Part shown: piece after piece, positions 1 through 64,000 of the stretch | Numbering within the stretch: position 1 is the first letter of the stretch | How the letters are laid out: each line of letters starts with the position of its first letter | Virus record (IMG/VR): IMGVR_UViG_3300045988_116318 | Coordinates: 84,184-148,183 of that record | Direction: 5' to 3' (one strand) | From: a virus | Length of the DNA: 64,000 bases | Notes under the pieces: model-generated | The model's database searches: none | Told to the model about the DNA's origin: nothing | The model's input: only the letters and a program-made list of their open reading frames with translations | Translations under genes and position numbers: made by a program

Positions 1-654
1 AACTCTTATGTTACAGAAAGGGTTGAGATTACGAATGATGAACTTCTTAAGGCAGGTATAGATCCTTCGGTTGAGGAGCGTAATTATCCGGTGGATGGTT
101 ACAAATCAAGTTTTGGAACCTGTGATTTTGTAGATACCGGAAAGAAGGAAGGTTATTCTTATGATAAGTATCTTATAAGTAATGGCCTTCCCCGTTTGGC
201 TTCTAAGGCTGATGTTAAGAATGATCTTTATGATATAGTAAAGGTTCACGGTTCTTACCTTAAGCCAGAAGAAATGAATGTTGTTAAAACCCTTGTTGAT
301 AATTTTATTGACATGTCTGATAACATATCAGTTCAGTTGGAAGGAATGGATGATAGGGGTTCGAGAGAAGTAGCGGTCAATTTCTATGATAAAAGGACTA
401 AAAATTCTAAAAATCCTGCATTGTTGTTCTCGGATTTTGTTCCTTTGGATCCAGGTAATGATGAGTATGCGGATTACTGGAATAACATTCACCAGAAGTG
501 TCCTCAGTACTTCTTTGTAAAATACGTGAAGGAGGCTGTTCAAGAACGTCTTGATCAGATGAGAGATCCGTATATGAGAGGAATAAATATCATGCCCAAC
601 ATGAATGATAAGTTTAGCAAGTTGAACGATTTTTTGCAGAAAATTTATGGCTGA
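1..654 (+). CDS. hypothetical protein, 5'-partial (reading frame open to window edge; ATG at 91 is internal)
   Basis: Frame 1 has no stop from nt 1 to TGA 652-654. Stop overlaps start of next gene (ATGgcTGA), indicating translational coupling. Confidence 0.6.
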   Translation, partial: NSYVTERVEITNDELLKAGIDPSVEERNYPVDGYKSSFGTCDFVDTGKKEGYSYDKYLISNGLPRLASKADVKNDLYDIVKVHGSYLKPEEMNVVKTLVDNFIDMSDNISVQLEGMDDRGSREVAVNFYDKRTKNSKNPALLFSDFVPLDPGNDEYADYWNNIHQKCPQYFFVKYVKEAVQERLDQMRDPYMRGINIMPNMNDKFSKLNDFLQKIYG

Positions 655-3600
655 CAATAATATAGATAGATATAATCCTGCTGCTAAAACCACTTACGAA
701 GATGTGGCAAGGCAAAGGAAATTAGCCGAAGAAGAGAATTACACTCCGGCTACATTACCAGAGACGACAACGCCTCTGGTTCCTAATTATATGCCTGGTG
801 AAGGTGTGTATGCCCAACCTAAATTTCCGGATTACGCATCAAGGATAGCTGCTGCCGAATACGAAGAACCGTATATAGCCAAGGAGATAAGCAACAGCTA
901 TTCGGAGGCACTGGCTCGTAACAGCTACAGGGGGGCTACACCTGCCCCGCCACCTCTTAATCCCTATGGACCGAAGGTAAGTATCCGTGAAAGTCATCAG
1001 ATGGGTAATGATGGGGTATGGCGTACAAAATATCCCAACTATATTCCGGGTATAAATAATGAGGATTATTATGCCAGAAGACAGAGCGGATGGAGTAAGT
1101 TTTGGAATGGTGTAGGCAAATTCGCTTTAAAGTCCGCATTGTACGGTGCTCAAGGAGTTGTGTCACTGCCTGACAAACTTATCAATATGGCATCTGAGGG
1201 AAGTTACAAAGCTGCGTTAAACACTAACATGGATAAGTTTGTAGGTGATCTTGACCAGCAAATAGACATGCTTCTTCCCCATTATTACAGGAAAGAGGTA
1301 GAAGATTATAATTTTGGTCAGAAGCTTTTTAAGGATACCGGTAATTTCTTGTGGAATGACGTCCTCGGTAATGGTATGTCTTTTACCGTAGGAGCCATGA
1401 TATCAGCGTACATGACCGGAGGACTTGGGGTTGGATCATTGGGCAATATAGGTGCTAAATTAGGTGGAAGAATCGGAGCTAAGTTGGCAGCAAGGCAAGC
1501 TGCCAATAGGGGCATAGGAAGCCTTAAAAGCGTGTTTAACGACTATGTAAGAAAAGGAGTTGCTACCGGGAGGAATGTAGGGGAGGCGGCTAAGACCATG
1601 ACGTTGTTGGCTACCAGTGCCGGATTCGAATCATCGGTTGAAGCAAATTCTTTTATGAAGCAATCCGAGTCTGATTTCAAGGATTATTATCGTAAGATTT
1701 ATGGTCGTGATCCCAATGCAGAGGAAATGGCTGTTTTTCGTAATTCTAATGCTGATGTAGGTAGTGCGATATTTGCTGCCAATATGGGTATAGTAGGATT
1801 ATCTAACTGGCTTCTTTTTGGCAAGTATATAGGTTTAGGAGGCAAGGCTATACCAGGGTTGGAAAAGAAACTTAATAAGCATCTATTTGGATTAGGGACG
1901 GAAGTCGCGAAGCCGGGAGAGATGGCTATTAAAATAACTAATCCCAATATAGGGCAGAAGATAGCTGGTAATGTTTTCAATATCATGAAAAGACCTGTGT
2001 CCGAAGGCTTATGGGAAGAAGGATCTCAAGGTGCTGTTCAGAATACGGCTGAGGAATATGTTAAGTCAAGATATGATAATGTAGCCATGAACGGAGCCGT
2101 TGATGTTCTTGATGCTATTTCTGAAGGATTTAAAAAGCAATATACGTCTAAAGAAGGATGGACTGAAATAGGAATCGGTGCTATTATCGGTTCTTTGTTT
2201 GGTATGAGGGAAGGCTTCTTTGGGGTGAAAGAGTATAGCAATAGTCAGATCTTGCTGGAAAGGCAAGTGAATGAATATAACAAAGCATCTTCTAATCTTA
2301 ACACGGCGGCTTTGAATACGTTGAAAAAATCAATGAGTTTAGGGCCTCAAGTTCGTTCCGATGCCCAGTCTATGACTGGTAAGGAGCTTGATGATGCTAT
2401 GTTTGAAAAGATGTCTATTGACAACCAAATGGGAACCTTAGAGGATTCGGCTGAAAATTTCCGGCAGATGATTGATATGATGCCTATTTCGGAAATAGCC
2501 GAAGCTAATGGAATGTCTTTGGAAGAGGCAAAGAAATACAAGGATTCTATTATTGATAATTATAACAATCGTCTTTCTGATTTCAGATCTGCCCAGAGTT
2601 TTGCTGAAGATCTTATAGGTGATGACTCTAAGATTGAGTTTAGGAAATACGTAGCTCGCAATGCTTTTCTTGGTCTTCAATCGGAATCAAGAATGAAAGA
2701 CATAGCTTCTGTCATAGAAACGCTTTCGGGGCAGCCTCGAGTGGCATATGCTCTAAGTACGTTCTCCCGGCTGTCGGACAGGGCAAGGGAGCGGGCTATG
2801 GCTATTCGTGGCATACGGTCAAGGATAGAAGAACTTGAATCCGAAATAGAAGATCTTGCCACCCGTCCTCGTAACGTAGATGGAAAAGACCCACAAGCTG
2901 AGTCCATACAACGAAAAACCAAAGAATTGGAAGATCTTAGAACCAATTACAATAATTCGTTGTCTGAGTTATCAACGTTAATAGGAAAAGAGTTTTCGAT
3001 AGAAGAGTTGGTAAGTAAAACCGAATCTGTTTTATCATCACCTCTTTCTCCTATAAGCTCACAAGATGTAATAGAGGCTTATGATACGCTCGTGGCTTTT
3101 GATGATTATTTCAATGTAAAATCAAGACAAGAAAAGAAGTTTACAGCCAAAGACAAAGCCATGAGATCCTTGGTAAATGAATACCGTAGGAGTTTGATGG
3201 ACTATAGGAATATGAATAATTTCTTGTCTAAGATGCTTGATAAAAGATTCTTAGCTGAGGAAAACAGGGGATTTTCAAAAGCGCTGTCTTCTCTATGGTC
3301 TACTCCTTATAAGGGGGATGACAAGGTTCCTGATTTTGCAGAGCCTAATAAAGTCGGTGAATATGACACTGATGAGGTAGTAGATCAAGCTGTGTCAGAA
3401 GGTAAGATTTCGGAAGACGAAGCTTGGACTATTAAAGCATTTATGCATGCTCTTGATAAAGTAAGAGAAGATAGGATGAAGGAAGCGGAAGATAATATAA
3501 AAGAGTCACCGCTTACGGAGTCTGTATCGGATGAAGATTATGAGGCTGCTATGGATAATCCTATTATGGTTCCGGCCGTAAGGCAGTCTATAATTGATAA

Positions 3601-6600
3601 ACTATATACAGGCAATGCTGATCTTCTTACTGCGAGAGAAAAAGATGTGTATGATAAATACAAACAAGATTTTGATGATTATGTATCATCTTTGGGTGAC
3701 AGTCCTGTTAATCTCATAAAATCATTATCTGAGAAGGCTGATAGGCTTACAAGTCCGAGATCTGTGTATGAGGATAATAAAGCTATTATTGATATGGCTA
3801 AATCCAATTTAGAACCAGATCAAAGGAAGGAACTTGATGATGCTATTTCTTCGTATGTTGATATAATGAACAGACGGGATAAAGGGGAGAAGGTTGACGA
3901 AGATAAGCTTGCCGATTCGGTATTTACCATAGAAGATCTTGGCCAGGTTGGAAACATCACAGATCTCCTTCCTTATGTTGAACAAAACAGGATTATTGAC
4001 AAAGGTCGTATCTCTGAATCTACGTTGAGTAATTTTGGGGAAGATGATGCTAATATAGATTCTCTTGTAAATGAGTTAGATGAATCCGATAATACGCCTG
4101 GAGCTAACATAGATAGCGCCCAGAATCCAGAGACGTTGATGGTTAGAAGAATATCCAACGATGGCAACGAAAGGTATGAAATTGCAGGTCTTAGAGCCGA
4201 TAAATTTATATCTTCTATAAAATCATTGGTTCCTATTCAAATAAGCTCTGAAACGAACGCTAATGGCACTAAAAGGTATTCTCTTAATATAGGTGGAGAA
4301 ACGGCTACTATAATTGAATTGCCTTATCATGCGAGATGGTCTATAGACAAAGAATCGGCTCGTGTTCTTAACCGTTACACAGACGTGTCTATTCAGGACG
4401 TGGGTAATTCCTATTCTTTGGTTTATAAGCGTCTTGATTCAGATGAATTGGTTCCGTACAGAACAGGTGTCGGATTCGGAGAGAATGAGGTAGATAAAAT
4501 AGATCAGGAAGCATTATCTTCTTTGAAAAAAGGAGATAAGGTTAATCTCGAAATAGATGTAAATGATACCTATAATCAGTCTCTTTTTGCCGAATACAAT
4601 GACGCTGTTCAGTCCGGCGATAAAAAAAGAATAGAATCTGCTGAGAATAAACTGGTATCCAATATGGTTATCAAGGTCATGAGTGGGAACAGATTCGTTT
4701 CTGTTGTAAAAGCTGATACAGGAGGCATAGATGGTATAAGTAAAATAAGAAGAACGGCTTTTAACAAGTGGAAGAAGGACGCCGGCCGGTCGGCTACCAT
4801 CGGCGTCGGCACGCATGTTGTTGCCCAGGCCCTTCCCGGAAGACCGGTGTTTAACATGAAGGTGAACGGTCAAGGATATGGCCAGGTAGAAAATCTCCCT
4901 ATTACCGAAAAAGGTGCTGAAAAAGTATCTGATGTGGGGTATGTATTAAATGGCAAAGTCGTGCTTAAGAACGGATCTAAATACACAGGATTCCCATTTG
5001 CTTATTCTATATTAAACGATAAGAAAAACAATTACAAAAATGTAAGAGTTCCGGTAGTCGTTATCAAGGGTAAGAATGGTCTTAATTATCTTTTCCCGGT
5101 TAGTCTACGTTCTGTGGAATCAGAGGAAGGAAAGAAATGGATTTCTTTTATAGATATGCTGCTTGAATCCGGTGACTCTGAATTGTTGCAGATGGGTCAA
5201 GATGACATACAAGATCTTAATGCGTATCTGACCAAGTTAGGTCTTGATCCAGCTTCGTATCAAGTATCGTATTTGAATCCTATTTCAGGTCTTAGAAAAG
5301 CTCGTGAGGCTATAGAAGAATTATCTACAGTTCCTGATGTTGTTAAGTGGGTAGAAGATGGAAGTAGGAGTGTGAAAGACATTGTGACGTCTGAAGTAGA
5401 ATCTGGAATAGATTTCGAAGGTGAGATGTTTGTTGCTCCTAAGATCAGGATTCAGTTTGGTAAATCATCTTCCAGACCTAAATCACTTATAGAAGATGAT
5501 CTCCCTTTCTCCGATGAGGGTAAGACCGTTACTTCCAAGGAAGATGTGGATATTTACGAAGAGGAAATGCCAGAGGAAGAGCCTGTCCAGGCGACTCAGC
5601 CGACGCCATCAACTCAGCCGGCTCCTGCGGCACAAGCTGCGCAGTCTTTACCTGGCAAGAAGCGTACCTCCAGGAAAAACTTCTCTCTTATGTTAAACGA
5701 AATAGAATCTCATATAGAAAAAGAAGGATTGCCGCCTTATGCTAATATTTTTGATTTTATAGCAAGGAAGATTGTAGGAGGCGATTTGAGGTTTCTTCGT
5801 GATAGAGGTAATCCTAAAAGCCTTAAGGAAGAAATGGGATTAGAACCTAAAGGAACAGTAGGTGATAAAATATCCACTCCTTCCAGTAAAGGTGGTAAGA
5901 CCTTAGAAGAATACGTTTCTTGGCTTCGTTCTCAAACAGATCAGGTGGTGGTTGATTATGTTGGGCCAAGATCTGACGAACAAATTATATCAGAGTTGAA
6001 AAACTTTTTGAAATATATTAATTTTGTTCCAAGCAAGGCTTTGAATTATTCTCTTAGAGTCAATGGCATGGATACCCTAAAAGAATATGGCACAAAAGAG
6101 GAAGTAGAAAAAATGGAATCTGATATCAATAGTTTGGTTTCTAAAGTTTTGCCTACGGTGGACAACCAAACTATAGAAGATGTTTCTACTGCAATAAAAT
6201 CAAACAACTTGCCTGCCATATGGGAGCCCGTGGAAAGCCTTGATATGACAAACGAGGAAAAAATAGAGTTTTTGAATAACGTAGCAGATTTCCTTAGCGG
6301 CATACCAGAGTATGATGCTGTCGTGGAGTCTATAGAGTCAGAATCAGATAATATTTTAAATGATGGAAAAGAAGGAAGTGCAGAAGGCGGTGCAGTACGC
6401 ACTGAGGAAGATGGCGATAAAAAGGGAGATGGAGAAGGCAAAGGACAATCCAGAACAAATGTCGAAGTTGAAGGAAATGTCGAATTACCTGGATCTACAA
6501 AAGGAGAAATAGGAAAAGACGAACCTCGTATATCCGAAGAACCGCTTACTTACATATCAAGGGTGACAACCCCTTATTTCCTGTACGGCGGTGATGAAGC

Positions 6601-6931
6601 ATATACATCTGTTCCGGCTAAGGTAGAACCTATACCGGAGAAGATAATGGGTCGTAATGGCATTAAATTTGGTATGAGTGTAGTCGAGTTAACCAAATTA
6701 GGGTACAAAAAAGCTGGTGGAAACTGGATATATAAATTCTATATGAACTCAGGTGTGTATGATTTGTATAATATAAGTTCCAGTGCATTCATCCGCTCTT
6801 TATCTCAATCTGGTAGAAAAATACAAAATATGATGAGTAATATGAGCCAGGAAGAGATAGATAGGAATAAGAATCTTGTAGAAGGTTCTGATAATTCGGA
6901 TTCGATAAATGAGTTAAATAAGGAGTGTTGA
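647..6931 (+). CDS. giant protein (2094 aa), putative virion/ejection-associated protein
   Basis: Uninterrupted 6.3-kb ORF. Gly-zipper hydrophobic stretch (GGLGVGSLGNIGAKLGGRIGAKLAA...GIVGLSNWLLFG). Long coiled-coil segments. Pro/Gln/Ala linker and Lys/Glu/Gly low-complexity tail. No catalytic motif recognised. Confidence 0.85.
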   Translation: MADNNIDRYNPAAKTTYEDVARQRKLAEEENYTPATLPETTTPLVPNYMPGEGVYAQPKFPDYASRIAAAEYEEPYIAKEISNSYSEALARNSYRGATPAPPPLNPYGPKVSIRESHQMGNDGVWRTKYPNYIPGINNEDYYARRQSGWSKFWNGVGKFALKSALYGAQGVVSLPDKLINMASEGSYKAALNTNMDKFVGDLDQQIDMLLPHYYRKEVEDYNFGQKLFKDTGNFLWNDVLGNGMSFTVGAMISAYMTGGLGVGSLGNIGAKLGGRIGAKLAARQAANRGIGSLKSVFNDYVRKGVATGRNVGEAAKTMTLLATSAGFESSVEANSFMKQSESDFKDYYRKIYGRDPNAEEMAVFRNSNADVGSAIFAANMGIVGLSNWLLFGKYIGLGGKAIPGLEKKLNKHLFGLGTEVAKPGEMAIKITNPNIGQKIAGNVFNIMKRPVSEGLWEEGSQGAVQNTAEEYVKSRYDNVAMNGAVDVLDAISEGFKKQYTSKEGWTEIGIGAIIGSLFGMREGFFGVKEYSNSQILLERQVNEYNKASSNLNTAALNTLKKSMSLGPQVRSDAQSMTGKELDDAMFEKMSIDNQMGTLEDSAENFRQMIDMMPISEIAEANGMSLEEAKKYKDSIIDNYNNRLSDFRSAQSFAEDLIGDDSKIEFRKYVARNAFLGLQSESRMKDIASVIETLSGQPRVAYALSTFSRLSDRARERAMAIRGIRSRIEELESEIEDLATRPRNVDGKDPQAESIQRKTKELEDLRTNYNNSLSELSTLIGKEFSIEELVSKTESVLSSPLSPISSQDVIEAYDTLVAFDDYFNVKSRQEKKFTAKDKAMRSLVNEYRRSLMDYRNMNNFLSKMLDKRFLAEENRGFSKALSSLWSTPYKGDDKVPDFAEPNKVGEYDTDEVVDQAVSEGKISEDEAWTIKAFMHALDKVREDRMKEAEDNIKESPLTESVSDEDYEAAMDNPIMVPAVRQSIIDKLYTGNADLLTAREKDVYDKYKQDFDDYVSSLGDSPVNLIKSLSEKADRLTSPRSVYEDNKAIIDMAKSNLEPDQRKELDDAISSYVDIMNRRDKGEKVDEDKLADSVFTIEDLGQVGNITDLLPYVEQNRIIDKGRISESTLSNFGEDDANIDSLVNELDESDNTPGANIDSAQNPETLMVRRISNDGNERYEIAGLRADKFISSIKSLVPIQISSETNANGTKRYSLNIGGETATIIELPYHARWSIDKESARVLNRYTDVSIQDVGNSYSLVYKRLDSDELVPYRTGVGFGENEVDKIDQEALSSLKKGDKVNLEIDVNDTYNQSLFAEYNDAVQSGDKKRIESAENKLVSNMVIKVMSGNRFVSVVKADTGGIDGISKIRRTAFNKWKKDAGRSATIGVGTHVVAQALPGRPVFNMKVNGQGYGQVENLPITEKGAEKVSDVGYVLNGKVVLKNGSKYTGFPFAYSILNDKKNNYKNVRVPVVVIKGKNGLNYLFPVSLRSVESEEGKKWISFIDMLLESGDSELLQMGQDDIQDLNAYLTKLGLDPASYQVSYLNPISGLRKAREAIEELSTVPDVVKWVEDGSRSVKDIVTSEVESGIDFEGEMFVAPKIRIQFGKSSSRPKSLIEDDLPFSDEGKTVTSKEDVDIYEEEMPEEEPVQATQPTPSTQPAPAAQAAQSLPGKKRTSRKNFSLMLNEIESHIEKEGLPPYANIFDFIARKIVGGDLRFLRDRGNPKSLKEEMGLEPKGTVGDKISTPSSKGGKTLEEYVSWLRSQTDQVVVDYVGPRSDEQIISELKNFLKYINFVPSKALNYSLRVNGMDTLKEYGTKEEVEKMESDINSLVSKVLPTVDNQTIEDVSTAIKSNNLPAIWEPVESLDMTNEEKIEFLNNVADFLSGIPEYDAVVESIESESDNILNDGKEGSAEGGAVRTEEDGDKKGDGEGKGQSRTNVEVEGNVELPGSTKGEIGKDEPRISEEPLTYISRVTTPYFLYGGDEAYTSVPAKVEPIPEKIMGRNGIKFGMSVVELTKLGYKKAGGNWIYKFYMNSGVYDLYNISSSAFIRSLSQSGRKIQNMMSNMSQEEIDRNKNLVEGSDNSDSINELNKEC

Positions 6932-6933
6932 GT

Positions 6934-7257
6934 ATGAGAAGGAGATACGAAGATGTTTCAAGTCTTGTTCAGTATCAGTTGAAGACCAATCAGCAGGGGA
7001 ATATAGAGGTTTATGTTGATGACAGGTTTGTTGGAAACGTAAGTGAAGGAGTCTGTAATTGGAAGGATATTGAATACAAGAGTAAGGTTACTATATCTTT
7101 GAAAGGAGTCGAGGATAAGGCTAAAACTTCAAGTAAAAGAGTCGGTCCTTATTGTCACATTTATAGCATATTTGGAGGAAATGAATCTTATCATGCAGGT
7201 CCGGATAGTAATATAAAAAAAGAGTCCGGTTACCACCTTTATAATGTATTGTTATAA
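6934..7257 (+). CDS. hypothetical protein (107 aa from ATG 6934; ORF track starts at GTG 6925)
   Basis: AAGGAG RBS about 8 nt upstream of ATG 6934. Immediately follows giant gene stop. Confidence 0.5.
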   Translation: MRRRYEDVSSLVQYQLKTNQQGNIEVYVDDRFVGNVSEGVCNWKDIEYKSKVTISLKGVEDKAKTSSKRVGPYCHIYSIFGGNESYHAGPDSNIKKESGYHLYNVLL

Positions 7258-7513
7258 AAATGGGGATATTACAACTACCACTACTTATACTAAAAATTTA
7301 TCTGGAACTCTTCAGATAGGTAAAACACAATTGACTATCAATTACAAACAAAGTAAAAGTCAGTCTTTCTCCGGTGGTTCTGGAGATTATGTAACATCCG
7401 TATCTGATTTCCCTTTTGTTACTGGTCCAGGAAATGATAGCGTTGAGTTCGAAGGAGAGGGAAGATTGATAGTTGAGACAGAGGCTTCGCATTATGAAAT
7501 AGAAGTTTCATAA
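7244..7513 (+). CDS. hypothetical protein (89 aa), Thr/Ser/Gly-rich
   Basis: ORF overlapping previous gene by 14 nt in the +1 frame. Confidence 0.45.
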   Translation: MYCYKNGDITTTTTYTKNLSGTLQIGKTQLTINYKQSKSQSFSGGSGDYVTSVSDFPFVTGPGNDSVEFEGEGRLIVETEASHYEIEVS

Positions 7514-7554
7514 TTTCTATTTTTATACTATCTTTGTCTAAAATATTTATCACT

Positions 7555-9813
7555 ATGGGTGTCAAATGTCAGATAGAAAAAAAGGAAAATGAAATAAAAC
7601 GGGTTAAGGCTCCTAACGGGGAGCCTTCCGTTCTTTACGAAAGTGCTTTAAAAGTATTAGGAAACAGCGAGCGGGCTCTTCAGGTATGGGCTAAGGCTTA
7701 CACTCCTGGTTTTTTGTCGTATTACGGTCATTGGAATAACCCGGCTCCAGGGGAGATGTTTAATACCGATTCCAATGGTGAACCTCTTTTAGAAGACGTG
7801 CTGTCGTATATGAAGCGTCAAACTTATTTTGCCGATCCTCTAACGGATCAGGATGTTAAGGATGTAAGAGATTTTCTTTTATCTACCTATGGTGTTTATA
7901 CGGCACCATCATTATCCAACATCATTCTTCATTATTTTTATGTAGATGGTAGTTTGATACTGAATGAGCAGAATTTAAGAAGATCAGGCTTGTATAATGA
8001 AACAGAGATAAGTAGAATCTTATCTGATCCTTCTGTTCTTAATGAAGTTTCGACATCCATGAGGAAGTTATTGGATTATTCCAATAACGAACATGATAGG
8101 GAAAAAGATAATTATTTTATGTCTGTTGACTATCAGTATGGTCCTATTGTTTACAAGAAGGGAGTGTTTAACCAATTTGGTAAAAAAGTACCATATAATC
8201 CTTCTGAGCTTTATTATGCTATGCGTAAAACAGTAGCCGGCATAAAAAACTTTTCTGAATTTTCATCTGCTTTTGAATCGTTGAGAAACTCATACCCTGA
8301 ACTGGTTGAGAAATTCGTTTCTGATAAAGAATTTGCCGAATCTATGTTTGATGAGTTCTCATCTACGAATAAGATTCCGGTAATAAACATAGAAGGGGAT
8401 GATGTGGTAGAAGGCAAGAGAAGATCCTTGTCTAAGCTACAAGATCTGTCTTATTACAATCCTGGCAAAATAGAGTTCCTAAGAGCTCGTATATCAGCTT
8501 ATTTACATAGGGTTAATGCCGACACCGAATCCGATTTAAGAAGCATGATATGGGATATAGAAGAGGCTTGTACGTGGTTTGGCATAGATATAATAGGGAC
8601 ATCGGAAACTTATGATGGCACAGAAGAATCTTTGAATAAGATAGATAATTTGATGCTGGATCTTGATATTTATGTGGCCAGGCATAATGATGTAAATTAT
8701 GCTCCAACGCTGGCATCTTCTATAGATGATGTTCTTGGTGATAGTACAGACTATTATTTTGGATTATTGCCGGAGTATATGGATAATTTGAATATCGTTT
8801 ATTCTGAATCCGATATAGACCCAGTAGAGGCATTTGAGAAACATTCATTGCTTAAGGTAGGAGATAATCTATATCAAAGGATCAGCAAAGATGATCTTAA
8901 CGAGATGTATCAAATATCAACAGTATTAGCCAAGCACAACCTAGCTCATTTTTCTACTAAAATATATCCTGAATCTTGTTTTAAGAACGGCGTTTTGGAT
9001 AAAGAGAAAGTACGGAACGTAGATAATAATACGCTCATGGATTCCATTAAAAAATACGTCAGATCGTTCATGGATTCTCAGAACACGGAGGACATGATAA
9101 TGACCAGGATGGCGTTTGGTCACCCGGCGGTACTTGACGTTCCTTACGTGGATGTGGATCGGGAGTATAGTCGATACATGAACAAAAAACAAGATAGCGA
9201 AAACCCATTATCCTTATTCGATTTATACCAATCTTACCTTGACAACAAACTCCATAAAACAAAATTATATGATAATGCCTATAAGTATCTTGACTTCAAA
9301 CCTGGTCCATCTTTGGGCCTTATTTCTGATGATCCTGATATTTTGAAATCAATAGAATTATCTTTATCTGGAAAAGACAGGTTGATGTTGTTTGATTATA
9401 GCATGACCAGTACCGACCCTTCTTTATCAGAATTGTTTTATTTGGAGAAGTATGACCCTTCGTATGCCGGGAATGATTTTGAACACTATTTTTACACCAG
9501 GCACCCGTATTTGTTAAAAGAAAAATCGGGTCCTAATATCGTAGAGCAAGATGGTGTTATAACAGCCGAAGGTATTTATGATAATTTTATAAGAGTAGGT
9601 AATAAGATATGGTCTAAAGTAAGCGAAAGTAGTTCCGGCTCTATCTACCAAAATCTGACAGGAACCGAATCGGAGGTGAAATACGATTCTACTCAGAAGG
9701 TTAAGACGGTAGAAACCGATTACGCTCCATACCAAAACAGATCTGGCCTGACGCAAGATATGATCGTAAGCAAGTCTGAATTGGATGATCTTAACAAATT
9801 AGAATGCAAATAA
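7555..9813 (+). CDS. hypothetical large protein (752 aa from ATG 7555; ORF track begins at TTG 7534)
   Basis: Long ORF with uniform composition, followed by hairpin+T-tract terminator. Confidence 0.75.
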   Translation: MGVKCQIEKKENEIKRVKAPNGEPSVLYESALKVLGNSERALQVWAKAYTPGFLSYYGHWNNPAPGEMFNTDSNGEPLLEDVLSYMKRQTYFADPLTDQDVKDVRDFLLSTYGVYTAPSLSNIILHYFYVDGSLILNEQNLRRSGLYNETEISRILSDPSVLNEVSTSMRKLLDYSNNEHDREKDNYFMSVDYQYGPIVYKKGVFNQFGKKVPYNPSELYYAMRKTVAGIKNFSEFSSAFESLRNSYPELVEKFVSDKEFAESMFDEFSSTNKIPVINIEGDDVVEGKRRSLSKLQDLSYYNPGKIEFLRARISAYLHRVNADTESDLRSMIWDIEEACTWFGIDIIGTSETYDGTEESLNKIDNLMLDLDIYVARHNDVNYAPTLASSIDDVLGDSTDYYFGLLPEYMDNLNIVYSESDIDPVEAFEKHSLLKVGDNLYQRISKDDLNEMYQISTVLAKHNLAHFSTKIYPESCFKNGVLDKEKVRNVDNNTLMDSIKKYVRSFMDSQNTEDMIMTRMAFGHPAVLDVPYVDVDREYSRYMNKKQDSENPLSLFDLYQSYLDNKLHKTKLYDNAYKYLDFKPGPSLGLISDDPDILKSIELSLSGKDRLMLFDYSMTSTDPSLSELFYLEKYDPSYAGNDFEHYFYTRHPYLLKEKSGPNIVEQDGVITAEGIYDNFIRVGNKIWSKVSESSSGSIYQNLTGTESEVKYDSTQKVKTVETDYAPYQNRSGLTQDMIVSKSELDDLNKLECK

Positions 9814-9857
9814 TTTTTGTACATATATATAGTTTTTTTATAGTTATAATTTGGGAA

Positions 9858-9886
9858 GTGAGGCTTGTGAAAGTCTCACTTTTCTT
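9858..9886 (+). terminator. rho-independent terminator-like hairpin (GTGAGGCT-tgtgaa-AGTCTCAC) plus T-tract
   Basis: 8-bp stem with 6-nt loop followed by TTTTCTT, 45 nt after stop of 7555..9813 gene. A second AAAGT/ACTTT hairpin with T-tract lies at about 9920-9950. Confidence 0.5.
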
Positions 9887-10034
9887 ATATATGCACATAT
9901 ATCAGCAACATACAAGAAAAGTCAGACTTTCGTTGTTTTTGGATTATTTTTATTAAGTTTGCAATATTAGTTTCAGGAAGGGATTATAGAAAAAAAGGAA
10001 GGTAAGAACAGAATGTAACTAATAACGGTAGGAA

Positions 10035-10232
10035 ATGAGAATCAGTACCATCAAACGTAATAACAGCATTCATCTTATGTATAAAAACATTATGAATGAT
10101 TTAGGTCAATTAAGAACTGTAGTTTCAAAATCCTATATTTATAATCTGATACAAAATCAAACCGGATTAAGTATCAGAACTATATCCCATGTCTTGAATC
10201 ACACGAAAGAACAGGATACAGATTCTTTGTGA
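10035..10232 (+). CDS. small hypothetical ORF (65 aa) in AT-rich intergenic region
   Basis: ORF only. Followed by GC hairpin CAGGG...CCCTG plus GTTTGTTTT around 10313-10350. Confidence 0.25.
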   Translation: MRISTIKRNNSIHLMYKNIMNDLGQLRTVVSKSYIYNLIQNQTGLSIRTISHVLNHTKEQDTDSL

Positions 10233-10519
10233 AAACCATACATTTTCATACATTTGTGTGTTCTTTAGTTTTTAGATTTAAGTTTTTCATGGTATTAGTT
10301 TAGATTAGTGTAGATCAGGGTTCGCAGTGATGCGGGCCCTGGTTTGTTTTAAAAAGTATTAAAATATTTGTTATTTAAAATCCTGTTCCTATCTTTGTTC
10401 CAGAAACAATGAACAACGAGATCCCACCTCTGGTTGTTTGATGTTGAAAGATATTTTTGGCTCATTAGGGTTTGTCATAGTGGGATCTGACATTCTCTTT
10501 TGGGCCTATTTTTTTTATT

Positions 10520-11173
10520 ATGGATAATACTTGTATTCCTTTTGTGTTAATAAACGACAGAAAAATGATTGACGCAAAACATGTTCATAAATTGTTAGAA
10601 TGTAAGTATGATTTTAAACATTGGATTAAGGATGTAATATCATCTTTTAATTTTAAGGATGGAATAGATTATATATCATATAGATATGATAATAATGGAG
10701 AACAAATAATAGATAATAATAGTCATGTATTTAGGCATGACTATTATTTATTCCCCAAATCGATTCTGTGTATCATCTATATGAAGTGTGATAGATCTTT
10801 ATTTAAAGATTTTATTTATGATATATTTGATTGTTGTAATATTAAAAATGACGATCGGGTATTAGATATAATACATAGATCTGTCGATAGGTATAATAAA
10901 AAATGTATAAAATATTTTACATATATAATAAGAAATAATAATAATGGTTTTTATAAAATAGGTAAAAGCTCTGATGTAAAAAGAAGGCTATCTGGGTTGT
11001 CTATTGTAGAAGATAACTTAACATTAATAGCTTATGTGAATAAAGATATAGAGAGCGAGCTTCATGCAAGATTTGATATCAAAGGGATATACAGAGAATG
11101 GTTCAACTTATCAGATTGCGATTTGAATGATATAATTGATAAATATAAATTCAAGTTGTGTGACATGGCTTGA
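10520..11173 (+). CDS. antirepressor-like N-terminal domain + T5orf172/GIY-YIG-like C-terminal domain protein
   Basis: N-terminus IPFVLINDRKMIDAKHVHKLLEC..FKHWIKD resembles KilA-N/AntA-type phage domains. C-terminus FYKIGKSSDVKRRLSGL matches the T5orf172 (YkIGkT...R..l) signature. Confidence 0.55.
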   Translation: MDNTCIPFVLINDRKMIDAKHVHKLLECKYDFKHWIKDVISSFNFKDGIDYISYRYDNNGEQIIDNNSHVFRHDYYLFPKSILCIIYMKCDRSLFKDFIYDIFDCCNIKNDDRVLDIIHRSVDRYNKKCIKYFTYIIRNNNNGFYKIGKSSDVKRRLSGLSIVEDNLTLIAYVNKDIESELHARFDIKGIYREWFNLSDCDLNDIIDKYKFKLCDMA

Positions 11174-11355
11174 ATTTTATTACAATAAAAAGTGATTAAG
11201 AGATGAGTCTATGGTGATATTTACTCATCTCTTCTTATTTTTCTGAAAATACTTCTCTTCTATAGGAAATAAACACACCCATATTCCACCCTGCAATCAT
11301 GATCTTTGTTACGTGCTTCATGCACGTATGTTTAACAATTAAATACTATAAAATT

Positions 11356-12363
11356 ATGGGTGGTGATAAAATCGTCCTTTTAGATGGAGCCGGGGCTAAC
11401 GGTGGTGGTGCAGCCACTAACGGTCTTCTTTCAATGATTCCCGGCATGTTTGCTAATTTGATAGGTGGTAATAAAATGGATCCGAATCTGGTGGCGGCTT
11501 TGATGAACGGTCGTAACAACCAGGACGGTTTCGGTGGGGCTAACGGTTGGTGGCTTTGGATAATTGTTTTGTTCTGGCTGTGGGGTGGACGCGGCTTCGG
11601 TAACGGTTTTGGAAATGGTGGTGATTGTTGCGCCAATGGTTTACCCGCTCAGTTGAATAACGATTACGGTCGTGAACTTTTGATGCAGGCAATTCAAGGT
11701 AATCGTAGCGCCATAGATCAGATCGCTTCTGCTTTGAACTGTTCTACTACTCAACTTCAGAACGCTATCTGCAACGTACAGGGTGCTATTGATAAAGTAG
11801 CTGGTCAGGTAGGTATGACTTCTCAGGCTGTTATCAACGCAGTTCAACAACAAGGTTGTGAAATCGGAAATCAAATCAGCTCTTGCTGCTGCAATCTGAG
11901 TTCGTTGATCAATCAAAGCACTTGCCAGACTCAGGGAATGATTACTCAGCAAGGTTTTGATAACCAGCTTCGCACGTTGGAACAAACCAATATCTTGCAG
12001 AACGGTCTCAACCAAGGTCTGGCTAACAATCGTGAGCAAGCTACAAGCCAATTCAATATCTTGTCTGCGAAACTTGACGCCCAAACCGTTATGATCAACG
12101 ACAAATTCTGTCAGTTGGAAATGAGGGAGATGCAGAACACTATTGCTCAACTTCGTGAAGAAAAAGCGGCTTTGACAGCTTCGGCATTATCTCAGCAACA
12201 AACCCAGAATATCGTTGGTCAATTACGCCCGACGGCCGTCCCGGCCTACCCCTCTTGTTCTCCTTACCAGGCTTATACTTGGGGACAGGTATTCGGAGGA
12301 GGTTGCTGCAATAACGGATGTGGATGTAACAACGGATGTTGCAATAACAACGCTGCTGTCTGA
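11356..12363 (+). CDS. Cys/Gly/Gln/Asn-rich low-complexity protein with one Trp-rich TM helix (336 aa from ATG 11356; ORF track starts at 11299)
   Basis: GGANGGGAATNG...WWLWIIVLFWLWGG...CCANG...SSCCCNLS...GGGCCNNGCGCNNGCCNNNAAV. Central Gln/Asn-rich coiled coil. Confidence 0.6.
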   Translation: MGGDKIVLLDGAGANGGGAATNGLLSMIPGMFANLIGGNKMDPNLVAALMNGRNNQDGFGGANGWWLWIIVLFWLWGGRGFGNGFGNGGDCCANGLPAQLNNDYGRELLMQAIQGNRSAIDQIASALNCSTTQLQNAICNVQGAIDKVAGQVGMTSQAVINAVQQQGCEIGNQISSCCCNLSSLINQSTCQTQGMITQQGFDNQLRTLEQTNILQNGLNQGLANNREQATSQFNILSAKLDAQTVMINDKFCQLEMREMQNTIAQLREEKAALTASALSQQQTQNIVGQLRPTAVPAYPSCSPYQAYTWGQVFGGGCCNNGCGCNNGCCNNNAAV

Positions 12364-12386
12364 TTTTATTAAGAGAGGAGGCTAAT

Positions 12387-12800
12387 ATGGCTTGTGTTTC
12401 TAAAATAGGATCGTTGTATGAGATGGTTACGAAGAATGTTATTGTCAGTACGACAAATACAATCTTCGGTATTAACCCACGGGCTTGGATCGCCCTTCCG
12501 TGTGAGGGTCTTGTCCTTCTTAAGATAAGGCAAGTAGTCCCCACAGCCGGAAGTGCTCTACCGGTACAGATTGCGGTCCCGGCAAACAGCACAGTTTCAA
12601 CAGTAGGATCCGACACCTGTTGCCCGGTTACGGGAGTGAATGTCGTGAACCCTATTAACGTAGCTGTCACGGGTGCTGCTATGGTAAATGGCACAGAACG
12701 CCTTCTGTACTTCAATAAAGTTCGTGGCGTGTTAAGATTAATGGATTGCTGTGTTCCAGTAGCGGCAGCCCAGGCGTCTGAAGTTAAAGCAGGTAAATGA
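12387..12800 (+). CDS. hypothetical protein (137 aa), Val/Thr/Ala-rich, possibly structural
   Basis: Strong AGAGGAGG RBS upstream of ATG 12387. Confidence 0.6.
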   Translation: MACVSKIGSLYEMVTKNVIVSTTNTIFGINPRAWIALPCEGLVLLKIRQVVPTAGSALPVQIAVPANSTVSTVGSDTCCPVTGVNVVNPINVAVTGAAMVNGTERLLYFNKVRGVLRLMDCCVPVAAAQASEVKAGK

Positions 12801-12856
12801 TTTCAGTAGGGTGATGGAGATCATCACCCTATTTTCACCTAAATAATATTTTGATC

Positions 12857-13345
12857 ATGTTTTCAGATTTGAAGAAAGGGTTTCAGGTACATACCCTTGA
12901 TACTAACACAGTACCTAAATACGAATTGGGAAAGGTAGTAGCCGTATCCGAACCCAGGTATCTTCCTCCCCAGCCGGGTCAGTATCAGGCGATGCAGACC
13001 CGCGTGGTGGATCTGACGGTAGAGCTCACTGGCGAAACCAAGACCTATACGGTCCCGGAATCCCAGAATGTGGCTAAGGCTATGGGTATAACATTATCTA
13101 CCAGCATAGATCCGATTATGAACGAACTGAATGCTATAAAAAGCACCAGTCAAGACATAATAGACAGCGTAGATACCCATCGTGCCAAGATAGAGGCTTG
13201 TGAATCTATATTAGAAGACATCAATCCGGCATTCAAACAAACGAGAGAGCAGGATCGTAAAATAGCTGGTATAGAAAATAAGGTGAATGACCTTACTGAT
13301 TCATTCGAAGATTTAAAGAAGTTGATTGTAGAACGTTTGAAATAA
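12857..13345 (+). CDS. hypothetical coiled-coil protein (162 aa from ATG 12857; track start TTG 12851)
   Basis: ORF with heptad-like C-terminal region. Confidence 0.6.
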   Translation: MFSDLKKGFQVHTLDTNTVPKYELGKVVAVSEPRYLPPQPGQYQAMQTRVVDLTVELTGETKTYTVPESQNVAKAMGITLSTSIDPIMNELNAIKSTSQDIIDSVDTHRAKIEACESILEDINPAFKQTREQDRKIAGIENKVNDLTDSFEDLKKLIVERLK

Positions 13346-13352
13346 GTATAAT

Positions 13353-13730
13353 ATGATAGTATATGATTTAAATTCAGGACATAGAGAATATCCTGGATAT
13401 GATGAGATAGAAGACAGGCGAGGTGGAGGCAGAGGCAGAAGCCGTCGTTCTGATGGGACGTACATGGAGTACGGACATGGGTTCCTTCCTCCTTATGATC
13501 ATTACGGTATGCATGAGAAGATGAAGGAAATGGAAGAACGCGAAAACGAGCTGGAAGAAAGGGAAAGAAGGCTCGAAGAGCGCGAACGTCGTCATGAAAT
13601 GGAGGACCGGGAATACCGGAGGATGGGTTACGAATCCTACCCGACCGATTACTATGGAGACGACAGATACTACGGTGACGGACCTCAGATGCGTAGAGGT
13701 CGCGGACGTGGCAGAGGTCGTTCTTATTGA
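13353..13730 (+). CDS. RGG/RE-repeat intrinsically disordered protein (125 aa)
   Basis: GGGRGRSRRSDG at N-term and RGRGRGRGRSY at C-term. Central ERENELEERERRLEERERRHEMEDREYRR charged repeats. Confidence 0.55.
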   Translation: MIVYDLNSGHREYPGYDEIEDRRGGGRGRSRRSDGTYMEYGHGFLPPYDHYGMHEKMKEMEERENELEERERRLEERERRHEMEDREYRRMGYESYPTDYYGDDRYYGDGPQMRRGRGRGRGRSY

Positions 13731-13823
13731 GGAGCAGACGCAGAGGATCCAGCTTATCAGAAATATGTAGATACTTACGGCTACCATTTTTCTAATGCTC
13801 TTGCTGATGAGGCGGTAAAGAAG

Positions 13824-14117
13824 ATGGTCAACGTCGATGGATCCAAGAGGATCTGGAAGCAGCCGGAAATAAAAGATATTTTTGAAAAGTGCGGAGCGAA
13901 GAAGCCGGATAAAGCGACATGGGGCGATGTCCAATATGTCTTTGCAATGTACTATTCGGATGGTTTTCCGAAGGTCTTCAAATGTGAGAACGAGTTGGTG
14001 AAAGCTACGTTAATGTATTTGGATGATCCGGATGCTCCCGAAGGAGTAGCCTTTATAAGATGGCTTGCCGTGCAAGATTACCTCGGCGAAAAAATAAACT
14101 GGAAGGATCTGACCTGA
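13824..14117 (+). CDS. hypothetical protein (97 aa)
   Basis: ORF with plausible composition. Confidence 0.55.
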   Translation: MVNVDGSKRIWKQPEIKDIFEKCGAKKPDKATWGDVQYVFAMYYSDGFPKVFKCENELVKATLMYLDDPDAPEGVAFIRWLAVQDYLGEKINWKDLT

Positions 14118-14279
14118 GATCCAGACCCAGGTCCTTCCGGTGGTGCGGGAGCCATAGTGAAAAATATGATTCCCGCATTCCCGTTTTTCCCGTTTGGAAA
14201 AAAAAGAATAAAAATATTATACCGGTCGGCGGGCAATAGAATACCCGTGGCCGGTTTGTTTCACATAACTTTTTTTGAC

Positions 14280-14456
14280 ATGAATATAGCACACGAATCT
14301 AAATCGAATAAAACCCCATTGTATTTAATAGGAGAGTTGATTGGCGTACCGAATACGGTTATGGACTCAGCATTGCATGAACTGAAAGATAGAATAGACA
14401 AAGACCCTAAATATAAAGATGTTAAAAATTGGCTCGAATCTTTACCCAAGATCTGA
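14280..14456 (+). CDS. small hypothetical protein (58 aa; internal ATG of ORF 14157..14456)
   Basis: Upstream part of the tracked ORF (FPFFPF...) looks non-coding and contains repeats and a hairpin. ATG 14280 is preceded by a T-tract. Confidence 0.4.
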   Translation: MNIAHESKSNKTPLYLIGELIGVPNTVMDSALHELKDRIDKDPKYKDVKNWLESLPKI

Positions 14457-14479
14457 ACCTATTTTTTTTCAATACCAGG

Positions 14480-14514
14480 CCCGATGCGATTTTAACGTAT
14501 CGGGTTTTTATTTT
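14480..14514 (+). terminator. rho-independent terminator (CCCGAT-loop-ATCGGG + TTTTTATTTT)
   Basis: 6-bp GC stem with 13-nt loop and T-tract, 24 nt after stop at 14456. Confidence 0.45.
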
Positions 14515-14584
14515 AATTCATATTGTTTTATTTTAAATCTAATTAATTTATGAATGTCGTACTTTTGTTGAAAAAGTATTTTTT

Positions 14585-14812
14585 ATGGAAAATAAGGAAG
14601 ATTACGTTGGTTACGAAGATCAAGAACTGTGTAACCGGTATTACAAAGAGGCTGAAGCCATGAGGCAAAAGCAGGACTGGTCTCGGCTTAGGGCTGTCCC
14701 TGCTCCGGCTAAGGGAACGCCATCGCCCGGCTGGGGTCAGCTTGGACGTGGAAATGATGTCCGTGTCAAGTATGTTAGCATCAATTCAGGATTAGGAGGG
14801 GACAGATTATGA
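14585..14812 (+). CDS. hypothetical protein (75 aa)
   Basis: ORF. Stop overlaps next start (ATGA). Confidence 0.45.
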   Translation: MENKEDYVGYEDQELCNRYYKEAEAMRQKQDWSRLRAVPAPAKGTPSPGWGQLGRGNDVRVKYVSINSGLGGDRL

Positions 14813-14970
14813 CCGTAGAAGAATTGGCTAATAAAAGATACGGTGGCGAATTTGTTTTCATGTTTGGTCATCTTGAAGGTAGAACAAGATTCGTTTTTGA
14901 ATGCTTTGATCCAAGACCTGATCATGAAGGTAAAAACACTTATATAGTTTCTTATTTTGAATACTGGTAA
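14809..14970 (+). CDS. small hypothetical protein (53 aa), not in ORF track (<60 aa)
   Basis: ATG 14809 preceded by GGAGGGG RBS at -8. ATGA overlap with upstream gene. Confidence 0.4.
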   Translation: MTVEELANKRYGGEFVFMFGHLEGRTRFVFECFDPRPDHEGKNTYIVSYFEYW

Positions 14971-15096
14971 TTGCATAATTCAATTGAACGCAAATCCAAA
15001 GGACCCAAGTGAATCTTTTTTTGACGTATATGATAAAGATGAAATGAAAATGATATACACAATAAATATCAGTATCTTGAAAGAAATGTTTGTCAT

Positions 15097-15414
15097 ATGA
15101 TCACCAAGCAAGATATACAAGCAGCAACATCGTATATTTTCCGAAGCAGTTTTGTCTCGGAGGACCAGGCAAGGAAAGCAATGGTAAGAGCTGGCAATAA
15201 CGCTACCAAGAACCTCGTCAAGACCTTTAGAGGCAAGTTGTTCAAGAAAGCTTTTGAAAGAGCCCGTAGAGGAAAGGATATCAGTTTTTTTGAAAGACAG
15301 GAAAAAGAAAGTGGTTTCAACTTTCTTTACAATCCTAATAATGGTCGTATGCAAAGCGGTCATATTATAATAGATGGAATTGATCTGTTTAAACAAATAA
15401 TTCATGAAAGGTAA
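15097..15414 (+). CDS. hypothetical basic protein (105 aa)
   Basis: ORF, Lys/Arg-rich. Confidence 0.5.
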   Translation: MITKQDIQAATSYIFRSSFVSEDQARKAMVRAGNNATKNLVKTFRGKLFKKAFERARRGKDISFFERQEKESGFNFLYNPNNGRMQSGHIIIDGIDLFKQIIHER

Positions 15415-15574
15415 AAAAGTTGATATTCGTTTAGGTAGAGGTCTGGCGAATCAGATTAAGATAAACAAAACCATTCCAGTGTCTCATAAACCAAAAGAAG
15501 AACGTCGAATGATGTTTATTTGTGGTGATGATATTGCTTCTCTTATAAAGCGGTTTGAAAATGAATCAAAGTAA
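15404..15574 (+). CDS. small hypothetical protein (56 aa), not in ORF track
   Basis: ATG 15404 overlapping the stop of the upstream gene. Confidence 0.3.
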   Translation: MKGKKVDIRLGRGLANQIKINKTIPVSHKPKEERRMMFICGDDIASLIKRFENESK

Positions 15575-15623
15575 TATAAAGTCGGGCATGTGTCTTGTCC
15601 GACTTTTTTTATATATTTGTGGC

Positions 15624-15947
15624 ATGGCAAGAGGTTATTATTGGATACCGCAGACAGATGAAACGTTAAATGGCAGAAGCTATTACGTGGCTAAGATAGT
15701 AGGGGATATCACGTTTGATACTAAACGAAAAAGAATCGTATTTCAAGCTGATAGGTATTTTCCTGTAGGATCTGTTTTCCATTTTACGCACAATTGCTTC
15801 AATTATATCATAACTTGCCGACTTCGTAAGCCGGGGCTTTGGTTTGAAGCCAGGAGAGAGGATTCGGGCCCTATTTGCCCTGAAGATATTGAGCGCTTTG
15901 AATCGGGAAGGTTTATACACCGAGATGGGTACATGCATTACATATAA
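15624..15947 (+). CDS. hypothetical protein (107 aa from internal ATG; track ORF 15555..15947)
   Basis: ORF. Start chosen to avoid overlap with 15404..15574. Confidence 0.35.
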   Translation: MARGYYWIPQTDETLNGRSYYVAKIVGDITFDTKRKRIVFQADRYFPVGSVFHFTHNCFNYIITCRLRKPGLWFEARREDSGPICPEDIERFESGRFIHRDGYMHYI

Positions 15948-16089
15948 GCTGAACTTGACGATTTTTCGTCAGATTATAATTTTTTCTCATATCATTTTTA
16001 AGCCATCAGACTGAGAAGTTAGATGGCTTTATTTTTTATGATATGCTTGATTTTTAACTACCTTTGTCTCATAACAAAAATGTTTTATC

Positions 16090-19000
16090 ATGGTATCAAC
16101 GTGTATTATTAAAAGAGATAATAAAAAGAAAGTTGTTTCTGTCTCTACCAGATCAGGGGACAGGTCTATGTTGTTTGATAAAATAGCATCTGTTCCTCTT
16201 ATGGAGAACAGGGAGCGGGCTACTACTGTTTTTAAAACCGTATTTTCTAATAAGTTCTTAAAGGCTTTTGGTGACTGGAGAAGGAATGTGCCTATCAACA
16301 AACAGGCTTACAATAAGGTAAAATCCAATATCGACCTTATTCCGGAAGCCTATAGAGAAAGGGTGCTGGATAAGGCTTCTAAGATGAGCAACCCTATTCT
16401 TGTGTCGAAATCAGATGCACCTTATGGGATTCAAGAATCAGGCTTTGGATTCTATAGCCAGGATCTGGGTGATAATATTATGTTGGTGGATGCTATGGTT
16501 CCGTCAGGTATTTCCATACCGGAAGGACCGGGAATAGACGCCGGCCAGTATCTACAAGATGCTATATCTTCAGACTTCACTCCCGTATCTATGGTACAGG
16601 ATAAGGGTGTTAATTATATGGTTATAAAAGACGGTCTTAAGATATTTAGCCCAGAAGAGCTACCACAGACAGATTCTAATCCTGTGGGTGTAACGTATCA
16701 GACCGGAGAGCCTCGTTTGTTTTTCATGAACGATCGTAGTCAATTATTTGAAGATTACGGAGAAGCTCTTCGCTCTGGCGGAAATGATATTAGAATAGGA
16801 TTCTTATCAGGCACCGTTCAAGAATCTACCGTGGATGGTGTGGCAGACATTACTTACAAGGCTGGAAAGTATGTTCTTAATAATCCCAAATCTTTTATAC
16901 CGGTCATGACCGCTTCTGCTTCTACTTCTTTATCAACAAAAGGTGGTATAATTAACTACCTTATAAAGAAAGGTCTTTTGTCCGGATCTAAGATATTCGA
17001 TCCTGAAACAAGAAGCTATTATCTTACAGGAGAAGGTCATACAGGACAAATTAGACTTTTCAATTCAGCCTTATCCTACACCGAGCTCCGTAATCATTTT
17101 GGTTCAGATGTTTCCATGAACGACCAAGGTATGATAACCATAAGCTCGTTGGATAATAGTAAGGTAACTATGAGGCTCGCCACCGGAGGAACGGAAAGGG
17201 TTAGCAAAGAGCAGATAAAGAACGATCTTAAGTCAGGAAGATACAATGAATTGGACGCCAAGTACGATCATTTTGATGCGCTTGTAGTTTCATTCATATT
17301 AGAAGACAACGATCTTTATGCTGATACTAAAGCTAAGATCGTATCAGATTATAGCAGGCAGGAACGTGATCAACGAAATTCTATTGTCGAGATACTGAAA
17401 ACGCTTGGCGTTAGTGTCATAGGTATGACCGATTATATAGAGAAGTACCAAACCAAATACGGGCATGAACCTTCTGCTAAGGCATTGGCGGATATTGCCA
17501 ATAACGTAATAGCAGTTGGTGAAGATGCTACTTTATCTGATTTAGTAGAAGAAACATCCCACTTCCTTGTAGAGGCATACAGAGATCAGAATGCTGTTGA
17601 GGCTGTTCTGCAAGATGTAGAAGGTACGGAAGAGTGGAACCAGTATGCAGGTCAGTATTATAATACATACGGTAAGGTATATGAAGGATCCGAGCTTGAT
17701 AATGCTGTTAGGAGAGAAATTCTTGGAAAGATCCTTGCCAGGGAGATGCAGACCGGCACAGCACAGGCGCCGGTAGAGCCCACCTCCTTCCTGGGGCGCG
17801 TCCGGCAGCTTCTCTCTGGAATTGTAAACTGGCTTAAATCAGCTTTATCTACCCAAAGACAAGATTTGAATAATGTTATTAAAAACATTCGCGATCTTGC
17901 TATTACCGACATAGATAAAGGATTTGACACCTCTCTGTTAAAGGATAATGATTTTACATTATACTCTCTTTCTTCTATGAACAAGAACAAGTTTCTTGAG
18001 TCTAAGATCAGATCACTAAGAAAAACCTTAAGAGACTTACGTCAGATAAGCTCTGATAGGGCTGTAACTACGTCTATGACTCTTGCTCAGCTTAAGACCA
18101 TAGAAGATAAGATAAATAAGGTAGAGACCGAAATAGACAAGAATGAGATGGCGGCTGCCATGAACAGCATGATCTCCACAGCCGAAGCTCAGGTCAGATA
18201 CTTAAGTAATGTGGTAAACACCATCCTTCATGGTGATACCAAAGACGGTAAGCTTCACTTCAATACCAATGATCGAAAGAACGTAGATATTATCAACAAT
18301 CAGGTTCTTCCGATCATGAACGATCTTCGAGGATATATCCGTAACAGAAGTACCGAATTTGATGAGCGTGAAAAGCAGGATTATACAAATAGGATCAATA
18401 CCGTCATTGCCGACATCAACGGTATTCAGTCTGATATTAAATCAGTACAAGATCTTGATGAAAGTACGTTGCTTGACAAGTTAATGAACGAACTTCATGT
18501 GCCGGCAGATAAGGTAAAGAGAGTAAAAGAGTTCTTTGATAAGGTTCAACACGATGTTTCTTGGATAAGTAGGTGGTTCGGTATATTAGAGCATTCTTCC
18601 AGCCCGTTCAACAACGCTCTTGGAGCTATGATTGCCAAAGACAATTACAATGCGATGGTGAATGCCCAGCCCGCCATATCCGACTTCCTGGCATATGCGA
18701 AAAAGCATGGTTTCAATAAATCTGAATTTGAAAAACTGCTTCAGAAAGTAGACGGCAAAACTTCTAATTACCTTCGTAGTGCTCTTGATATGGCTAAATA
18801 CGATCGTAATAAGAAGCTGGCGCAGATGCGAGCGTTTGCGACCGCCATGAACATAGAGATATCAGAAGAAGAAATCAATGATGTGGTTGACAATAACCGT
18901 AATTACGTATTTAAAAGAGAAGTAGTTGACAAGGACGGAAATACGGTTACTGAGAACGCTAAATTTAAACCGTCGTCCGATAGGGTTAATACCGATATTT

Positions 19001-22000
19001 TTACTATCGAACAGGAAAAAATCTATACGGAACAGATGGAAAAATGGGATGCTGAAAATTCGGAACTGGAATTTAGCGAAAGTTATGCCACAAGAATGGA
19101 ATCCATATACAAAAAGGCTGAAGAAGAATTAGGGCATCCGGTTTCTCAAACAACCAAAGAATACCTTAATGCTCTTTCTCGGCAGAAGCGGATATTGAGG
19201 CAGCCTTTTATTGATAGCAATGGTAATTTTGATGAGGTTGCTTACTATAAGAGTAGTAACTACGAAGAAGAAGGACTGCTTCGTAAACAACGTAAGGAAG
19301 CAGCTTCAGAATACATATATGTAGGAACCAGGAGAGTGGAAAAAACTGGCGACCAACTTAAGATGGCCAAAGAAATACAAGCCATAAATGAAGTTTGGAG
19401 AAAAGAATCAAATAATGCCACTAATGCCGTATCAGAATCGTTTTTGCAAAAATTAAGAACGATTCAGAACGAGTCAGGAGGAGAAGCTGCGTTGAAGACA
19501 CTTATGTTGGGAGGGCACCTGTCATTTAACGATCGGTTTTGGAATGACATAGAATCAGAACAGTCGGCACGTACCGAATCAAATAACAAGGCTTCGTATC
19601 TTAAAATGGCACAAGACATCATTAGTTCTACGACAAGTGATAGAGATGCGACTGACGTGGATTCGATTGTAAAAGATATAGAAAAAAATAAGGCTATTAT
19701 CAAGGAAATAATCAGCAACAACCGTGACGTGGCTGATATCGGAGAAATCAATGAAGCAACATTTACCTCATCTGAAAGAGATGCTTTTAGGGCCGCATCT
19801 GAAGCTATTGAAGCCGATTACGCTATTTTGATAGATTATGCTAAGATGGTGGGTCTTGAAGATATTGATAAGTACCTTACTAAAAGCAGTAAGGCTGAAA
19901 ACGAAGTAAATCAGTCTTATTTAAATGCTCTTGCTGACTCCAAGGAAGTGGAATGGAAGTTCGTACAACGTCATACTACGGCGAAGAAAGCAAAAAGGAT
20001 TCAGGCTTTAAGGGATAAGCTGTTTAAGGCTGCTGATAACCGATATCTGTTTACCGTATCTGAAACCAACTACCTGTCAGAAAAGCTTGGAATAAGCAAA
20101 GAATTAGACGGTAGATATTTCAGGAATGCTGTTAATACTAAGATGGCCAGCTTATTTTTAAATAATACAAGAGAAGAGGGTATAGAAGCTGACATAAAAG
20201 CAGGTATAGAAGAAGCTAATGCGATCGTTAATGAATTTGCCAGGAGCCAGGTCTTTTCGTACTATAAACGCATGGCACCTACCGGATATGCGGCTATGAT
20301 TGGTAAAATAGGCCGCGGTGAGATAGATGTGGCGCAGATGGTTAAAGACGTACAGAACGGAACATCCACCCAAGATTATGGCATGGACATATCATACCTG
20401 TCTTTCGACCCTGCAAGGGCATGGGTGGCTGAATCTGAAGCCGAAAATAGCGGTCGTAACCCTGATTATGTAAAAGATCATGGGTATGGTCATCGTATGC
20501 CCAAGAAAAGCCTGTATCGTGATGAATCGTATTTCAATGACTTTGGTATCAAGTATGATGCTGACGGTAATGAGGTTGCTACTAAAAACGTAGAGCAATG
20601 GAATATGATTCAAAAACTTAAGGAAATAAAAAGACAATCCCTTTCCTTATACAAAGAGCAGAGCCCGAACCTGTATGCTATTCCACAGATATCCAAACAA
20701 GATATAGAACGTGTGGAAGGATTGGGTATCAGCCTTAAAAGTACGGTCAGGAACTTCGTATCCGACTTATGTCTTGATCGCGTAGATGACTCCCTGTATG
20801 GTAAAACACGCCAGGGTGAGGTATATGATCCGGAAGATAGGGTTCGGTCCATACCTAAATACTACATATATGAATTAGAGAACCAAGATGACGTATCTCA
20901 TGATTTTGGTTACTCTTATTCGATGCTTATGATGCAGTCATCGTTATACAACGAAAAGCAGAAGTCTATAGAGCTCGCTCAAGGACTGGAGCAGATGTTA
21001 CTGAATAAACAATTTGAAGGTGGTAAAAAGGCTGAAGCAACCCAAGCATATCAGATGTTCAGGGACTTCTTCAACGATCATTATTATGGCATTAGGATGA
21101 ACACCAAAAAACTTACGGTGAACATCGGAGGATATACGGTAGACCTTACAAGAATTATGATGGCTGTTGAAAGATTTATGTCGGTCATGAACTTGGCACT
21201 GTCTCCGTTTGTGGCAGCTACCGGCGCCTTAACAGGTCATATCAACCTCATCATGGAATCTGCCGTAGGACAGTATATAAGCAAAGACTCCCTTAAATAC
21301 GCATCGGCTGAATTTTCACGCCTTGCTCCATCTTGTATAGCAGAAACCGGAGACATAGATAGGAAAAGCAAATTATATGTCATAGGTGAGAGAATGGGGA
21401 TATTCAATATCCGAAATCGTATGTATGGTGCCGGATACAATAGAGTGGCCAGGACCTTAATGCGTTCGCCTATGTATGCTTTTATGGAAATCCTGAACTA
21501 CCCTCTTGATCCGCAGGTTATGATTGCTACTATGGACAATGTTCGTTATTACAAAGGTCGGTTCTACACGTTCCAAGATTTCAAGATGGAAAAAGAACGT
21601 AATAAAGAACAGAGTACCATAAAAAGAGAATGGAATGCATTAAAAGATCGTACTTTATGGAGTATGGTAGATGTCGTGGATGGGAAGGTGGTTGTAAAGC
21701 CCGGATCAGGTGTTACTGTTGAGGAAGTTGAAACCCAGATGGCTATAACCAGAAATCAAGTTCGTAGCTTGTCGCAGATATGTAACGGATCTTTGAATGA
21801 AGAAAACCGAACTGCCGCATCGCGCAACTGGATAGCCAGGTTCATGACCGCCCACCGAGGATGGTTGGTGCTGGCGGCTCAACGTCTGTGGAAAAGACGT
21901 GGCTTCAATTTCCAGACAATGCAAGAAGAGGAAGGGTTGTCAATTACGTTAAAGAATATGATAGCCAAAACATTTAGCTTAGCTTCCGAGTCTGGTATGA

Positions 22001-22536
22001 AAAACATCATAGATGCCTGGAACGAAAATAAAGACAATATGAATGAGGTAGAGAAAACCAATCTCAAACGTCTCAGTGTCTATGCCGGCACGTTCCTTAT
22101 CATGCAGGCCGTATCTATGCTTCTTGCCGGATGGCGTGATGATGATGAAAACGAAGAAAGTTGGCTTACTCAATTTGGATCCTATGTCGGATTCAGAACC
22201 ATAAACGAAATAGCTTCACAGATGCCGTTTATTATGGAGCTTAACGTGGTAGATATCATTAACGATCCGTTCGTCATGGGACGGAAGCTGAAGGATCTTA
22301 CCGATCTTAGGAATTATTCACTTGATAAAGTAACATCCGGTACATACAAGGGAGAGTCTAAGTTATTTAGGCAACTCGCCAAACAGACGTTTATCAAACA
22401 ATGGTATAATATCAAGACGCCGGAAGACGTAGCGCGCGCCTATAATTGGTGGCAGCAGACGAACAACAAGTCAATGATGTTCTTCATCGGCGCCACTCCT
22501 GATTCGGAAGGAGACGATGATGTTAGCTACAAATAG
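16090..22536 (+). CDS. giant protein (2148 aa), putative virion/ejected protein
   Basis: Uninterrupted 6.4-kb ORF. Coiled-coil rich middle. Hydrophobic segments near C-terminus (LSVYAGTFLIMQAVSMLLAGW). No RNA polymerase DxDGD-type motif found by eye. Confidence 0.85.
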   Translation: MVSTCIIKRDNKKKVVSVSTRSGDRSMLFDKIASVPLMENRERATTVFKTVFSNKFLKAFGDWRRNVPINKQAYNKVKSNIDLIPEAYRERVLDKASKMSNPILVSKSDAPYGIQESGFGFYSQDLGDNIMLVDAMVPSGISIPEGPGIDAGQYLQDAISSDFTPVSMVQDKGVNYMVIKDGLKIFSPEELPQTDSNPVGVTYQTGEPRLFFMNDRSQLFEDYGEALRSGGNDIRIGFLSGTVQESTVDGVADITYKAGKYVLNNPKSFIPVMTASASTSLSTKGGIINYLIKKGLLSGSKIFDPETRSYYLTGEGHTGQIRLFNSALSYTELRNHFGSDVSMNDQGMITISSLDNSKVTMRLATGGTERVSKEQIKNDLKSGRYNELDAKYDHFDALVVSFILEDNDLYADTKAKIVSDYSRQERDQRNSIVEILKTLGVSVIGMTDYIEKYQTKYGHEPSAKALADIANNVIAVGEDATLSDLVEETSHFLVEAYRDQNAVEAVLQDVEGTEEWNQYAGQYYNTYGKVYEGSELDNAVRREILGKILAREMQTGTAQAPVEPTSFLGRVRQLLSGIVNWLKSALSTQRQDLNNVIKNIRDLAITDIDKGFDTSLLKDNDFTLYSLSSMNKNKFLESKIRSLRKTLRDLRQISSDRAVTTSMTLAQLKTIEDKINKVETEIDKNEMAAAMNSMISTAEAQVRYLSNVVNTILHGDTKDGKLHFNTNDRKNVDIINNQVLPIMNDLRGYIRNRSTEFDEREKQDYTNRINTVIADINGIQSDIKSVQDLDESTLLDKLMNELHVPADKVKRVKEFFDKVQHDVSWISRWFGILEHSSSPFNNALGAMIAKDNYNAMVNAQPAISDFLAYAKKHGFNKSEFEKLLQKVDGKTSNYLRSALDMAKYDRNKKLAQMRAFATAMNIEISEEEINDVVDNNRNYVFKREVVDKDGNTVTENAKFKPSSDRVNTDIFTIEQEKIYTEQMEKWDAENSELEFSESYATRMESIYKKAEEELGHPVSQTTKEYLNALSRQKRILRQPFIDSNGNFDEVAYYKSSNYEEEGLLRKQRKEAASEYIYVGTRRVEKTGDQLKMAKEIQAINEVWRKESNNATNAVSESFLQKLRTIQNESGGEAALKTLMLGGHLSFNDRFWNDIESEQSARTESNNKASYLKMAQDIISSTTSDRDATDVDSIVKDIEKNKAIIKEIISNNRDVADIGEINEATFTSSERDAFRAASEAIEADYAILIDYAKMVGLEDIDKYLTKSSKAENEVNQSYLNALADSKEVEWKFVQRHTTAKKAKRIQALRDKLFKAADNRYLFTVSETNYLSEKLGISKELDGRYFRNAVNTKMASLFLNNTREEGIEADIKAGIEEANAIVNEFARSQVFSYYKRMAPTGYAAMIGKIGRGEIDVAQMVKDVQNGTSTQDYGMDISYLSFDPARAWVAESEAENSGRNPDYVKDHGYGHRMPKKSLYRDESYFNDFGIKYDADGNEVATKNVEQWNMIQKLKEIKRQSLSLYKEQSPNLYAIPQISKQDIERVEGLGISLKSTVRNFVSDLCLDRVDDSLYGKTRQGEVYDPEDRVRSIPKYYIYELENQDDVSHDFGYSYSMLMMQSSLYNEKQKSIELAQGLEQMLLNKQFEGGKKAEATQAYQMFRDFFNDHYYGIRMNTKKLTVNIGGYTVDLTRIMMAVERFMSVMNLALSPFVAATGALTGHINLIMESAVGQYISKDSLKYASAEFSRLAPSCIAETGDIDRKSKLYVIGERMGIFNIRNRMYGAGYNRVARTLMRSPMYAFMEILNYPLDPQVMIATMDNVRYYKGRFYTFQDFKMEKERNKEQSTIKREWNALKDRTLWSMVDVVDGKVVVKPGSGVTVEEVETQMAITRNQVRSLSQICNGSLNEENRTAASRNWIARFMTAHRGWLVLAAQRLWKRRGFNFQTMQEEEGLSITLKNMIAKTFSLASESGMKNIIDAWNENKDNMNEVEKTNLKRLSVYAGTFLIMQAVSMLLAGWRDDDENEESWLTQFGSYVGFRTINEIASQMPFIMELNVVDIINDPFVMGRKLKDLTDLRNYSLDKVTSGTYKGESKLFRQLAKQTFIKQWYNIKTPEDVARAYNWWQQTNNKSMMFFIGATPDSEGDDDVSYK

Positions 22537-22755
22537 ACGAAGAATATCGGACTTGCATTGTTTTGGTATGATTCCAATATGCTATATTAGCATCGTCAAA
22601 GAGTAGATTGTACGTTTTTTGTTCTTACTTGAAAGATTATGTAGGTTTAATTTTTTCTGAAATTGTTTTCTTACCGGTTCTCAGTCAGGGATGATAGGGA
22701 ACCAGTTTCTTTTATGTTGTACCAAACAATTGCGATATGAGTTTAAATAAAAAAC

Positions 22756-22789
22756 AATTATGGCACCAAGAACTATTGGTGCCATAATT
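22756..22789. terminator. perfect 14-bp inverted repeat (AATTATGGCACCAA-gaacta-TTGGTGCCATAATT) at convergent-module junction; candidate bidirectional terminator
   Basis: Hairpin flanked by A/T tracts on both sides (tttaaataaaaaacaatt upstream on the + strand, which is a T-tract on the - strand). Confidence 0.5.
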
Positions 22790-22904
22790 GTTAAAACCGT
22801 TTATTGTAACAAGAGTCCACTACCTTTACCCTCTTTTCTTCTTTCTTACTTCCCCATTAGTTGATTTCCTTTCAACTATTCTAAGAGGAATATGAAACAA
22901 GTTT

Positions 22905-23393
22905 CTAAGCATTAATTTCATGACCTTCCCTATTTGTGAAAACTAAACCAATACCTTCTATAATATATCCTACTACAGGAGCTTTGTCAAATTCCTCCTT
23001 CGTAGCCCAGGTAGCATTATCAGGCATCAGATCCTTGAATGCGTCCGAAACATCACCTTGACACCAGCAGTTATTTGATACAACAATGCCTTTCCCTTCG
23101 ATATTGATATACATTTTTCTTCCACCACATCCAAGGGTGTTCCATCCGCTCGGTACGTTTTCCACCATAGGCTTAAGCACCCAGCTTACACCGTCTATCC
23201 TAACCCATCCAGGATCGTCTTTGTGCTTGTCGTACAAGTTTTGCCAAAAAGAGCATTCGTAGCACCACCCCCTGTCTTCCATGACAGTTCTTATCTCACA
23301 CCTTTCAAATCCATTTGCATCCATCGTGTGCGGAGAATGAGGCTGGTGAGGGGTGCCACATTTCGGACATACGAGTTTTAAATTATTTTTCAT
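22905..23393 (-). CDS. Zn-ribbon protein (162 aa)
   Basis: N-terminal CPKCG...H..H and further Cys/His clusters. Confidence 0.6.
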   Translation of the reverse strand: MKNNLKLVCPKCGTPHQPHSPHTMDANGFERCEIRTVMEDRGWCYECSFWQNLYDKHKDDPGWVRIDGVSWVLKPMVENVPSGWNTLGCGGRKMYINIEGKGIVVSNNCWCQGDVSDAFKDLMPDNATWATKEEFDKAPVVGYIIEGIGLVFTNREGHEINA

Positions 23394-23394
23394 A

Positions 23395-23628
23395 TTATTT
23401 CACTTTTACGATCTTAACAGAATCTCCGATATTGTATTCCCCTTGGTATCCAACGAATTTTATAAATCTATTACTGTTAAATATTGAAAATCCTCCGTCT
23501 TCACCATAATATATCACACATCCACCACGTAAAGGATTTAAATCGTATATAACCCATCCGTCATTAACTTGATTATCATATTTGCATGATGATAATACAA
23601 GTGTCATCAATAAAACAAAATATTTCAT
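23395..23628 (-). CDS. small lipoprotein (77 aa)
   Basis: MKYFVLLMTLVLSSC: signal peptide with lipobox L-S-S-C. Confidence 0.55.
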   Translation of the reverse strand: MKYFVLLMTLVLSSCKYDNQVNDGWVIYDLNPLRGGCVIYYGEDGGFSIFNSNRFIKFVGYQGEYNIGDSVKIVKVK

Positions 23629-23635
23629 ATTATTT

Positions 23636-23827
23636 TCAACATAAAAATTTATAACCTGGTTTTACCGCTTCCGCTTCTTCTTTTGTATCAAACATTAAGG
23701 TAGTGACAGCTCCTATGCCTTCACAAACGTAAGATACTTTCACCCACCACCTAAAAATCCCAGAGCCGTAATCATCATAGTACGGCTCAGAAAGAACTTC
23801 TTTCACGTACCCATCCAAATAATTCAC
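23636..23827 (-). CDS. hypothetical protein (63 aa)
   Basis: ORF tightly packed between neighbours. Confidence 0.4.
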   Translation of the reverse strand: MNYLDGYVKEVLSEPYYDDYGSGIFRWWVKVSYVCEGIGAVTTLMFDTKEEAEAVKPGYKFLC

Positions 23828-24546
23828 GATCGTTCCTCCTTGTTTTTAGATTCTGCCTCTTCGAGTATGCTGATCACCTTGTCAACAATATCCGAATCAG
23901 ACATTTTCTCAATAAAAACATCCATTGCCTTAGTTATGTCATTGGCTTCTTTTTCTTCAAGAGCTATTTCTCCACCGGTAATAGCATCAGACAATGATGT
24001 AGACAAGTGCCTTATTTTATCAATGCTCATAAACGTAAATGGATTACCACCTTGACCACCACCCATTTCTTTCATGATCTGATATCCACCTGAGATAAGT
24101 CTGCCTGATGTCGTGGCCAAGGAGGATACGATTAGGGACAGTACCGCCGCTTCCGTCCGCTCCTCGGACACACCCCTCGACCACACGGCTGCCCTTATAG
24201 CGCCGGCCAGGTCGTCTATGTATGGCATGAGGCAATCTTCCATCGCTTGTGTTATATCAGCTATAACCTCACTACGCTCTTTATTTATGTAGTAGATAGA
24301 AGCATTGTACCTCTTTATCTCTTTGTCCATGTCATTTAAAAGACGCTTGATATTGTGCTTATACATAGGACCACCCTTAATCACTTCCTTTAGCTTAAGA
24401 ATGTAATTATAAGCCTGGTCGTTTACGAACAACGTCATGGTCTCAACCGTTGAATGAAGCGTGTTGAGGCTGTTAAGAATCTTATCGAAATTGTTTATCA
24501 AATAAGCTTTTCTGGCTTTTGCCGCGTAGTTAATCATCGCATTCAA
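23824..24546 (-). CDS. hypothetical protein (240 aa)
   Basis: ORF. 4-nt overlap with downstream gene. Confidence 0.65.
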   Translation of the reverse strand: MNAMINYAAKARKAYLINNFDKILNSLNTLHSTVETMTLFVNDQAYNYILKLKEVIKGGPMYKHNIKRLLNDMDKEIKRYNASIYYINKERSEVIADITQAMEDCLMPYIDDLAGAIRAAVWSRGVSEERTEAAVLSLIVSSLATTSGRLISGGYQIMKEMGGGQGGNPFTFMSIDKIRHLSTSLSDAITGGEIALEEKEANDITKAMDVFIEKMSDSDIVDKVISILEEAESKNKEERS

Positions 24547-25072
24547 ATTTTAGATTTTCAAGTTCGTGTATTTGTAACTTAAGAGACTTAATTAAATCCG
24601 TTCTCTGTCCCTCTGCATGTTTTAAAGCCTCTTCCTTGCTTTCAAAAGCACAATCCCCTATCTGATAAGGGGTGTAACGACCAGGAGTGTCGGCTAATAA
24701 AAGACCACCACAATCTTCTATTCTGGCTTTTACCTTTCTTATTTTCCCATCTTTTAGACACATGTCTGTAACCCATACGAATTTACCATATAATTTATCA
24801 TACTCTTCTAATCTCTCTTCTTGCAATTCATACCATTTAGGCTTAGGAAATCTTAATGTGAATTTAACCTCAGTATCTTTTTCTAAGACATTAATATCAT
24901 ACGCCTCCGGCCACAGCTCTTTTATGCTGTCTTCGTCTTCGGCATACGCTACAAGTATGAATGAATCATCGGATTCACCACTACACCAATATGGATATTT
25001 TATAGGCCATTTGACTGGACGGTAGTCGTTACCGCAGTCGGATTTTTTAATGTAAAATCTTGCTCTAATCAT
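24530..25072 (-). CDS. hypothetical protein (180 aa)
   Basis: ORF. Confidence 0.6.
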   Translation of the reverse strand: MIRARFYIKKSDCGNDYRPVKWPIKYPYWCSGESDDSFILVAYAEDEDSIKELWPEAYDINVLEKDTEVKFTLRFPKPKWYELQEERLEEYDKLYGKFVWVTDMCLKDGKIRKVKARIEDCGGLLLADTPGRYTPYQIGDCAFESKEEALKHAEGQRTDLIKSLKLQIHELENLKFECDD

Positions 25073-25079
25073 ATCGTTA

Positions 25080-25391
25080 TTAATCTGATAATTTTTCTAT
25101 TTTAATTAATTTTGATGATAGATACATATTCCATTTCCCTCTGCCTCTGTCACCTTTTTCGTTTTGTTTTTGGATTGTCAAGTACAGATCTCCGTCTTCA
25201 CATACTTCAACTTTTTTCAAGAAGCCTATCATTTCATCTCCTGCTTCGTGTAAAATACGGATCTTATCTCCTTCTTTTAACCCATAATTGGAATCAAAAT
25301 ATTCTTTTTTGATTCTATCAATATTGTCTTTATGGTTTTTTATAGCATAAAGCTCTTTTCTTAATAAATAATTTAGTTGTTCTATTGTCAT
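25080..25391 (-). CDS. hypothetical protein (103 aa)
   Basis: AAGGAGG RBS upstream of the start codon. Confidence 0.55.
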   Translation of the reverse strand: MTIEQLNYLLRKELYAIKNHKDNIDRIKKEYFDSNYGLKEGDKIRILHEAGDEMIGFLKKVEVCEDGDLYLTIQKQNEKGDRGRGKWNMYLSSKLIKIEKLSD

Positions 25392-25945
25392 TTCTTTTCC
25401 TCCTTATTTAATGGTATCAACCCTTTTCCATGCTTGTCATACCACAGCATAGCTATGCAGTTCCATGCACATTGTGCAAGATGAAAACATCCTGTATCGG
25501 AATCCACTCTTTCCCCTTTCATGTATTCCATCAGGTGTCGAAACATCGCAGCACGGTACCGTTCAAATCCGTTGTCAAGGTTCTGCCAAGTATTAGGATC
25601 GTACTTTTTGGCTCCGGCATGATAGACTTTTACAATGTCCTCAATCTCTTCCATTGGAAGCAAATCCCATCGTAGTTTATCATCAATGATGTCATTTTTC
25701 ACCGATTTGTTTTCTATGGGGTCTTTGGTAAGAATAATATCCATAATATCCGTTTCTATGACGAACGTCTCCCCATTGCAACAAACCTCAGCATATTTAT
25801 CATTTACTTCTATGTCTGATACTGCCTCCGCTATAGCTCCTTTGACGATTTTAAATTCGGCACTGATTATATCATCTTTTAATATGCGAAAAATAGATCC
25901 TTTTGGATAAAGGATATTTTTAGTATTATCATCCATCTTTTCCAT
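25388..25945 (-). CDS. dATP/dGTP pyrophosphohydrolase-like domain protein (185 aa)
   Basis: C-terminal half LRWDLLPMEEIEDIVKVYHAGAKKYDPNTWQN...YRAAMFRHLMEYMKGERVDSDTGCFHLAQCAWNCIAMLW fits the phage dNTP diphosphohydrolase domain consensus (GakKY..nW...Y.dAl.RHl.....D.dsG.HlaH). Confidence 0.45.
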   Translation of the reverse strand: MEKMDDNTKNILYPKGSIFRILKDDIISAEFKIVKGAIAEAVSDIEVNDKYAEVCCNGETFVIETDIMDIILTKDPIENKSVKNDIIDDKLRWDLLPMEEIEDIVKVYHAGAKKYDPNTWQNLDNGFERYRAAMFRHLMEYMKGERVDSDTGCFHLAQCAWNCIAMLWYDKHGKGLIPLNKEEKK

Positions 25946-25997
25946 TGCTTTATCGTTGTTTTACCTCATTTCGATAGTAATATAATCCATCTTCGTC

Positions 25998-26285
25998 TTA
26001 TACCCTATCATTTCTGTTTTTCTCAAAATACTGTCTTACGGCTTCAATCGCCTTATCGTCATCAAAAGCCTCTACAAACCCCTCATAGAATCTATTTCGC
26101 TCCATAGAGAACGTATTGCTTCCATCCGGAATGGTTCTGAACACAACTACCTTCTCTCCATCTACGTTCGTTCCTATGATGTTGTTATGGAGAATAATAG
26201 AATACCGCCCAGAGTTTTTGTTCTGGACGACACTATGTTCGAGATTGTAGAGTCTAAGTAGTTCTCTTATTTCTTTTACTCCCAT
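25998..26285 (-). CDS. hypothetical protein (95 aa)
   Basis: ORF. Confidence 0.5.
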   Translation of the reverse strand: MGVKEIRELLRLYNLEHSVVQNKNSGRYSIILHNNIIGTNVDGEKVVVFRTIPDGSNTFSMERNRFYEGFVEAFDDDKAIEAVRQYFEKNRNDRV

Positions 26286-26286
26286 A

Positions 26287-27033
26287 TTATTTTACGTTTT
26301 TAGAAGTTACAGCCTCTTCTCCCCATTTCTTTACATATATAGATCTCATCATGTTCATTAAACTAGAGAAAGAAGAGATGGTTCCCATCTCTATGCAGAA
26401 TGCAAGATTAGACTGTAGGGTTTCAAGTTCTTTCAACTGCTCCTGTGTAGCCCTATTTCTTATCATGCTTTCATGCTCATTAAATACAATCCAATTTAAG
26501 CCTTTAGCCATCTTGGAGTAATCGGCATCCGGAAATCTTGATATAGCTCTTGACAAGACATTGTATTTATCACCTGCCTCTATTCGGTTTAAGATAAGCT
26601 TATCTGTTAACCACGTAACAACCTCAGCATACAACATAGGGTTTAGTTCCATAGCTACAAGCACCCATATATATGGATTACACATAGTTCTCCTATTCTC
26701 TCCTCTACCCATTGTCTTATAAGCTCCCATTTTTTTCATCACTTTTATAAGTGACTCTTTTTCAACAGATTGTATAAAACCAGGAAATCCTGATTCTATC
26801 TTATATCCTTGTTTTTCAAGGATATAGTAAACACGTTCCGCACTCTCCTTATTAGATAGGATATTCTCTATTCTCTTTTCATTCCACCCCATCTCAACCC
26901 TCTTCTTCGTATAGGCTTCCTGAAGGTCTGTCAAGGACATAAACGAAGTTTTAGTGTCCTGCTTAATTATTACGCCAAATAATTCTCGGTCTTTTGATAC
27001 CATTGTAACATTTGTTTTCATAAAATATAACAC
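26287..27033 (-). CDS. hypothetical protein (248 aa), possible KilA-N-like N-terminus
   Basis: ORF. N-terminal FGVIIKQDTKTSFMSLTDLQEAY is loosely KilA-N/Bro-N-like. Confidence 0.55.
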   Translation of the reverse strand: MLYFMKTNVTMVSKDRELFGVIIKQDTKTSFMSLTDLQEAYTKKRVEMGWNEKRIENILSNKESAERVYYILEKQGYKIESGFPGFIQSVEKESLIKVMKKMGAYKTMGRGENRRTMCNPYIWVLVAMELNPMLYAEVVTWLTDKLILNRIEAGDKYNVLSRAISRFPDADYSKMAKGLNWIVFNEHESMIRNRATQEQLKELETLQSNLAFCIEMGTISSFSSLMNMMRSIYVKKWGEEAVTSKNVK

Positions 27034-27119
27034 ATAAAAAAATAATACGATACAAAAATATGTATCGTATTATATCTATACAAATATATTGTGTTAAATT
27101 TTATGATTATATTTTTACG

Positions 27120-27482
27120 TTATGCGCCTATGGCTGCCTCTAAATTCCCTATAATACCAGTTTCTATGTCATTGATTTTATCATCAATGGTTGAAACCGC
27201 ATTCTCTAAATCCCCTACAATACTTTCTATATCATCAACAACCGCCTCCATATTAGCTACAGCCTCATCTGATTGATAATATCTTTCTGTATCTTGTAAC
27301 GACTCCGGCATATTATCTCTTGCTTCCGTCTCTTCGTCTAAAATCATATCAACATCATCCTTGGCTGAATCCAGATTATGCCTAACCTCTGACAGCTTTG
27401 ATTTGATAAACTCAAGATCTGTTTTATGCTTTTCCAAATTGGAAATAATATCCTCTATTTTCTTACGTCTTTTGCTGTTCAT
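27120..27482 (-). CDS. acidic coiled-coil protein (120 aa)
   Basis: ORF. Asp/Glu-rich heptads. Confidence 0.5.
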   Translation of the reverse strand: MNSKRRKKIEDIISNLEKHKTDLEFIKSKLSEVRHNLDSAKDDVDMILDEETEARDNMPESLQDTERYYQSDEAVANMEAVVDDIESIVGDLENAVSTIDDKINDIETGIIGNLEAAIGA

Positions 27483-28903
27483 GCTTTTATTCTATTATAA
27501 TATTCGATAATCTTTTCTTTCCTGTCTCCTGGTTTTACTGCCATATTCTCAGCCAAGAACCTAAAATACGACACTGGTATGTCCTTGAATCTAATTCCTT
27601 CATATTTTCCAAACCACATTATTATGCTGTCAAGATCGTCTTCTCTCCTACCATCTCCATTCACAGATTTAAGCGAGGCTGCCCGGCGAAGGATCTCGTC
27701 TTTGGTAATAATATCACCCATCCTTATATTGGACAGAAGTTGATCTCCGGCAAACATACACCAGCCCTTAGAAGGGAATTGTTCGATTGTCAGGTCTTCT
27801 ATTCGACCAAAGCGTCTCATGTTGTCGCAGCAATCAACTATCAGCGCCTCTTTCTTGTCAGGGTGGATGCGAACGGCACGGCCCACAATCTGGTAAAATA
27901 CTGAATATGAGAACGTTGGGCGACCAAACATCACACAATCAAGTTCAGGAAAATCAAATCCGGTAGCAAGCGTTGAATAATTAAAAACCACCTTCAACTT
28001 ACCTTCTTTGAAATCGGATATAATTTGTTCTCTTTTCTTTTTGGTTGTTAGCGATGTTACGACACCGGTTATGGCTCCCATCCTGGCATTCATGAACTCT
28101 GATATTCTATTACATGATTCGATAGAATCCATACAGACCAAAATGGCTTTACGTTCGTTCATAAGTTGAAGAAGGCGCTTGTAGATAGAATTGTTTAAGC
28201 CGTTTCGTACAATACTTTCTTTAATAGATTCGTTGGTGTATTCAGCTCCGGTGCTGTTTAACATCAGAGCCGATTCATCAAATGACCATCGTTCGTACTT
28301 AAGTGGACACCAAAAACCTTGAGAAGTTAGCTCTTGTATTTGTATTACATGAACCAACTTCTTGAAGAAGTTATGTTCGTCTTTCGTCAGCATATTAAGT
28401 TTGCTGTAGTTTCCTTCCAGCATGGAACTGTAGGTTCGGAGGCGGCAGGGAGTGGCGGTGAAGCCCAGCACCTTCGCCTCGGGAAACTCGCTCATAAACT
28501 CCATAAATTCAGAACCTTCCTCAGGGGAATACCCCGAGTGGCATTCGTCCACCAATAAGGTGTCTATCCCTATATCTTTCAACCTTGCTACGTCTTTCTT
28601 TATGCTTTTAAGTGTAGCATAAGTCATAGCCGATAATTCCTTTACGCCACATGAGGCAGAGTATATAGTAGGTTTGGAGCCAAACGATACAGCCTTAGCA
28701 TAATTCTGCTCCAGAATCTCTTTTGAGGGCTGTAATACTAACGTTGGTCTATTTATCTCATGCGCTATCTTGGATATCAGAAGGCTCTTACCCGCTCCGC
28801 ATGGGGCTACGATTATGCCAGGCTTCTTAGATCTTCCTGTAAGAAACTTAAGCCCGGCATCTACTGCCTCTTTTTGGTAAGGTCTAAGTTCAAAGCCCAT
28901 CAC
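27479..28903 (-). CDS. SF2 DEAD/DEAH-box DNA helicase (474 aa)
   Basis: Motif I APCGAGKS, motif II LVDECH, motif III TATP, motif VI QIVGRAVR. GTG start. Confidence 0.8.
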   Translation of the reverse strand: MMGFELRPYQKEAVDAGLKFLTGRSKKPGIIVAPCGAGKSLLISKIAHEINRPTLVLQPSKEILEQNYAKAVSFGSKPTIYSASCGVKELSAMTYATLKSIKKDVARLKDIGIDTLLVDECHSGYSPEEGSEFMEFMSEFPEAKVLGFTATPCRLRTYSSMLEGNYSKLNMLTKDEHNFFKKLVHVIQIQELTSQGFWCPLKYERWSFDESALMLNSTGAEYTNESIKESIVRNGLNNSIYKRLLQLMNERKAILVCMDSIESCNRISEFMNARMGAITGVVTSLTTKKKREQIISDFKEGKLKVVFNYSTLATGFDFPELDCVMFGRPTFSYSVFYQIVGRAVRIHPDKKEALIVDCCDNMRRFGRIEDLTIEQFPSKGWCMFAGDQLLSNIRMGDIITKDEILRRAASLKSVNGDGRREDDLDSIIMWFGKYEGIRFKDIPVSYFRFLAENMAVKPGDRKEKIIEYYNRIKA

Positions 28904-29276
28904 AATCTATTATATTATTTTTTGAAAGTTCTATTATCGCCTCTTTCAACATCTCCCTTGCCTTATTCTCATTATCTTCAAACAGGCATACACTGCATGT
29001 AGCACCTTTGGAGGGGTAGTCTCTGTAGGCTTCTGCTCTTTCTACAACGTACTCACAACAATAGTCGTGACTCATGTCTTTTGCTATACTTATGAAATGA
29101 TCTTCTCCATCCATCAACACGCAATATTCGGCATCGTTTTCGCATGCAATAACACCTTTGTTTTTTAAAATGGATAGCACTTTATTTCCAAAAAGTCCAA
29201 TATAGACCCATATACCTTTCCCTGCATTTTTGTAAAAAATACCCATCCCTTCTTTGATTGTGACTTTCTTTTCCAT
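28890..29276 (-). CDS. hypothetical Cys-containing protein (128 aa)
   Basis: ORF. Confidence 0.55.
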   Translation of the reverse strand: MEKKVTIKEGMGIFYKNAGKGIWVYIGLFGNKVLSILKNKGVIACENDAEYCVLMDGEDHFISIAKDMSHDYCCEYVVERAEAYRDYPSKGATCSVCLFEDNENKAREMLKEAIIELSKNNIIDCDGL

Positions 29277-29282
29277 AACCCC

Positions 29283-29597
29283 TTATTTTATATCAGTAAT
29301 TAAAATATATTTTTCAACAATATCTTCAAGATTCATAGAAAATAATAAACCTGGGCTTTTTTCATACTCGTACAGAGCGAACCCTTCCTTTATTTCTAAT
29401 ATCTTAATCACATGCTTGCCTCTTTCAAATGGATCCATGAAGTAGCCTTTGTATTCGTATCTTTGACCGACTTTTATTTTGTCGGTCTTCTTCTTCATCT
29501 TATACCGATCTATTGCCCTGCTTATTTTTATAAGAGTCGTTATAAACAAGTATAATAATAAAAAGACCGCTGCTCCTGCTATCAATGCTTCTTTCAT
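29283..29597 (-). CDS. membrane-anchored small protein (104 aa)
   Basis: N-terminal TM helix ALIAGAAVFLLLYLFITTLI. Confidence 0.5.
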   Translation of the reverse strand: MKEALIAGAAVFLLLYLFITTLIKISRAIDRYKMKKKTDKIKVGQRYEYKGYFMDPFERGKHVIKILEIKEGFALYEYEKSPGLLFSMNLEDIVEKYILITDIK

Positions 29598-29763
29598 TGC
29601 ACCTCTTTTAAGTAGTTAAACCATATATCCTCCAGTCTTTCCTGAAGCTCAAACGCTTTCTTGAAATTCCCGCATCTTACAGCAACGTCTCTCATGTATT
29701 CTACGTTTATAACTTCCAGATCTTGCCGGTATTTTGTTCTTAACTTTTGAACATCATCGTATT

Positions 29764-30783
29764 TCATCGTTTTATCTTTTTAGACGGATCCCAATCCGAA
29801 GAGAAAGGGCATTCGTTTTTGTTATGTAATCCAAAGTCGCAATAATAACACAGTGCTGACGGGCAGGGTAGCTTGTTTTGCGAAACAGGCTGGCTTAGGG
29901 TGGCACGCCGCTTGCTATACCTGGCTCCTTCTGCTCCCTGGATGTACGCTTGAAATGATTTTACACTATTATCTTCAAAATCATACATTTTAGACAAAGT
30001 GTCATTTAGCATCTCTATAGATTTTGTTTTACGTTCCTCATCCACCTTAACCTTTTGGTACTGCCTGGTCCTGGTAAAGAAATAGATGTTCATATCTGGC
30101 AGAACTCCACCATATTTTCTATAGATGTAAAATGAATATATAGGATGCTGTAAATTTGTTTCCAACTTCTTAGAATCAAAAACCTTATTACCTGATTTCC
30201 AATCTATGACATAATGGTGAACTACGTTCTTGCTTTTTATAGCCAGATGAAGGTCTACCGATCCTACTATGTACACATGAGTATGAATTACTCCATTTAT
30301 GTTAACAGGCTTAGGAAGACGGTACGGTAGCACAAAATCCTCTTCGACTCCTATTATGGCACCGTGTCTGATGAGTTTCTCACAGGGATTAAGATCACTA
30401 TCAGCTATCATAAACCTATTCCCGTCTTTTTTAAATAGATCTACAATCCAAGCAAGAAGCTCTCCAGATTGCTTCATGGCTATCATCATATTTTCCGGTG
30501 ATTGCCAAGGTATGTCTTCCTGGTAAGCATAGTAACTTATTGCTTCTCCAAGGTCTTTACCAGAAGGCTGTCTTCCGTTCTTAAAAAAGTATTCCAGTGT
30601 CTTATGGATAACCGTACCATAAGACGTAGCTTCTTGTTTTTCCGTAGACCTTTTGCCCTCTACGTAAGTCTTATACCATTTCATTGGACAGGTAAGAAAC
30701 GTATCTATCTGGGAATAAGATATGGCAAGACGTTTTACACCATTAAACTCCTTATATAGCAAATGCGTTTCCGGGACCATCAT
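29764..30783 (-). CDS. Cas4/RecB-like PD-(D/E)XK exonuclease with predicted Fe-S cluster (339 aa)
   Basis: N-terminal SYSQIDTFLTCPMKWY. Motif VIDWKSGNK (DxK). C-terminal CPSALCYYCDFGLHNKNEC Cys cluster. Confidence 0.6.
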   Translation of the reverse strand: MMVPETHLLYKEFNGVKRLAISYSQIDTFLTCPMKWYKTYVEGKRSTEKQEATSYGTVIHKTLEYFFKNGRQPSGKDLGEAISYYAYQEDIPWQSPENMMIAMKQSGELLAWIVDLFKKDGNRFMIADSDLNPCEKLIRHGAIIGVEEDFVLPYRLPKPVNINGVIHTHVYIVGSVDLHLAIKSKNVVHHYVIDWKSGNKVFDSKKLETNLQHPIYSFYIYRKYGGVLPDMNIYFFTRTRQYQKVKVDEERKTKSIEMLNDTLSKMYDFEDNSVKSFQAYIQGAEGARYSKRRATLSQPVSQNKLPCPSALCYYCDFGLHNKNECPFSSDWDPSKKIKR

Positions 30784-31127
30784 AAGTCATTGTCTTTAAA
30801 TCCTTCCGGGTAATATACGACATACTTCTTACCGTCTTCTGGTGTCATGGCAAACTGCATGTAGTTATTACGATTACGATGCTTGCCATCTAATCCTCGC
30901 TTCCAATACAGAATCCCATCTATATCCACAGAAGACCGTCCGCGTTCGGCTCTAACTACGTCCGTGTGTAGCAGATACCCGTCGGAAGACACGATCCACA
31001 CTTTATCCCCTTTGTTTAAATAAGATATTCTTTTTCTTACAACAACCTTTTTCTTATTATCTAATGCAAATTCCTCATCGGTCATACTCTTCATCCTCCT
31101 CTTCTTCTGTTTCAAAATCAATTCCAT
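30780..31127 (-). CDS. hypothetical protein (115 aa)
   Basis: ORF. 4-nt overlap with upstream gene. Confidence 0.55.
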   Translation of the reverse strand: MELILKQKKRRMKSMTDEEFALDNKKKVVVRKRISYLNKGDKVWIVSSDGYLLHTDVVRAERGRSSVDIDGILYWKRGLDGKHRNRNNYMQFAMTPEDGKKYVVYYPEGFKDNDL

Positions 31128-31637
31128 ATCTCATATTCTATTAAATATATTTAAAGCTATTCATATGTTTTAATACATCCCCTCGGAGACCTTCCGGTCT
31201 CCTTGGTAGATGTAAATCCCGTTAGGGATAAGTCAGGATTTCTCCTGTAAGTACCCATCGCCAATGTTATAAGAGGTTTTATATAATGGCAACACTGTTT
31301 CGTCAAATACACTACTCCTGTTTAATCACCATCCTTAGAGCAAGAAACTTGGATAAACATTCCTTGGTAACTATTTATTCTCAAATAACGTAGCCTCTGT
31401 TTCAAGGCTTAGGCTAATAACCCGATCTCTGAAAGAGATGTATTAAACTTTTATAATAGAATTATATTGGGTTAATACTATTTGGGGTTATAACACCGAT
31501 CATAATGCTTGGTCAGTTCTTCTGGTTCTAAATCTTGTCCAAAATCCATGTTAAAAATATCGTAATTAGTAAAGCACTTAAAATCACTGTCCCTGCCGGC
31601 AGGAAATCTATGAATGCTGCTTTTGCTTCTTCAATTA

Positions 31638-31676
31638 GGCCCAAGTGTAACCTTGGGCCATTGTATTTATTTTTTG
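31638..31676 (+). terminator. GC hairpin (GGCCCAAG-loop-CTTGGGCC) followed by ATTGTATTTATTTTTTG; terminator-shaped in + orientation
   Basis: 8-bp stem and T-tract read on the + strand. Abuts the flotillin stop on the - strand, where no U-tract follows. Confidence 0.35.
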
Positions 31677-33367
31677 TCATCTCCTTTTAACTTCTTTAAA
31701 GTATCTGCAATCGGAAGCTGATCAATGACTCCCAATGCCGGAGCGACGGTCTTAACAACATTGTTAAGAAAATTACCGGTACTGTTCTGACCGCCGTCAA
31801 ATACCGTGATATTTCCGAGGTTAATGTGCTCAAATGCCTTAACCTGTTCTCCGGCAATTTCTTTCCACTGATTAACCATCTTGTACTGGATGGCGATCTG
31901 AGGATTGGATTCTGCTGCTTCCACCATAGCCTTAAATCCGTCGGCTTCTGCCATTAACGACTTTTTCTTACCTTCGGCTTCTGCCTCCAGTTTCATCTGA
32001 ATAGCCTTTGCCTCTGCCTCAGCTTTTGCCAAATGTGCTGCCGCCTCAGCCTCAGCCCGGCGTTTGATCTTCTCTGCCTCAGCATCAGCTTGTAATATAG
32101 CCTCTTCCTTCTGGGTTTCAGCCGGCACAATCTTTTCAGCCTTAAGCGCAGCCTGAACTTTCTTAGCCTTAGCTTCTTCCACTTCTTTGTCGGCAAGCTC
32201 TTTTGCTGTTTTTACAGCCGCTTCCGATTTAACTTTTTCTTCTCCGGCCTTCTTCTCTGATTGAGCTTTGATAATCTGTAGTTCTGATACTGACACAGCA
32301 ACCTCCTTCTGGGCATTGTTGTATCCTATAGACGCATTTTTCTCAGCCTCAGCCTTCTTAATCTGAGCTTCAGAGTCTTGTATTGCTATAGCTGCTTCCT
32401 TGTCAGCTTCAGCCTTATTCTTTCCGACTTCTTCCATCCTTTCAGCCTCGGCTTTATTTACTTCAAGTTCTGCCTTAGATCTTACAATCGCCGATTCCTT
32501 GTCGGTTAAAGTTTTTGCGATAACCGCAGCCCTGTCTCTATCTGCTTGAGCTACGCCGATCTGTTTCTCTTTATCGGTTAAAGCCAAGGCTATTTCTTTT
32601 TCTTTCTTCGTTTCAGCTACTATTGTTTCCTTTTCTTTTTCAGTACAAGCAATTTGAATCTCTTGTTCTTTTTTGGTATTAGCCACAGCCGTTTCTTTCT
32701 CCTTCTGCTGTACAGCAATCTTAATAGCACCCAGTTTCTCCTGTTCTTCGATATTAGCCTGTGCTTCGTTCAGAGCCCTACTTTCAGCCTCCTTACCAAG
32801 GTTCATAATATAACCGGCTTCGTCTCTGATGTCACTGATGTTGATGTTCAGGAGGTAAAGACCTAACTTGTTAAGCTCGTTATCAATGTTCTTTCTTGCC
32901 TTATCCAAAAACTCATCCCTGTCAGAATTAAGTTTTTCGATTGTCATTTCAGCAATAATCAAACGCATCTGACCGTAAACGATGTCCGTAATAAGATTTT
33001 CAGTAGATTCGGTATCCATTCCCAAAAGTCTTTCTGCCGCATTTTGCATGATCTCTGGATTTGTACTGATAGCTACTGTAATAGTCGTAGGAACATCTAC
33101 TCTAATATTCTGAGATGACAAAGCACCGGTAAGCTTGCAATCTATTTGCATAGGCTCCATTGACAAAACATCATAGCTTTGAATAATAGGCAAGACAAAT
33201 GCCGCTCCACCATGATATAATTTCGCCGATTTCTTTTCCCCACCTGTCTTACCATAAACGACCAAGACCTGATTAGGCTTACATCTACGATACCTTGATA
33301 AGACTCCGATGATTGTCAAAATAATCACTACAGCTAAGATAGCTGACACGTACATGATTGTTGTCAT
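31667..33367 (-). CDS. SPFH/band-7 flotillin-like membrane protein (566 aa)
   Basis: N-terminal TM helix, SPFH core, long Glu/Ala/Lys repeat coiled coil (AEAEAKAIQMKLEAEAEG etc) typical of bacterial flotillins (FloT/YqiK). Immediately downstream of an NfeD-like gene. Confidence 0.8.
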   Translation of the reverse strand: MTTIMYVSAILAVVIILTIIGVLSRYRRCKPNQVLVVYGKTGGEKKSAKLYHGGAAFVLPIIQSYDVLSMEPMQIDCKLTGALSSQNIRVDVPTTITVAISTNPEIMQNAAERLLGMDTESTENLITDIVYGQMRLIIAEMTIEKLNSDRDEFLDKARKNIDNELNKLGLYLLNINISDIRDEAGYIMNLGKEAESRALNEAQANIEEQEKLGAIKIAVQQKEKETAVANTKKEQEIQIACTEKEKETIVAETKKEKEIALALTDKEKQIGVAQADRDRAAVIAKTLTDKESAIVRSKAELEVNKAEAERMEEVGKNKAEADKEAAIAIQDSEAQIKKAEAEKNASIGYNNAQKEVAVSVSELQIIKAQSEKKAGEEKVKSEAAVKTAKELADKEVEEAKAKKVQAALKAEKIVPAETQKEEAILQADAEAEKIKRRAEAEAAAHLAKAEAEAKAIQMKLEAEAEGKKKSLMAEADGFKAMVEAAESNPQIAIQYKMVNQWKEIAGEQVKAFEHINLGNITVFDGGQNSTGNFLNNVVKTVAPALGVIDQLPIADTLKKLKGDDKK

Positions 33368-33399
33368 AACTTTTAAAATTTAATTGTTGATAAAAAAAA

Positions 33400-33894
33400 T
33401 TAGATACTTAATTCTCCTTCTTCGTATTTTATATTCACCTTGTCACCGTTTTTGTAATTTTTTCCAGACAAGCACCTCACTCTCATCTGTTCCTGTCTTC
33501 CATTTTTCGAAATATTTACCATATAATGATTCTTACCTGATCTAAATACTATCTCCGCCTCTCTGCCATTTAAATCTTCCGGACATTCGTACACCATTTC
33601 TTGTTTTAACTTAAGAAGTAACTTATATACGTAAAACAAAACGATAAAGAAAAATGACCCTATTACGATCCCTACTAAATGGGAACCCGAAAAGTACGTA
33701 GTCCAGCTATATCCAAGAATAAAATGTGTTATGCCTTTGAATGATATGATGTCCGACAAAGACATGCTTAAATCAGAAGCGTTATCAATGTCAATATCCG
33801 TATCCAGATCAGATCCTAATATCGACAATAAAAACTGTATAACAAAAGCAAATGACGCTATTAAAGCCATGCATAAAATTATATCATTTCCCAT
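33400..33894 (-). CDS. NfeD-like membrane protein (164 aa)
   Basis: Three TM helices then C-terminal soluble beta-rich domain (EAEIVFRSGKNHYMVNISKNGRQEQMRVRCLSGKNYKNGDKVNIKYEEGELSI). Canonical NfeD-upstream-of-SPFH gene order. Confidence 0.6.
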   Translation of the reverse strand: MGNDIILCMALIASFAFVIQFLLSILGSDLDTDIDIDNASDLSMSLSDIISFKGITHFILGYSWTTYFSGSHLVGIVIGSFFFIVLFYVYKLLLKLKQEMVYECPEDLNGREAEIVFRSGKNHYMVNISKNGRQEQMRVRCLSGKNYKNGDKVNIKYEEGELSI

Positions 33895-34135
33895 ATCCTT
33901 CTGTTATTATTTTGTAAACAAGATCAGTCATATCTTTGATGGATTCTGTATCATAATCAATAATAACGATATTGAATTTTTGTTCCACCATCACTTCCAG
34001 TTCAATTCGATCAATAGAGTCTAATCCAAGTTCTTTAAACGACACATCTTCTTCATGAACTATATCTATTTCTGAATTAAGAAACTGAGTAATAATTATA
34101 TCCTCTATTATCTTTCTGATTCTTACTTTTTCCAT
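33884..34135 (-). CDS. acpP: acyl carrier protein (83 aa)
   Basis: FKELGLDSIDRIELEVMVEQKFNIVIID matches the ACP phosphopantetheine-attachment signature (LGxDSL/I D..EL..). Size and acidity typical. Confidence 0.75.
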   Translation of the reverse strand: MEKVRIRKIIEDIIITQFLNSEIDIVHEEDVSFKELGLDSIDRIELEVMVEQKFNIVIIDYDTESIKDMTDLVYKIITEGYGK

Positions 34136-34836
34136 TGCTTTCTAATTTTGTTAAACAAATACGTTTTTATGTTTTTCAATCGCTCTTTGTCTGTTTCAGA
34201 ACTTCCGGTAAACAAATAATCCGGATTGCCTTTAGCCGGCGGCGTAGGCAATTTAGATACGGCAAACAACCAATCCATTTCCTTATTCTTCTTAGACTCC
34301 AAATAAGGCCCGGTAGCGATCTTAAATTTTTCAGCTATTAAGTCAAAGAGCTTTGAATTTTTAAGGTTCATATGGACTGAAAAAGCCTGAGAAGGCGGTT
34401 TCCATATGAAGTTACATAAGCTCATTGTATAATCTCCTGACTCTGCTATATAAGATTCCGTTACCTGAAGTATGACCTCTTTCTTGAATGAGGTGTTACC
34501 CATAAACCAACACAATCTGGATTCCGCTTCTTTTCTGCTGACACCTATGTCTTTTGAATACGATTCGTACATTCCTATCATAATCTTCAACGTTTCCAGA
34601 ACCTCGTCCGTCATTTCCGGTGTCTCTATATAATTCACAAAAGACGTTCCTTTGTTGGTTAATCTCATCACACCTGATTTTAATTTCTCAACCAGGCCAA
34701 GCTCTATATACCTCCCAGCATCTTTTTCCAGCATGGCTTCGATCATAACCGTATCCTTCTGTCTTATAGCAAGAAGATTAGCCAGATCATTAGGAGTCAT
34801 GTCTGATGCTGCAAGTTGTCTGAAATTGATGTACAT
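34123..34836 (-). CDS. hypothetical protein (237 aa)
   Basis: ORF overlapping the ACP start by 13 nt. Contains a weak SRKEAE segment. Confidence 0.6.
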   Translation of the reverse strand: MYINFRQLAASDMTPNDLANLLAIRQKDTVMIEAMLEKDAGRYIELGLVEKLKSGVMRLTNKGTSFVNYIETPEMTDEVLETLKIMIGMYESYSKDIGVSRKEAESRLCWFMGNTSFKKEVILQVTESYIAESGDYTMSLCNFIWKPPSQAFSVHMNLKNSKLFDLIAEKFKIATGPYLESKKNKEMDWLFAVSKLPTPPAKGNPDYLFTGSSETDKERLKNIKTYLFNKIRKQWKK

Positions 34837-34838
34837 GC

Positions 34839-35048
34839 CTAATCAGCTTTAATAAAAATAACATCCTTACCATCCTCCCTCTCTACGTGATTACACGGGC
34901 CTGCGACTACATCTACCGACCCGCATGTAATGTGGTCGTTAAATATACATCCTTCACATCCTAAGTCTGGCTCTGGAGCATCCACACATTTTAATCTCAC
35001 AAGTCCGGCATCAAACACTTCTCCTACTTTAAATTCCTTCTTTTCCAT
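34839..35048 (-). CDS. small Cys-rich protein (69 aa from ATG 35048 with AAGGAGG RBS; track ORF extends to 35132)
   Basis: 6 Cys (CVDAPEPDLGCEGC...CGS...CNH). Strong RBS favours the internal start and removes overlap with the upstream gene. Confidence 0.45.
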   Translation of the reverse strand: MEKKEFKVGEVFDAGLVRLKCVDAPEPDLGCEGCIFNDHITCGSVDVVAGPCNHVEREDGKDVIFIKAD

Positions 35049-35064
35049 ATTTCCTCCTTGTTTT

Positions 35065-35667
35065 TTAACTGTTGTACCCTTCTTTAATAATCGAATTTCT
35101 ACCGGTAGATACCGACTGTCGAAGATCGTCATGTACAGAATCTACCGTAGAATACTTGTTTCTGGTTGTAAAAATCACTTCCAGCATCTCCTTGTAATCA
35201 CCTAAAGCTACTTCGTATCTCGGATCTACTTTGGCTTTTCTTTCAGCCTCAGCATTACTTTTAGCCAGCTCCCGGTCGAGGAGGTCTTCTTTGATTCGGT
35301 CAGCAATCATATCAAGTTCTTTTTTAATAACTTCTCCTGCTGCCCGAAGTTGACCTTCTACGTCACCAAGCTGGTCTTGGACGGTTCCTATTTCTTTCTT
35401 TAGGCGATCGTATTCGTTAATCATACTCATATCACCTGCATAACCAGAAAAGTCTTTGATTATTCTGGTCCCTTCTTTAAGGAGCTCAATGACTCGTCTT
35501 TTGCGTTCTCTGCTTATTAAAGACGGAAGACGATAATTCATATCCGCCACCGCCTTGTCGTGTATGGAGTTGATTAAAAACATCTCTCTTTCATCCCCTG
35601 CAAATTCAGTAAGAACCAAAAGGAACTTACTTATCAGGTATTCGTTTTCTTCTACGGTAAGTCTCAT
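35065..35667 (-). CDS. hypothetical coiled-coil protein (200 aa)
   Basis: ORF directly downstream of DnaB-like gene. Confidence 0.6.
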   Translation of the reverse strand: MRLTVEENEYLISKFLLVLTEFAGDEREMFLINSIHDKAVADMNYRLPSLISRERKRRVIELLKEGTRIIKDFSGYAGDMSMINEYDRLKKEIGTVQDQLGDVEGQLRAAGEVIKKELDMIADRIKEDLLDRELAKSNAEAERKAKVDPRYEVALGDYKEMLEVIFTTRNKYSTVDSVHDDLRQSVSTGRNSIIKEGYNS

Positions 35668-35679
35668 ACGTTTCTTTTT

Positions 35680-36813
35680 TTAATATACTGACTGTTCTTC
35701 CTTTACCTCTTGTTCTTGATCTTGATTGTTCGTAACGTCTTCCACAGTATAGAGCTTAGGCGGCGTCGGCGGCTGGTTGGGGTTCACGAACTTCGTCCCG
35801 CCCTCTCCGTACATCCATCCATGCCCCGGCAGGATCTCTGGGTGGATTGTATTAGTAAGCTCTTCCATACTAACTTGCCTTACCTTCAGTATATGATGAA
35901 ACACCAGTCCGGCTGTCCTGAATGATGTTTTGTTTTCAGTTTTAAACCGGTCAAGAGTCTGATACCAGTCTTTCCCAAATATCATATACTTGTCCAGCCC
36001 GTATCTGCGAGGATTATGCAAACCTATCATTAACGTACATAGTTGCCCCAGCGTATCAGACTGATAAAAGTCAGAAAGACGGGGAGGCTGCTCTTGAGGG
36101 CTTTTTATCCTTCCTTCTATCTCTCTGTTGAATTGGGATATGATGAGGAAAAATATGTTTTTATATACTAATTTAGCCTCGTTCATAACCGCCACCAAAT
36201 CATCTATAGCCGACTTAGGATCCAATCCCATTCTTTTTATCAAAGCAATATGATCGACTTTAAATATTATAAGACGTTTGTCTTTATGCTTAGTAGCTAT
36301 ATGATATACAGCCGCCTCAAACTCTTTTACCGTACACGGAGCATCGATGTATATTATATTATTTCTAATTTCACCTTGAAGGATTTCAAACATCCTCATC
36401 TCTTCTACTGTATTAGAATCTTGCCTTCTTAATATTTCAGGAGCCCGTTTTTTCATATCCTGGCTCATTCTGCGAAGAAGAAGATCTTGAGGATTCATTT
36501 CGAACTCGCAATTGACAAGAAAATAATCTTCTGCTTGCGGGTTGATCATCGGATTCATCACATTTTCCAATATCTTTTGGGCCACATACGATTTACCCAC
36601 AGATGGCCGAGCTCCTATGGCAATAGCATGCTGAGGGAAAATACCTCCAAGCAAAGCCTCATCAATATAATCGTATCCGGTTTTAGCGGGGATAAGCTCT
36701 CCCCGCCTGTATTTCAAGATATTCTCATACGCCTCCTCCATAACCTGTTTAGAGGTCTTGAATATCCTTCTTATATCTATCTTATTTGCTATCTCCTCGT
36801 GCATTTTTGTCAC
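35680..36813 (-). CDS. dnaB: DnaB-family replicative helicase, C-terminal RecA-like domain only (377 aa)
   Basis: Walker A IGARPSVGKS, Walker B LIIFKVDHIALI, H3/H4 motif IISQFNREIEGR (lSQLnR..E.R). Confidence 0.8.
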   Translation of the reverse strand: MTKMHEEIANKIDIRRIFKTSKQVMEEAYENILKYRRGELIPAKTGYDYIDEALLGGIFPQHAIAIGARPSVGKSYVAQKILENVMNPMINPQAEDYFLVNCEFEMNPQDLLLRRMSQDMKKRAPEILRRQDSNTVEEMRMFEILQGEIRNNIIYIDAPCTVKEFEAAVYHIATKHKDKRLIIFKVDHIALIKRMGLDPKSAIDDLVAVMNEAKLVYKNIFFLIISQFNREIEGRIKSPQEQPPRLSDFYQSDTLGQLCTLMIGLHNPRRYGLDKYMIFGKDWYQTLDRFKTENKTSFRTAGLVFHHILKVRQVSMEELTNTIHPEILPGHGWMYGEGGTKFVNPNQPPTPPKLYTVEDVTNNQDQEQEVKEEQSVY

Positions 36814-37060
36814 CTTTTGTATCCGATTTGGATCCCCTATTGGCTTTTACTGATTTATACCTAAGACCGTTCTTGGTATGAGAACAATCCTTGCCTTTCC
36901 TCCAGCCCTTGCCCTTCTTCTTGTCCGTTTCGTAGTTTTTACGACCAAGCTCTCGGCGTTTGGCTTTCTGTTCCGGTCTGGCATTTATCTCCTTGTCCTT
37001 TTTAGCCTTTTTCTTCCTGGCTTCGGGATGAGTCCTGTAGTACTCTGTTGATCTGCCCAT
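36782..37060 (-). CDS. highly basic Lys/Arg-rich small protein (92 aa)
   Basis: KKKAKKDKEINARPEQKAKRRELGRKNYETDKKKGKGWRKGK. 32-nt overlap with dnaB start. Confidence 0.4.
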   Translation of the reverse strand: MGRSTEYYRTHPEARKKKAKKDKEINARPEQKAKRRELGRKNYETDKKKGKGWRKGKDCSHTKNGLRYKSVKANRGSKSDTKGDKNARGDSK

Positions 37061-37112
37061 GTGCTTATATTTTTTTTGATTAATAATAGCACAAAGATAG
37101 GCAATTCGCGCC

Positions 37113-37679
37113 CTATTTCAACCTACCGTAGCTCATGTCGGGATCACACCAGACATACCCGTCTTTCTCATCATGAAGATACTCAGGACATCCTCTGCAT
37201 GCGCTACTGCCTGACACTATTTGATTGTTTTTGTTAGGGCACTTATCTCCAGGCTTATGCCATTCTATTCTCGAACCTGATCGCTCTTTGTTTACATGAC
37301 AGAACTGAAAGATTTTCCCCATCGTCTTCTCTCCGAACATACCTATATGTGTGTACTCTTCCGGTATAGAGAGAAATTCAGATAAATCTTTATACATCCT
37401 TTCCCGTTCCTCCGGCGTAGACCATAGTCTGTCAAGTTCGGCATGGACTCTTATCTTAAGAGACCTCAGTGATGGCCCCGCAAGCCGGCCTTTAGCTTTT
37501 CCCTTATTCGGCCCTGATTCATGAACACCGACATAAGCATTGCATGGTTTACACATCATAACCATCCCTAATCCTTTTCTGTTATATATTTTATCGGCAT
37601 TGACCAGCTCGGTTTCTTTTCCGCAATAAGGACAAATTTCGCCTCTTAAAACCCGTTGTTGGCGCTCATTAAGTTCCAT
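37113..37679 (-). CDS. Zn-ribbon/Cys-rich protein (188 aa)
   Basis: CPYCGK...CKPCNAY and C-terminal CRGCPEY clusters. Confidence 0.6.
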   Translation of the reverse strand: MELNERQQRVLRGEICPYCGKETELVNADKIYNRKGLGMVMMCKPCNAYVGVHESGPNKGKAKGRLAGPSLRSLKIRVHAELDRLWSTPEERERMYKDLSEFLSIPEEYTHIGMFGEKTMGKIFQFCHVNKERSGSRIEWHKPGDKCPNKNNQIVSGSSACRGCPEYLHDEKDGYVWCDPDMSYGRLK

Positions 37680-37921
37680 ACCCTATTCTTTTGTTTTTCT
37701 TTAAACTTTTCATACAAACTGCTTTCAGTTTCCATTTCCGAAATCTCTACCTCTACGTCCTCTCTTTTGAAAATTACTTTCTTGGCTGTCGGATATGCAC
37801 ATTTAGAGATACGAATAGCATTACGAATAGCGTAAACAAAATACGTTTCTGGTGACGATTCGATCACCACTACCTCATTTAAAGTGTTTTTGTAATTTTC
37901 CATATTATCTGCTTGCTTCAA
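37646..37921 (-). CDS. hypothetical protein (91 aa)
   Basis: ORF. Confidence 0.45.
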   Translation of the reverse strand: MKQADNMENYKNTLNEVVVIESSPETYFVYAIRNAIRISKCAYPTAKKVIFKREDVEVEISEMETESSLYEKFKEKQKNRVWNLMSANNGF

Positions 37922-38258
37922 TTACACACCCTGGATTATCTTCACATGCCTCTTTGTATTCGATAAGAAACTTAAGAAATGAATCATAAGACCCCCATCC
38001 GTTTTCTGGTTCGTATCTCAAAAGACTCTTTCTCTTGGAGATCATAATATATATACCTTTTGTGAGTATCTTCACCATCTCCTTAGTATCTATTTCCCTG
38101 CCCAATTCTTCCGGTCTCCAAACATAATCGTATAGTGTTTCTTTGTTTTCTGATACGAATATTTTTTGTGCCATCTTGTTCATGTTGTGGGTGATGTTTG
38201 CAACCCATTTACGATCCTCTTCTTTCTTCTTGCTCTTAATATAAACGTCCAGGCTCAT
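37905..38258 (-). CDS. hypothetical protein (117 aa)
   Basis: ORF. Confidence 0.5.
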   Translation of the reverse strand: MSLDVYIKSKKKEEDRKWVANITHNMNKMAQKIFVSENKETLYDYVWRPEELGREIDTKEMVKILTKGIYIMISKRKSLLRYEPENGWGSYDSFLKFLIEYKEACEDNPGCVIEASR

Positions 38259-39249
38259 AATATTTCTCTTTTACTTTGTTATTAATTATCAAATCTGCCA
38301 CATCATCTCCGTCCCCTACATTCTCAACACTCTGAAGATAGTCCGATACTTTTATCCTTGACTTCATCATCATCCCATCTATCTTTTTACTCCATGTGTC
38401 AAATGCTTGTCCTTTGTCCGGAAAAGCTACAGTCTTTCTATCTTTTAAAACATCTATCACTTCCGGTCTTAAGTTCTGCAACCCACCGGTAGCTACAAAT
38501 AACTCATCCGGTTTATTCACGGCGCATATAATAGCCGTCTTCTCTGACTCCACCAAATTAACTACCTTATCCGGATACTGGCTTAAAAGATGCTCTCCGA
38601 ACAGGCATTGTCTAAACAAGAAGTCTCTTGCATGCAACGAGTGATAAAACATGACATGAGGTCGCTCATTGTCACCGTCTTTTTCTTTCACTCTTTTTAC
38701 ATCAATCTCATTCCCCTGGCTGTCGGTCTTTATATAAAAGTCCATGATCTTTCCGGTTCTACATACAAAATCTTTGTCTATCTGCCAGAATACACAACAC
38801 CCTTTCCATCCCCATAAGTCCATTGTTCCGACATGATACCTTCTGAACACATCAGATACCCTTTCTTTTCCCCATAGAGACGATAAAAATCTAAATACGG
38901 TGTTTCTGTCGTCTGGAACCACAGTCCTCTCAAACTCGCTAAAAGGTATGTAATTTACAACGTCAGGATTTACAGGAGGACGATAAGCTCTTATACACTT
39001 GTTTCCCGAAATCCAAAGATCTTTGTCACCTACATCCTTACCAGTAGGTCGTTTATCGTAACCGCAAGTCCGTTCATGATCGCATCTTCCGAACTCGTTT
39101 CCAACAACCTGACCTGTTGCCACATCAATATAAGGAGTGAGGCACCGGCTTTTCCCGCAAGCCGGGCAGGTTAGCTTCAGTCGGCTCCTGCCAGGCCTGC
39201 GGTCAAGTTGAAACCGAGGTACGTTTTCGTATTTTCTAAAATCAAGCAT
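38236..39249 (-). CDS. DNA primase-like protein: N-terminal Zn-ribbon + C-terminal TOPRIM-like domain (337 aa)
   Basis: CPACGKSRC...CDHERTCGYDKRP Zn-binding. C-terminal VVNLVESEKTAIICAV...KDRKTVAFPDKGQAFD resembles TOPRIM (conserved Glu then acidic cluster). Confidence 0.5.
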   Translation of the reverse strand: MLDFRKYENVPRFQLDRRPGRSRLKLTCPACGKSRCLTPYIDVATGQVVGNEFGRCDHERTCGYDKRPTGKDVGDKDLWISGNKCIRAYRPPVNPDVVNYIPFSEFERTVVPDDRNTVFRFLSSLWGKERVSDVFRRYHVGTMDLWGWKGCCVFWQIDKDFVCRTGKIMDFYIKTDSQGNEIDVKRVKEKDGDNERPHVMFYHSLHARDFLFRQCLFGEHLLSQYPDKVVNLVESEKTAIICAVNKPDELFVATGGLQNLRPEVIDVLKDRKTVAFPDKGQAFDTWSKKIDGMMMKSRIKVSDYLQSVENVGDGDDVADLIINNKVKEKYYEPGRLY

Positions 39250-39592
39250 TTTTAATTCCTCTCATTGCTTCTATGATTCTATCTGCTATAGTTATAGACC
39301 ATGACACCACATCCGGTACATATACTCCGCAATCTATTTCACCTTTTCTATTTTGTGCTTTAATAAACTCAATAGAATAAGCCTTAACAAGATCGAATCT
39401 ACGTTGCTCCCAGTCTACATCTTTGTTTTCATCATCCACAGGAAGGGTATCGAGATAAAAATTTAAACTCTCACTTATCACACTCCCATTATTACCATAG
39501 AACTGTATTCTGTCATGGTCGCTTCTTGTAGTTGAGCTACTAAAGGTGATTACGTCTATTATCTCTCCTGTTTTTCTAATTTTTCTCTTCAT
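39242..39592 (-). CDS. hypothetical protein (116 aa)
   Basis: ORF. Confidence 0.5.
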   Translation of the reverse strand: MKRKIRKTGEIIDVITFSSSTTRSDHDRIQFYGNNGSVISESLNFYLDTLPVDDENKDVDWEQRRFDLVKAYSIEFIKAQNRKGEIDCGVYVPDVVSWSITIADRIIEAMRGIKNA

Positions 39593-39822
39593 ACTCTTCT
39601 TGTATTTCTGACCAGTATAGGCATTATTGTTTCAACGGTCTTGCCATATTTCTTATGAGATGCAAGTACGCATATTGCATATTTATCTCCTATTCTCAAA
39701 TCTTTCGATAATCTTAATCTCGAACCCCTTTCGATATTAATAAAATAATCACCAAAAGGATTGATATGTATCGGTTTTACGATTTCCACATAATCTCCTT
39801 TAGGAATAACAATATCGCTCAT
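39589..39822 (-). CDS. hypothetical protein (77 aa)
   Basis: ORF. Confidence 0.45.
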   Translation of the reverse strand: MSDIVIPKGDYVEIVKPIHINPFGDYFINIERGSRLRLSKDLRIGDKYAICVLASHKKYGKTVETIMPILVRNTRRV

Positions 39823-41135
39823 ATTACGAATCTTTTAGACATTTCCTCTGCAATATCATATACAACCGTATGATCTTCTTCATTGTACGGCTTATTGATA
39901 TTCAACACTCCTTTTCTCACTTTGAACTTCTTATCTTTTCTAAGGTGATTCAACATACCTTGTTGGAACACACAGTCCGCCTTTTCAAGTGCCACACTGT
40001 CTTCTGTCCATTCTTTCAGCGTATATCCTTTACTGCTCGTGCTTTTTGGAGAAAAGTTCATAATACGTGCATCAATGCCATACCATGCTTTAACCATTCT
40101 TCTTTCAGCTTCCAATTGGAATGCATATGATTCCCATATTCCTCCCGATTTAAAGTCAAGAATGACCACTTCTTCTTTTTCCACTTCTCTTACTTCCTTC
40201 TTCGGATCACCTTTTTTGAACTGTCCGGTAGCCCTTTGATATACGGCTCCAAAATAACCTTCTTCTTTGTATTTGAATGTCATTTTAACCATCGCATCTA
40301 TCGGCGTAGCTACCAAATAATCTTCTAATGACAATATTCTTTCAATCATCATCGGCTTAACCTTATACTCCGAACAAAACTTAGCAAACTTCATAACTCT
40401 GACAATCATATCGTCAAGATCATCTATGCTACCAAAGAATTTGTCAAGATTCTTTTTCGATATCTTAAGCTTGCCTTCTTGCACCGTCTTAACTATAAAA
40501 CTTCGATTTAAGACCATATCTCTACCTGTCAAGTACAATCCATATAGGTAGTGCATGATCGTTCCTTTATCTGCATCATATTCTGATACTTCTTCCGGAT
40601 TGCGACCAATCATCCTCATCTCCTGTCTCCATTCTTGAAGAGCCGTCTTGTCATCTACGAATCCGTCTCTAATCATGGTTGTTACCGAGGCGTATATCTT
40701 GGCTGTCCCATCGTCCATCTTTCTTACATAAAAACGATTACCGTCTAATGTCAATCTTACGAATTTGGGAGTCTCGATCTTCTTCAATTCATCACAGATA
40801 TAAAATGGCTCTAACGTTTCCTGATTTTCTGTAAACGGATTCGAATCTTCTTCTCCAGGGTTAGGAGCGGCTTCCTCCGCCGGAGCTTCCGGTTCCTCCT
40901 TCTGGGCCTGCTCTGGCTCAGGCGCCGGCTCTTCAACTACTGGAACCTGTCCGCCTCTTTCTGCTATGTCTCTGTTCTTTATTAAAGACATAACCTCCTT
41001 CTTCAACTGCTCTGGTGTTTGGTTAGGATCTGACACCGACATCACAACATCGTTCATTCTAAACAACGTATTTCCTTCTCCTTCTACCATAGGCACAAAC
41101 CCTAAATCTGTCAATATTTTTATTTTCTCTTTCAT
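39819..41135 (-). CDS. PD-(D/E)XK-family nuclease (YqaJ/lambda-Exo-like) with acidic Pro/Glu linker (438 aa)
   Basis: VVILDFKSGGIWESYAFQLEAE core (D-x-K with downstream Glu). Pro/Glu/Ala-rich low-complexity linker near N-terminus. Confidence 0.5.
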   Translation of the reverse strand: MKEKIKILTDLGFVPMVEGEGNTLFRMNDVVMSVSDPNQTPEQLKKEVMSLIKNRDIAERGGQVPVVEEPAPEPEQAQKEEPEAPAEEAAPNPGEEDSNPFTENQETLEPFYICDELKKIETPKFVRLTLDGNRFYVRKMDDGTAKIYASVTTMIRDGFVDDKTALQEWRQEMRMIGRNPEEVSEYDADKGTIMHYLYGLYLTGRDMVLNRSFIVKTVQEGKLKISKKNLDKFFGSIDDLDDMIVRVMKFAKFCSEYKVKPMMIERILSLEDYLVATPIDAMVKMTFKYKEEGYFGAVYQRATGQFKKGDPKKEVREVEKEEVVILDFKSGGIWESYAFQLEAERRMVKAWYGIDARIMNFSPKSTSSKGYTLKEWTEDSVALEKADCVFQQGMLNHLRKDKKFKVRKGVLNINKPYNEEDHTVVYDIAEEMSKRFVI

Positions 41136-41317
41136 GATCTTCCTCTAATTAATTCTTCTTTAATACAATGTAACACTGTTTCCACTTCATCTTTATCTCT
41201 ATCTTTCACTGCGATAGCTATATCCTTACCATAACTCTCTCTTCGTATGTGAGCATAAAAGATAGTTTCATCGTCAGCTTTTATTCTTATTTTATAAAGT
41301 TTTCTCATATCTGTCAA
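41132..41317 (-). CDS. hypothetical protein (61 aa)
   Basis: ORF. Confidence 0.35.
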   Translation of the reverse strand: MTDMRKLYKIRIKADDETIFYAHIRRESYGKDIAIAVKDRDKDEVETVLHCIKEELIRGRS

Positions 41318-41816
41318 TTATTTCAATAATTAATCTACCTCTTTCTTTAATCATTCCCCTGCTTTCCATATCCAGCACCTTCTTTACCGCATACTTCCAT
41401 ACAAAAGGAAATTCTGTTTCAAGTTTATCAAATTCCATCCGGTCAAGATACATGTCGAATACCGTATGCTCCGATTCATGAAGGAAAACTATATTATCCC
41501 TGCAAGTAGCAACCGACTTATATATCCTTTTCGGAAGTATGTGACATACGTTACATACTGTAGGAAAATGAATAGCCTTACCGGTCATAGACATCCGACT
41601 ATTATTTAACTCTTCCAGCATAAGACGAAAAAACCCAGATAAATCTGGGTTCTCTAACTTTTTCTTCTTGCTGCTGTTTTTAATGGATGTAATTCCGTCT
41701 TTTTTCTTCGGAGTCAACTCTTTGCTCCTGCAAGCCTGGCATAAGCCATGACTTCTTATCATCACTTTTCGTCCGCACCTTTCGCAGACGTATAGCTTCT
41801 TTTCCTTGCTTTCCAT
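41292..41816 (-). CDS. Zn-finger protein (174 aa)
   Basis: CERCGRK...CQAC and TVCNVCH clusters. Confidence 0.55.
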   Translation of the reverse strand: MESKEKKLYVCERCGRKVMIRSHGLCQACRSKELTPKKKDGITSIKNSSKKKKLENPDLSGFFRLMLEELNNSRMSMTGKAIHFPTVCNVCHILPKRIYKSVATCRDNIVFLHESEHTVFDMYLDRMEFDKLETEFPFVWKYAVKKVLDMESRGMIKERGRLIIEIIDRYEKTL

Positions 41817-42001
41817 TCGAATAATAATGATATTATTGAAAAGAACAATCCCGCTGAAGCCAGTAGATAAGGTACGTTCATTAATAATTTAGATACCTCG
41901 TCTGTCTTAATCACTATCAGAAGGAAAGCGCCTGCTGAAAGCAATGATATTATCGCCACAACAAGCGCTATGTTGGAAACTACATCAGCCTTACTCTTCA
42001 C
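41762..42001 (-). CDS. small two-TM membrane protein (79 aa)
   Basis: Two hydrophobic helices (IALVVAIISLLSAGAFLLIVI; LLASAGLFFSIISLLF). Confidence 0.45.
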   Translation of the reverse strand: MKSKADVVSNIALVVAIISLLSAGAFLLIVIKTDEVSKLLMNVPYLLASAGLFFSIISLLFEWKARKRSYTSAKGADEK

Positions 42002-42461
42002 TCTTCTTCTCGCCTAATTTTTCAGCTCCCTTCTGAAGATCGTATTTGAATACGTCAATGATCTTCGTTTCAGCAATAGCTTCGCAATTCCAGTCGCCCA
42101 ACGTACCCTGCATGCCTTTAGTCAACACAGCTTCGGCATCCTTAGGATTGCCGGCCTGGACATACATATAGCATGGAGTTTTCTTTTCTTTACCTTTCTT
42201 TTCATTCAGTGTAATGTAATTTACCTTACACTTATACCAGTACTCAGCTTCTCCGTTGAAGAAGATTTCCGACACTTTAATAGGATTTATTTTAACAATG
42301 TCGAACACTTGAAATAAATCCTTGAAAATCTCTAAAGATCTTGATTCTGCCTCTGTATAAGATAAGGCATCTACCAAATACTTTTCAGTTACTTTCTTTT
42401 TTTTGCCGTTCTCGATATTATCAATCTCGGCTTTTACCGTAATTTCAAACCAGCGATTCAT
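41991..42461 (-). CDS. hypothetical protein (156 aa)
   Basis: ORF. Confidence 0.55.
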   Translation of the reverse strand: MNRWFEITVKAEIDNIENGKKKKVTEKYLVDALSYTEAESRSLEIFKDLFQVFDIVKINPIKVSEIFFNGEAEYWYKCKVNYITLNEKKGKEKKTPCYMYVQAGNPKDAEAVLTKGMQGTLGDWNCEAIAETKIIDVFKYDLQKGAEKLGEKKSEE

Positions 42462-42472
42462 TGTATTAATAT

Positions 42473-42781
42473 TTAATTAGTTGATTTCTTTCCTTTCTCT
42501 ATACTATTTTTAAGTCTTTCAGAACACCACTGCAAAACGTCCATCATCATCATCTCATTGTTGGATAAGATACCTTTTATAACTAACGCCAATTGATGCT
42601 GTGACATTCTTTGACTCATATCAAATCTTCTTTCCTCTTCATTTACTATCGTAGCCACGAAATACTTACACCCCTCTAAGTGCGTCAGGGCTTCAATCAT
42701 AGCTTCTTTTATCTCTTTTTCTTCCATTCTGTTTGTTTTTTTTGGACAAAGATATGTCTTTTGATAATAAAAAAGATTCAA
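42473..42781 (-). CDS. hypothetical protein (102 aa)
   Basis: ORF. Confidence 0.5.
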   Translation of the reverse strand: MNLFYYQKTYLCPKKTNRMEEKEIKEAMIEALTHLEGCKYFVATIVNEEERRFDMSQRMSQHQLALVIKGILSNNEMMMMDVLQWCSERLKNSIEKGKKSTN

Positions 42782-42801
42782 AATGATTTAATTTAGCTTA
42801 A

Positions 42802-43470
42802 TTACTGCTCTTTTGATTCGTCCGGTATAGGCATGTCAAACTTTTTTCTGATAAACGACTCTGTTTCTTCATTGAATGGATAGGCCTCCTTAATAAAATT
42901 CATAGCTACCTCCATATCACCGTCTGCTATATCTTTATACCTTTCAAAGATACCAACCAGGTCATTGTTATATGAACGCTCTTGTTTTATGTTGTACACG
43001 TATTTCAACACCCTGTCTTTAATTTCATTGGCTTTTTTCACAGTATCATTGAAGGAATTTATACTTTCCAATTCTGGATCTTTGTTTTCCTTGTTTACCT
43101 TATCAAACTCTTCCTTGCTATATCCTGCTTCTCCTGTAATGGCTGGGCAAACACTTCCATTTATGATCCAAAACTGTTCATACGATCCTATCAGAAACTT
43201 TGATTCCATTTTAAATGCATTATATTTAACAAGCAAATTAGCCACCTCAGTTGCACCTTCTACGGTTCTAAAACCGATGCCGATATCTTTTAACATAAAT
43301 ACCGGAACTCCAGTTCTTGGATACACGACTTCTTTTTTGTTCTTTATATTCCAGTTTTTAGCTTCAATTGGAATACCTTTACCAACAAGCTCTTTGTCTA
43401 TATACAGATATATCTCTTTGCATGTCAATGACACAATCTCATCTCTGCTTAAATCAAAAACTGTTTTCAT
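42802..43470 (-). CDS. hypothetical protein (222 aa)
   Basis: ORF. The antisense + ORF 42965..43492 has a Ser/Leu/Phe-rich composition typical of a shadow ORF. Confidence 0.6.
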   Translation of the reverse strand: MKTVFDLSRDEIVSLTCKEIYLYIDKELVGKGIPIEAKNWNIKNKKEVVYPRTGVPVFMLKDIGIGFRTVEGATEVANLLVKYNAFKMESKFLIGSYEQFWIINGSVCPAITGEAGYSKEEFDKVNKENKDPELESINSFNDTVKKANEIKDRVLKYVYNIKQERSYNNDLVGIFERYKDIADGDMEVAMNFIKEAYPFNEETESFIRKKFDMPIPDESKEQ

Positions 43471-43670
43471 TTTTCTTTATTTATTAAATTAAACAACTTA
43501 CTTCTTTGTTCAGGCTCCGTATATTCTACCCATATATCGGCTGCCACATTTCTAAGAAATTCCATAAAGTCTTGATGATCCCTGTATTCAGCAGAATCAA
43601 CCTTTCTCACAAAACTTAGAATTTCCTTTAACATCTTGTTGTTTTCTTCAAGAAGTTCTCTGTCAGTCAT
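43467..43670 (-). CDS. hypothetical protein (67 aa)
   Basis: ORF. Confidence 0.4.
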   Translation of the reverse strand: MTDRELLEENNKMLKEILSFVRKVDSAEYRDHQDFMEFLRNVAADIWVEYTEPEQRSKLFNLINKEK

Positions 43671-43752
43671 AACCTTTCATATTTTCTTCTTAAGGTGATT
43701 ATGTATCATTTTAAACCAGTACATTTTGATACTTCACAGCTCCGACTACCTC

Positions 43753-43953
43753 CTACAACTCCACGTCCCTTTCCATTGTTGCCCGAAGATCTTCTTCTGT
43801 TAAAGAAAAAGACATAGTTAACGCAGGAGTATCCTTAAAATACCAATCACATAATTCTTTTAACTCTTTACGTTCGTCCTCGTTTTTACATTTATGAATG
43901 GTAAGGTAATTCATTCTTTCCTCTTTTTCTTTGTCTGTTAAATCTTTTTTCAT
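43753..43953 (-). CDS. hypothetical protein (66 aa)
   Basis: ORF. Confidence 0.4.
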   Translation of the reverse strand: MKKDLTDKEKEERMNYLTIHKCKNEDERKELKELCDWYFKDTPALTMSFSLTEEDLRATMERDVEL

Positions 43954-43998
43954 AATTCTAACTTTTAAAAATTAATAATTAATTGAGTATATAATTAC

Positions 43999-44361
43999 TT
44001 AAGGTGATAGATCATCCAAATAAGCCCATGATTCCATTTCATCTAATCTGCATAAAATACATCCTGGACGGCTGGATATAAAAGTTCTGTTCTCTTCCAA
44101 TATACCCATAATTGGATTCTTTGATCCTATTGTTGATTTCTTAGGGAGAAACACAATAAAACGGTGGCAATCCGGAATTACTGTTATAGAATGCCACACG
44201 CTGTTGATGCGCCATTCTGCACCTGCTATGAAATCTTCACGGCAATTATCCTTGCGTAGAACATAATCGTCTGCATCCACTTCTTTGAGAACGTTTCGCC
44301 GAAAATGTGTTTTACCTATGGAATAATTTTTTGCTGCTTTTTCAATATCTTCTCGTTTCAT
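43999..44361 (-). CDS. hypothetical protein (120 aa)
   Basis: ORF. Confidence 0.5.
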   Translation of the reverse strand: MKREDIEKAAKNYSIGKTHFRRNVLKEVDADDYVLRKDNCREDFIAGAEWRINSVWHSITVIPDCHRFIVFLPKKSTIGSKNPIMGILEENRTFISSRPGCILCRLDEMESWAYLDDLSP

Positions 44362-44374
44362 TTCTTTTTAAATT

Positions 44375-44794
44375 TTACAGTATAGATTGAACATATTCCA
44401 AATATTCTTGAGCTTGTTCAGGGGATTCGAATTGAGATGTCTCTTCGTTATATAAAGGAGCATAGTTGGCTTGTTTCAATAAATTGTCGTAAAACATATT
44501 GATGAATATTTTTAATAGATCGGCTGTATTATTCGCTGTTCCCATTGTTACTCCATGACATCCATCTCCCATATTTACATATTCGTTACTAAAAGACATC
44601 CCACCTTTTATATCATATCGAATTTGAGCGATGTATATGCGTTCGAAATGTACTTCAAACCAAAGATTATGTTCTGATTTTTCATATTCTTTGATTGATA
44701 AGCAGAATATGCCAAAAACAAATTTCAACTCTTCTTTTGTAATTCCTGCCGGATTTTTTGTCAATATTTCTTTAACTTGTTCTTTCGTTATCAT
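44375..44794 (-). CDS. hypothetical protein (139 aa from internal ATG; track ORF to 44851)
   Basis: Internal start MITKEQVKEIL avoids overlap with the upstream gene. Confidence 0.5.
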   Translation of the reverse strand: MITKEQVKEILTKNPAGITKEELKFVFGIFCLSIKEYEKSEHNLWFEVHFERIYIAQIRYDIKGGMSFSNEYVNMGDGCHGVTMGTANNTADLLKIFINMFYDNLLKQANYAPLYNEETSQFESPEQAQEYLEYVQSIL

Positions 44795-44807
44795 GATTCG
44801 ATATTTT

Positions 44808-45554
44808 TTAGTTGTTAGATAAAAGCAAAATCGGTTCATTTGACTCCGCAATTGCTTTTATTTGTTCTGGATTGATAAAACTCTTAATTTGTTCACTTAT
44901 CTTACAAATAGATTTGATCATATCAACGAATAATTTTGAGGTACATTCGTTGCATTCCACTTCCATTACCGGTTTATGTCGATTGTATGATATGCATGTT
45001 ACATAATTCAGCCAGTGCGCATAAGTTCCTTTTTCTGTATTTAACCTGCCGTATTCTACTTTTGTCTCTCCATTTCCATATTCAATTACTCTTTTTAGAA
45101 ATGGTTTTGCATAAACACTAAAACCAAAAGGTTGGGTGTTTAAGGCATCTAAACGAGAAGTTCCATCCCTCCATTTTCCATTCTCATCATTTCCTGTCCA
45201 TTCCTTAGAAGGTTTGGGGACAATATTTCCGTTTTTGTCATAGGAAAACATGCAATTCGTTTCCAGTTGATACTTAATAATAGGCACTTCTTCTACTATT
45301 TTATAACTTAAACATCTCTTCAGAACTTCCCTGATTTGACTTTCCAAATCAGAAAGTGCTATACTATTGAAATATCCTTCGTTGCCTAATCTGTTTGTAG
45401 GTAATTTGATCCCATAAGAATGAATCTTATCCACATCTTCTTTTGATAAAGTAGTGGTAAACACCCCTTCTTTGGTGACATTCACTTTAGCAGTTACAGA
45501 TAAACTGTTGTTAGCATTCTTTTCCGTTATATTTAGTGTTGTTAATGCTGCCAT
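44808..45554 (-). CDS. hypothetical protein (248 aa)
   Basis: ORF. Confidence 0.6.
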   Translation of the reverse strand: MAALTTLNITEKNANNSLSVTAKVNVTKEGVFTTTLSKEDVDKIHSYGIKLPTNRLGNEGYFNSIALSDLESQIREVLKRCLSYKIVEEVPIIKYQLETNCMFSYDKNGNIVPKPSKEWTGNDENGKWRDGTSRLDALNTQPFGFSVYAKPFLKRVIEYGNGETKVEYGRLNTEKGTYAHWLNYVTCISYNRHKPVMEVECNECTSKLFVDMIKSICKISEQIKSFINPEQIKAIAESNEPILLLSNN

Positions 45555-45572
45555 AATCAGATCTTTTTAAAA

Positions 45573-45824
45573 TCAATTTGAATAAATATAATGCATTCCT
45601 GCTTCATACACCTTATGTACATCAGGGTCATTCTTGTCTTCCGGTTCCAATTCGCTCTCTTCACGAGTATAATCCCATTCAGAGTTGTAGTACATATCCT
45701 CGTTTGTTTTTTCCAAGGAACAATCTTTCATTAGATTCATATTTTCTCCCCATACTGCAACTTCTTGTCGTTGCTCTTCTTCCGTCATAAGGGATATTTT
45801 GTCTTTCAATTCTTTCCAGGTCAT
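45573..45824 (-). CDS. hypothetical acidic protein (83 aa)
   Basis: ORF. Confidence 0.45.
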   Translation of the reverse strand: MTWKELKDKISLMTEEEQRQEVAVWGENMNLMKDCSLEKTNEDMYYNSEWDYTREESELEPEDKNDPDVHKVYEAGMHYIYSN

Positions 45825-45848
45825 GATTTTTAAAAGATGATTAATAGT

Positions 45849-46232
45849 TTATTCTACATCAAAAAGCTGATCTAACACCAACAATTCCGCATTCATATCT
45901 TCATCTTTCGGGAAACGAACTTTTATATTTCCAAACTTAGATGTCTTAAACAAGATGTAGGGGTTCATATCTTCGGCAGTCACCGGCTTATATTCCTTAA
46001 CTTCCGACATCTTGAGATACCAGTCACCTATTTTTACAAACCCAGAAAAGATAGAACACAGATGCGCTTTTACAGACTGTATCTCCTTTTCATCTTTGAA
46101 AGGTATAATTTCGTCCTTTCCCCTTATCCTGATTGACAAGAAAGGACGAATGTTATCTGTTTCATTTTGAAATTTGAAGCCTGTTATGGCTTGCTTGGGG
46201 ATTCTTCTTCCCATTAATATAAAATAGCTCAT
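45849..46232 (-). CDS. hypothetical protein (127 aa)
   Basis: ORF. Confidence 0.5.
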   Translation of the reverse strand: MSYFILMGRRIPKQAITGFKFQNETDNIRPFLSIRIRGKDEIIPFKDEKEIQSVKAHLCSIFSGFVKIGDWYLKMSEVKEYKPVTAEDMNPYILFKTSKFGNIKVRFPKDEDMNAELLVLDQLFDVE

Positions 46233-46543
46233 TGTGATAAGTGATTTTGTTTTATGTTAGGTAAGTAATTTGTAATAACATCAAGTGATATCCATAACTC
46301 TGGCTCTATGCTGTTTTTTATTCTATCACTGAAAAGAGAATTATCATCACAATCACAATGAGAGATTGTGATATAACAATCTTGATAATCCCACCAATGA
46401 GCCGATTTAAAATCGTCTCCTCCATTCCAAAACCCTATTCTTATACCTCTTGGGTTGAAATCTTCATCTATCCAACTTGGGTGATAAGCCAACACTTCTT
46501 CTCCCTCTGAAGGTTTTTCCTCTTTGAATTTCTTCCAGTTCAT
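46229..46543 (-). CDS. hypothetical protein (104 aa)
   Basis: ORF. Confidence 0.5.
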   Translation of the reverse strand: MNWKKFKEEKPSEGEEVLAYHPSWIDEDFNPRGIRIGFWNGGDDFKSAHWWDYQDCYITISHCDCDDNSLFSDRIKNSIEPELWISLDVITNYLPNIKQNHLSQ

Positions 46544-46643
46544 CTCACCTTTAATTAATTAGACACAAATATACAAGTTTTACTAAGATGCCCTTCTGTC
46601 ATCTCTTCGACATACTCCCACACCTAAAGTTCGCGGTAGTATG

Positions 46644-46997
46644 TCAATCTATTGATTTCTTCCCAATCTTTTTAATCTTTGTTGGTCTTGACAATCGATA
46701 ATCCTTTTCTATCGGCCTATCGAATACGTCATTCCTATATCCTTTATATCCTTTCTCGTAAATACTAACCCTTGCACAAAACTCAACCACATCGCCTGGT
46801 AATAAATCGGCGCTTTCGAATCCTTTTGTCAAATCAAACCACAAATGATCTGTTACTATTTTACCATCGAGTAACACGTCTTGTAAAAGTATTGTCTTTA
46901 CAGGTCCTTTATACCCATCCCTGAATCCAAAACGAATGAATGTCGCTGTAAATACGTGCCGATCTCTTGATCCTATTATTTTCAGTTCTTTTCTCAT
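46644..46997 (-). CDS. hypothetical protein (117 aa), third gene of ATPase cassette
   Basis: Start 7 nt after the ATPase stop. Confidence 0.55.
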   Translation of the reverse strand: MRKELKIIGSRDRHVFTATFIRFGFRDGYKGPVKTILLQDVLLDGKIVTDHLWFDLTKGFESADLLPGDVVEFCARVSIYEKGYKGYRNDVFDRPIEKDYRLSRPTKIKKIGKKSID

Positions 46998-47003
46998 CCT
47001 CTT

Positions 47004-47810
47004 TCATTTATTTGTTTCACTTATAAAATTGGTAATATCCTTTAGATACCCTTCTGTCATCTCTATGAAATTCACACAATCTAATTTACTTAATTTGTAA
47101 ATCAATACCGGATTGTGTACTATGGCTATAATTTGTGTTTGTGGTTTATGGAATGACAATACATTATAAATTTGCATTATGTTATCAATATCAAGATTCC
47201 TATCTGGCTCATCCATGAGAACCGTGTATTCAAAACTGCTTTCTGTTAATGTTATGCGGTTTCTTTCATAATACTTCAACAGGTTATCAATTCTTTTAAT
47301 CCAAAACGCATTTGATTTTTTCTTGTATTCTACAAGATCTTGTATTGGAAATACATAATCCTTTTGACCGAACATTAAATTGAAAAGTGATTCCAATGAT
47401 AACACCACTTTCTCTCCATAAGATCTTCGAATATTATTCACATACAAATCTAAGTTGCTGATGTTTTTCAATACGCTATCTCGATTCATCTCCGCCGATG
47501 GCAATAAACGGAATACTTTCCCTGCATAATCGGATGATATGTCAATCCCATCAAGAACCTTGTCATCATCATCAAATATGGGTGGAAAATCCAGTGCCTC
47601 GATCGGTATTTCAGAACACATGGATTTCTCACATAACGCATACATTGATATGATGTTAAGCAAGGTTGATTTTCCACTACCGTTTTTACCTATAATTACA
47701 TTCACTCCTGGCTTGAAAATAAATTCTCTGCCATTTTCAAATGCTTCTATATTAGAAACGTATTCAAATGGAGTTTTTGTATTGTCTTTTATTTTTACCG
47801 ATGTTATCAT
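47004..47810 (-). CDS. ABC/SMC-like (AAA_21-type) ATPase (268 aa)
   Basis: Walker A GKNGSGKST, signature-like RSYGEKVVLSL, Walker B/D-loop TVLMDEPDRNLD, H-loop AIVHNP. Confidence 0.7.
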   Translation of the reverse strand: MITSVKIKDNTKTPFEYVSNIEAFENGREFIFKPGVNVIIGKNGSGKSTLLNIISMYALCEKSMCSEIPIEALDFPPIFDDDDKVLDGIDISSDYAGKVFRLLPSAEMNRDSVLKNISNLDLYVNNIRRSYGEKVVLSLESLFNLMFGQKDYVFPIQDLVEYKKKSNAFWIKRIDNLLKYYERNRITLTESSFEYTVLMDEPDRNLDIDNIMQIYNVLSFHKPQTQIIAIVHNPVLIYKLSKLDCVNFIEMTEGYLKDITNFISETNK

Positions 47811-47822
47811 ATGTAATCCTTT

Positions 47823-48659
47823 TTAAAAATCAATTACCGCCCGAACCCTGCTACTGTTGTACTTGTCACTGTAGTACGCGCTACCAATGGAGAAGTCCAC
47901 GTACCACGCGACGCTCGGGCTGCTCTCGGTACTGGATCTATACCACGTCGAGGAGAGGGGAGATGCCGAAACATAAGCGAATGCTTTGTTTAGTTCGTCC
48001 ATATAATGGGCCATTAAATTTAATTGACCAAGAGATGGTATATACTCGCCATCTTTCAGCAAATTTTTCAACTTTGGATTTCTGGCTACAAGGCGTTCCG
48101 TATTGCCGCGTCCATCAATATCAAACAGCGCATCACATTTACGTTCGTAATATGTCTCACTTCCGGATTCTTTACGGCTATCATTGTCAAGCAACCGTAC
48201 ACTATCATGCTCCTCCAGCGAGATAGCAAACGATACGTCTTTGTGTTTTAATCCGATATAACGCACATTCTCTTTAATATTCTCTCCAGTAAACGGCTCA
48301 GCGTGTCCGTTTCCGTAGATTAGATACAAACCATCTTTTCTTGATGGTACTCTATTTTCACATACGCATCTTTCATTTTTTGGTCTTACAATTATGTTCA
48401 ACTCATTCAACACATGATCTTTTATGACTTCCTTGCTTATTCTTTCTACAAAACCATAATTCCTTTGTTTAAGCTCATCATTTACCATACATCTGATCCA
48501 ATTTTCTATCTGATTGTTTCCTCCGTATGTATTATGCATGCACCTTTTTACAAGCTTTTCCAATAATGGTTCTATGTTTTTGATTATATCTTCTTTGGTA
48601 AGGTGAAGTTCATTTAGTATGCAATTTCTTACCGCCTTGTATTCTTTACTTGTGCTCAT
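47823..48659 (-). CDS. hypothetical protein with DUF1566 (Lcl C-terminal)-like domain (278 aa)
   Basis: C-terminal WYRSSTESSPSVAWYVDFSIGSAYYSDKYNSSRVRAVIDF resembles the yWSST...aW.v.f..G....K....VRcVr motif. Confidence 0.5.
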   Translation of the reverse strand: MSTSKEYKAVRNCILNELHLTKEDIIKNIEPLLEKLVKRCMHNTYGGNNQIENWIRCMVNDELKQRNYGFVERISKEVIKDHVLNELNIIVRPKNERCVCENRVPSRKDGLYLIYGNGHAEPFTGENIKENVRYIGLKHKDVSFAISLEEHDSVRLLDNDSRKESGSETYYERKCDALFDIDGRGNTERLVARNPKLKNLLKDGEYIPSLGQLNLMAHYMDELNKAFAYVSASPLSSTWYRSSTESSPSVAWYVDFSIGSAYYSDKYNSSRVRAVIDF

Positions 48660-48811
48660 AATATATCTACTTAATACTGTGAATTATATTTTCTCTCTCC
48701 CACTGTCTTCCCCTATAGGATTATTCCATCCGTATTTTACAGCCATAGCTTTAAATAGAGGAAGTCCATAAAATCTATAATCATTCTCAGGATGAGCATA
48801 TACTGTTGATT

Positions 48812-49474
48812 TCATTTCAGTTCTTTAATTAAAGCATCCGCATATATTACAGCTAATTCAGCCGCCTTATCACACGTCTCCAATATTAATTCACCGTGAG
48901 GTCCACGCCCTGATACGGATGTGATCGGAAGCATGGTTTTTGCCATCTCGTATCTACGTTGTTCCCAATCTACATGGGTGTTACACGGTTCTTGATTGAC
49001 CTGTATATATCTTCCTTCAATATTAGAAGATCTTAATGTTTCCGCATTCTCTTCGCCGAATGCAACCAGAATAGACCCACATCCTGGACTTTCACCTATT
49101 GTTCCATCTTCTCTGTGGAATTTTATCCTTCCTTTCATGAACAATATACCTTTTGCTTTCGGGAATACAACATTCTGAAACATCTTATTGTCAAGACGAT
49201 TAAAAAGAAGAGCTATTCCATTATTGTGCTCTACCATACGAGTAATAAAATGCTCTATAGTCGGTCTTGAATAAGGTGGGTTTAACCATACCCTTCCTTC
49301 CCATTTTTGTTTTAATCCATCTTGCTCTTTGTTATACATAACCCTGGCTGTCCTCCATAACGGACGCATAGGCGCACATGGATCTAAATCAAATTCCCCT
49401 AAAGCGTCTATAATTTCTTTAGGTGTGTACCATTCATCTGTACTGTTTTTAGATTTCTCAAATGATGTATTCAT
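48812..49474 (-). CDS. dam: DNA N6-adenine methyltransferase, phage Dam-type (220 aa)
   Basis: N-terminal DEWYTPKEIIDALGEFDLDPCA and catalytic WLNPPYS (NPPY motif IV). Confidence 0.75.
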   Translation of the reverse strand: MNTSFEKSKNSTDEWYTPKEIIDALGEFDLDPCAPMRPLWRTARVMYNKEQDGLKQKWEGRVWLNPPYSRPTIEHFITRMVEHNNGIALLFNRLDNKMFQNVVFPKAKGILFMKGRIKFHREDGTIGESPGCGSILVAFGEENAETLRSSNIEGRYIQVNQEPCNTHVDWEQRRYEMAKTMLPITSVSGRGPHGELILETCDKAAELAVIYADALIKELK

Positions 49475-49492
49475 ATATCTATGTTTTATAAG

Positions 49493-50155
49493 TTAATCCC
49501 ATCCTCCAGTAGTGTACAAAGATACATCTTCCTCCTCTACATTTACACCTTTAAGAGCCTGTAGAAGTTTTTTCTTTGTCTCCCTACACATATTGTAACC
49601 ATACCCCTTATACTTATATGACCTTTCCCATGTACTTACCGGAAAAGGGATATTCTCGTCAATAACCAGCCTCTTCATATGAAGATGTTCGAAGAATTTC
49701 TCATGGTATAGAAGTTTATACTCGTATCCTACTATATCAGTAAATGAGAATGGAAAATAATCATCTTCTTTTTCTTCGTATTTAGGCTCCTTATAGTAAG
49801 CCATTTTTGTCACAGTAAAATCGAAGCTCCTAAGAATCTCTTCTGGCTTTCCAAACTCTGACTCTATGAACTCTATCCATACCTTTTCTCCCTCTTTCTG
49901 GAACGCACATACCTTCTCATTTCTGTACTTAAATTTCCATCCTTCTTTCTGATGTTTTTCATCATTGAACAAATCAATAGCTTCCTGAAAATCGCTTTCA
50001 CTTTCAAAGAAAATATCAATATCTTTTACTTTTTCTCCGGAAAGGATATTCTTAAAACATCCACCAGCTATGAATCCTTTGTGGCCTTCCATATACTTGT
50101 CAAGCCATCTTATTTGCCAGAAATTATCTGGAGTATCTATTACAAAATTGTTCAT
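49493..50155 (-). CDS. Pol-beta-superfamily nucleotidyltransferase, CCA-adding/poly(A)-polymerase head-domain-like (220 aa)
   Basis: IAGGCFKNILSGEKVKDIDIFF matches GGxVRDxLLGxxxxDxDi. LRSFDFTVTKMAY matches RRDFTINAm. Confidence 0.55.
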   Translation of the reverse strand: MNNFVIDTPDNFWQIRWLDKYMEGHKGFIAGGCFKNILSGEKVKDIDIFFESESDFQEAIDLFNDEKHQKEGWKFKYRNEKVCAFQKEGEKVWIEFIESEFGKPEEILRSFDFTVTKMAYYKEPKYEEKEDDYFPFSFTDIVGYEYKLLYHEKFFEHLHMKRLVIDENIPFPVSTWERSYKYKGYGYNMCRETKKKLLQALKGVNVEEEDVSLYTTGGWD

Positions 50156-50173
50156 ATCGTTTATATTTTACTG

Positions 50174-50428
50174 TTACCATGCGAGATAAAAATTCCGCTT
50201 CACAATAATACAGTGAGTGTAATTACTCAGATCAATTCCATTATTCGTAAATGTATCCAGGACCCGTTTTTCCACGTATTTGAGTTTTACCGTTATCCCC
50301 TTCTTAAACACTTCTATTAACTTCTCATTGCACTCAATAGGTCCAATAAGACAGTATCTATTCGAAGGGCTGTCTGATATACAATATGTCTGACATCCTA
50401 ACATGTTGCTTAAAATATTCTCATACAT
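50174..50428 (-). CDS. hypothetical protein (84 aa)
   Basis: ORF. Confidence 0.45.
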   Translation of the reverse strand: MYENILSNMLGCQTYCISDSPSNRYCLIGPIECNEKLIEVFKKGITVKLKYVEKRVLDTFTNNGIDLSNYTHCIIVKRNFYLAW

Positions 50429-50432
50429 ATTT

Positions 50433-50912
50433 TTATGATTTTAATATAGTGTCTACAAACTCCGTTATTTTATCAACAGATTCCTTTGACAAGGTATATC
50501 TTCTCCAATCCCATCTAAAATGCGCCTTTGGTAGATTTTTGGTAGAATATTTTTCATTTCCATCTTTATTAGTCCATTTATAATTATCATCCGGATCTGC
50601 GACTTTTAAGCCTGATTTAGGTCCGTTACGAAAGCTATATAGCATTCTTATAACTGATTCAAAGTCGCTATGTATCTCGAATAACATGTGATACACTTTG
50701 TTTATTAAAGCTCGGTCTTCTGACTTCAGATCTTCCCCGATCAATTCTCTAACGCTCCAATCCTTCAGTTCTGAATAACTTATAAAATTGAGCTTCCCAG
50801 GCTTCATAATAAGACCATCCCTTGATAATGCAAGTTCCAAGTCTTTCACAAATGATTCTTTCAGTTTCTTTTGTCCTAATAGAGCGGTGTATTTACTTAC
50901 CATGTTCATCAC
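50433..50912 (-). CDS. hypothetical protein (159 aa)
   Basis: ORF, GTG start. Confidence 0.55.
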   Translation of the reverse strand: MMNMVSKYTALLGQKKLKESFVKDLELALSRDGLIMKPGKLNFISYSELKDWSVRELIGEDLKSEDRALINKVYHMLFEIHSDFESVIRMLYSFRNGPKSGLKVADPDDNYKWTNKDGNEKYSTKNLPKAHFRWDWRRYTLSKESVDKITEFVDTILKS

Positions 50913-51179
50913 CCAAAGTTTTTCAATATTGTTCCAAATGAATCGTATTTGATTCCTAATATATCATGTGGTCGGTTAGAGCCACATTCACATTCGCCAA
51001 CTCTTGCGCCGGACCCGCACTCGCATAAGTCGATCCCCTAATGGTTGACGCAGTGGTTGCAGCAGCAGGACTGGTGAAGCCATGTGGCATCACCAGCATC
51101 CAAATCCAATCTTTCAAATGTTTCCCAAAACATGCTATTCGAAGCACCATTATCAAAATTGATAGTGACTGCTCTGCAT

Positions 51180-51455
51180 TTACATTTTTGTATGTATTCG
51201 ATTTTCATATGTATATTCTATTTTCAAAATATCTGGGGACAGATATTCTTGTAACTCTAATTTGCGTATTGGGACAAGACAATCCAGATGTTCATCGTCC
51301 ATTTCTTGCTTATCTTCGTCTACCCACATCAACGTGCCACATTCATAACATTCGGGGCACTTGTCAGCTCCACATGGAAGAAGCATTTGCGCTCCACATT
51401 TAGTACATCTTACCCAGTCACCATGCCGTATTCCTTCGTATGTTCTTGTTTTCAT
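51180..51455 (-). CDS. Zn-ribbon small protein (91 aa)
   Basis: CTKCG...CGADKCPECYECG. Confidence 0.5.
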   Translation of the reverse strand: MKTRTYEGIRHGDWVRCTKCGAQMLLPCGADKCPECYECGTLMWVDEDKQEMDDEHLDCLVPIRKLELQEYLSPDILKIEYTYENRIHTKM

Positions 51456-51595
51456 ATTTATTGTTTATCATTTATAACATTTACTTCTTCGCTCCACAAA
51501 TGTCTCTTATATATCGGAGTGATGCCAATCAGAAAATTCTTGTATTCCTCCTTTGTTCCTGTCATAAGGAGAAAAATCGGATAATTTTACCGTTT

Positions 51596-52334
51596 TCATT
51601 TTTTTTCTGGATTTTCAGTAATTCCCAAAAGACACTCGTTACCCTCAAAAGGAATACAATGAATAAACACCACCCCATTCAAACATTCATATTTAGTCTC
51701 CCCATCCTGATCGTCTGTAATTGTTCTTATGAATAAATTGCCCTCCCAATTGTCATCTTCATAATATTTTACTAACACTTTGTCAAACGGCTTAAAATCA
51801 TATTTCGGCTTTTCTTCAATTCCGAAGAAACGTTTCAGATACTCCTTAGCCTTTGGATTATTGCTTGCCTTTAATGCGCAAATCATCATCTGTTTTTCCG
51901 AATCTGTTGCAAGTCTATAACGTTCTATATTGTTTTCGTTTGCAGCAATATCATCCGATATATTAAGACTTGTTCCCGCTGCAAGACTCGCATACAAAGA
52001 TGTTAAATATTCCCCATGTATATTTAAAATAAAAATAAAACTTCCGTCTTCGTTGCTTAACACATCTCCATCTTTAAATGTAGTATATTCCGGGACTTCA
52101 AGAAGGAGGCGATTTTCGCTGCTAAATGCTTTTCCTGTAGCAGAAAACCAATCTGCCGATACAGAAATAGAATGAATTACAACCAATAACGGACAAATTG
52201 ACGAATTGTCTTCATATACGATTTCTGCTCTATTTCGTCCTTTCTCTGTCACAATCTGACCTACTCTTTCCCCTATGTTTATTTTTTTTCGCCGTTTCTA
52301 AATCAAACGGGATTGTTACCATTTTATATTCCAT
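51596..52334 (-). pseudogene. frameshifted paralog of downstream-encoded 247-aa protein (+1 A in an A8 tract at 52282-52289)
   Basis: Frame from ATG 52334 (MEYKMVTIPFDLETAKK) stops after 33 codons. After the A8 run the -1 frame continues (INIGERVGQIVTEKG...ECLNGVVFIHCIPFEGNECLLGITENPEKK). Both segments align to the paralog 52339..53082 (MENPIIVPFDLNTARKIKSGEIEGSVLIG...). Confidence 0.55.
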
Positions 52335-52338
52335 AATC

Positions 52339-53082
52339 TTATTTGTTTTTATTGGTTCCTAAAAGATGCTCATTTCCTTGGTATGGAATACACTCTTTGT
52401 ATCTCAAACCTCCCAAGCATTCATATTTGTATTCTTCTTCTCTTACTCTGGCAAATAAGTGTAGATTCCAATTTCCCAAATTGCTTGCTCTCACCAAGAC
52501 TTGATCGAATGGCTTAAAATCGCATTTCTTTTCTTTAGTCAGCAAGTATTCGTACTCACTTAGATATTGTTTTATTATTCCTGCTTTTTTAAGGTTTTCT
52601 GTATTAGCAATTCTTTCAGCAAAAGATTTTTTCTCTTCCTCTGTGGCTAATCTAACATACTTGGATTTATCCTCCACACACACACTTGTCCATATTGGAA
52701 CTTCTTCAGATGTAATCTCGCCATATGCCGATATACCATATATGCATCCCATATCTCCTTCTCTATTAATAATACCATTATATATAAATGGGTTCCCAAG
52801 CGTGCTTATTAATACATCTCCTTTCTTAAAATACGCTCCAGCCTCTACTTCCAATTCCAGAACGTTGTTGAAAAAAGTACGACCTTCTGTATCGGCATAT
52901 ATAGCACTTATCCCAGATTCATCTTTTTTTACAAAAAGTAAATTATAACGATCTGCACAGTCTTTTGACTCATATACAAATTCTATTTTAATATTACCAA
53001 TTAATACTGAACCTTCTATTTCTCCGCTTTTAATTTTTCTCGCCGTATTTAAATCAAACGGAACAATAATTGGATTTTCCAT
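52339..53082 (-). CDS. hypothetical protein (247 aa), intact paralog
   Basis: Shares N-terminal IPFDL-TA-K and C-terminal DFKPFD.VLV...KYECL.G.....CIP..GNE.LLG with the adjacent frameshifted copy. Confidence 0.65.
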   Translation of the reverse strand: MENPIIVPFDLNTARKIKSGEIEGSVLIGNIKIEFVYESKDCADRYNLLFVKKDESGISAIYADTEGRTFFNNVLELEVEAGAYFKKGDVLISTLGNPFIYNGIINREGDMGCIYGISAYGEITSEEVPIWTSVCVEDKSKYVRLATEEEKKSFAERIANTENLKKAGIIKQYLSEYEYLLTKEKKCDFKPFDQVLVRASNLGNWNLHLFARVREEEYKYECLGGLRYKECIPYQGNEHLLGTNKNK

Positions 53083-53128
53083 ATCTTTTTATTTTTAATT
53101 ATGTAATCAATAAAACAAGATGGGTTAC

Positions 53129-54190
53129 TTAAACCCATCCCAGTTGTTTTGCTATTCTCTCCATTTCGTTATATGCTATCCTATGACATCCAGCGGTTAG
53201 CAAATCGTTTTCGTACCGATTTAGACTCCACTGGTGACCGGTGATGTCCTCCACCAGACCGTGCCGAAACTCGGCGCCCCGGTGCATTGCCGACACAGCC
53301 CTCCACAGTTTTCTGGCTTCTGCTATTCCAATCTTTATCTGTTTACTTGTCTCAATAATATTTCCTTTTATACGAATCCAGGCGTTAGGTTTTTCACCAG
53401 GAATATAGAAAGGTGTATTCAAGAAATTGATTTCTCCTGACTTCCACTCTTCCAGTTTTTCATCAAAATCCTTGTAACGGGCTTCTTCTTCCTTTCTTAA
53501 TCTCTCTAATTTTATTCTTTCTCTTTCTTCCTCACCCTTTCTCCATCTTTCAGATCTTTCTGAATACTTAATCCATGTACCTTCCCCGCAAACTTCATCA
53601 ACAATCACATTTACGGTCCCTAACACTTTTAATCCTTGATGATCCAATAAAATTTGAAAGATGCGTTTTAATTCATGTACGTGCTTACGCTTGATACTAT
53701 CTCCGCTCTTGGATAATTCATGATTGGTTCCAAGCCAATCATTAGCACTCTTTTTAAGGATACTCTTAGCAGTCCCCATGTTAAAGAACTGAATGTAATC
53801 CATCATATTCCCAAAAGCGCCCCAAATATCTGTATAAGATAATTCTGTTTTAGCTCTTTTGTATTTTTCAATAGACTTCTTAATTGATTCCAGTTTGCTG
53901 GCAACAAACCTCATATTACCAGTATCCGATATATTATCCCCTACACTGAAAACCATTGCCCAAGTTGGTATCGCATTACGAACATAGCGTTGATGTTTGC
54001 TCGTGGTAGCAGAATAATAATCTTCATTTATCAGGTATGCTTTCTTCCCTTGTTTGTTTTTTACTATTCTCCCGACTTCAAAGTGATGCCCATAAGAATA
54101 AATACTTGTACCTACAAAGAAGAAATTGCTCCCTGATGCTGATTCTTCTTGTTCATGAGCCCACAAGTGAGCGACCATTGAATTGTTCAT
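53129..54190 (-). CDS. hypothetical protein (353 aa) with charged ERxxLERLRKEEE coiled-coil segment
   Basis: ORF. Confidence 0.65.
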   Translation of the reverse strand: MNNSMVAHLWAHEQEESASGSNFFFVGTSIYSYGHHFEVGRIVKNKQGKKAYLINEDYYSATTSKHQRYVRNAIPTWAMVFSVGDNISDTGNMRFVASKLESIKKSIEKYKRAKTELSYTDIWGAFGNMMDYIQFFNMGTAKSILKKSANDWLGTNHELSKSGDSIKRKHVHELKRIFQILLDHQGLKVLGTVNVIVDEVCGEGTWIKYSERSERWRKGEEERERIKLERLRKEEEARYKDFDEKLEEWKSGEINFLNTPFYIPGEKPNAWIRIKGNIIETSKQIKIGIAEARKLWRAVSAMHRGAEFRHGLVEDITGHQWSLNRYENDLLTAGCHRIAYNEMERIAKQLGWV

Positions 54191-54202
54191 ATAAATATCT
54201 TT

Positions 54203-54493
54203 TTAATTGTTTAACTTACCTCTACTATATAATCCTCTTTGTTCATATTTTTCAATACATTCGGTTATCATATCGCAGAACACTTGCCCTTCTTTTTCGG
54301 AACCTCTGAAGTAACCAATCATCTTCAGGATATTCCCGTTAAACTCATGGACAAACTTGTTATAATAATGTTCACCCATTACCCGTCCGTATTTTTCTAC
54401 GAACAAATCCTTGTCCAGTGATTCATCCTTAAAGCAACGGTTGTAATCCCATCTTACGATACGAAACAATGTTTCAAAATTCAATCTTTCCAT
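54203..54493 (-). CDS. hypothetical protein (96 aa)
   Basis: ORF. Confidence 0.5.
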   Translation of the reverse strand: MERLNFETLFRIVRWDYNRCFKDESLDKDLFVEKYGRVMGEHYYNKFVHEFNGNILKMIGYFRGSEKEGQVFCDMITECIEKYEQRGLYSRGKLNN

Positions 54494-54603
54494 ATCTTGT
54501 ATTTTATGGATTTCCTCACATTCTTCATCCGTTAATCCAGTGTAATCATCATTGATTAACGGGCAAGCCTAATAAGAAGGCAGTCTGTATCTTATTACCT
54601 CTA

Positions 54604-55029
54604 TCATAGCTTTATCAGTTCACAATTTGCATCTTCAAATACCGGAATCATCCCTTGTTCTCTAAAATAAGCAGTGGCCACTTTAAAGGCATACAGCGGA
54701 TTTACTTTCTGGATTTCCCGCTGTGATTTGTAGAAAGATAACGGTTTACATACATAGAAGTTTTCATTGCCAAGACTCCCAAAAAGCCAATCCATACTAC
54801 CTTCATCACAATTAGTGCCACCCAGTATTATTAAATCACATCCGGTCTTTCGGGTTCCAAGAATAAATATCTTATTCTTGTTTTCCGGTTGCATAAATAT
54901 CTCCCTGTCAATCCTAAACCAGTCGCCTTGGCAACTCTCCACATCCCGGCGAACAATTTCGTCAATTTCAAGTGCATATTCTTCTTGTGTTTTCATAAAA
55001 TATGTTATTAAAATGTTCAATAATTTCAT
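54604..55029 (-). CDS. hypothetical protein (141 aa)
   Basis: ORF. Confidence 0.55.
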   Translation of the reverse strand: MKLLNILITYFMKTQEEYALEIDEIVRRDVESCQGDWFRIDREIFMQPENKNKIFILGTRKTGCDLIILGGTNCDEGSMDWLFGSLGNENFYVCKPLSFYKSQREIQKVNPLYAFKVATAYFREQGMIPVFEDANCELIKL

Positions 55030-55139
55030 CTACTGTAGCCTTACGCCACGCGAAGCAGGCCGCGTCTCCTCTGAACCTGGGCTCTTCGCACTCTCCCCGC
55101 CTGTCTTCTGTGGCGTCCGTCACTATCAGCCATTATAAC

Positions 55140-55949
55140 CTATTCTTCTAAGCCATTCTCTATCATGACTTCCTTTATCAATTCATCTGTCTCCTCGTAA
55201 CATCCCCAGCAAGAATCAACCTCTTCCCATTCTTCTCCCTCTTCATCCTCCCTGGATTCATCTTTGTATTTCTTGACAAATTTCACTTTCTTTTCAAGAA
55301 CGTACCCTTTTACATCTCCCCACATCCACATACCTATGGACTTTACCTCATTATCTATAATCTTGGCACAATCTTCTTTCCAATCTCCTTCTTTGTCGCA
55401 GACTTCATTATCATATTTTTCTTTTGTAGCGTATGCTATCCCTTTTATATAATCACCTTGACTATAACCCCTTGTTGACCACTCTATAGCCACCACATCT
55501 TTTCCGTATTTGGATATGATATCTAACAAATCTTCGTCATCCATATCCTCTATTAATTCTCCTCTGTAATCAAAGTCCGTCAAATCACTTGGAAAAAACT
55601 CTTGACCTATATATGGACTTGTCTTATGCTTCAACTCCCATACATTGTTACCTCTGTTGTATGTGAATGAGATCTCATTCGCTTCCCCTTTCTTTAAATA
55701 TTTTACAATGTCTTTCTGTTTTATATGCTTCATTACAATAGCATCAATAACATCTCTAAGATCATGCTTGTTATCGTAGAAGAAAGTTTTCCAATTGCAT
55801 TCATCATGCAATCGATGCATATCAGAGTATTCAAAAAAGAATGACCCAAACAAACCCCAATTAGTTATAGGGCATTCTGAATCACGGCAATAATACACTT
55901 TAATGCGATAATCGCCTACTTCTTTTGTTGTGATAAGATCGTCTTCCAT
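55140..55949 (-). CDS. hypothetical acidic protein (269 aa)
   Basis: ORF. Asp/Glu-rich C-terminus. Confidence 0.6.
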   Translation of the reverse strand: MEDDLITTKEVGDYRIKVYYCRDSECPITNWGLFGSFFFEYSDMHRLHDECNWKTFFYDNKHDLRDVIDAIVMKHIKQKDIVKYLKKGEANEISFTYNRGNNVWELKHKTSPYIGQEFFPSDLTDFDYRGELIEDMDDEDLLDIISKYGKDVVAIEWSTRGYSQGDYIKGIAYATKEKYDNEVCDKEGDWKEDCAKIIDNEVKSIGMWMWGDVKGYVLEKKVKFVKKYKDESREDEEGEEWEEVDSCWGCYEETDELIKEVMIENGLEE

Positions 55950-55960
55950 GTCTTTATATT

Positions 55961-56413
55961 TTAAATAGTTCTTAATTTTTCTTCGATAAATTCATCTATT
56001 ACATCATAGTATGATCCATCAAAATCACAATTCCCATATTTCTCTGTAAACTCTTTGTTCCACTCTTGAATGATGTTAAATGCCTCTTCCCTACTACATT
56101 CTTTTAGTCTCATTAGATCATCTACGGCTGTCACCGACATCTCTTGCAGATTTCGTAAATAATTCAAATCTATGCTATATGGTAGCTTACCTACTTCTAT
56201 ACATACATGATGATCTTGTTTAAAGGCATCCTGCAAGTCTTCAAGACTCTCTATCAATGACTCGGACTCATCATCTACCCTCACCTTGTATAACTCAAAA
56301 TCTTCATTTTCTGCCGACACCCATATCTTGTAGGCTTTTTCGTTGGACAATCTTTTCCAAACAAATCCGTCACTGAACACAATTAGGCTACCTGTTACTA
56401 TCGTTTCTTTCAT
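55961..56413 (-). CDS. hypothetical protein (150 aa)
   Basis: GAGGAGG RBS upstream. Confidence 0.55.
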   Translation of the reverse strand: MKETIVTGSLIVFSDGFVWKRLSNEKAYKIWVSAENEDFELYKVRVDDESESLIESLEDLQDAFKQDHHVCIEVGKLPYSIDLNYLRNLQEMSVTAVDDLMRLKECSREEAFNIIQEWNKEFTEKYGNCDFDGSYYDVIDEFIEEKLRTI

Positions 56414-56694
56414 TTTTCTTCCTCCTCATTATCCCATCCTAAACAAGAATCTAAATGTGAAATAAAAATTGTAGCTCCCTTATTTTCTTCTACAGTAGGA
56501 TACTCTACCTCATAATAGTCAAATTCAGAGCTCTCTAATCCGACCCTATCTTCATCCCATCCATTTTTGGTTCCATCCTCTGCCATTTCTTTAAGTTTTT
56601 CCAAAGCCTCTTCTGGTGTTTCTGCTTCAATGGATAATCTATCTTTCATCCATCCATAAACCCTTCTTTCTACTTCAAATATAAATTCTTTCAT
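56410..56694 (-). CDS. hypothetical acidic protein (94 aa)
   Basis: ORF. Confidence 0.5.
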   Translation of the reverse strand: MKEFIFEVERRVYGWMKDRLSIEAETPEEALEKLKEMAEDGTKNGWDEDRVGLESSEFDYYEVEYPTVEENKGATIFISHLDSCLGWDNEEEEK

Positions 56695-56734
56695 TTCGCT
56701 ATTTTTTTTTGTTTATTATATTTCACATCTTGTA

Positions 56735-57055
56735 TCAAACAACCTCCTTGGAAGTATTATTTAATGGTGATTCCTTCAATCTCTTTAGATTAAATCCTAT
56801 CATATTCCCACACTGTGGACACTTAAAACCATAAGGTTCACTAACCATCCTGTCACTTCTGTTGCACATCATACAGTATGGGCGCCATCCGTCATACCAT
56901 GTCCCTCCCTTGGCTTCCTTCAATCTTCTCAACTTTTCTTTTTCTGGAAGATCTATATTCTGTTTTAGTGTTTCCATTAATCTGTTGTTTACCGTGATAA
57001 TATCAATATCTGAGACATCAAAACATAATACAGCTATTTTGATTTTCGCTTCCAT
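56735..57055 (-). CDS. Zn-ribbon protein (106 aa)
   Basis: CMMCNRSDRMVSEPYGFKCPQCGNM. Confidence 0.5.
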   Translation of the reverse strand: MEAKIKIAVLCFDVSDIDIITVNNRLMETLKQNIDLPEKEKLRRLKEAKGGTWYDGWRPYCMMCNRSDRMVSEPYGFKCPQCGNMIGFNLKRLKESPLNNTSKEVV

Positions 57056-57243
57056 GATTGTTTATTGTTCTACATCAATAATCCCATACTCTGCTACTTC
57101 CAACACATCCTGCACTATTTCCGGATAGTCAGTCGTATCTAACGAAGCATCTTGAACGTATGCTTCCGCTAATTTCTTGGCTTCTTCAAACGATTCGGCT
57201 TGTATATATAAATCAAGCGTCAATGAAAACGGATATAACATAG

Positions 57244-57558
57244 CTAATCTGTTATTCTGTAATAATAATCAAGTTCTTCTCCCTTAAAGTTGTTCATGGC
57301 ATATTCGTCAGCTTCCCTCCACAACCGGTCATACAATGCAGCCAGTTCACGATTGCTTTCATAATGCTGCCAGATTTTATGATTCAATACCAGCGTCAAT
57401 TCTGTAAAGAACTTATAATCGTCTTTCCATTCGCTAAACGCACGTTTGTAGGTATCTTTGACACCTGCTATACCATACTTGTCGGCTATGCTGAAATCCT
57501 CCCAAAAGGTAGTCATCAGGTCATAGCCGACTTCTTGCATAAATTCTCGAAATGTCAT
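57244..57558 (-). CDS. hypothetical protein (104 aa)
   Basis: ORF. Confidence 0.5.
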   Translation of the reverse strand: MTFREFMQEVGYDLMTTFWEDFSIADKYGIAGVKDTYKRAFSEWKDDYKFFTELTLVLNHKIWQHYESNRELAALYDRLWREADEYAMNNFKGEELDYYYRITD

Positions 57559-57631
57559 AAGCTATTATTTTAGGTATATAATTGCCTTATCTTATCAATG
57601 ATCTCTTCCTTATGCCAGGGCGGGCGCCGCC

Positions 57632-57820
57632 TTACTCCGGCTGTTCCACCCACTCCCTGTATCCTACGTTAAAACCAATAGGATCATACCTTTTGATCAT
57701 AGTACCATAATTCTCTCTACCACAATACCTGTTTTCCCCTCCAATGATCCATGCCTCATCGTCTCTATCTGGAGATATTGAGTTAAGAAACTTCTCATAA
57801 TCTTTTCTGCTCTTTCCCAT
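57632..57820 (-). CDS. hypothetical protein (62 aa)
   Basis: ORF. Confidence 0.35.
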   Translation of the reverse strand: MGKSRKDYEKFLNSISPDRDDEAWIIGGENRYCGRENYGTMIKRYDPIGFNVGYREWVEQPE

Positions 57821-58166
57821 CTTTGTCTTGATTTAAACAATAGTTAATAAAATAAGCAACCTGTTCATTTTCCCCTGTATTATCATAATCACCTAAAGTC
57901 ATATCATCATAATCCAGCAGAACTATACGAAAATCGTTTTTTTTGACATACACCTCCGTTAAAAACATAGGAATCCCATTAATTTCTATTATCACCGGAA
58001 ACTGATCATCAAAGTCAAACGCATCATTAGTTTCTTTAAACTCTTTAAATTTTAGCTTTATAATTCCATTGTTTTCTGCTAATGCTTCTTTGATGTACTT
58101 TAATCTTTTTGCATTCAGACTGACCTCTGCTTCTTCTATTTCTTTATACAATTTATTTAGATCCAT
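57795..58166 (-). CDS. hypothetical acidic protein (123 aa)
   Basis: ORF. Confidence 0.5.
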   Translation of the reverse strand: MDLNKLYKEIEEAEVSLNAKRLKYIKEALAENNGIIKLKFKEFKETNDAFDFDDQFPVIIEINGIPMFLTEVYVKKNDFRIVLLDYDDMTLGDYDNTGENEQVAYFINYCLNQDKDGKEQKRL

Positions 58167-58678
58167 ATTCCACTATATTCCACTATATTTATGTTATCGA
58201 ATTTTTCTTTTATAATATCCAAGACTCCGTACTCGTTTGTTATCATAGCATGCATCCCTGGCTTCATTCTCCACAGATTAAAATACCTTGTCACATTCAT
58301 AGTGGCATTAAATAATGATATTTCATATCTTGTGTTTCCATTTTTATCACGCCCTATGTTTTTAATATAACATATGTCTGGCTTGTATTTGAAATAATTA
58401 AAAAGCCTATACCATCCCTTCCCGTTACATGTTTCACAATTCCATATTCCAGCAAGCCTCCTGTATCCCCTTACTGGTATTTTCTCTATTTCTTTTGGCA
58501 TGATTTCAATATACTTTCCTTCTCCGATTGGTATGGTCATATTACCTGCCTCTTCAGTGCAAAAGTATTCTATTTCAGATGCCATTCCTTTATACACATA
58601 GAACCGGTATAAGTTCCCGTCAGGGTCTACCCGATCCATGTAATATAATATCACTTTATCTACTTTTATATTTTTCAT
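58157..58678 (-). CDS. hypothetical protein (173 aa)
   Basis: ORF. Contains WNCETCNGKGWY. Confidence 0.55.
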   Translation of the reverse strand: MKNIKVDKVILYYMDRVDPDGNLYRFYVYKGMASEIEYFCTEEAGNMTIPIGEGKYIEIMPKEIEKIPVRGYRRLAGIWNCETCNGKGWYRLFNYFKYKPDICYIKNIGRDKNGNTRYEISLFNATMNVTRYFNLWRMKPGMHAMITNEYGVLDIIKEKFDNINIVEYSGIWI

Positions 58679-58926
58679 TCTTTTATTCTCCTTATCTTTA
58701 AATTGTTATTCCCACAGTATTCCTTCAACCAACTATCCGTTAGATAACGATTAACTCTATCGTATTTCTTTTTCGGACCCTTGCTCCAGAATTTCCATTC
58801 GTTTGTGATATTGTCCCCATATTTATCAAACCAATAAATATAATACACTACGTTACCGTATAAATCTACTCTTTTTCTTTCCTGTATGACTACCTCGTAA
58901 GGCATCTTCTTGTCTCTTTTCTCCAT
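58675..58926 (-). CDS. hypothetical protein (83 aa)
   Basis: ORF. Confidence 0.45.
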   Translation of the reverse strand: MEKRDKKMPYEVVIQERKRVDLYGNVVYYIYWFDKYGDNITNEWKFWSKGPKKKYDRVNRYLTDSWLKEYCGNNNLKIRRIKE

Positions 58927-59004
58927 CTTTGTCCTCCTTTCTTGAATAAAAAAAACGGCACCTATCTTCGCAGACCAGTGCCGGTAACTAACTTACATGG
59001 AAAA

Positions 59005-59409
59005 CTACTTAACCTCAACTAATTCTACAGAGCTGTAGAATTTAGTGAAGCTACCAACAAATTCTCTTATATTTTTATATTCTTCTGGTCGTTTTCTGTT
59101 ACCGTCTTTTATATAATTTACCCACAGTCTATCTTCTATGCTCTTAATCGCATTTTCTATAGTAAATTCGTCGCTGACACACATTAAACACGAAGACCCT
59201 GTTTTCTTATGTGGTTTATATACCCTTGAAAAAGACCACATTTTTATCCTGTCATATATATATCCATTGTTTGGATAAACGAATCCTATCCGGCTGTCAC
59301 CTTCTTTGGCGTAAAACACACCTGGCTCCTTCCCACCCTTTCTATATACTACAAATCCTTTTTCTTTTAGGATCTTAACTATCTTATTTATCTTGTTCTC
59401 TACGTTCAT
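59005..59409 (-). CDS. hypothetical protein (134 aa)
   Basis: ORF. Confidence 0.5.
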   Translation of the reverse strand: MNVENKINKIVKILKEKGFVVYRKGGKEPGVFYAKEGDSRIGFVYPNNGYIYDRIKMWSFSRVYKPHKKTGSSCLMCVSDEFTIENAIKSIEDRLWVNYIKDGNRKRPEEYKNIREFVGSFTKFYSSVELVEVK

Positions 59410-59866
59410 TGTAATGCAAGTATTTAAAAACTACCCTCATTATAGTTGCGAAGTTCTCTACCTTAACCCACTCATGAGCCACTGCTCTAAGTACAGACGT
59501 TTCATATGTTGGAATATTATCTTCTTCAACCACCTTACAAGAAGCCAGAACTCCTTCGGTCGGCTTTAGTCCACGGTCATGCAGCTCGCAGAGACCGTCT
59601 GGCCGGCGGAATGCGCACCACCCGTCTTTCTCTGTCGGCTGGATCATCGCTATTGGTTTTTCTTTCACTGCAAGATACCCTACCATCCACATTGTTTCTT
59701 TTAACCTATCAGCGTATCCGGCATCTATGATAGCCTCTATGTCTTTTGGCGTACCAATACAAGGAACCTTACACATGTTCTTGCATTTATCACATGTACA
59801 AGGTTGCTCCCATCTATTATGATCTATGCCTACCAACTTCTTTATCCGTTCTACTTCCTCTTTCAT
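59384..59866 (-). CDS. YkgJ-family (CxxCxxCC) Cys-cluster protein (160 aa)
   Basis: CTCDKCKNMC then WCAFRRPDGLCELHDRGLKP, matching C.fl...G.C.iy..RP..Cr of the UPF0153/YkgJ family. Confidence 0.5.
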   Translation of the reverse strand: MKEEVERIKKLVGIDHNRWEQPCTCDKCKNMCKVPCIGTPKDIEAIIDAGYADRLKETMWMVGYLAVKEKPIAMIQPTEKDGWCAFRRPDGLCELHDRGLKPTEGVLASCKVVEEDNIPTYETSVLRAVAHEWVKVENFATIMRVVFKYLHYNERREQDK

Positions 59867-59867
59867 G

Positions 59868-60149
59868 TCACACTTCTTTCGTTAGTTTATCATAATATGC
59901 TTTCAATTCCGGTGAAGCATATTCCATAAATGCCTCAAATAAACATGGTACTTCTACTATCGCGTATATAGCGCACCCTTTCATCGTTGAAAGCTGTTCA
60001 AGATCATTACTGTACAGGCACGTAACATAAGCACCTACATTAAATACATGTAAATCTATCCTTACGTATTCCATACATAAAGATAATGACTTAAACAAAT
60101 CCTTTACATCATTCTTATCAAAGAGTTCTACAAATTCTCTCAATTTCAT
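59868..60149 (-). CDS. hypothetical protein (93 aa)
   Basis: ORF. Confidence 0.45.
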   Translation of the reverse strand: MKLREFVELFDKNDVKDLFKSLSLCMEYVRIDLHVFNVGAYVTCLYSNDLEQLSTMKGCAIYAIVEVPCLFEAFMEYASPELKAYYDKLTKEV

Positions 60150-60529
60150 CTTACTACCCTTTCCACGTGTTTAATTAATACTACTGCCATCCCTTTGCCG
60201 GTTTTTATCGCACATTCCGATCCTTTTATCCATTCTACACATCCTACATACTTTTCTGTAGAATGAAAACCTGGATTGTATTTCCCGGATGTACTAAACT
60301 CTACCGTATCCCCTACCTTCAGATCCTCAAAAGCAATAGCCCATGTGGTCCAAATTCTATCATGTCTTCCAGGCTGAATGGCTCCGATTACGCCTTTCTT
60401 ACGACCGTTTTTTATTGCCTTTAGTATTATCTTTCTATCACCTTCAATAAGGCTGCAAAAACGCCCATAAAAGGTCAAATCAACCTGTTTTCCTCCTATT
60501 TCTTCTCTTATTTTTGTTATTCTGTTCAT
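60146..60529 (-). CDS. hypothetical protein (127 aa)
   Basis: ORF. Confidence 0.5.
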   Translation of the reverse strand: MNRITKIREEIGGKQVDLTFYGRFCSLIEGDRKIILKAIKNGRKKGVIGAIQPGRHDRIWTTWAIAFEDLKVGDTVEFSTSGKYNPGFHSTEKYVGCVEWIKGSECAIKTGKGMAVVLIKHVERVVR

Positions 60530-60773
60530 TTTCTGATTTTGTTTTATTTTTTTCTTTGTTTTTTCTATCTTCTATAGAAGATGATAATAACATTATCTTT
60601 TCTATGTTACTTTTTGACTGTAAAAAAGAATCGCATTTCATTACTACTACGATCTTCTTAAGTTCTCCATTATCATACAGCGATACACGCATCATGTTTG
60701 GCACCTCGTCCACTATCAGACCTGGAGTAGTCTTAGCCATTTTACGTAGCTTATTATACTCCGGTCTTTCCAT
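60480..60773 (-). CDS. hypothetical protein (97 aa) with basic Asn/Lys/Arg tail
   Basis: ORF. 50-nt overlap with downstream gene. Confidence 0.4.
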   Translation of the reverse strand: MERPEYNKLRKMAKTTPGLIVDEVPNMMRVSLYDNGELKKIVVVMKCDSFLQSKSNIEKIMLLSSSIEDRKNKEKNKTKSENEQNNKNKRRNRRKTG

Positions 60774-61038
60774 TTCCTCTGTTGATTACTCTATAGTATT
60801 TATCTTTATCCCCCTCTTCTAACTTCTCCAGATAGAAAATCCCATCATGCAAATGAGATAAGCAAAACCGGTATCCGTATTTCTGCGTTCTTCTTACATG
60901 ATCCCGCAATCTTATTTCTTCACTTTTGTCTTGTACTTTGATCTTAATACTGTCTCCTTCTTTGATTGTGTATAAAATAGTTTGAATCTCTTCCTTTTTC
61001 ATATTATAAAATAATTTAACGGCAGCACCTATACTCAC
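60754..61038 (-). CDS. hypothetical protein (94 aa)
   Basis: ORF. Confidence 0.45.
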   Translation of the reverse strand: MSIGAAVKLFYNMKKEEIQTILYTIKEGDSIKIKVQDKSEEIRLRDHVRRTQKYGYRFCLSHLHDGIFYLEKLEEGDKDKYYRVINRGNGKTGV

Positions 61039-61065
61039 GCACTACTACTGCCTTATGTTTAACAA

Positions 61066-61290
61066 TTAAATACTTAACTCTTCAATGGTCAAGCCTTTTT
61101 CTTTTACCCACTTTAGCATCGCGCATAATTCTGTTTCTGACTTATATTTCGGATCACGCCACGCCCATCCGAATTTATCCAGGACATGATGATATAACCG
61201 TGTAAATGTCTTTGAATAAATGCTCCGAACCTTCCGGTATAAGTGTTTCCGTTGTTGCAAAATCGGAATACGACAAACATCCGTAAGCAT
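61066..61290 (-). CDS. hypothetical protein (74 aa), overlaps 61175..61861 by 116 nt
   Basis: ORF only. Fills a gap but conflicts with the upstream gene's 3' end. Confidence 0.25.
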   Translation of the reverse strand: MLTDVCRIPILQQRKHLYRKVRSIYSKTFTRLYHHVLDKFGWAWRDPKYKSETELCAMLKWVKEKGLTIEELSI

Positions 61291-61861
61291 ATTCTGTTAT
61301 TTCACTCCACGCTTCTCTGGCTTTAAATCCAAATTCTTTTACAAAAGCCAAAGTTAGATACATATTTAATAATATTGTTACATCATATCCGGAATCCGAC
61401 TTTCTTTCTATTATTTCCTTTTCAAATTCCTTTAAATCTTCAGGCCCTAAAAAGATGTATCCTGATACCGACCGGTAATTAGCCTCCGCATACTTCTTGC
61501 ATTTATCATCATTGACAATCTTACCAATGTTAGATAACATCTTTTGCCTCCATTCATCACAAAACTCTACCTCTACGTTCATCCAATCAGTACCATAATT
61601 ATATTCTTTCGGATATCCGACCGATGTTACCTTTATGTTATTCACGCCATATCCGTAAAGGCGTTCACTTACCTCATTCGCCCATTCCTGTACAAAAGGA
61701 ATAAACTTATTGCAATAAGAATCAAAATCAAAATCCGATTCTTCCTCATATTCCGGCATCTCTTCATAATCTTGTTCAAAGAAATGACGAGGATCTGCTA
61801 TTGTTTCATAGAAACTTACGCTGATGAAACAAAACTCGTTGGTTGTCGTTTTTAATATCAT
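61175..61861 (-). CDS. hypothetical protein (228 aa)
   Basis: ORF. Confidence 0.6.
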   Translation of the reverse strand: MILKTTTNEFCFISVSFYETIADPRHFFEQDYEEMPEYEEESDFDFDSYCNKFIPFVQEWANEVSERLYGYGVNNIKVTSVGYPKEYNYGTDWMNVEVEFCDEWRQKMLSNIGKIVNDDKCKKYAEANYRSVSGYIFLGPEDLKEFEKEIIERKSDSGYDVTILLNMYLTLAFVKEFGFKAREAWSEITEYAYGCLSYSDFATTETLIPEGSEHLFKDIYTVISSCPG

Positions 61862-62112
61862 AGCTTTTTGTATTTACGTACATTTTTCTTGCCATAGAAT
61901 CTACACATGGCACGAATCTGACTATAAAATACTTTTGTCCTCCTGGCCTCAAAGTATTTAAACATTTCTTCATTCTTTGTTTCCCACACGTAATCCGTTT
62001 GGGAACTCATGCGATCTTTCTCCTTGCGTGAATAATGGTAATATGATACCACAACACGTTTCATACCATTCTTTACAGGTACGATATTTACGTCTATACT
62101 ATTCTCTGTCAT
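61858..62112 (-). CDS. hypothetical basic protein (84 aa)
   Basis: ORF. Confidence 0.45.
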   Translation of the reverse strand: MTENSIDVNIVPVKNGMKRVVVSYYHYSRKEKDRMSSQTDYVWETKNEEMFKYFEARRTKVFYSQIRAMCRFYGKKNVRKYKKL

Positions 62113-62231
62113 ATTATTATTGTTTTATGCATTATACAAATACAAAGAGCGCATACCTTCACAGGCCGGCGCTCCTTTCAATAAAAATGAAAAAACTAAT
62201 ATTACATAAACATATTGTTTTCTACTCTTTA

Positions 62232-62465
62232 TTACAATACTTTTGTTCCGCAATTATTATATCTTCCGTACTCTTTTTTCGTATCATTCAAGATTTCAAA
62301 AACCATCTTCTTGTGATCTTCGTTTGGTAACCTATCCTTAACAGCCGATATTACGCCCGCTATAGACGTAAAGCCTGAATCTGTTATTGAACACAGCAAC
62401 ACGCCTCTGTCGGCTCCGGTGCTTATCGCTGACGCCTTTATAATATCATTCTTATATATTCTCAT
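62232..62465 (-). CDS. hypothetical protein (77 aa)
   Basis: ORF. Confidence 0.45.
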   Translation of the reverse strand: MRIYKNDIIKASAISTGADRGVLLCSITDSGFTSIAGVISAVKDRLPNEDHKKMVFEILNDTKKEYGRYNNCGTKVL

Positions 62466-62485
62466 AACTTTTTTGTTTTATTGTT

Positions 62486-62581
62486 TGTGAGATGCCCAGA
62501 ATCGAACCAGGACCGGCACATACGCACCGGCACGCCGCGTCATCCCCTCTATGATACAGAAATAGGCATGCCTATCCTCAC
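62486..62581 (-). ncRNA. tRNA-like structured element 1 (T-arm-like hairpin GGTTCGATTC with closing stem GTGAGGA / ATCTCAC); not a canonical tRNA
   Basis: The - strand RNA would read GTGAGGATAGGCATGCC...GGTCCTGGTTCGATTCTGGGCATCTCACA. The T-loop-like TTCGATT and a 6/7-bp terminal stem are conserved with element 2. No canonical D or anticodon arm could be folded by eye. Confidence 0.25.
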
Positions 62582-62640
62582 GAACCGACATGCCAAAACC
62601 CAAAACTTAATTTGATGAATAAAATAGATTAACAAAAATA

Positions 62641-62955
62641 CTATTCTAATTCTTTTATAATATCTTTCACAATATTCAGCCTTACCTCCTTCGTTTCTGG
62701 ACTAATACAACCAAACCACCCATAAAACTTTCTTGTTTCCTCTGGTTCTGTGGCCATACTTATCTTCTCCTCCAATTCCGGGAAATATATTCTCACCATT
62801 TCGTCTGAACGAAACTCATAGATATTTTTATGTGTTTTGAAATACATAAACACTGCATTTCTTAACGCAACACATATGTATTCCCCATCCTCTAACCTAT
62901 CAATCATCTCATATACCTTTTTCCATATGAATAATCGCTCTTCTTTTGTAAACAT
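62641..62955 (-). CDS. hypothetical protein (104 aa)
   Basis: ORF. Confidence 0.5.
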   Translation of the reverse strand: MFTKEERLFIWKKVYEMIDRLEDGEYICVALRNAVFMYFKTHKNIYEFRSDEMVRIYFPELEEKISMATEPEETRKFYGWFGCISPETKEVRLNIVKDIIKELE

Positions 62956-62969
62956 ATCCTTCTTTATTT

Positions 62970-63311
62970 TTATGGTATTATTTGACTGTATGCAGACTTT
63001 TCCATGTACACAATATTATGCTCCTGTCCAAATATCTTCTTTGCCGCCTCTTTCTTTATCGCACAATATCTTCCTGTACGATACGGATTCTTTTGATCTG
63101 ATCCATCTTCAACCTCGATAATAAAACAACCACCATCATCTATTATCTTTTTGCAATCGTCACATACTCCGCCCGTGCATATATGATGCGGCGCCTGACC
63201 TTTGATATTATTTCCTAATAAAGCAATGCCCATCTCTGCACCACATATCATGCAGACTTCTATAGACGGATTCAATCCGTGTTCTGGATGTAATGTAATA
63301 CCATTTTTCAT
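62970..63311 (-). CDS. Zn-binding Cys/His-rich protein (113 aa)
   Basis: CMICGAE...HHICTGGVCDDCKK. AAAGGAGG RBS upstream. Confidence 0.55.
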   Translation of the reverse strand: MKNGITLHPEHGLNPSIEVCMICGAEMGIALLGNNIKGQAPHHICTGGVCDDCKKIIDDGGCFIIEVEDGSDQKNPYRTGRYCAIKKEAAKKIFGQEHNIVYMEKSAYSQIIP

Positions 63312-63339
63312 TTTCTTTCCTCCTTTGTTTTTAATGTTG

Positions 63340-63465
63340 TGTGAGATCGCCGGAATCGAACCGACCTACTGCACCATGAATCCCATAAAGCAAATACTCC
63401 GATCTTCGCAGACGGGAGCATTCTGTCTAAAGCATAAGAAAATTAATGAAGAAAATCTTCCTCAC
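63340..63465 (-). ncRNA. tRNA-like structured element 2 (GTCGG-TTCGATT-CCGGC hairpin; same GTGAGGA / ATCTCAC terminal stem); not a canonical tRNA
   Basis: The - strand RNA would read GTGAGGAAGATTTTC...GGTCGGTTCGATTCCGGCGATCTCACAC, with a long AT-rich insert after the 5' arm. It abuts the stop codon of a 26-aa ORF. Confidence 0.25.
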
Positions 63466-63546
63466 TTACGCCATAGCATCTAAAATAGCTATCAACACTA
63501 TTTCTATGACAAGCATAATAGAGAATGTCTTAAATATCTTTTTCAT
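63466..63546 (-). CDS. 26-aa hydrophobic peptide (MKKIFKTFSIMLVIEIVLIAILDAMA), not in ORF track
   Basis: Strong AAGGAGGAG RBS 5 nt upstream of ATG 63546. Single predicted TM helix. Confidence 0.3.
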   Translation of the reverse strand: MKKIFKTFSIMLVIEIVLIAILDAMA

Positions 63547-63654
63547 ATCTCCTCCTTTTTTTATCTGTTCTTTTCACGTTCCACAATAAACTGTTCCGGC
63601 TCTGCCCTGGCCTACGCTCCACCTACAACCGCAGGCCTTAGCCCAAGGCGCCGC

Positions 63655-63924
63655 CTACTCCCCCTCTATGGCAGCCTGTTCGTACACACAAGTCCAGTCT
63701 CCATCTACACAACTAACACTACGCGATAACAAACATTTATCCTTATAACAATCATAAAAAATACACCTCTCACAACCGTAATCCTTAACGTCTACACAGC
63801 GAACTACCTTAGCATATACTATACCATCACTGCCTTCTATTCCTTTCACCACAAAAATAGAACCTTCTACTTCTTTACTCAAATCTAAATCGGGTGCAAA
63901 ATCATATACGTTCATACCATCCAT
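63655..63924 (-). CDS. Cys-rich small protein (89 aa)
   Basis: CVDVKDYGCERCIFYDCYKDKC...CVDGDWTC. Confidence 0.5.
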   Translation of the reverse strand: MDGMNVYDFAPDLDLSKEVEGSIFVVKGIEGSDGIVYAKVVRCVDVKDYGCERCIFYDCYKDKCLLSRSVSCVDGDWTCVYEQAAIEGE

Positions 63925-64000
63925 ATTTTAATTGTTAAACATTTCACTTACTACTAACATATAGAATACCGTTTTAAACGACTTATCTATTGAATTTTGT

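Follow-up and report, generated by a model that had tools for sequence, protein, structure and literature searches.

To our knowledge, operons that pair a flotillin gene with an NfeD gene are nearly universal in bacteria, and their physiological role is still debated. In the FloA-NfeD operon of Staphylococcus aureus and the YuaF-FloT (YuaG) operon of Bacillus subtilis, the gene for NfeD precedes that for the flotillin. The partner is anchored in the membrane and carries an OB domain on the cytoplasmic side, and the flotillin joins a PHB/SPFH domain to a coiled coil. Bacteroidales carry an operon for a TM/OB protein of ~165 amino acids and a flotillin of ~545 amino acids, with examples in B. 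thetaiotaomicron, B. xylanisolvens XB1A, Parabacteroides, and Prevotella. SPFH genes have been listed in phages since 2006, and examples include the T4-like phages 44RR, Aeh1, and RB43, the N4-like 'lipoprotein' phrog_200, and Vibrio phage KIT04, in which the gene is annotated as 'flotillin family protein'.

The phage locus described here has the same genes as the Bacteroidales operon, in the same order, on the same strand, and with a similarly short spacer. It differs from that operon in its location on a phage, in its long branch, in the acyl carrier protein (ACP) gene that lies upstream in place of the host neighbors, and in an extra 50-amino-acid TM reading frame translationally coupled to the flotillin stop. 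Gene order and domain architecture are shared with the S. aureus and B. subtilis pairs, but the phage partner is too distant to be recognized by the Pfam NfeD model, and the phage flotillin scores 144.5 bits where the FloT equivalog model (NCBIfam NF058507) requires 700. The other SPFH genes of lytic phages are unrelated acquisitions (identity of 29% or less). A complete host-type pair is present in our locus, whereas the reading frame upstream of the KIT04 flotillin encodes an 82-amino-acid TM protein without an OB domain. Homology to the eukaryotic flotillin-1/2 cage (human flotillin-2/1, PDB 9bq2/9l3g; E 7e-23) covers the SPFH domain and continues into the beginning of the coiled coil. Unlike that cage, the phage protein is a prokaryotic candidate for a homo-oligomer made from a single gene; it also has a TM anchor, and its partner is NfeD-like.

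A preliminary description of this DNA had considered the pair not to be a described phage module. This statement is true in part. Flotillin genes in phages were already known, and GenBank record OR575929.1 already annotates this one as 'flotillin family protein'. A literature search found no paper on the phage of that record, csAssE-Sib, or on flotillin in connection with crAss-like phages or Crassvirales.

The locus and the phage that carries it

The window (the whole 64,000-nucleotide stretch that was analyzed) is 96% identical to phage csAssE-Sib (OR575929.1). This lineage, an abundant human-gut phage of ~150 kb, is represented in IMG/VR by at least 164 contigs and in metagenomes by thousands of protein copies. 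Host contamination or chimeric assembly can be dismissed, because the flanks are the same in the complete genome from GenBank and in over 160 viral contigs.

Table 1. Features of the flotillin locus and its flanks (positions in the window)
Feature	Position	Strand	Basis
PD-(D/E)XK exonuclease, backbone	29764..30783	-	PF12705 on homologues; exodeoxyribonuclease in OR575929.1
115-aa backbone protein; downstream edge of slot	30780..31127	-	homologues in L083/L084/L085/L090
Orphan HEARO element (IscB omega-RNA type)	31247..31491	-	Rfam RF02033
Tail-anchored TM protein, 50 aa	31528..31680	-	ORF list, hydrophobic C-terminus 21-50
Flotillin, 566 aa	31667..33367	-	Pfam Band_7 and Flot, human flotillin homology, Bacteroidales identity
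Short NfeD-like partner, 164 aa	33400..33894	-	3 TM helices, acidic DxDxD loop, OB-fold barrel
Acyl carrier protein, 83 aa, LGLDSID serine motif	33884..34135	-	PP-binding, phrog_5934
237-aa backbone protein, N-terminal MarR-like winged helix; upstream edge of slot	34123..34836	-	
Cys-rich small protein, 69 aa from internal ATG	34839..35048	-	weak phrog_33085 match
200-aa backbone protein	35065..35667	-	weak sub-threshold matches only, residues ~80-150
DnaB-like replicative helicase, C-terminal ATPase domain only	35680..36813	-	DnaB_C, phrog_37407

The seven consecutive minus-strand genes of the preliminary description, from the helicase to the flotillin, are all found in the ORF list at the coordinates given in Table 1. 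Successive genes in this string are separated by 12 nt (DnaB-like to 200-aa), 16 nt (200-aa to Cys-rich), and 2 nt (Cys-rich to 237-aa), followed by overlaps of 13 nt (237-aa with ACP) and 11 nt (ACP with NfeD-like) and a gap of 32 nt before the flotillin. The tight string is longer than seven genes. It extends upstream of DnaB to at least position 41135, with gaps no larger than ~52 nt, and downstream it runs into the 50-amino-acid reading frame, which shares 14 nt with the flotillin gene, stop codon included. No terminator-like sites or Bacteroides-type promoter motifs were found on the minus strand between 31.7 and 37.0 kb; sigma-70 and Bacteroides -33/-7 patterns occur at chance level and say little about this phage, whose own promoter type may differ. 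As judged from gene spacing only, the pair may be co-transcribed with the surrounding genes.

The helicase is supported by DnaB_C (61.7 bits, cut-off 27) and phrog_37407 (2.6e-40), and the 200-amino-acid protein adjoins it in all relatives. The Cys-rich protein is 65-69 amino acids long across most related loci.

Downstream of the cassette lies a HEARO element (95.2 bits against a gathering score of 83; E 3.4e-18), which was found at 16 of the ~90 related loci searched. The gap between the flotillin and nuclease genes measures ~846-884 nt with the element and ~510-520 nt without it. The element is an insertion just beyond the cassette and outside the flotillin module.

A flotillin and an NfeD-like partner captured from Bacteroidales

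The phage does encode a full-length flotillin. Both Band_7 (PF01145; 91.7 bits, gathering score 23.6; residues 30-211) and the C-terminal Flot domain (PF15975; 38.0 bits, gathering score 27; residues 450-559) exceed their thresholds. A single hydrophobic segment at residues 1-28 is apparent from hydropathy, as expected of a membrane anchor, and Glu, Ala, Lys, and Gln make up 63% of residues 191-470, the coiled coil. The 566-amino-acid protein is a member of the flotillin family and not a FloT equivalog.

Its partner had been called NfeD, and this identity is favored by predicted structure and gene context but not by the Pfam NfeD model, against which the protein scores below threshold. No Pfam family, NfeD (PF01957) included, matches the 164-amino-acid protein at E<=1, and the NfeD model matches just 1/64 members of the NfeD-like family (6e-5). 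The profile of this family finds the YuaF C-domain among PDB sequences at an E value of only 0.1, and its alignment contains no conserved stretch of 7-10 columns. No sequence profile thus establishes an NfeD identity. The predicted model contains helices at residues 2-26, 52-69, and 72-101, at low pLDDT but with the layout of a multi-pass anchor, and a five-stranded NfeD-type OB-fold barrel at residues 112-163; hydropathy marks segments 1-30 and 67-96. The gene lies immediately upstream of the flotillin gene, as it does in two related phages (L085 and L090). A long-form NfeD (STOPP/ClpP-class protease) does not fit, because the protein has no serine protease domain. Predicted fold, architecture, and gene context together support the view that this protein is NfeD-like. 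The Bacteroidales flotillin partners constitute a family of ~165 amino acids that the Pfam NfeD model misses, which is a gap in current annotation.

The phage flotillin is 65-70% identical to the chromosomal copies of Bacteroidales, and the NfeD-like partner is 33-46% identical to theirs. Relative to the B. thetaiotaomicron flotillin, conservation is highest in the SPFH domain (80%) and the Flot C-domain (76%). The same pair, with the same order and short spacing, occurs at 79/80 chromosomal loci in Bacteroides, Phocaeicola, Parabacteroides, and Prevotella, and also, surrounded by housekeeping genes, on two cellular contigs from metagenomes. The phage copies group in a single clade on a long branch separate from the host copies. 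When IMG/VR was scanned with the B. thetaiotaomicron flotillin, only this lineage and one host-like contig end were recovered, which speaks against recurrent capture by other phages in that collection. A second P. vulgatus paralogue was considered as a mobile source and rejected on the basis of its location between ybeY and mnmG. Thus, the phage pair is a copy of the Bacteroidales chromosomal operon that was captured once, into an accessory slot of the early/replication block.

Since its capture, the pair has been held under purifying selection, with dN/dS of ~0.04-0.07 in most comparisons. Values for the flotillin gene are 0.04-0.055, and those for the NfeD-like gene are 0.04-0.07 for two comparisons, with 0.25 for a single pair of low divergence. 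The preliminary description was correct that a phage carries an NfeD-like gene directly followed by a flotillin gene, with canonical order and spacing; both genes are under this constraint. Intact, length-variant, and broken flotillin alleles coexist in the lineage. The length variants are in-frame changes in the coiled coil, behind which no DNA tandem repeats of note were found. The broken allele, with TAA at codon 426 and a frameshift from a 1-nt deletion, marks one natural sublineage, seen on at least 14 contigs.

A homologue of the 50-amino-acid TM protein is present in L090 (98%) and in L085 (41%), and 82 host loci have none; the protein is a phage-specific addition to the cassette.

Host flotillins are 85-99% identical to each other, so the 65-70% identity of the phage protein to every host copy is as compatible with an altered function as with plain supplementation. 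Perhaps the phage pair co-assembles with the host flotillin complex or displaces it, and thereby rewires or disables host microdomains. It might do so to dampen membrane-linked stress or abortive responses, for instance, or to redirect host proteases and transporters. The long phage branch, the added TM protein, and the in-frame length variants are consistent with such interference, and the conservation of the assembly-relevant SPFH and C-terminal domains makes mixed oligomers plausible. However, strong purifying selection across the whole protein fits a conserved function equally well. PADLOC returned no match for the flotillin, NfeD-like, ACP, or 50-amino-acid proteins, and we know of no flotillin-dependent defense in Bacteroidales. 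We consider interference of this kind unlikely.

A variable slot beside the replication genes

Related phages share a backbone in the order DnaB, 200-aa protein, small ORF, 237-aa protein, slot, 115-aa protein, and PD-(D/E)XK nuclease. Two phage species, with 76-83% identity between their backbone proteins, both carry the flotillin pair in this slot. The pair is found in L085 and L090; in other relatives the slot is empty or holds an ACP gene and a methylase gene. Cargo in relatives includes DNA methylases, radical-SAM genes, and mobile elements. Because the slot can be empty or differently filled, and because a sublineage with a broken flotillin exists, the pair is a real but dispensable accessory cassette that is not part of the adjoining replication machinery.

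Such a location might suit a membrane assembly that blocks DNA entry or adsorption of competing phages. The nature of the other cargo, the natural dispensability of the cassette, and the adjoining polymorphic HEARO element, which marks the site as a hotspot, would all be in keeping with superinfection exclusion or inter-phage conflict. This explanation seems quite improbable given that the pair resembles an orthologue of a host housekeeping operon rather than a known exclusion protein, that PADLOC gave no match, and that a literature search found no paper linking SPFH proteins to anti-phage defense. With no PADLOC match and no paper in its favor, the idea that the cassette is a defense system was also rejected. 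The one PADLOC signal nearby is a weak LmuC-like match (E 0.002) in the 237-amino-acid protein.

The ACP was identified correctly in the preliminary description. PP-binding (PF00550) scores 27.1 bits against a cut-off of 20.8, phrog_5934 matches at 4e-8, and the serine motif is present and kept as LELDSLD in L085, although all NCBIfam ACP equivalog cut-offs are missed (~30 bits against 70). Its proposed tie to the flotillin finds no support. The gene occurs without flotillin in relatives L083/L084, and it is missing from both host flotillin loci for which genes were called and, by tblastn, from 82/82 host loci. It also evolves much faster than its surroundings, with 36% identity to the L085 copy compared with 64-83% for neighboring proteins, and with dN/dS of 0.12-0.48 compared with 0.01-0.07 for DnaB. 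Neither of its neighbors, the winged-helix protein and the NfeD-like protein, is a cognate PPTase or acyl-handling enzyme. The 237-amino-acid protein was rejected as a PPTase or acyltransferase serving the ACP, given its MarR-like winged helix and its retention in relatives without ACP. The ACP gene shares the slot as an accessory gene in its own right.

These observations bear on the proposal that a flotillin microdomain anchors the DnaB replisome or virion assembly, with the ACP supplying or modifying lipid. The tight packing of DnaB, ACP, and the pair on one strand, and the co-occurrence of ACP, NfeD-like, and flotillin genes in two phage species, would accord with a platform of this type. 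The synteny weakens it. Relatives that lack the pair retain the entire replication backbone, the ACP occurs without flotillin and diverges independently (36% versus 83%), and the broken-flotillin sublineage persists. Moreover, the csAssE-Sib annotation shows no PPTase, acyl-handling, or lipid-metabolism enzyme over 1-50,000 and 107,843-137,465. A replication or assembly platform is therefore very improbable. Nor is the suggested tie to the replicative helicase supported, because the pair sits in a variable slot. The ACP and replication genes are its neighbors by position only.

Possible functions during infection

The role of the captured pair is probably to support the host membrane during infection. 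The flotillin gene, the NfeD-like gene, and the coupled 50-amino-acid TM gene would be read through together with the surrounding minus-strand genes. The N-terminal helix would insert the flotillin into the host inner membrane, and the protein might then oligomerize via its coiled coil and Flot C-domain into an SPFH assembly, to which the cytoplasmic OB domain of the NfeD-like protein would bind. An extra or replacement scaffold of this kind could allow the host membrane and its protein complexes to go on functioning as the phage takes over host gene expression. The cassette would then follow the logic of an auxiliary host-like gene, which is beneficial but not essential to the phage. FloA-NfeD of S. 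aureus, which stabilizes unfolded membrane proteins without ATP, offers a precedent for the proposed arrangement (PMC11222466). We assign a probability of roughly 0.5 to this explanation as a whole, from a single capture of the host operon through purifying selection and SPFH/NfeD assembly to the supply of a scaffold.

Because the cassette can be lost without killing the phage, it could equally be a conditional weapon of the anti-defense or exclusion type. It is also conceivable, though we judge it distinctly unlikely, that a neofunctionalized pair joins or replaces the host flotillin cage to form a phage-controlled compartment that disarms membrane-linked responses or organizes phage processes, with the 50-amino-acid TM protein as an adaptor. 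If true, it would be a first among viruses: an SPFH/NfeD system with a defined infection role, in one of the more prevalent phage lineages of the human gut.

A diverged but complete pair under purifying selection represents a natural experiment on what this scaffold is useful for under membrane and proteome stress. Given that its different alleles coexist in a common lineage, the fitness effect of the cassette may be readable from metagenomic time series, even before a host is cultured.

Gene string and phage lineage

Seven minus-strand ORFs, running from a DnaB-like gene to a flotillin gene, appear in the ORF list of the window with the coordinates and order reported in the preliminary description (see the table). 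The tight gene string is longer than these seven genes and extends upstream to at least 41135, with gaps that are all about 52 nt or less. Beyond flotillin lies a 50-aa ORF, followed by a non-coding gap. This ORF encodes a tail-anchored transmembrane (TM) protein that is kept in both phage species bearing the NfeD-like/flotillin pair, including L085, the phage locus of the second species, where the ORF has 52 aa. No counterpart was found in the host flotillin loci compared, and the protein looks like a phage-specific addition.

Features of the cassette and its surroundings (window coordinates; gaps and overlaps are relative to the upstream gene unless stated)
Feature	Position	Strand	Remark
DnaB-like	35680-36813	-	first gene of the seven
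200 aa	35065-35667	-	12-nt gap (to DnaB-like)
Cys-rich, 69 aa from internal ATG	34839-35048	-	16-nt gap (to 200 aa)
237 aa	34123-34836	-	2-nt gap (to Cys-rich)
ACP, 83 aa	33884-34135	-	13-nt overlap (with 237 aa)
NfeD-like, 164 aa	33400-33894	-	11-nt overlap (with ACP)
Flotillin, 566 aa	31667-33367	-	32-nt gap (to NfeD-like)
Coiled coil of flotillin	32000-32750		in-frame length variants
Equivalent of the flotillin break in phage contigs L174-L176	about 32050-32090		TAA + 1-nt deletion at 4276-4340 of each of these loci
50-aa ORF	31528-31680	-	14-nt overlap with flotillin stop codon
Non-coding gap	31128-31527		400 nt
HEARO RNA	31247-31491	-	Rfam RF02033

From about 37100 to 31605, a scan of the minus strand found no terminator-like hairpin, and promoter-like sites occur only at chance-level counts. 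The Bacteroides -33/-7 pattern, a consensus that may not be the phage's own, has no minus-strand match in 27084-63852. The overlaps of stop and start codons argue for expression coupled to the upstream genes, and, as far as gene spacing can tell, the cassette may well be expressed with them.

Positions 31000-37000 are 95.9% identical, over 94% of their length, to GenBank OR575929.1, the complete 151-kb genome of phage csAssE-Sib from the human gut. Related flotillin genes occur on at least 164 IMG/VR viral contigs (80 examined, each at least 96% identical), and protein clusters contain thousands of member sequences. Together, these observations identify a common gut phage lineage, and they also rule out an assembly artefact. 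A literature search returned no published paper on this lineage. The annotation of OR575929.1 also includes a diversity-generating retroelement (VR/TR/IMH and reverse transcriptase) at 45751-47816, a position bordering the region homologous to the window or lying beyond it; its target is a putative tail-fibre gene. Also annotated there are four tRNAs and GH5 glycosyl hydrolases.

Identity of the encoded proteins

The 566-aa protein had been proposed to belong to the SPFH group, and this assignment is borne out by Pfam matches to both Band_7 (91.7 bits, cut-off 23.6) and Flot (38.0 bits, cut-off 27). Human flotillin-2 (9bq2, E 7e-23) and flotillin-1 (9l3g, E 5e-19) also match. The NCBIfam FloT equivalog is not reached (144 bits versus the 700 needed). 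There is a single N-terminal hydrophobic segment (residues 1-28), and E, A, K, and Q make up 63% of residues 191-470. The coiled coil varies in length within the phage population, giving flotillins of about 467-595 aa (P0337, P0312-P0316, P0342); for example, P0337 has 481 aa and about 85 fewer residues in the coiled coil. No DNA tandem repeat was found that explains these variants. In three predicted proteins from Logan/ENA (P0020, P0028, P0029), the N-terminal TM part of the NfeD-like protein is fused to the C-terminal Flot domain of flotillin, and these would represent either deletions removing most of both genes or misassemblies.

The 164-aa protein is a harder case. It has no Pfam match at E<=1, and an exhaustive profile search yielded 243 relatives at E<=0.001, mostly of about 160-180 aa. 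Only one of 64 full-length family members is matched by PF01957 (NfeD), at 6e-5, and the YuaF C-domain (2k14) matches the family profile only at E 0.1. By sequence profile, the protein therefore falls below the threshold that the preliminary description itself had set for calling it NfeD. Despite these failed profiles, its designation as NfeD-like is supported by three independent lines, among them its gene context and a homologue in BFVD that provides a link: this viral protein of 175 aa shares 34% identity along the full length and carries the UniProt name "NfeD-like C-terminal domain-containing protein".

The remaining assignments are more direct. The DnaB-like protein matches DnaB_C (61.7 bits) and phrog_37407 (2.6e-40). 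The acyl carrier protein (ACP) was correctly recognized from the start, given its PP-binding score of 27.1 bits (cut-off 20.8) and its match to phrog_5934 "acyl carrier protein". It reaches none of the NCBIfam ACP cut-offs. Its serine motif, LGLDSID, is kept, and DS(I/L/V)D persists among the homologues in L085 and in the related phage loci L083 and L084.

A variable slot in related phages

Using the conserved 237-aa protein (homologues 36-98% identical) as a handle for synteny, we found that related phages share a backbone of DnaB, 200-aa, small ORF, 237-aa, 115-aa, PD-(D/E)XK nuclease, and ResIII helicase genes, with a variable slot between the 237-aa and 115-aa genes. In the window and in L090, a locus of the same species, the slot holds the ACP, NfeD-like, flotillin, and 50-aa genes, and L085 (237-aa protein 76% identical) has the same set with its 52-aa ORF. 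At 60% identity, L083 and L084 carry the ACP and a DNA methylase, to which L083 adds two radical-SAM genes. The slot is empty in L087 (52%) and lacks both ACP and flotillin in L082 (36%). These differing contents on a shared backbone indicate that, by synteny, the flotillin pair is accessory cargo in a variable hotspot and lies outside the replication module.

The ACP is separable from the pair and evolves far faster than its neighbors. It occurs without flotillin in L083 and L084, where its copies are undetectable by BLAST. No ACP was called near flotillin in the cellular metagenome contigs L088 and L089, and a tblastn search of 82 host loci was negative. When the two phage species that carry flotillin are compared, the ACP is 36% identical and flotillin 83%; the ACP dN/dS is 0.12-0.48, and about 8 of 80 close relatives have a truncated copy of the gene. 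Thus, of the module first proposed, the pair itself is real, but its ties to replication and to the ACP are not upheld.

Other elements were encountered at these loci. A full-length HEARO RNA of the IscB omega-RNA type (95.2 bits versus a gathering threshold of 83; E 3.4e-18) lies in the non-coding gap and corresponds to about 360 nt of inserted sequence when csAssE-Sib is taken as the reference. The element is polymorphic; a search of about 90 related loci found it in 16, and no IscB-sized ORF is attached in the window or in any of the 16 HEARO-bearing loci. L083 contains an IS605 OrfB/TnpB gene and has its radical-SAM genes after the ACP and methylase (cargo at 3592-4812 and 10217-11946), and in L084 the DNA methylase contains an intein (8941-10521). 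Among the first genes of L083 and L084 are a ResIII helicase with a LAGLIDADG/Hint insertion and a Gad2-domain protein.

Host origin and possible function of the pair

In L088 and L089 (n=2), a 165-aa gene lies directly upstream of flotillin, among genes for PGI, a tRNA synthetase, chorismate synthase, and a pseudouridine synthase. By BLAST, these flotillins share 49-62% identity with the phage protein, and the 165-aa products share 37-39% with the 164-aa protein. In both flotillins (P0348, P0358; 622-659 aa), part of the SPFH domain is duplicated internally together with the beginning of the coiled coil, which could be an assembly artefact or real.

When each species was represented by one genome, a scan found 80 chromosomal loci whose flotillins are 62-67% identical to that of the phage; they belong to Bacteroides, Phocaeicola, Parabacteroides, Prevotella, Leyella, and Xylanibacter. 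In 79 of them, the gene just upstream of flotillin, in the same orientation, is a member of the 164-aa family (HMM, E 1e-27 to 1e-63), and the 80th begins at a contig end. This near-constant pairing indicates a conserved Bacteroidales chromosomal operon. In Phocaeicola vulgatus ATCC 8482, ybeY and mnmG flank a second pair that is paralogous to the first (L149 3430-5689). Such divergent second pairs occur in some Bacteroidaceae (L146-L151, L161), with a flotillin 74% identical to that of B. thetaiotaomicron, and one MAG holds both pairs.

In a neighbor-joining tree, host flotillins are mutually 85-99% identical, except for the second P. vulgatus paralogue at 74%, and both phage species sit together on a single long branch apart from them, at 65-70% identity to each host copy. 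Relative to B. thetaiotaomicron, the phage protein is 80% identical in the SPFH domain, 76% in the Flot C-domain, and 59% in both the coiled coil and TM segment. The NfeD-like protein evolves quickly among hosts (41-81% identity between genera), and phage and host copies share 33-46%. An IMG/VR scan with the B. thetaiotaomicron flotillin matched only this phage lineage and one host-like contig end. The separate branch and the single phage lineage point to one capture of the host pair, not a recent one.

Between the window and L085, dN/dS is 0.041 for flotillin, 0.070 for the 237-aa gene, and 0.051 for DnaB; within-species flotillin values are 0.037-0.055. For the NfeD-like gene, two comparisons yield 0.04-0.07, and one pair of low divergence yields 0.25. 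Such low ratios indicate that the pair is functional in the phage. Judged from natural variants, it is also not essential: in one sublineage, represented by at least 14 contigs, among them genomes of about 124 kb, flotillin codon 426 has changed from CAA to TAA and a 1-nt deletion follows 40 nt downstream. What remains is an ORF of 425 aa with the SPFH and coiled-coil parts and, apart from it, a Flot-domain ORF of 109-121 aa.

Sequenced phages rarely encode a flotillin homologue: 11 of 50,697 records gave matches, and a flotillin annotation is present only in csAssE-Sib and in the T5-like Vibrio phage KIT04. The protein of KIT04 shares 29% identity with the one described here, and the ORF upstream of it encodes a TM protein of 82 aa that lacks an OB domain. 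SPFH ORFs were listed for T4-like phages in 2006 (PMC1524935), and the reason for the presence of an SPFH gene in an N4-like phage was called "unclear" in a 2026 paper (PMC13239085). Our literature search turned up no account of a phage with a complete NfeD-like/flotillin pair. To that extent, the claim of an undescribed phage module stands, but other phage SPFH genes are known and OR575929.1 already bears the labels "flotillin family protein", "transmembrane protein", "acyl carrier protein", and "DnaB-like replicative helicase". The phage-borne pair belongs to a known type of system and had already been annotated at the level of gene names.

The closest studied system is FloA-NfeD of Staphylococcus aureus, in which the NfeD gene comes first in the operon, the cytoplasmic OB domain of NfeD binds the coiled-coil "tentacles" of flotillin, and the complex acts independently of ATP to stabilize membrane proteins that are unfolded (PMC11222466). 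The phage flotillin has diverged strongly from host copies, which leaves room for a changed role, perhaps in mixed "poison" assemblies or in the exclusion of competing phages. PADLOC returned no matches. By analogy with FloA-NfeD, we consider it most likely that the phage pair supplements or replaces the membrane scaffold of the host. The NfeD-like and flotillin proteins would insert into the host inner membrane and form an assembly of the FloA-NfeD kind, which would top up or replace the host scaffold while host expression is being shut down. As a result, the membrane might stay competent until lysis.

Follow-up and report, generated by a model that had tools for sequence, protein, structure and literature searches.

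A solitary acyl carrier protein (ACP) gene opens a small accessory island in the window, the whole 64,000-nucleotide stretch of viral DNA that was analysed. The reading adopted here, tentatively and with confidence just short of even, is that it encodes a genuine host-derived ACP of the AcpP type that rides as accessory cargo of a crAss-like gut phage and is wholly dependent on host enzymes. The island, which comprises the ACP, a short NfeD, a flotillin and a small TM protein, would then be dispensable cargo within a block of replication genes, and the ACP may be translationally coupled to both of its neighbours. If used as a carrier, the protein would be primed at Ser40 by host AcpS and loaded by host enzymes, and the primed phage ACP may enlarge or disturb the host's pool of ACP during infection. 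That the ACP lies beside NfeD and flotillin would mainly reflect a cargo hot spot common to them; nothing points to an obligatory enzymatic partnership.

ACP gene and family assignment

The gene (Table 1) encodes the 83-aa protein MEKVRIRKIIEDIIITQFLNSEIDIVHEEDVSFKELGLDSIDRIELEVMVEQKFNIVIIDYDTESIKDMTDLVYKIITEGYGK, which is strongly acidic (by sequence count, 20 Asp/Glu vs 10 Lys/Arg). After the motif LGLDSID comes RIELEVMVEQKF, and Ser40 within this motif is the predicted attachment site for 4'-phosphopantetheine. Two marks of PP-binding membership, a profile match above the gathering score and a DSL-type Ser, are present: the protein scores 27.1 bits against Pfam PP-binding PF00550 (gathering score 20.8; residues 22-58). 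It thereby passes the PP-binding profile test proposed in the original prediction, whose description of an 83-aa ORF with an LGLDSID ACP core is borne out in coordinates, motif and profile match alike.

Other libraries agree on the superfamily. The protein matches PHROG 5934 'acyl carrier protein' (E 4e-8) and, by sequence, solved type II ACPs (e.g. 3gzl, E 7e-6; query residues 14-73). It also aligns nearly end to end with the NCBIfam ACP models (model positions 5-70 of 77) at 23.7-30.4 bits, and does not reach AcpP equivalog status there, for which the cut-offs are 66-106 bits (TIGR00517 / NF002148-NF002151). The near full-length alignments lend indirect support to the predicted four-helix-bundle fold. 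Because profile matches are found in several libraries yet those to NCBIfam lie far under the equivalog cut-offs, the protein is, as judged from these matches, a divergent member of the ACP superfamily and no AcpP equivalog.

Table 1. Features of the ACP locus in the window
Feature	Position	Strand	Basis or remark
PD-(D/E)XK exonuclease, after p115	29764..30783		Pfam PDDEXK_1
p115, 115-aa conserved protein, downstream edge of slot	30780..31127	-	Homologues directly follow p237 in L172 and L343
tm50, 50-aa single-TM protein, last island gene	31528..31680	-	ORF; overlaps flotillin stop by 14 nt
Flotillin, 566 aa, SPFH/Band 7 + Flot C-terminal domain	31667..33367	-	Pfam
Short NfeD-like membrane protein, 164 aa	33400..33894	-	Start overlaps ACP stop by 11 nt
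ACP, 83 aa, divergent AcpP-type	33884..34135	-	ORF with ATG start; first gene of accessory island
Ser40 codon TCT, predicted 4'-phosphopantetheine attachment site in LGLDSID	34016..34018	-	Read from sequence
p237, conserved replication-block protein, MarR-like winged helix (N-terminal) + helical C-terminal domain	34123..34836	-	Stop overlaps ACP start by 13 nt
200-aa protein	35065..35667		Weak coiled-coil-type matches

Source phage and distribution

Over bases 31000-37000 the window shares 95.9% identity with csAssE-Sib (OR575929), a 151-kb phage of the human gut that is read as crAss-like because ring and muzzle proteins are present. Its counterpart of the ACP is already annotated 'acyl carrier protein' (WOZ57347.1). 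A search of public assemblies with the ACP gave 947 matches, and the best 120 of the 947 are all at least 94% identical; a single variant is present on at least 1000 contigs. Among 1.84 billion representative proteins, the closest relatives form a tight cluster at least 77% identical, with the exception of one 37-aa fragment (69% identical). The remaining relatives in this set reach at most 56%, mostly 29-45%, and are generic or PKS-embedded ACPs. By tblastn, ACP-like matches at 35-41% identity turned up in the jumbo phage fHe-Yen9-04, where the gene is annotated as an ACP, and in Lu11, another jumbo phage, where it is annotated as hypothetical. A genome scan for a bacterial donor, run with the ACP of the related L168 lineage, picked up commonplace acpP genes across many phyla, with no donor standing out. 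No study of csAssE-Sib or of phage ACP function came up in literature searches.

Partner enzymes and the upstream p237 protein

Pfam scans of about 90 window ORFs on both strands (9 + 34 + 31 + 16) returned no ACPS/Sfp, AMP-binding, ketoacyl-synthase, acyltransferase or thioesterase family; for one scan, the absence holds among the best 25 of 35 weak families, the others having E > 0.001. The annotation of csAssE-Sib (151 kb) contains no PPTase, acyl-ACP synthetase, ketosynthase or acyltransferase, and neither the ~90 ORFs nor this annotation associates the ACP with fab genes or a cognate PPTase. Both sources uphold the claim that the ACP has no visible partner enzymes. The expected reliance on host enzymes stands as well: any modification of the ACP must be host-derived, because neither a PPTase nor an acyl-loading enzyme is recognisable among the phage's genes. 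A PADLOC scan for defence and anti-defence systems returned nothing for the ACP, NfeD, flotillin or tm50.

Attention had been drawn to an SRKEAE segment of p237 that recalls the PPTase motif, and to profile searches of p237 and the 200-aa protein beyond it as a check for PPTase/acyltransferase families. Neither protein matches such families: p237 has no Pfam, PHROG or NCBIfam match at E <= 0.1, and the 200-aa protein gives only weak matches of coiled-coil type. The likeness of p237 to Sfp/AcpS PPTases is confined to a size near that of Sfp and to the local resemblance of SRKEAE to (F/W)(S/C/T)xKE(A/S). PPTases have an alpha/beta fold, whereas the AF2 model of p237 (pLDDT 87) is helical with one beta-wing. 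Homologues of p237 fall into 49 clusters at 36-98% identity. An alignment of 44 sequences shows variation or gaps at the S and K of SRKEAE, and the conserved core of the family lies elsewhere (YTMSLCNLIWKPPSxAFSVH...SKLFD). The idea of p237 as a PPTase is therefore excluded by the profiles, the helical winged-helix model and the unconserved motif. Against BFVD, the sole return was an uncharacterised protein of Cellulophaga phage phi14:2. A FabT-like pairing of a MarR regulator with an acyl-ACP is speculation, FabT being just rank 8 among many MarR matches; it is also weakened by the fact that most p237 lineages carry no ACP.

Hypervariable cargo slot

The ACP is an accessory, dispensable gene in a deletion-prone island within a hypervariable slot. 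The slot sits in a conserved frame, in the order DnaB, a ~200-aa protein, p237, the variable segment, (p115), the PD-(D/E)XK exonuclease and a helicase. Thirteen contexts of p237 homologues were compared together with the L210-type allele, giving 14 distinct contexts, of which 5 have an ACP-type gene and 9 do not. The slot holds ACP, NfeD, flotillin and a small TM gene in L168 (p237 76% identical); an ACP-like gene, Dcm, two small ORFs and two radical SAM genes in L165 (60%) and L171 (57%); and ACP with Dcm in L344 (58%). Only a p115 homologue is found in L172 and L343, L173 and L345 are empty, and L170, L167, L346 and L347 carry unrelated small genes.

The same instability is seen within the species, sampled as 80 viral contigs chosen by p237 at 98-100% identity. 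The full island is present in 48 of these 80 near-identical genomes, 20 have lost flotillin and tm50 and keep ACP and NfeD, and several carry other deletions. One (L183) lacks ACP, NfeD and flotillin altogether, and another (L210) has a different, shorter cassette. Among the informative genomes the ACP is kept in 77/79, and flotillin is lost in a quarter. Many products of in-frame deletion are found in protein databases as fusions of ACP with NfeD (P0121), of ACP with the flotillin C-terminus (P0123), and of NfeD with the Flot C-terminus (P0290, P0291, P0306 and P0307). The overlap of the p237 and ACP genes recurs in the L168-type and L210-type alleles (start over stop), and the called genes of the L165 type overlap by 37 nt.

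The two larger proteins downstream of the ACP, of 164 and 566 aa, are an NfeD-flotillin pair. The NfeD-like protein has three TM helices predicted with low confidence (2-26, 52-69 and 72-101) and a C-terminal beta-domain (pLDDT ~80) of the NfeD-type OB beta-barrel kind; it has no Pfam NfeD match at E <= 0.1. Its homologues are restricted to this phage lineage, save one contig at 36% identity, the unverified Bacteriophage sp. scaffold MT836799, where no ACP lies upstream. This scaffold carries a 440-aa ORF, read as MurA-like. The flotillin gene starts 32 nt downstream of the NfeD-like gene. Its product matches Pfam Band_7 (7.6e-26, 91.7 bits; cut-off 23.6) and Flot (2.1e-9, 38 bits; cut-off 27), and the NCBIfam FloT model at 144 bits, under the cut-off. 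The gene for tm50 is lost jointly with flotillin, and L210 has a related TM protein, of 62 aa, after its Ser-less ACP allele.

In both domain architecture and gene order the pair matches yuaF-floT and yqiJ-yqiK. Among NfeD-SPFH/flotillin operons, B. subtilis yuaF-floT, E. coli yqiJ-yqiK and Pyrococcus PH1510-PH1511 serve for comparison, and the phage pair resembles them in that a short membrane NfeD, with an OB domain at its C-terminus, directly precedes a flotillin of ~560 aa. It differs in being phage-encoded, in the ACP before it and the 50-aa TM protein after it, in the missing Pfam NfeD match, and in the absence of flotillin from a quarter of near-identical genomes.

Selection on the ACP

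Selection on the ACP was estimated as mean pairwise Nei-Gojobori dN/dS (omega), with overlapping ends excluded and a codon bootstrap; uncorrected estimates agree. The value is 0.44 (95% CI 0.21-0.92), about 7-10 times that of NfeD (0.062), flotillin (0.039), p237 (0.049) and p115 (0.064). Across 228 loci, at a synonymous divergence of ~0.09, the 252-nt ORF stays intact and free of gaps, with one premature stop (R43*). Since omega is raised yet its confidence interval stays below 1, and the ORF is intact, the ACP is under weak purifying selection, clearly relaxed yet non-neutral. Pairwise omega of the Ser-less L165-type allele is 0.3-1.1.

Helices II and III are the surface on which ACPs dock their partners, and are as a rule strongly conserved. 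In the window ACP, amino-acid diversity is focused in these helices, at positions 41, 43, 47 and 48 of helix II and 59, 63 and 65 of helix III. Per-site heterozygosity is 0.16 in helix II and 0.135 in helix III, vs ~0.03 in helices I and IV. The common helix-II substitutions are mostly conservative (I/V/L, D/E and R/Q).

Attachment serine across alleles

The attachment Ser is evolutionarily labile in this ACP family. Three types of allele bear it: the window type (LDSID; Ser in 129/130 distinct genome contexts), the L168 type (LDSLD; Ser in 15/15) and the L344 type (LDSLD), the last with an apparent 1-nt frameshift in an A9 run that is possibly an assembly error. Asp takes its place in the L165 type (GFDDLD; 5/5 sequences), and Tyr or Phe in the L210 type (AFDYFD / AFDFFK). 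The exact Tyr sequence of L210 is found on 49 contigs of up to 150 kb; the p237 of these genomes shares 99% identity with that of the window. Within the window type itself, Ser40 is replaced in 5/133 unique variants, or < 1% of copies by contig: by Pro in P0018 (10 contigs, up to 145 kb) and P0055, by Phe in P0107 and P0119, and by Tyr in L030, where NfeD and flotillin are intact. The 26 invariant positions of the window allele include G37, L38 and D39 and exclude Ser40; when all alleles are aligned, only D39, E51 and D60 remain invariant, and the Ser does not.

The original prediction had named an unconserved Ser as grounds for its own rejection. These grounds hold in part: Ser gives way to Asp or Tyr/Phe in syntenic alleles and, rarely, to Pro, Phe or Tyr within the window type. 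Since Ser is unconserved in homologues, a working acyl carrier becomes less credible and a decoy is kept alive, short of proof. The notion that Ser is kept only where NfeD follows is weakened by L344, whose Ser-bearing ACP lies beside Dcm with no NfeD.

The Ser-bearing alleles have diverged deeply. The window and L168 ACPs are 33% identical, and all three Ser-bearing alleles are about one-third identical to each other. The L168 type passes AcpP cut-offs (NF002148, 80.7 bits against 71; TIGR00517, 74.3 against 70.45) and is 45-60% identical to bacterial acpP genes. An AcpP-type, host origin of the window ACP is suggested because this syntenic allele passes the cut-offs and resembles bacterial acpP. 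The acidic helix-II positions that serve as contacts between ACP and AcpS are kept in the window ACP, as D39, D42, E45 and E51. The window-lineage ACP is probably still primed by host AcpS, judging from the intact motif and these four residues and from the Ser in three deeply diverged alleles.

Possible roles of the ACP

Counted in favour of host-derived cargo are the ACP profile matches, the AcpP-like L168 allele, the lack of recognisable partner enzymes in the phage, the varying content of the slot, the residual selection, the nearly always intact ORF and the Ser in three diverged alleles. Counted against a cargo carrier are the high omega, the variable helices II and III, the non-invariant Ser40, the score of ~30 bits against AcpP models, and the Ser-less variants on near-complete genomes. 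Somewhat unlikely, in our assessment, is that the protein is a phosphopantetheine-independent ACP mimic, a small acidic docking module that would titrate or redirect a host ACP-client or a phage protein such as p237 and bear no acyl chain. The Ser-less syntenic alleles fit such a role, with intact ORFs and the scaffold residues D39, D42, E51, F54 and D60 retained, although the almost neutral evolution of the L165 type may mark it as a relic in decay and not as a protein put to new use. The rare S40P/F/Y variants of the window allele on long contigs (with NfeD and flotillin intact in L030) point the same way, as does fast evolution focused on the docking helices, even if the common helix-II changes are mostly conservative. 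Overlap of the ACP start with the p237 stop in the window, L168 and L210 types, and of the L165-type genes, also counts for a mimic. There is a precedent: according to PMC3896788, which cites Keating, Carey & Cronan 1995, apo-ACP acts in E. coli as an inhibitor of growth and of glycerol-3-phosphate acyltransferase. On the other side, the Ser kept in three alleles only about one-third identical suggests its continued importance there. A further proposal is that the ACP scaffold was repurposed at this crAss-like locus in a phosphopantetheine-independent form, the window allele docking host ACP-clients or p237 and reprogramming lipid synthesis or signalling; we consider this unlikely. Its basis is the existence of Asp, Tyr or Phe alleles on ~150-kb genomes.

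It is distinctly improbable that the ACP is a decaying passenger, a captured host gene whose function is gone and which is held by linkage and heading for loss. Decay would account for the raised omega, the repeated loss of Ser, the absence of the gene from nine of the 14 p237-linked contexts, its deletion in L183, the apparent A9-run frameshift of L344, the R43* stop and the natural in-frame fusions P0121 (ACP-NfeD) and P0123 (ACP-flotillin). It sits poorly with an upper bound of omega below 1 (0.92), with an ORF intact and ungapped in 228 loci despite a synonymous divergence of ~0.09, and with retention of the ACP in 77/79 informative genomes while a quarter lost flotillin. Highly doubtful is a dedicated carrier for the membrane module, with holo- or acyl-ACP serving NfeD-flotillin, for example by acyl delivery or recruitment to flotillin microdomains. 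The 11-nt overlap of the ACP stop with the NfeD start and the same order of ACP, NfeD, flotillin and small TM gene in the L168 lineage would suit this role, both NfeD-bearing lineages keep the Ser, and flotillin-less genomes retain the ACP and NfeD as a pair. Yet the Pfam scans of window ORFs returned no acyltransferase, NfeD and flotillin are about ten-fold more tightly constrained than the ACP, and MT836799, the sole NfeD-like homologue outside the lineage (36%), has no ACP upstream. In L165, L171, L210 and L344, moreover, the slot has an ACP-type gene but neither NfeD nor flotillin, and the L344 copy keeps its Ser. This slot sharing leaves little support for the earlier suggestion that the ACP feeds an acyl group to the adjacent membrane proteins.

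Comparison with known systems and significance

The window ACP resembles bacterial type II FAS AcpP (TIGR00517 / PF00550) in its length of ~80 aa, its acidity, a DSL-type motif starting helix II, the acidic helix-II positions that it keeps, and a near full-length alignment to models and solved ACPs. It differs from AcpP in scoring ~30 bits where the cut-offs are 66-106, in lying outside any fab operon, in its dN/dS of 0.44 with the docking helices most polymorphic, and in a Ser that is dispensable in natural variants.

Annotation already recognises solitary phage ACPs as a class (PHROG 5934, category 'moron, auxiliary metabolic gene and host takeover'), and the window ACP is another such case. 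Yersinia phage fHe-Yen9-04 g153 is one example of a stand-alone phage ACP, and single acpP genes occur in Rhodobacteraceae prophages (PMC8224337). The window ACP shares with this class a solitary gene in a phage without a PPTase, and differs in forming a narrow lineage placed in a crAss-like replication block beside NfeD-flotillin. In the apo-ACP inhibition described above, an unmodified ACP acts on host lipid synthesis by binding alone, which is the logic of a decoy; the difference is that the inhibitor there is E. coli's own over-produced ACP.

What is new is the crAss-like cargo hot spot beside NfeD-flotillin, the roughly ten-fold relaxed constraint relative to neighbouring genes, and the recurrent loss of the Ser. 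Solitary phage ACPs are routinely labelled 'auxiliary metabolic genes', and we know of no test of carrier function; literature searches likewise found no test of whether solitary phage ACPs carry anything. This very abundant human-gut phage offers a natural experiment, with relatives that have the ACP, lack it or carry a Ser-less form, with or without NfeD-flotillin. Because such closely related genomes exist, the function and cost of the ACP could be readable from population data and a few simple assays in biochemistry. Two cautions follow: an intact DSL motif is no proof that a phage ACP functions as a carrier, and lying side by side in a cargo hot spot says little about whether genes are partners. 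Were the decoy reading right, the ACP would be a new type of host-takeover protein; otherwise it would be ordinary, weakly selected cargo.

Deletion and fusion in the ACP-NfeD-flotillin-tm50 island

Across the window and the related loci L005-L253, the island formed by the acyl carrier protein (ACP), NfeD-like, flotillin and tm50 genes is a deletion hot spot. Flotillin and tm50 are missing from about one quarter of near-identical genomes. Island deletions have breakpoints of several kinds and have produced many in-frame fusion proteins, joining the ACP to NfeD, the ACP to the flotillin C-terminus, or NfeD to the flotillin C-terminus. The phage encodes a flotillin together with its own short NfeD partner. 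Purifying selection on these two genes is strong (omega 0.04-0.06), yet their deletion is frequent. In the phage collection searched, flotillin matches beyond the lineage of the window phage are few and weak (Vibrio phage KIT04 and some Enterococcus and Listeria records).

Features of the island, its flanks and the corresponding loci of relatives
Feature	Location or variant	Strand	Remarks
Island	window 31528..34135	(-)	deletion hot spot
NfeD-flotillin pair	window 31667..33894	(-)	
HEARO RNA	window 31247..31491	(-)	RF02033; 95.2 bits vs gathering score 83
GTG ORF	window 31157..31312		51 aa
ORF	window 34839..35132	(-)	97 aa
Alternative cassette, same slot	L165 5941..8946; L171 4950..7956		
Tad2-like protein	L346 2643..2954		103 aa; Pfam PF11195
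ACP-NfeD fusion	P0121		in frame
ACP-flotillin C-terminus fusion	P0123		in frame
NfeD-flotillin C-terminus fusions	P0290, P0291, P0306, P0307		in frame

Variable sequences flanking the island

The intergenic stretch of ~400 nt between tm50 and the 115-aa gene carries a HEARO RNA, a member of the omega-RNA family associated with IscB. No IscB/HNH ORF adjoins this RNA; only a short GTG ORF is present there. The whole stretch is a presence/absence polymorphism among related genomes: the annotated phage csAssE-Sib (OR575929) lacks it and has a gap of 24 nt at the corresponding position, and it is also absent from many viral contigs, in which the exonuclease start is displaced by ~365 nt.

Translation of the 97-aa ORF probably starts at an internal ATG (MEKKEFKVGEVF...), giving a Cys-rich protein of 69 aa, and relatives encode this shorter form. 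It is far more variable than its neighbours, with 54-94% identity between genomes.

Alternative cargo and mobile elements in relatives

In the sister phages represented by loci L165 and L171, the slot contains, in place of NfeD-flotillin, a pair of radical SAM proteins along with a C5 cytosine methyltransferase and two small ORFs. The radical SAM proteins give weak generic matches only (MoaA, viperin or SPASM-like). Such a cassette might serve to modify DNA or nucleotides. TnpB/IS605 elements are inserted close to the slot in L166 and L172, and helicase genes downstream of the exonuclease bear intein/homing-endonuclease signatures (Hom_end_hint, LAGLIDADG and Intein_splicing) in L170, L343 and L347.

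Tad2 is an anti-Thoeris protein. The Tad2-like gene of the distant relative L346 belongs to the same replication block and is located a few genes upstream of the homologue of p237 (the 237-aa winged-helix protein); its product, if anti-Thoeris, would fit the region as a home of host-interaction cargo.

Follow-up and report, generated by a model that had tools for sequence, protein, structure and literature searches.

Do three genes packed closely on one strand of a phage genome constitute a single functional system? The question is raised by a block from an epsilon crAss-like gut phage, in which the genes for a 278-aa protein (p278), an ABC/SMC-type ATPase (p268) and a 117-aa protein (p117) follow one another on the minus strand of the window, i.e. 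the entire 64-kb stretch of DNA analysed here. Crassvirales rank among the most abundant viruses of the human gut, and no function is known for the majority of their early genes. A preliminary description had read the block as a three-gene cassette of the PARIS, Septu or Gabija kind. The features considered below are as follows:

47823..48659, minus strand: p278, ORF of 278 aa
47837..47955, minus strand: DGR-type variable repeat (VR) at the 3' end of p278, aligning to the L166 template repeat
~47837-47849: invariant GC-rich segment closing the VR, AGGGTTCGGGCGG, common to the template repeat
47004..47810, minus strand: ATPase p268, ORF of 268 aa
47664-47690, minus strand: Walker A
47409-47423, minus strand: signature SYGEK
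47190-47225, minus strand: Walker B/D-loop, TVLMDEPDRNLD
47115-47117, minus strand: H-loop, His232
46995..47006, minus strand: junction TGA-AAG-AGG-ATG, with the ATPase stop and, two codons on, the p117 start in one frame
46644..46997, minus strand: p117, ORF of 117 aa
46544..46643, minus strand: 100-nt intergenic spacer ending the block
46566-46573: TAnnTTTG motif within this spacer, 23 nt upstream of the ATG of the next gene

Layout of the locus

The initial description of the three minus-strand ORFs and of the ATPase motifs is confirmed, and the coordinates bear out the 12-nt gap between p278 and the ATPase; the gap between the ATPase and p117 measures 6 nt rather than the 7 nt originally given. 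Database searches recovered hundreds of homologues of each gene, and their dN/dS stays under 1 throughout, apart from the p278 variable repeat; hence, they are real genes. The block is flanked by the two largest intergenic gaps of its neighborhood (152 and 100 nt). We take the TAnnTTTG motif in the latter to be a putative Bacteroidota-type -7 box; a sigma-70 scan, a terminator scan and the full Bacteroides promoter pattern showed no enrichment.

Conservation and genomic context

The proposed cassette does not survive a comparison across relatives, as the trio is not conserved together: among 86 loci retrieved via the p278 repeat, the ATPase is adjacent in 71 and missing in 15, the latter lying beyond the close clade, where the ATPase homologues in turn occur without p278. 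Such homologues, with 52-70% identity, are found in other phages and prophages among unrelated neighbors. Nor can p117 be counted as a conserved member: it follows the ATPase in 19 of the 66 assessable loci, being missing in ~70% of close relatives, most of which keep the ATPase without it, and its divergent homologues are found without any ATPase.

The early-region setting, on the other hand, stands: the block lies in a variable early/accessory region, also beside replication genes, where relatives carry known anti-defence genes. In the sister clade, Tad3 (117 bits) is directly upstream of a fused ATPase-p117 gene; elsewhere, genes for NAMPT and an AAA_33 protein lie behind the ATPase (L227) or PNK3P upstream of it (L226), and Dam is a presence/absence gene adjoining the block. 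Pfam searches with 10 further neighboring ORFs returned DUF4494 only. Anti-defence genes have been reported to cluster in such hot spots (bioRxiv 10.64898/2026.06.04.730250). The present region resembles these loci with Tad2, Tad3 or Acb4 in its variable early position, its presence/absence genes and the occurrence of the relatives' ATPase beside Tad3, NAMPT and Dam; it differs in that the ATPase and p117 match no known anti-defence family. Searches for a characterized homologue of either protein found none. Given the Tad3, NAMPT and Dam genes in the same region of relatives, a role of the region in phage-host conflict appears plausible.

p278, a predicted DGR target

p278 displays a two-part architecture. 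Its N-terminal domain of ~95 aa has a stand-alone 98-aa homologue in the sister clade (L222, 49% identity), and its C-terminal domain (~aa 143-278) is of the lectin-like Lcl_C/DUF1566 type, with a match to PHROG 4245 over aa 143-276. The Pfam Lcl_C match in the window copy (aa 233-275) is sub-threshold at 22.8 bits against a cut-off of 34.9, but the Lcl_C/DUF1566 match is recorded for many close homologues, and it is above threshold (36.9 bits) in a related 1132-aa DGR target encoded by the locus L166. No database match of p278 exceeds 91% identity, and hundreds of clusters fall at 82-90%. The gene is situated among early, non-structural genes.

The VR at the 3' end of the Lcl_C/DUF1566 domain has a GC content of 58%, as against 37% for the remainder of the gene, and a dN/dS of 1.56 against 0.26. 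Only codon positions 1-2 vary, each such site showing 3-4 bases, in an NNC/AAC pattern at template adenines. Codon by codon, the VR can be aligned to the template repeat (TR) of the L166 DGR, a cassette comprising an RVT_1 reverse transcriptase (RT) and the above-mentioned 1132-aa Lcl_C target, which was retrieved with a collection pattern built on the invariant VR columns (an earlier pattern demanding A at every hypervariable site found no sequences). When the window-clade alleles are compared to this TR, 29 of 36 adenine columns are variable as opposed to 21 of 83 others (p=4e-8). The window VR itself mismatches the TR at 13/36 adenines and 8/83 other bases; the latter eight imply that it was not templated by the exact L166 repeat. 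For comparison, the mismatches of L166's own repeats number 14/36 at adenines with 0/83 elsewhere, and 10/36 with 1/83. Following AGGGTTCGGGCGG, the L166 template and its repeats have TGGCAGCAT, in place of which the window clade has TAATTGATT in the putative IMH region; the window-clade homology to the template ends 9 nt short of the bona fide repeats.

Neither a cognate template repeat nor its RT was found in the 64-kb window or in csAssE-Sib, the closest complete genome, the template repeat having been sought by blastn, a repeat search and a scan with the invariant columns plus adenines; likewise, no template repeat was found in the clade's contigs from IMG/VR and JGI metagenomes. The A-rich L166-type template was present in only three IMG/VR and three metagenome contigs, with window-type context in none of them. 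csAssE-Sib has an annotated DGR of its own, which was rejected as the source of the p278 template as its template repeat fails to align with the p278 VR; its RT shows 32% identity to that of L166 across just 53 aa.

DUF1566 is a recognized class of DGR targets (PMC5758913). p278 shares with the DUF1566/CLec2 targets (category 'd', Wu et al. 2018, e.g. Legionella LdtA) the C-terminal position of the domain, a VR at the extreme 3' end, variation concentrated at template adenines and a GC-rich conserved 3' segment common to the template; it departs from them in the missing cognate template and RT and in the eight non-adenine mismatches to the nearest known template. Thus, p278 is a hypervariable lectin-like protein unrelated to the ATPase/p117 pair and, by its repeat, a DGR target, which assigns it to a different system from the cassette in which it had been placed. 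The last ~40 codons of its binding domain have most probably been diversified by adenine-specific mutagenic retrohoming. As a matching template and RT occur in mosaic relatives but are absent from the window and the closest complete genome, the repeat is most likely a relic, and less likely a target served in trans.

A head-only ABC ATPase

p268 shows the Walker A, signature, Walker B with the catalytic Glu, D-loop and H-loop of the ABC/SMC-type ATPase superfamily together with an ABC-type fold. Across 28 family members with 49-92% identity, Walker A G41/N43/G44/G46/K47/T49, the signature S130-x-G132-E133, the combined Walker B and D-loop D200-E-P-D-R-N-L-D207 and H232 are all invariant. Pfam searches recovered AAA_21 (40.1 bits) and AAA_23 (37.9 bits), both with a cut-off of 27, and SMC_N at 39.0 bits, just below its cut-off of 40. 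In line with its preliminary description, the protein is not RecF or RecN proper: NCBIfam recF scored 24.9 bits where its cut-off is 172, and Rad50 scored 26 bits where 700 would be required. The family has 684 database matches, its longer members showed no informative extra Pfam domains, and the dN/dS of the ATPase is 0.18; a scan of bacterial genomes was swamped by matches to the generic Walker A pattern. By its motifs, p268 is accordingly classifiable as a stand-alone minimal, head-only ABC ATPase with intact catalytic motifs.

The known systems closest to it are PtuA of Septu, the PtuA-like ATPases of the retrons Ec83/Eco7, AriA of PARIS and the N-terminal domains of OLD/GajA. The best PADLOC matches on the ATPase are mainly to the N-terminal P-loop region, about aa 18-70: those to AriA cover aa 33-62 and 36-71 only, falling short of a full-length match, and those to GajA are confined within aa 18-96. 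AriA has been reported as an ABC ATPase of 53 kDa (PMC10802454), as compared to the 268 aa of the window ATPase. The suggested PARIS/Septu/Gabija-like module finds no partner domain of these systems in Pfam or PADLOC searches: neither neighbor of the ATPase matches the PARIS partner AriB (TOPRIM/DUF4435), no PtuB-like HNH nuclease is present at the block, and, with regard to Gabija, the ATPase has no fused TOPRIM or other extra domain and no helicase is encoded among the genes adjoining the block. PADLOC returned no matches for p278 or p117.

A large OB-fold family

For p117, fold searches by two methods recovered only OB folds, with modest scores, and the protein is accordingly predicted to adopt a five-stranded beta-barrel like solved OB domains. 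This result, along with the lack of a nuclease domain, goes against the nuclease or effector fold that had been considered for it. p117 is basic (pI 9.6) and aromatic-rich; the invariant residues of the family include many aromatic and basic ones, and it has its own invariant motifs, DHLWF and YEKGYKG. The family comprises 2245 cluster representatives, without annotation in any of the libraries searched; it is mostly found without the ATPase, and in some members an S1 or HTH domain is joined to it. Divergent homologues adjoin dGTP diphosphohydrolase-like, DHH or TnpB genes with no ATPase near. The proximity to IS605 TnpB (L097-100, L002) is most likely coincidental, given that TnpB is common in these phages. 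The predicted fold, basic charge and aromatic richness recall nucleic-acid binders of the SSB/PriB/RPA type, although p117 has no sequence similarity to any of these and the fold scores are modest. We infer from the OB fold that p117 would bind single-stranded nucleic acids. Constraint on the gene is relaxed, with a dN/dS of 0.48 (pS 0.018).

The ATPase-p117 junction

The in-frame arrangement of the ATPase stop and the p117 start recurs in all 42 p117-bearing loci. In two cases (P0002 and P0010) a TGA-to-Arg codon change fuses the two proteins; these fusions of the window clade are singletons. The sister clade shows a distinct arrangement, in which p117 lies in the -1 frame directly past an A6 run that is followed by a stop; here a change of the run from A6 to A7 has generated a fusion (P0035) that is seen on 14 contigs and has 101 member sequences. 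p117 carries lesions in 8 of the 42 loci; nonsense alleles occur in L006, L008 and L068, and in L019 (ATA) and L080 (ACG) its start codon is lost in an otherwise intact gene. The ATPase and p117 genes are direct neighbors in two clades and lie near each other in a third. Between the two clades, the flanking core genes are 35-43% identical, as compared to 69% for the ATPase and 79% for p117. A 330-aa gene intervenes between the pair in one locus (L226), which, together with the p117 homologues without an ATPase, implies that the adjacency could in part reflect positional synteny. The small proteins encoded behind distant ATPase homologues show no remote relationship to p117, the hhalign probabilities being below 1% in 3/3 comparisons. 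Taken together, the link between the ATPase and p117 is real but loose.

Interpretation and alternatives

The best explanation, to which we assign a probability of roughly 0.6, is that there is no three-gene system but a packed accessory stretch, with p278 as a DGR target and the ATPase and p117 as a loose module with a role in conflict. ABC-family ATPases close into an ATP-sandwich dimer, and by this established mechanism the ATPase would do likewise. p117 is encoded for translation directly behind it and in some phages is fused to its C-terminus; when present, it would tether the ATPase to single-stranded DNA or RNA. The genomic context points to an accessory role for the ATPase in phage-host conflict, i.e. 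counter-defence or exclusion, rather than in core replication.

A somewhat unlikely alternative is that the ATPase and p117 are functionally independent, with p117 merely tending to occupy this position and the fusions being neutral or defective accidents of stop mutation or homopolymer slippage. The gene separating the two in L226, the ATPase-less neighborhoods of the divergent p117 homologues, the frequent loss and damage of p117 and the unrelated small proteins behind distant ATPases all agree with this proposal, and the window-clade fusions, being singletons, could be neutral. However, a defective product would hardly account for the number of contigs and sequences that carry the A7 fusion, the pair has diverged far less from one clade to the other than the genes around it, and there are two distinct junction architectures, each a single mutational step from fusion.

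Alternatively, the pair might serve the phage replication module by mediating DNA repair or recombination in the manner of RecF-RecO, in which a head-only SMC-like ATPase works with an OB-fold protein and undergoes ATP-dependent dimerization on DNA at single-strand gaps. The likeness is one of analogy, in that a minimal ABC/SMC head lacking any coiled coil lies beside an OB-fold protein near replication genes; the window pair has no detectable sequence membership in that system, as indicated by the recF and Rad50 scores, and no RecR-like component. We consider this reading unlikely, since p117 is dispensable and the ATPase is patchy among unrelated phages, with accessory or anti-defence genes at its flanks and no fixed recombination partner.

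Quite doubtful is a more elaborate reading, whereby the ATPase and p117 would form an undescribed module, namely an ATP-gated clamp on single-stranded nucleic acid, swapped as a unit between epsilon crAss-like clades and switching between split and fused forms via a leaky or mutable TGA or an A6/A7 slippery run. The task of such a module would lie in counter-defence, where it could, for example, mask or remodel nucleic-acid cues sensed by host PtuA- or AriA-type ABC-ATPases. Separately, p278 might be a DGR target that persists in a genome lacking its own template and is diversified in trans by L166-type cassettes of co-infecting relatives.

Programmed recoding, with TGA readthrough in the window clade and a -1 frameshift or transcriptional slippage on A6 in the sister clade, would yield both the 268-aa ATPase and an ATPase-OB fusion of ~388 aa from a single message. 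Candidate recoding sequences are AAA-TGA-AAG-AGG-ATG and AATAAAAAATAAG. The invariant in-frame position of p117 behind the TGA, the two loci with an intact but start-less p117 and the fact that a -1 shift at the A6 run predicts precisely the sequence IRKEM found in the fusion are all compatible with this mechanism. Nevertheless, we regard it as highly improbable: no stimulatory structure was identified, the start-less loci may represent decay of p117 akin to the nonsense alleles, and ordinary translational coupling also explains the close spacing. Moreover, TGA is a normal stop in the window phage, terminating 34 of 89 ORFs. The last observation also argues against a genome-wide reassignment of TGA (code 4 or 25), which was rejected; among the internal stops of p117 alleles, moreover, one is TAG and not TGA.

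Finally, a single PARIS/Septu/Gabija-kind cassette for defence, exclusion or anti-defence, in which the ATPase would do the sensing, p117 would be the effector and p278 would confer specificity or act as an accessory subunit, is scarcely credible in view of the trio's dissolution outside close relatives, the OB fold of a p117 that is absent or broken in most of them, the PADLOC results and the membership of p278 in a DGR.

Implications

These results define a phage-borne family of head-only ABC ATPases and a large unannotated OB-fold family, between which the natural ATPase-p117 fusions offer a testable physical link. Both the ATPase and p117 lend themselves well to anti-defence screens, given that the same site in relatives houses proven Thoeris inhibitors and genes of NAD salvage. 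More generally, the locus cautions that tight gene packing in phage accessory regions does not count as evidence of a functional cassette. With p278, epsilon crAss-like genomes gain a second DGR-type repeat, hitherto unreported, which seems to have become separated from its template; it is of relevance to the question of how DGR targets are maintained and spread once the retroelement is gone.

Layout of the locus

The three genes under study are adjacent ORFs on the minus strand:

47823-48659, minus strand: p278
47004-47810, minus strand: ATPase (p268)
46644-46997, minus strand: p117

Spacers of 12 nt (p278-ATPase) and 6 nt (ATPase-p117) separate them, and the gaps of 152 nt and 100 nt at the block edges are the biggest intergenic ones in the neighborhood. 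The next gene beyond the block codes for 104 aa, and 23 nt 5' of its ATG is a TAnnTTTG motif (46566-46573) that we take to be a -7 promoter box of the Bacteroidota type. Such a putative promoter would fit a Bacteroidota host and the start of a new transcription unit at this point. TGA terminates 34 of the 89 window ORFs and is thus a normal stop, indicating the standard genetic code. The GC skew flips sign at ~22.5 kb of the window, the junction between plus-strand structural and minus-strand early genes; two giant plus-strand structural ORFs are present (647-6931 and 16090-22536; 2094 and 2148 aa). The phage csAssE-Sib (OR575929, 151 kb, human gut) is 91% identical to the window and has been published as the epsilon crAss-like phage CrAssE-Sib, in a paper with no mention of the ATPase, p278 or the p278 repeat (PMC11054128).

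Conservation of the three genes

Close relatives of the ATPase number 327 in IMG/VR, and in the 80 loci fetched p278 is nearly always found upstream, as expected of phages that are ~95% identical, while p117 is present in only about half; in csAssE-Sib p117 is missing, and an additional ORF of 73 aa separates p278 from the ATPase. A cleaner estimate, free of selection for the ATPase, comes from 116 loci collected by the p278 repeat pattern, 86 of them assessable: the ATPase adjoins p278 in 71, and the 15 without it hold more divergent p278 homologs (56-75% identity). Of the 66 cases in this sample that could be assessed for p117, 19 have it after the ATPase. ATPase homologs at 52-70% identity are found in very different phages and prophages, e.g. 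a temperate siphovirus-like element with an SSB and an antirepressor, a prophage region with an HTH/M78 repressor, and larger phages, and never with p278 in the loci examined. Thus, with p278 loci lacking the ATPase and ATPase homologs lacking p278, the trio is not conserved together, and the preliminary description of a single three-gene cassette is not supported.

p278 as a target of a diversity-generating retroelement

Whereas the closest database matches of the ATPase and p117 are 98-99% identical, that of p278 is only 91% identical, and the protein forms hundreds of distinct clusters at 82-90% identity. Its Lcl_C match (Pfam, aa 233-275) is below threshold at 22.8 bits; DUF1566-type domains are a recognized class of diversity-generating retroelement (DGR) targets (PMC5758913). 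Amino-acid variability is highest in the final 40 residues. In the corresponding 3' stretch of the gene, the third codon position is fixed, but the first and second include sites with 3-4 different bases; the stretch has a GC content of 58% (gene, 37%) and is closed by an invariant AGGGTTCGGGCGG. The dN/dS is 1.56 in the repeat and 0.26 in the remainder of the gene. The first 95 residues (listed as window 47823-48375) are 49% identical to a stand-alone 98-aa protein of a sister clade (L222 2820-3116); since this N-terminal domain also stands alone, p278 looks, by sequence, like a small phage protein joined to a DGR lectin-type module.

Scanning the collection with the invariant columns of the p278 repeat recovered the contig L166 (IMGVR_UViG_3300029849_000070), with three copies of this repeat type. 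In one of them all 36 variable-type columns are adenine (AAC AAC AAC AAC...), and the gene for an RVT_1 reverse transcriptase (RT) follows closely downstream, which identifies this copy as the template repeat. The other two, at the ends of a 1132-aa Lcl_C protein and of a p278 homolog, are variable repeats, differing from the template at 10-14 adenines and 0-1 other bases. The complete cassette is:

L166 8103-10270: RVT_1 RT, A-rich template, 154-aa ORF between them, and 1132-aa Lcl_C target

The second target, the p278 homolog, is ~9 kb from this cassette and is followed by PcfK/PcfJ-like genes, not the ATPase. Among window-clade p278 alleles, columns that are adenine in the L166 template are variable in 29 of 36 cases vs 21 of 83 for the others (odds ratio 12, p=4e-8).

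No cognate p278 template is found in the 64-kb window, in csAssE-Sib, or in the window-type contigs of IMG/VR or JGI metagenomes. Cassettes of the L166 type also occur in contigs L139, L167 and L229, but are rare: three IMG/VR and three metagenome contigs carry the cassette or template, and all six are of the L166 type. The DGR annotated in csAssE-Sib (OR575929.1 45751-47816, L101), with a tail-fibre/RBP target, was rejected as the source of the p278 template as the templates are unrelated. Its RT shows only 32% identity over 53 aa to that of L166; thus, epsilon crAss-like phages have hosted at least two distinct DGR lineages.

Our conclusion is that p278 is the target of a DGR not itself present here. 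The window repeat shows 8 non-adenine mismatches to the L166 template, and its homology ends 9 nt sooner than in bona fide repeats. Diversification in trans is the less likely explanation. Most likely, the repeat was diversified in the past and is now a relic, which recombination has spread; L166 and csAssE-Sib share segments at 90-97% identity.

The ATPase and its proposed facultative partner

The ORFs and ATPase motifs initially described are confirmed. The ATPase passes the Pfam cut-offs for AAA_21 and AAA_23 and falls slightly under that for SMC_N, while NCBIfam places it in no curated family. Among 28 relatives, which reach down to 49% identity, there is no variation in the Walker A, the S-x-G-E signature, the DEPDRNLD Walker B/D-loop or the H-loop His. 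As judged from sequence, the ABC catalytic motifs are intact, and the dN/dS of the ATPase, 0.18, indicates purifying selection. Searches with the sequence against solved structures match in the motif regions only; in these matches the ABC-F protein EttA shows a similar Walker B/D-loop (DEPTNHLD). The best stretches of the PADLOC matches (mad3, AriA, HEC-01A, PtuA, GajA) are likewise mainly in the N-terminal P-loop region. Since it has no partner of the nuclease, TOPRIM, HNH or helicase kind, the ATPase does not qualify as a member of PARIS, Septu or Gabija. Several truncated forms of 158-219 aa (proteins P0032, P0096, P0099, P0110, P0112) are each represented by tens of member sequences; they may be artefacts of contig edges or reflect repeated disruption of the ATPase in natural populations.

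p117 has no match in Pfam, PHROGs, PADLOC or NCBIfam, and its predicted OB fold is neither a nuclease nor a toxin fold, contrary to an effector role. It is basic (pI 9.6), with many aromatic or basic invariant residues (F16, F20, H51, W53, F60, F73, Y80, Y84, R2, R13, K58, R76, K82). A profile search gives a family of 2245 cluster representatives, in which most members stand alone, at 110-160 aa, and some carry a fused S1 or HTH domain. Divergent homologs occur next to dGTP-diphosphohydrolase-like and DHH genes (L092), among small genes (L094), or, in one lineage, divergently oriented from IS605 OrfB/TnpB across a 54-nt gap (L097-L100, 2678-4366), with no ATPase near any of them. The TnpB neighborhood is probably coincidental, since TnpB is common in these phages; a broken TnpB and a Y1 TnpA also lie downstream of p117 in L002 (3688-5295). 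In the 145-kb phage of L092, a helicase gene (1-1894) carries an insertion of the Hom_end_hint type (intein/homing endonuclease).

p117 occurs naturally fused to the C-terminus of the ATPase. In all 42 p117-bearing loci of the window clade the TGA stop of the ATPase is in frame with p117 (AAA TGA AAG AGG ATG), and in proteins P0002 and P0010 Arg replaces this stop, giving fusions of 388-390 aa. In the sister clade (L002/L222; ATPase 69%, p117 79% identical to the window's), p117 is in the -1 frame after AATAAAAAATAA, and one additional A yields a 391-aa fusion in 14 contigs from different samples (101 member sequences vs 2560 for the split form). As identity between these clades is only 35-43% in the flanking core genes, the pair was either exchanged as a unit or is far more constrained. 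A third clade (L226; ATPase 63%, p117 87%) has a 330-aa inserted gene between the two.

An obligate partnership is nevertheless counted against by several observations. p117 is missing from ~70% of close relatives, and 8 of the 42 window-clade copies have lesions, namely nonsense codons (L006, L008, L068), truncations (L005, L020, L048) or a lost start codon (L019, L080). Its dN/dS of 0.48 and very low synonymous diversity (pS 0.018 vs 0.09-0.23 in neighboring genes) suggest a recent arrival under relaxed constraint, and the small proteins downstream of distant ATPase homologs are unrelated to it. We therefore read the association as real but facultative, with p117 as an adaptor that the ATPase can have in cis or in trans, or do without.

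Genomic context and proposed role

Several genes in the neighborhood of the pair or its homologs may point to phage-host conflict:

Window 48812-49474: Dam-type N6-adenine methyltransferase (PHROG 111)
Window 49493-50155: nucleotidyltransferase (PHROG 4400; polyA polymerase/CCA-adding enzyme in the csAssE-Sib annotation)
L222 4963-5736 (also L223-L225): Tad3 locus, with only a 79-aa DUF2400 fragment between Tad3 and the fused gene
L092 7077-7301: Tad8 homolog, ~3 kb from the p117 homolog
L227 5902-8312: ATPase homolog (63% identity), with NAMPT/NAPRTase and AAA_33 genes directly behind it

Tad3 and Tad8 are inhibitors of type I and type II Thoeris, respectively. In the sister clade, the Tad3 homolog (PF25185, 117 bits, cut-off 27) lies closely 5' of the ATPase-p117 fusion and holds the place that p278 has in the window; Tad3 acts as a ThsB-binding inhibitor (PMC13402655). 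The NAMPT and AAA_33 genes look, from sequence, like a counter-defence NAD+ salvage pair, L226 has a PNK3P in position around the ATPase, and the window nucleotidyltransferase may be related to tRNA repair. Dam shows presence/absence polymorphism in close relatives, many of which have a full-length 145-aa ORF instead, like csAssE-Sib.

With these genes nearby, and given that anti-defence genes reportedly cluster in such hot spots (bioRxiv 10.64898/2026.06.04.730250), we tentatively favor a conflict role for the ATPase on genomic context, at a probability of roughly 40%. Its position upstream of DUF4494 and replication genes is the same in at least three epsilon-crAss-like clades, and a RecF/RecO-like repair role for the ATPase and p117 appears less likely. 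By analogy with the established mechanism of ABC ATPases, ATP would drive head-to-head dimerization. The fold, charge and domain fusions of p117 lead to the prediction that it binds single-stranded nucleic acid and, when present, would bring the ATPase to it.

Each part falls into a known superfamily (ABC ATPase, OB fold, DGR lectin-type target), but the ATPase and p117 families are both uncharacterized, and no described system has their split/fused pairing. Unlike the three-gene cassette, the ATPase-OB pair is a modestly interesting lead, as is p278 as an orphan DGR target.

Follow-up and report, generated by a model that had tools for sequence, protein, structure and literature searches.

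Frameshift hot spots at A runs are a feature of the rII genes of phage T4 and are explained by the slipped-strand model of Streisinger. In the tail assembly chaperones of tailed phages, a programmed −1 frameshift is conserved across orthologs and yields two required products. Frameshifts at poly(A) tracts of Buchnera and Blochmannia were reportedly found by Tamas and co-workers in 2008 to be rescued by polymerase infidelity, and the rescued tracts in these organisms usually consist of 9–10 A or longer. As for phage homopolymers, the 2021 work of Sorensen and co-workers is said to have located polyG tracts in receptor-binding genes and to have demonstrated switching within lysates. According to the paper that cites it (PMC10877375), that work (Sorensen et al. 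2021, Cell Rep 35:109214) deals with hypermutable polyG tracts in genes of Campylobacter (Fletchervirus) phages, and its title connects the tracts with phenotypic diversity and evasion of bacterial resistance. Homopolymer phase variation at bacterial contingency loci is outlined for Campylobacter, Neisseria, and Haemophilus in PMC8355987 and PMC2651432. Rescue of poly(A) frameshifts and adventitious slippage are covered by reviews and data in PMC5009743, PMC5574713, and PMC6260861.

Here, we analysed a homopolymer frameshift in one of two tandem genes, termed P1 and P2, of a gut phage. The window, i.e., the whole 64-kb stretch of DNA analysed, belongs to a tailed phage of the human gut with a genome of approximately 150 kb. 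The only phage record close to the window was csAssE-Sib (OR575929), an unclassified member of the Caudoviricetes, likewise from the human gut and 151 kb long, to which the phage is related. Identity to csAssE-Sib was 81% across the P1/P2 region and 90–98% elsewhere. A literature search on csAssE returned no relevant result, and a crAss-like status is hinted at solely by the name of the record and by a protein from 'uncultured phage cr116_1' that was matched in BFVD. The genome has a GC content of 38%, and 28 A/T runs of at least 7 nt were counted within the window. The plus strand encodes giant structural proteins at 1–22.5 kb, and the minus strand carries replication genes and numerous small accessory genes. 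P1 and P2 sit among genes annotated without a function, and a Gad2-like nucleotidyltransferase and a Dam methylase are encoded a few genes further downstream; the Dam gene consists of two parts, 62 and 141 aa, in one relative (L161). The features of the region are as follows.

52339..53082, minus strand: P1, intact, 247 aa, taken from the ORF list; 36% identity to repaired P2
52924..52930, minus strand: A7 tract in P1 (GTA AAA AAA GAT, Val-Lys-Lys-Asp), in frame in the window
51596..52334, minus strand: P2, 245 aa if the tract is A7, interrupted in the window; ATG at 52334, supported by intact orthologs
52282..52289, minus strand: A8 homopolymer in P2 (T8 on the plus strand), +1 relative to the in-frame A7 of relatives (Lys-Lys-Ile)
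52230..52334, minus strand: truncated 34-codon ORF, 17 native and 17 out-of-frame residues; stop TAG at 52230–52232
51596..52252, minus strand: remainder of P2, a 218-codon ORF in the +1 frame; GTG start called at 52252
52270..52273, minus strand: G4 run that follows the A tract at a distance of 9 nt; G5 in relative L162
52005, minus strand: SNP linked to the tract state; in window coordinates, every A8 contig has T (a Leu codon), and the sister clade with A7 has C (a Ser codon)
51599..51606, minus strand: further A8 run, at the 3' terminus of P2 (GAA AAA AAA TGA), in frame; the stop overlaps the next ATG (ATGA)
51507..51599, minus strand: 30-aa remainder of the small gene that follows P2, frame shifted by a 53-nt deletion
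49493..50155: Gad2-like/poly(A)-polymerase-like nucleotidyltransferase, a few genes downstream of P2
48812..49474: Dam-type methyltransferase, a few genes downstream of P2

The A8 tract of P2 is a new example of a type of event that is already known. As in T4 rII, ±1 changes that are recurrent and in principle revertible affect a coding A run of a phage gene that can apparently be dispensed with under many conditions and would give null alleles; rII was established by laboratory genetics, whereas the P2 case is read from natural variation among metagenome assemblies. As with the Fletchervirus polyG tracts, to the extent that the title and the citing paper describe them, homopolymer changes in phage coding genes would produce ON/OFF subpopulations, but the P1/P2 tracts are short (A7), non-conserved, located in ORFan early-region genes, and known from assemblies. 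With bacterial contingency loci, as outlined in the sources named above, P2 shares a simple-sequence tract that lies in the 5' part of the coding sequence and determines the reading frame by its length; unlike the loci of that outline, P2 has a tract of less than typical length that codon usage explains, that one-fifth of the relatives have lost, and whose A8 state has a single origin in the lineage of the window. The AT-rich genome and the persistence of A-run frameshifted genes recall Buchnera and Blochmannia, and rescue at the RNA level is conceivable here as well, but the P2 run is only A8 and intact alleles dominate. Finally, as in the tail assembly chaperones, a slippery run within a phage gene connects two overlapping frames, but the shift in P2 is absent from most orthologs, is +1, and lacks a stimulator.

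The A8 allele of P2 and its inheritance

Repaired P2 and P1 aligned end to end with 91 of 250 positions identical (36%, E = 1e-31). This similarity is far above chance and bears out the initial annotation, in which 52339..53082 and 51596..52334 were regarded as tandem paralogs. P1 lies upstream of P2 in nearly all relatives. They belong to a large, phage-only family of 1254 clusters (50% identity) whose members are typically approximately 245 aa long, and neither protein was assigned to a family in Pfam or PHROGs. P2 was predicted to comprise several small SH3/Tudor-like β-barrels and a helical linker joining them. The residues flanking the tract (A11, K12, and I14) are invariant or nearly so across the family. 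Since the median dN/dS among 71 intact orthologs was 0.40, P2 is a real gene that is weakly to moderately constrained. At three loci (L035, L038, and L070, around position 4009), one hybrid gene was present instead of two paralogs, with a P1-like start region joined to the tract and body of P2 at a common CCGTTTGATTTA..ACGGCG segment, which suggests an unequal P1/P2 recombination that deleted one copy.

The A run in P2 reflects the conserved Lys-Lys-Ile, which AT-rich codon usage writes as AAA AAA ATA; GCG AAA AAA ATA AAC occupied the tract site in 59 of the 80 IMG/VR loci first fetched. In the window, the minus strand reads GCG AAAAAAAA TAAACATAGGGG, with eight A's at 52289..52282, inside the reading frame and 17 codons into P2. 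The frame of P2 changes at this run, and every statement on the sequence made in the initial annotation was confirmed. Deletion of one A yielded, as also claimed there, a continuous ORF; its 245-aa product aligned to P1 over the whole length and differed by one residue from an intact 245-aa protein (P0126) of the protein collection. The 218-codon remainder of P2 contained no further lesion and was likewise one residue away from P0126. We also considered reassignment of the stop codon, which is irrelevant because the lesion consists in a shift of frame and because a TGA follows shortly past the TAG in the zero frame.

The exact 218-aa frameshift product, which gene callers output solely from a broken frame, was on record on 10 contigs. 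Four of these places were fetched, three of which were near-identical to the window: the contigs from ENA (ERZ28658614) and Logan (SRR31216451 and SRR22839271), i.e., L160, L161, and L163, which come from different samples, showed 99.8–99.98% identity to the window over 6–6.7 kb and all carried A8. The intact allele P0126 was found on 8 contigs of the window's own lineage, and A7 was read in three fetched contigs of this lineage (99.4–99.6% identical) and in two short contigs with P0001. Since the same lineage was assembled as A7 in sister contigs, the assemblies are able to distinguish the tract lengths. Across 51160–54500, the A8 and A7 groups differed solely by the tract and the one linked SNP at 52005. 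As judged from this alignment, A8 arose once in the lineage of the window and was then inherited.

The 3' end of P2 contains the second A8 run (51599–51606), for which A5, A8, and A6 were counted in 41, 8, and 2 relatives, respectively. This run was examined as a possible second disruption of P2 and rejected as an in-frame variant of a run with modal length A5. In csAssE-Sib and a few others, A6 at this position fuses P2, the small ORF, and a zinc-ribbon ORF into a 393-aa ORF (L001, 3193–4374), and proteins of 392–394 aa were common in the homologue list. The region of the small gene (51458–51599) is broken in the window into ORFs of 30 and 35 aa in different frames, with the 53-nt deletion (junction 51535/51534) being defined relative to csAssE-Sib and L004. 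The identical 30-aa gene call occurs in the sister clade with intact P2, and a general link between the deletion and the OFF state of P2 was discarded, as the two coincide in the window's lineage only.

Tract variation in related phages and at other sites of the window

Comparison of tract length in related genomes, which the initial annotation had proposed as a check, gave mostly A7 with A6 and A8 minorities. Among 78 IMG/VR contigs matching the tract context, A7, A8, and A6 were present in 70, 4, and 4, respectively; in the metagenome contigs, which are Illumina SPAdes assemblies, the corresponding numbers were 39, 4, and 1, and coverage was 21–55x for three of the four A8 contigs. In addition, approximately 21 of 100 relatives carried a G-interrupted tract (AAG AGA ATA, AAA AGA ATA, or AAG AAA ATA), all in frame, the interruptions being either synonymous AAG or Lys-to-Arg changes. 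The backgrounds of the ±1 variants were 69–92% identical to one another, and the nearest neighbour of each was an A7 contig. When contigs were clustered at up to 4 mismatches per approximately 870 nt, several clusters had mixed tract states, and one near-identical cluster had A8 in P2 in two contigs and A6 in two others. Resetting the tract to A7 restored a full-length ORF in most OFF contigs.

The tract of P1 varied as well. Its lengths were A6 in 2, A7 in 58, and A8 in 7 IMG/VR contigs, and A6 in 1, A7 in 25, A8 in 6, and A10 in 1 of the metagenome loci, which were scored by anchored fuzzy matching; thus ±1 states accounted for 13–24% of related contigs. Frame loss in P2 was also observed outside the tract: L162 (98.75% identical) has an independent +1 frameshift by G4 to G5 that leads to the identical premature stop, eight contigs of the L166 type have an independent A4-to-A3 frameshift in the 5' part of P2, and many gene calls within the 90% cluster of P2 are N-terminally truncated. 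In coding control tracts, variants were found in 0 of 24 (T8 at 42397), 0 of 30 (T7 at 60547), and 1 of 22 (T8 at 57937) cases and rarely in A6 runs, and the intergenic run at 58948, probably also that at 42736, varied. The difference between the P1/P2 tracts (30 variants in 228) and the controls (1 in 76) was significant (Fisher test, p = 0.0017). Because their runs vary while those of neighbouring genes stay near-invariant, P1 and P2 behave as though frame loss were tolerated.

Both genes were OFF in 7 contigs, P2 only in 8, P1 only in 8, and neither in 76; P1 was OFF in 7 of 15 contigs with P2 OFF, an excess over the expectation under independence. This association gave p = 0.0014 per contig, 0.03 per cluster state, and a non-significant 0.11 in a conservative lineage count, and we regard it as suggestive. 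Selection could underlie it, as could a technical factor affecting some of the contigs; opposite run changes (A8 together with A6) in some double-OFF contigs argue against a simple technical bias. The IMG/VR contig 3300045988_109420 showed four homopolymer deviations and a few other IMG/VR contigs three or four, and such contigs may be error-prone.

Three further homopolymer sites of the window were recorded. At 7215–7221 on the plus strand, a second frameshift allele (A7) divides a gene into the ORFs 6925..7257 and 7244..7513; in csAssE-Sib, the run is A6 and the gene is one CDS of 192 aa. The split gene is flanked by genes for a structural protein of 2094 aa and a protein of 759 aa. IMG/VR relatives carried A6 in 54 cases and A7 in 2, ten fetched loci carried A7 in eight and A8 in one, and an exact match to the 89-aa downstream product was listed in 519 assembly-index blocks with varied backgrounds. 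In L224, an IS605 OrfB/Cas12f-like TnpB gene (1284–2270) is inserted beside the 89-aa gene. At the second site, the ORFs 60480..60773 and 60146..60529 overlap by 50 nt across A7 (60547–60553) and A6 (60559–60564), and they would form a single frame of 212 aa if one A were removed. Their arrangement and run lengths were invariant in all of approximately 30 relatives and in csAssE-Sib, and either a conserved pair of overlapping genes or a candidate site of recoding may be present here. At 35066, near the boundary of the ORFs 35065..35667 and 34839..35132, the window has T6 and csAssE-Sib T5, with gene lengths of 200 and 97 aa in the former and 251 and 65 aa in the latter.

Probable loss of function and the alternatives

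We propose that A8 is probably an inherited +1 slippage variant with loss of function, which arose at a hot spot in the weakly constrained accessory gene P2. The codons AAA AAA ATA for the conserved Lys-Lys-Ile create an A7 run, the type of run that is a classic hot spot of replication slippage, and gain of one A converted A7 to A8 in the window's lineage. Translation initiated at the usual ATG would then stop after 34 codons and the 245-aa protein would not be made. The inherited allele, which circulates in several human samples, would persist because constraint on P2 is weak and the gene is dispensable in nature. Base gains and losses recur in related phages both at the P2 tract and at the separate A7 tract of P1, which gives ON and OFF forms of either paralog at the population level. 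Of this scheme, the allele, its inheritance and single origin, the recurrent tract changes, and the near-invariance of control tracts are observed, and slippage as the mechanism, loss of function, and near-neutrality are inferred.

The initial annotation considered that reads uniformly showing A8, together with a disrupted copy in relatives, would indicate a dead pseudogene. Relatives do share the disrupted copy and the ORF is disrupted in an inherited manner in comparison with intact orthologs, which leans toward an inherited null allele, but a search of the 218 downstream codons found no secondary lesion, so that long-term pseudogene decay is not visible. The A8 allele may be young, still expressed, or reversible, and some residual expression by RNA-polymerase slippage, a +1 ribosome slip, or restart at the GTG is possible.

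A tentative alternative, on the unlikely side in our judgement, is a contingency locus in which the 5' A7 tracts of both paralogs are stochastic ON/OFF switches that leave zero, one, or two active copies, with switching being maintained by host defences that sense or are blocked by P1/P2. Phase variation was one of the readings offered in the initial annotation, and it stood in part. The tract lies inside the reading frame, in-frame and out-of-frame length variants occur in the population, A6, A7, and A8 recur on different as well as near-identical backgrounds, including the cluster with both A8 and A6, and the tract is the sole lesion in most OFF alleles, whose ORFs its repair restores. Furthermore, such a tract is present in both paralogs, their OFF states co-occur suggestively, the neighbours (Gad2-like nucleotidyltransferase and Dam) are accessory or anti-defence-like, and OFF contigs make up approximately half of those sampled from the window's lineage. 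Other observations oppose it: A8 is monophyletic in this lineage with no sign of back-and-forth switching, and the tract is neither conserved, given its G interruptions, nor longer than composition predicts, A7 being the default for Lys-Lys-Ile at 38% GC and runs of at least 7 being common in the window. P2 is also broken at non-tract sites, as would fit relaxed constraint, and the ratio of tract events to SNPs appears to be that expected of a neutral slippage hot spot. These results agree better with dispensable genes under mutation pressure than with an evolved switch. In an extended form, which we consider unlikely, a phage population would constantly generate the four ON/OFF combinations through the separate 5' A7 switches of P1 and P2, and host defences would select among them. 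Such selection would account for the co-occurrence of the OFF states. A broader version holds that transcription or translation in this phage group slips on A runs, by which A-run frameshift alleles would be tolerated, and the widespread allele at 7215–7221 fits it.

That A8 still gives full-length P2 through RNA-polymerase slippage or a +1 tRNA-Lys slip is quite improbable. Loss of one A or gain of two by the polymerase would restore the frame, a +1 slip from a4-a6 to a5-a7 would yield exactly the K-K-I-N-I-G of intact relatives, the ORF past the shift is undamaged, and the second A-run frameshift allele (7215–7221) is very widespread. Homopolymeric A/T runs provoke transcriptional slippage to an extent that differs between polymerases: very short runs suffice for phage T7 RNAP, and bacterial RNAP needs approximately 7 T or more A (PMC6260861, PMC5574713). 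Against this, approximately 90% of the relatives have no shift (A7 or an interrupted tract), the A6 alleles, which are about as frequent as A8 in IMG/VR, need the opposite shift, and the 34-aa product is confined to the A8 allele. If such recoding held, A8 may be a low-expression or two-product form and not a null allele.

A programmed frameshift producing a short and a long isoform, another suggestion of the initial annotation, was not borne out. The sequence A AAA AAA A permits +1 re-pairing of tRNA-Lys, but this is true of any A run. The tract is in-frame A7 in 70 of 78 IMG/VR and 39 of 44 metagenome uninterrupted tracts, so that the frame change is not conserved. The 92 nt past the tract gave −11.2 kcal/mol, no different from shuffled sequences as a stimulatory structure (z = −0.32), and neither a stop nor a rare codon was present at the shift site, the following zero-frame codon being AAU. 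A conserved recoding signal at the P2 tract is, as judged from these sequences, excluded.

A homopolymer error of sequencing or assembly in the window, the remaining suggestion of that annotation, is extremely improbable: some related IMG/VR contigs do show several homopolymer deviations at once and the window itself has a second +1 difference at 7215–7221, but both window alleles were found again in independently assembled contigs of different samples and pipelines (for P2, the 10 contigs with the 218-aa product and the three near-identical A8 contigs), sister strains were correctly assembled with A7, only two 1-nt coding homopolymer differences were placed across the 42 kb aligned to csAssE-Sib, and all tracts of at least 6 nt in 40–64 kb had the modal length of the relatives except the in-frame run at 51599–51606 (A8, a minority length).

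Implications for annotation and phage biology

For annotation, P2 of this genome is to be treated as a frameshifted allele, neither as a correctable error nor as two genes, and the same applies to 6925..7513. More broadly, short A runs in accessory genes appear as visible mutational hot spots in a very common group of human-gut phages. Putative null alleles make up approximately 10% of assembled genomes, a figure perhaps somewhat inflated by possibly error-prone IMG/VR contigs, and approximately half of one lineage. This would mark P1 and P2 as dispensable in nature and offer cheap natural knock-outs of both. If switching were fast and selected, these phages would be a second phage group with homopolymer phase variation. 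Comparison of hosts and samples between ON and OFF phages could reveal the role of the P1/P2 family.
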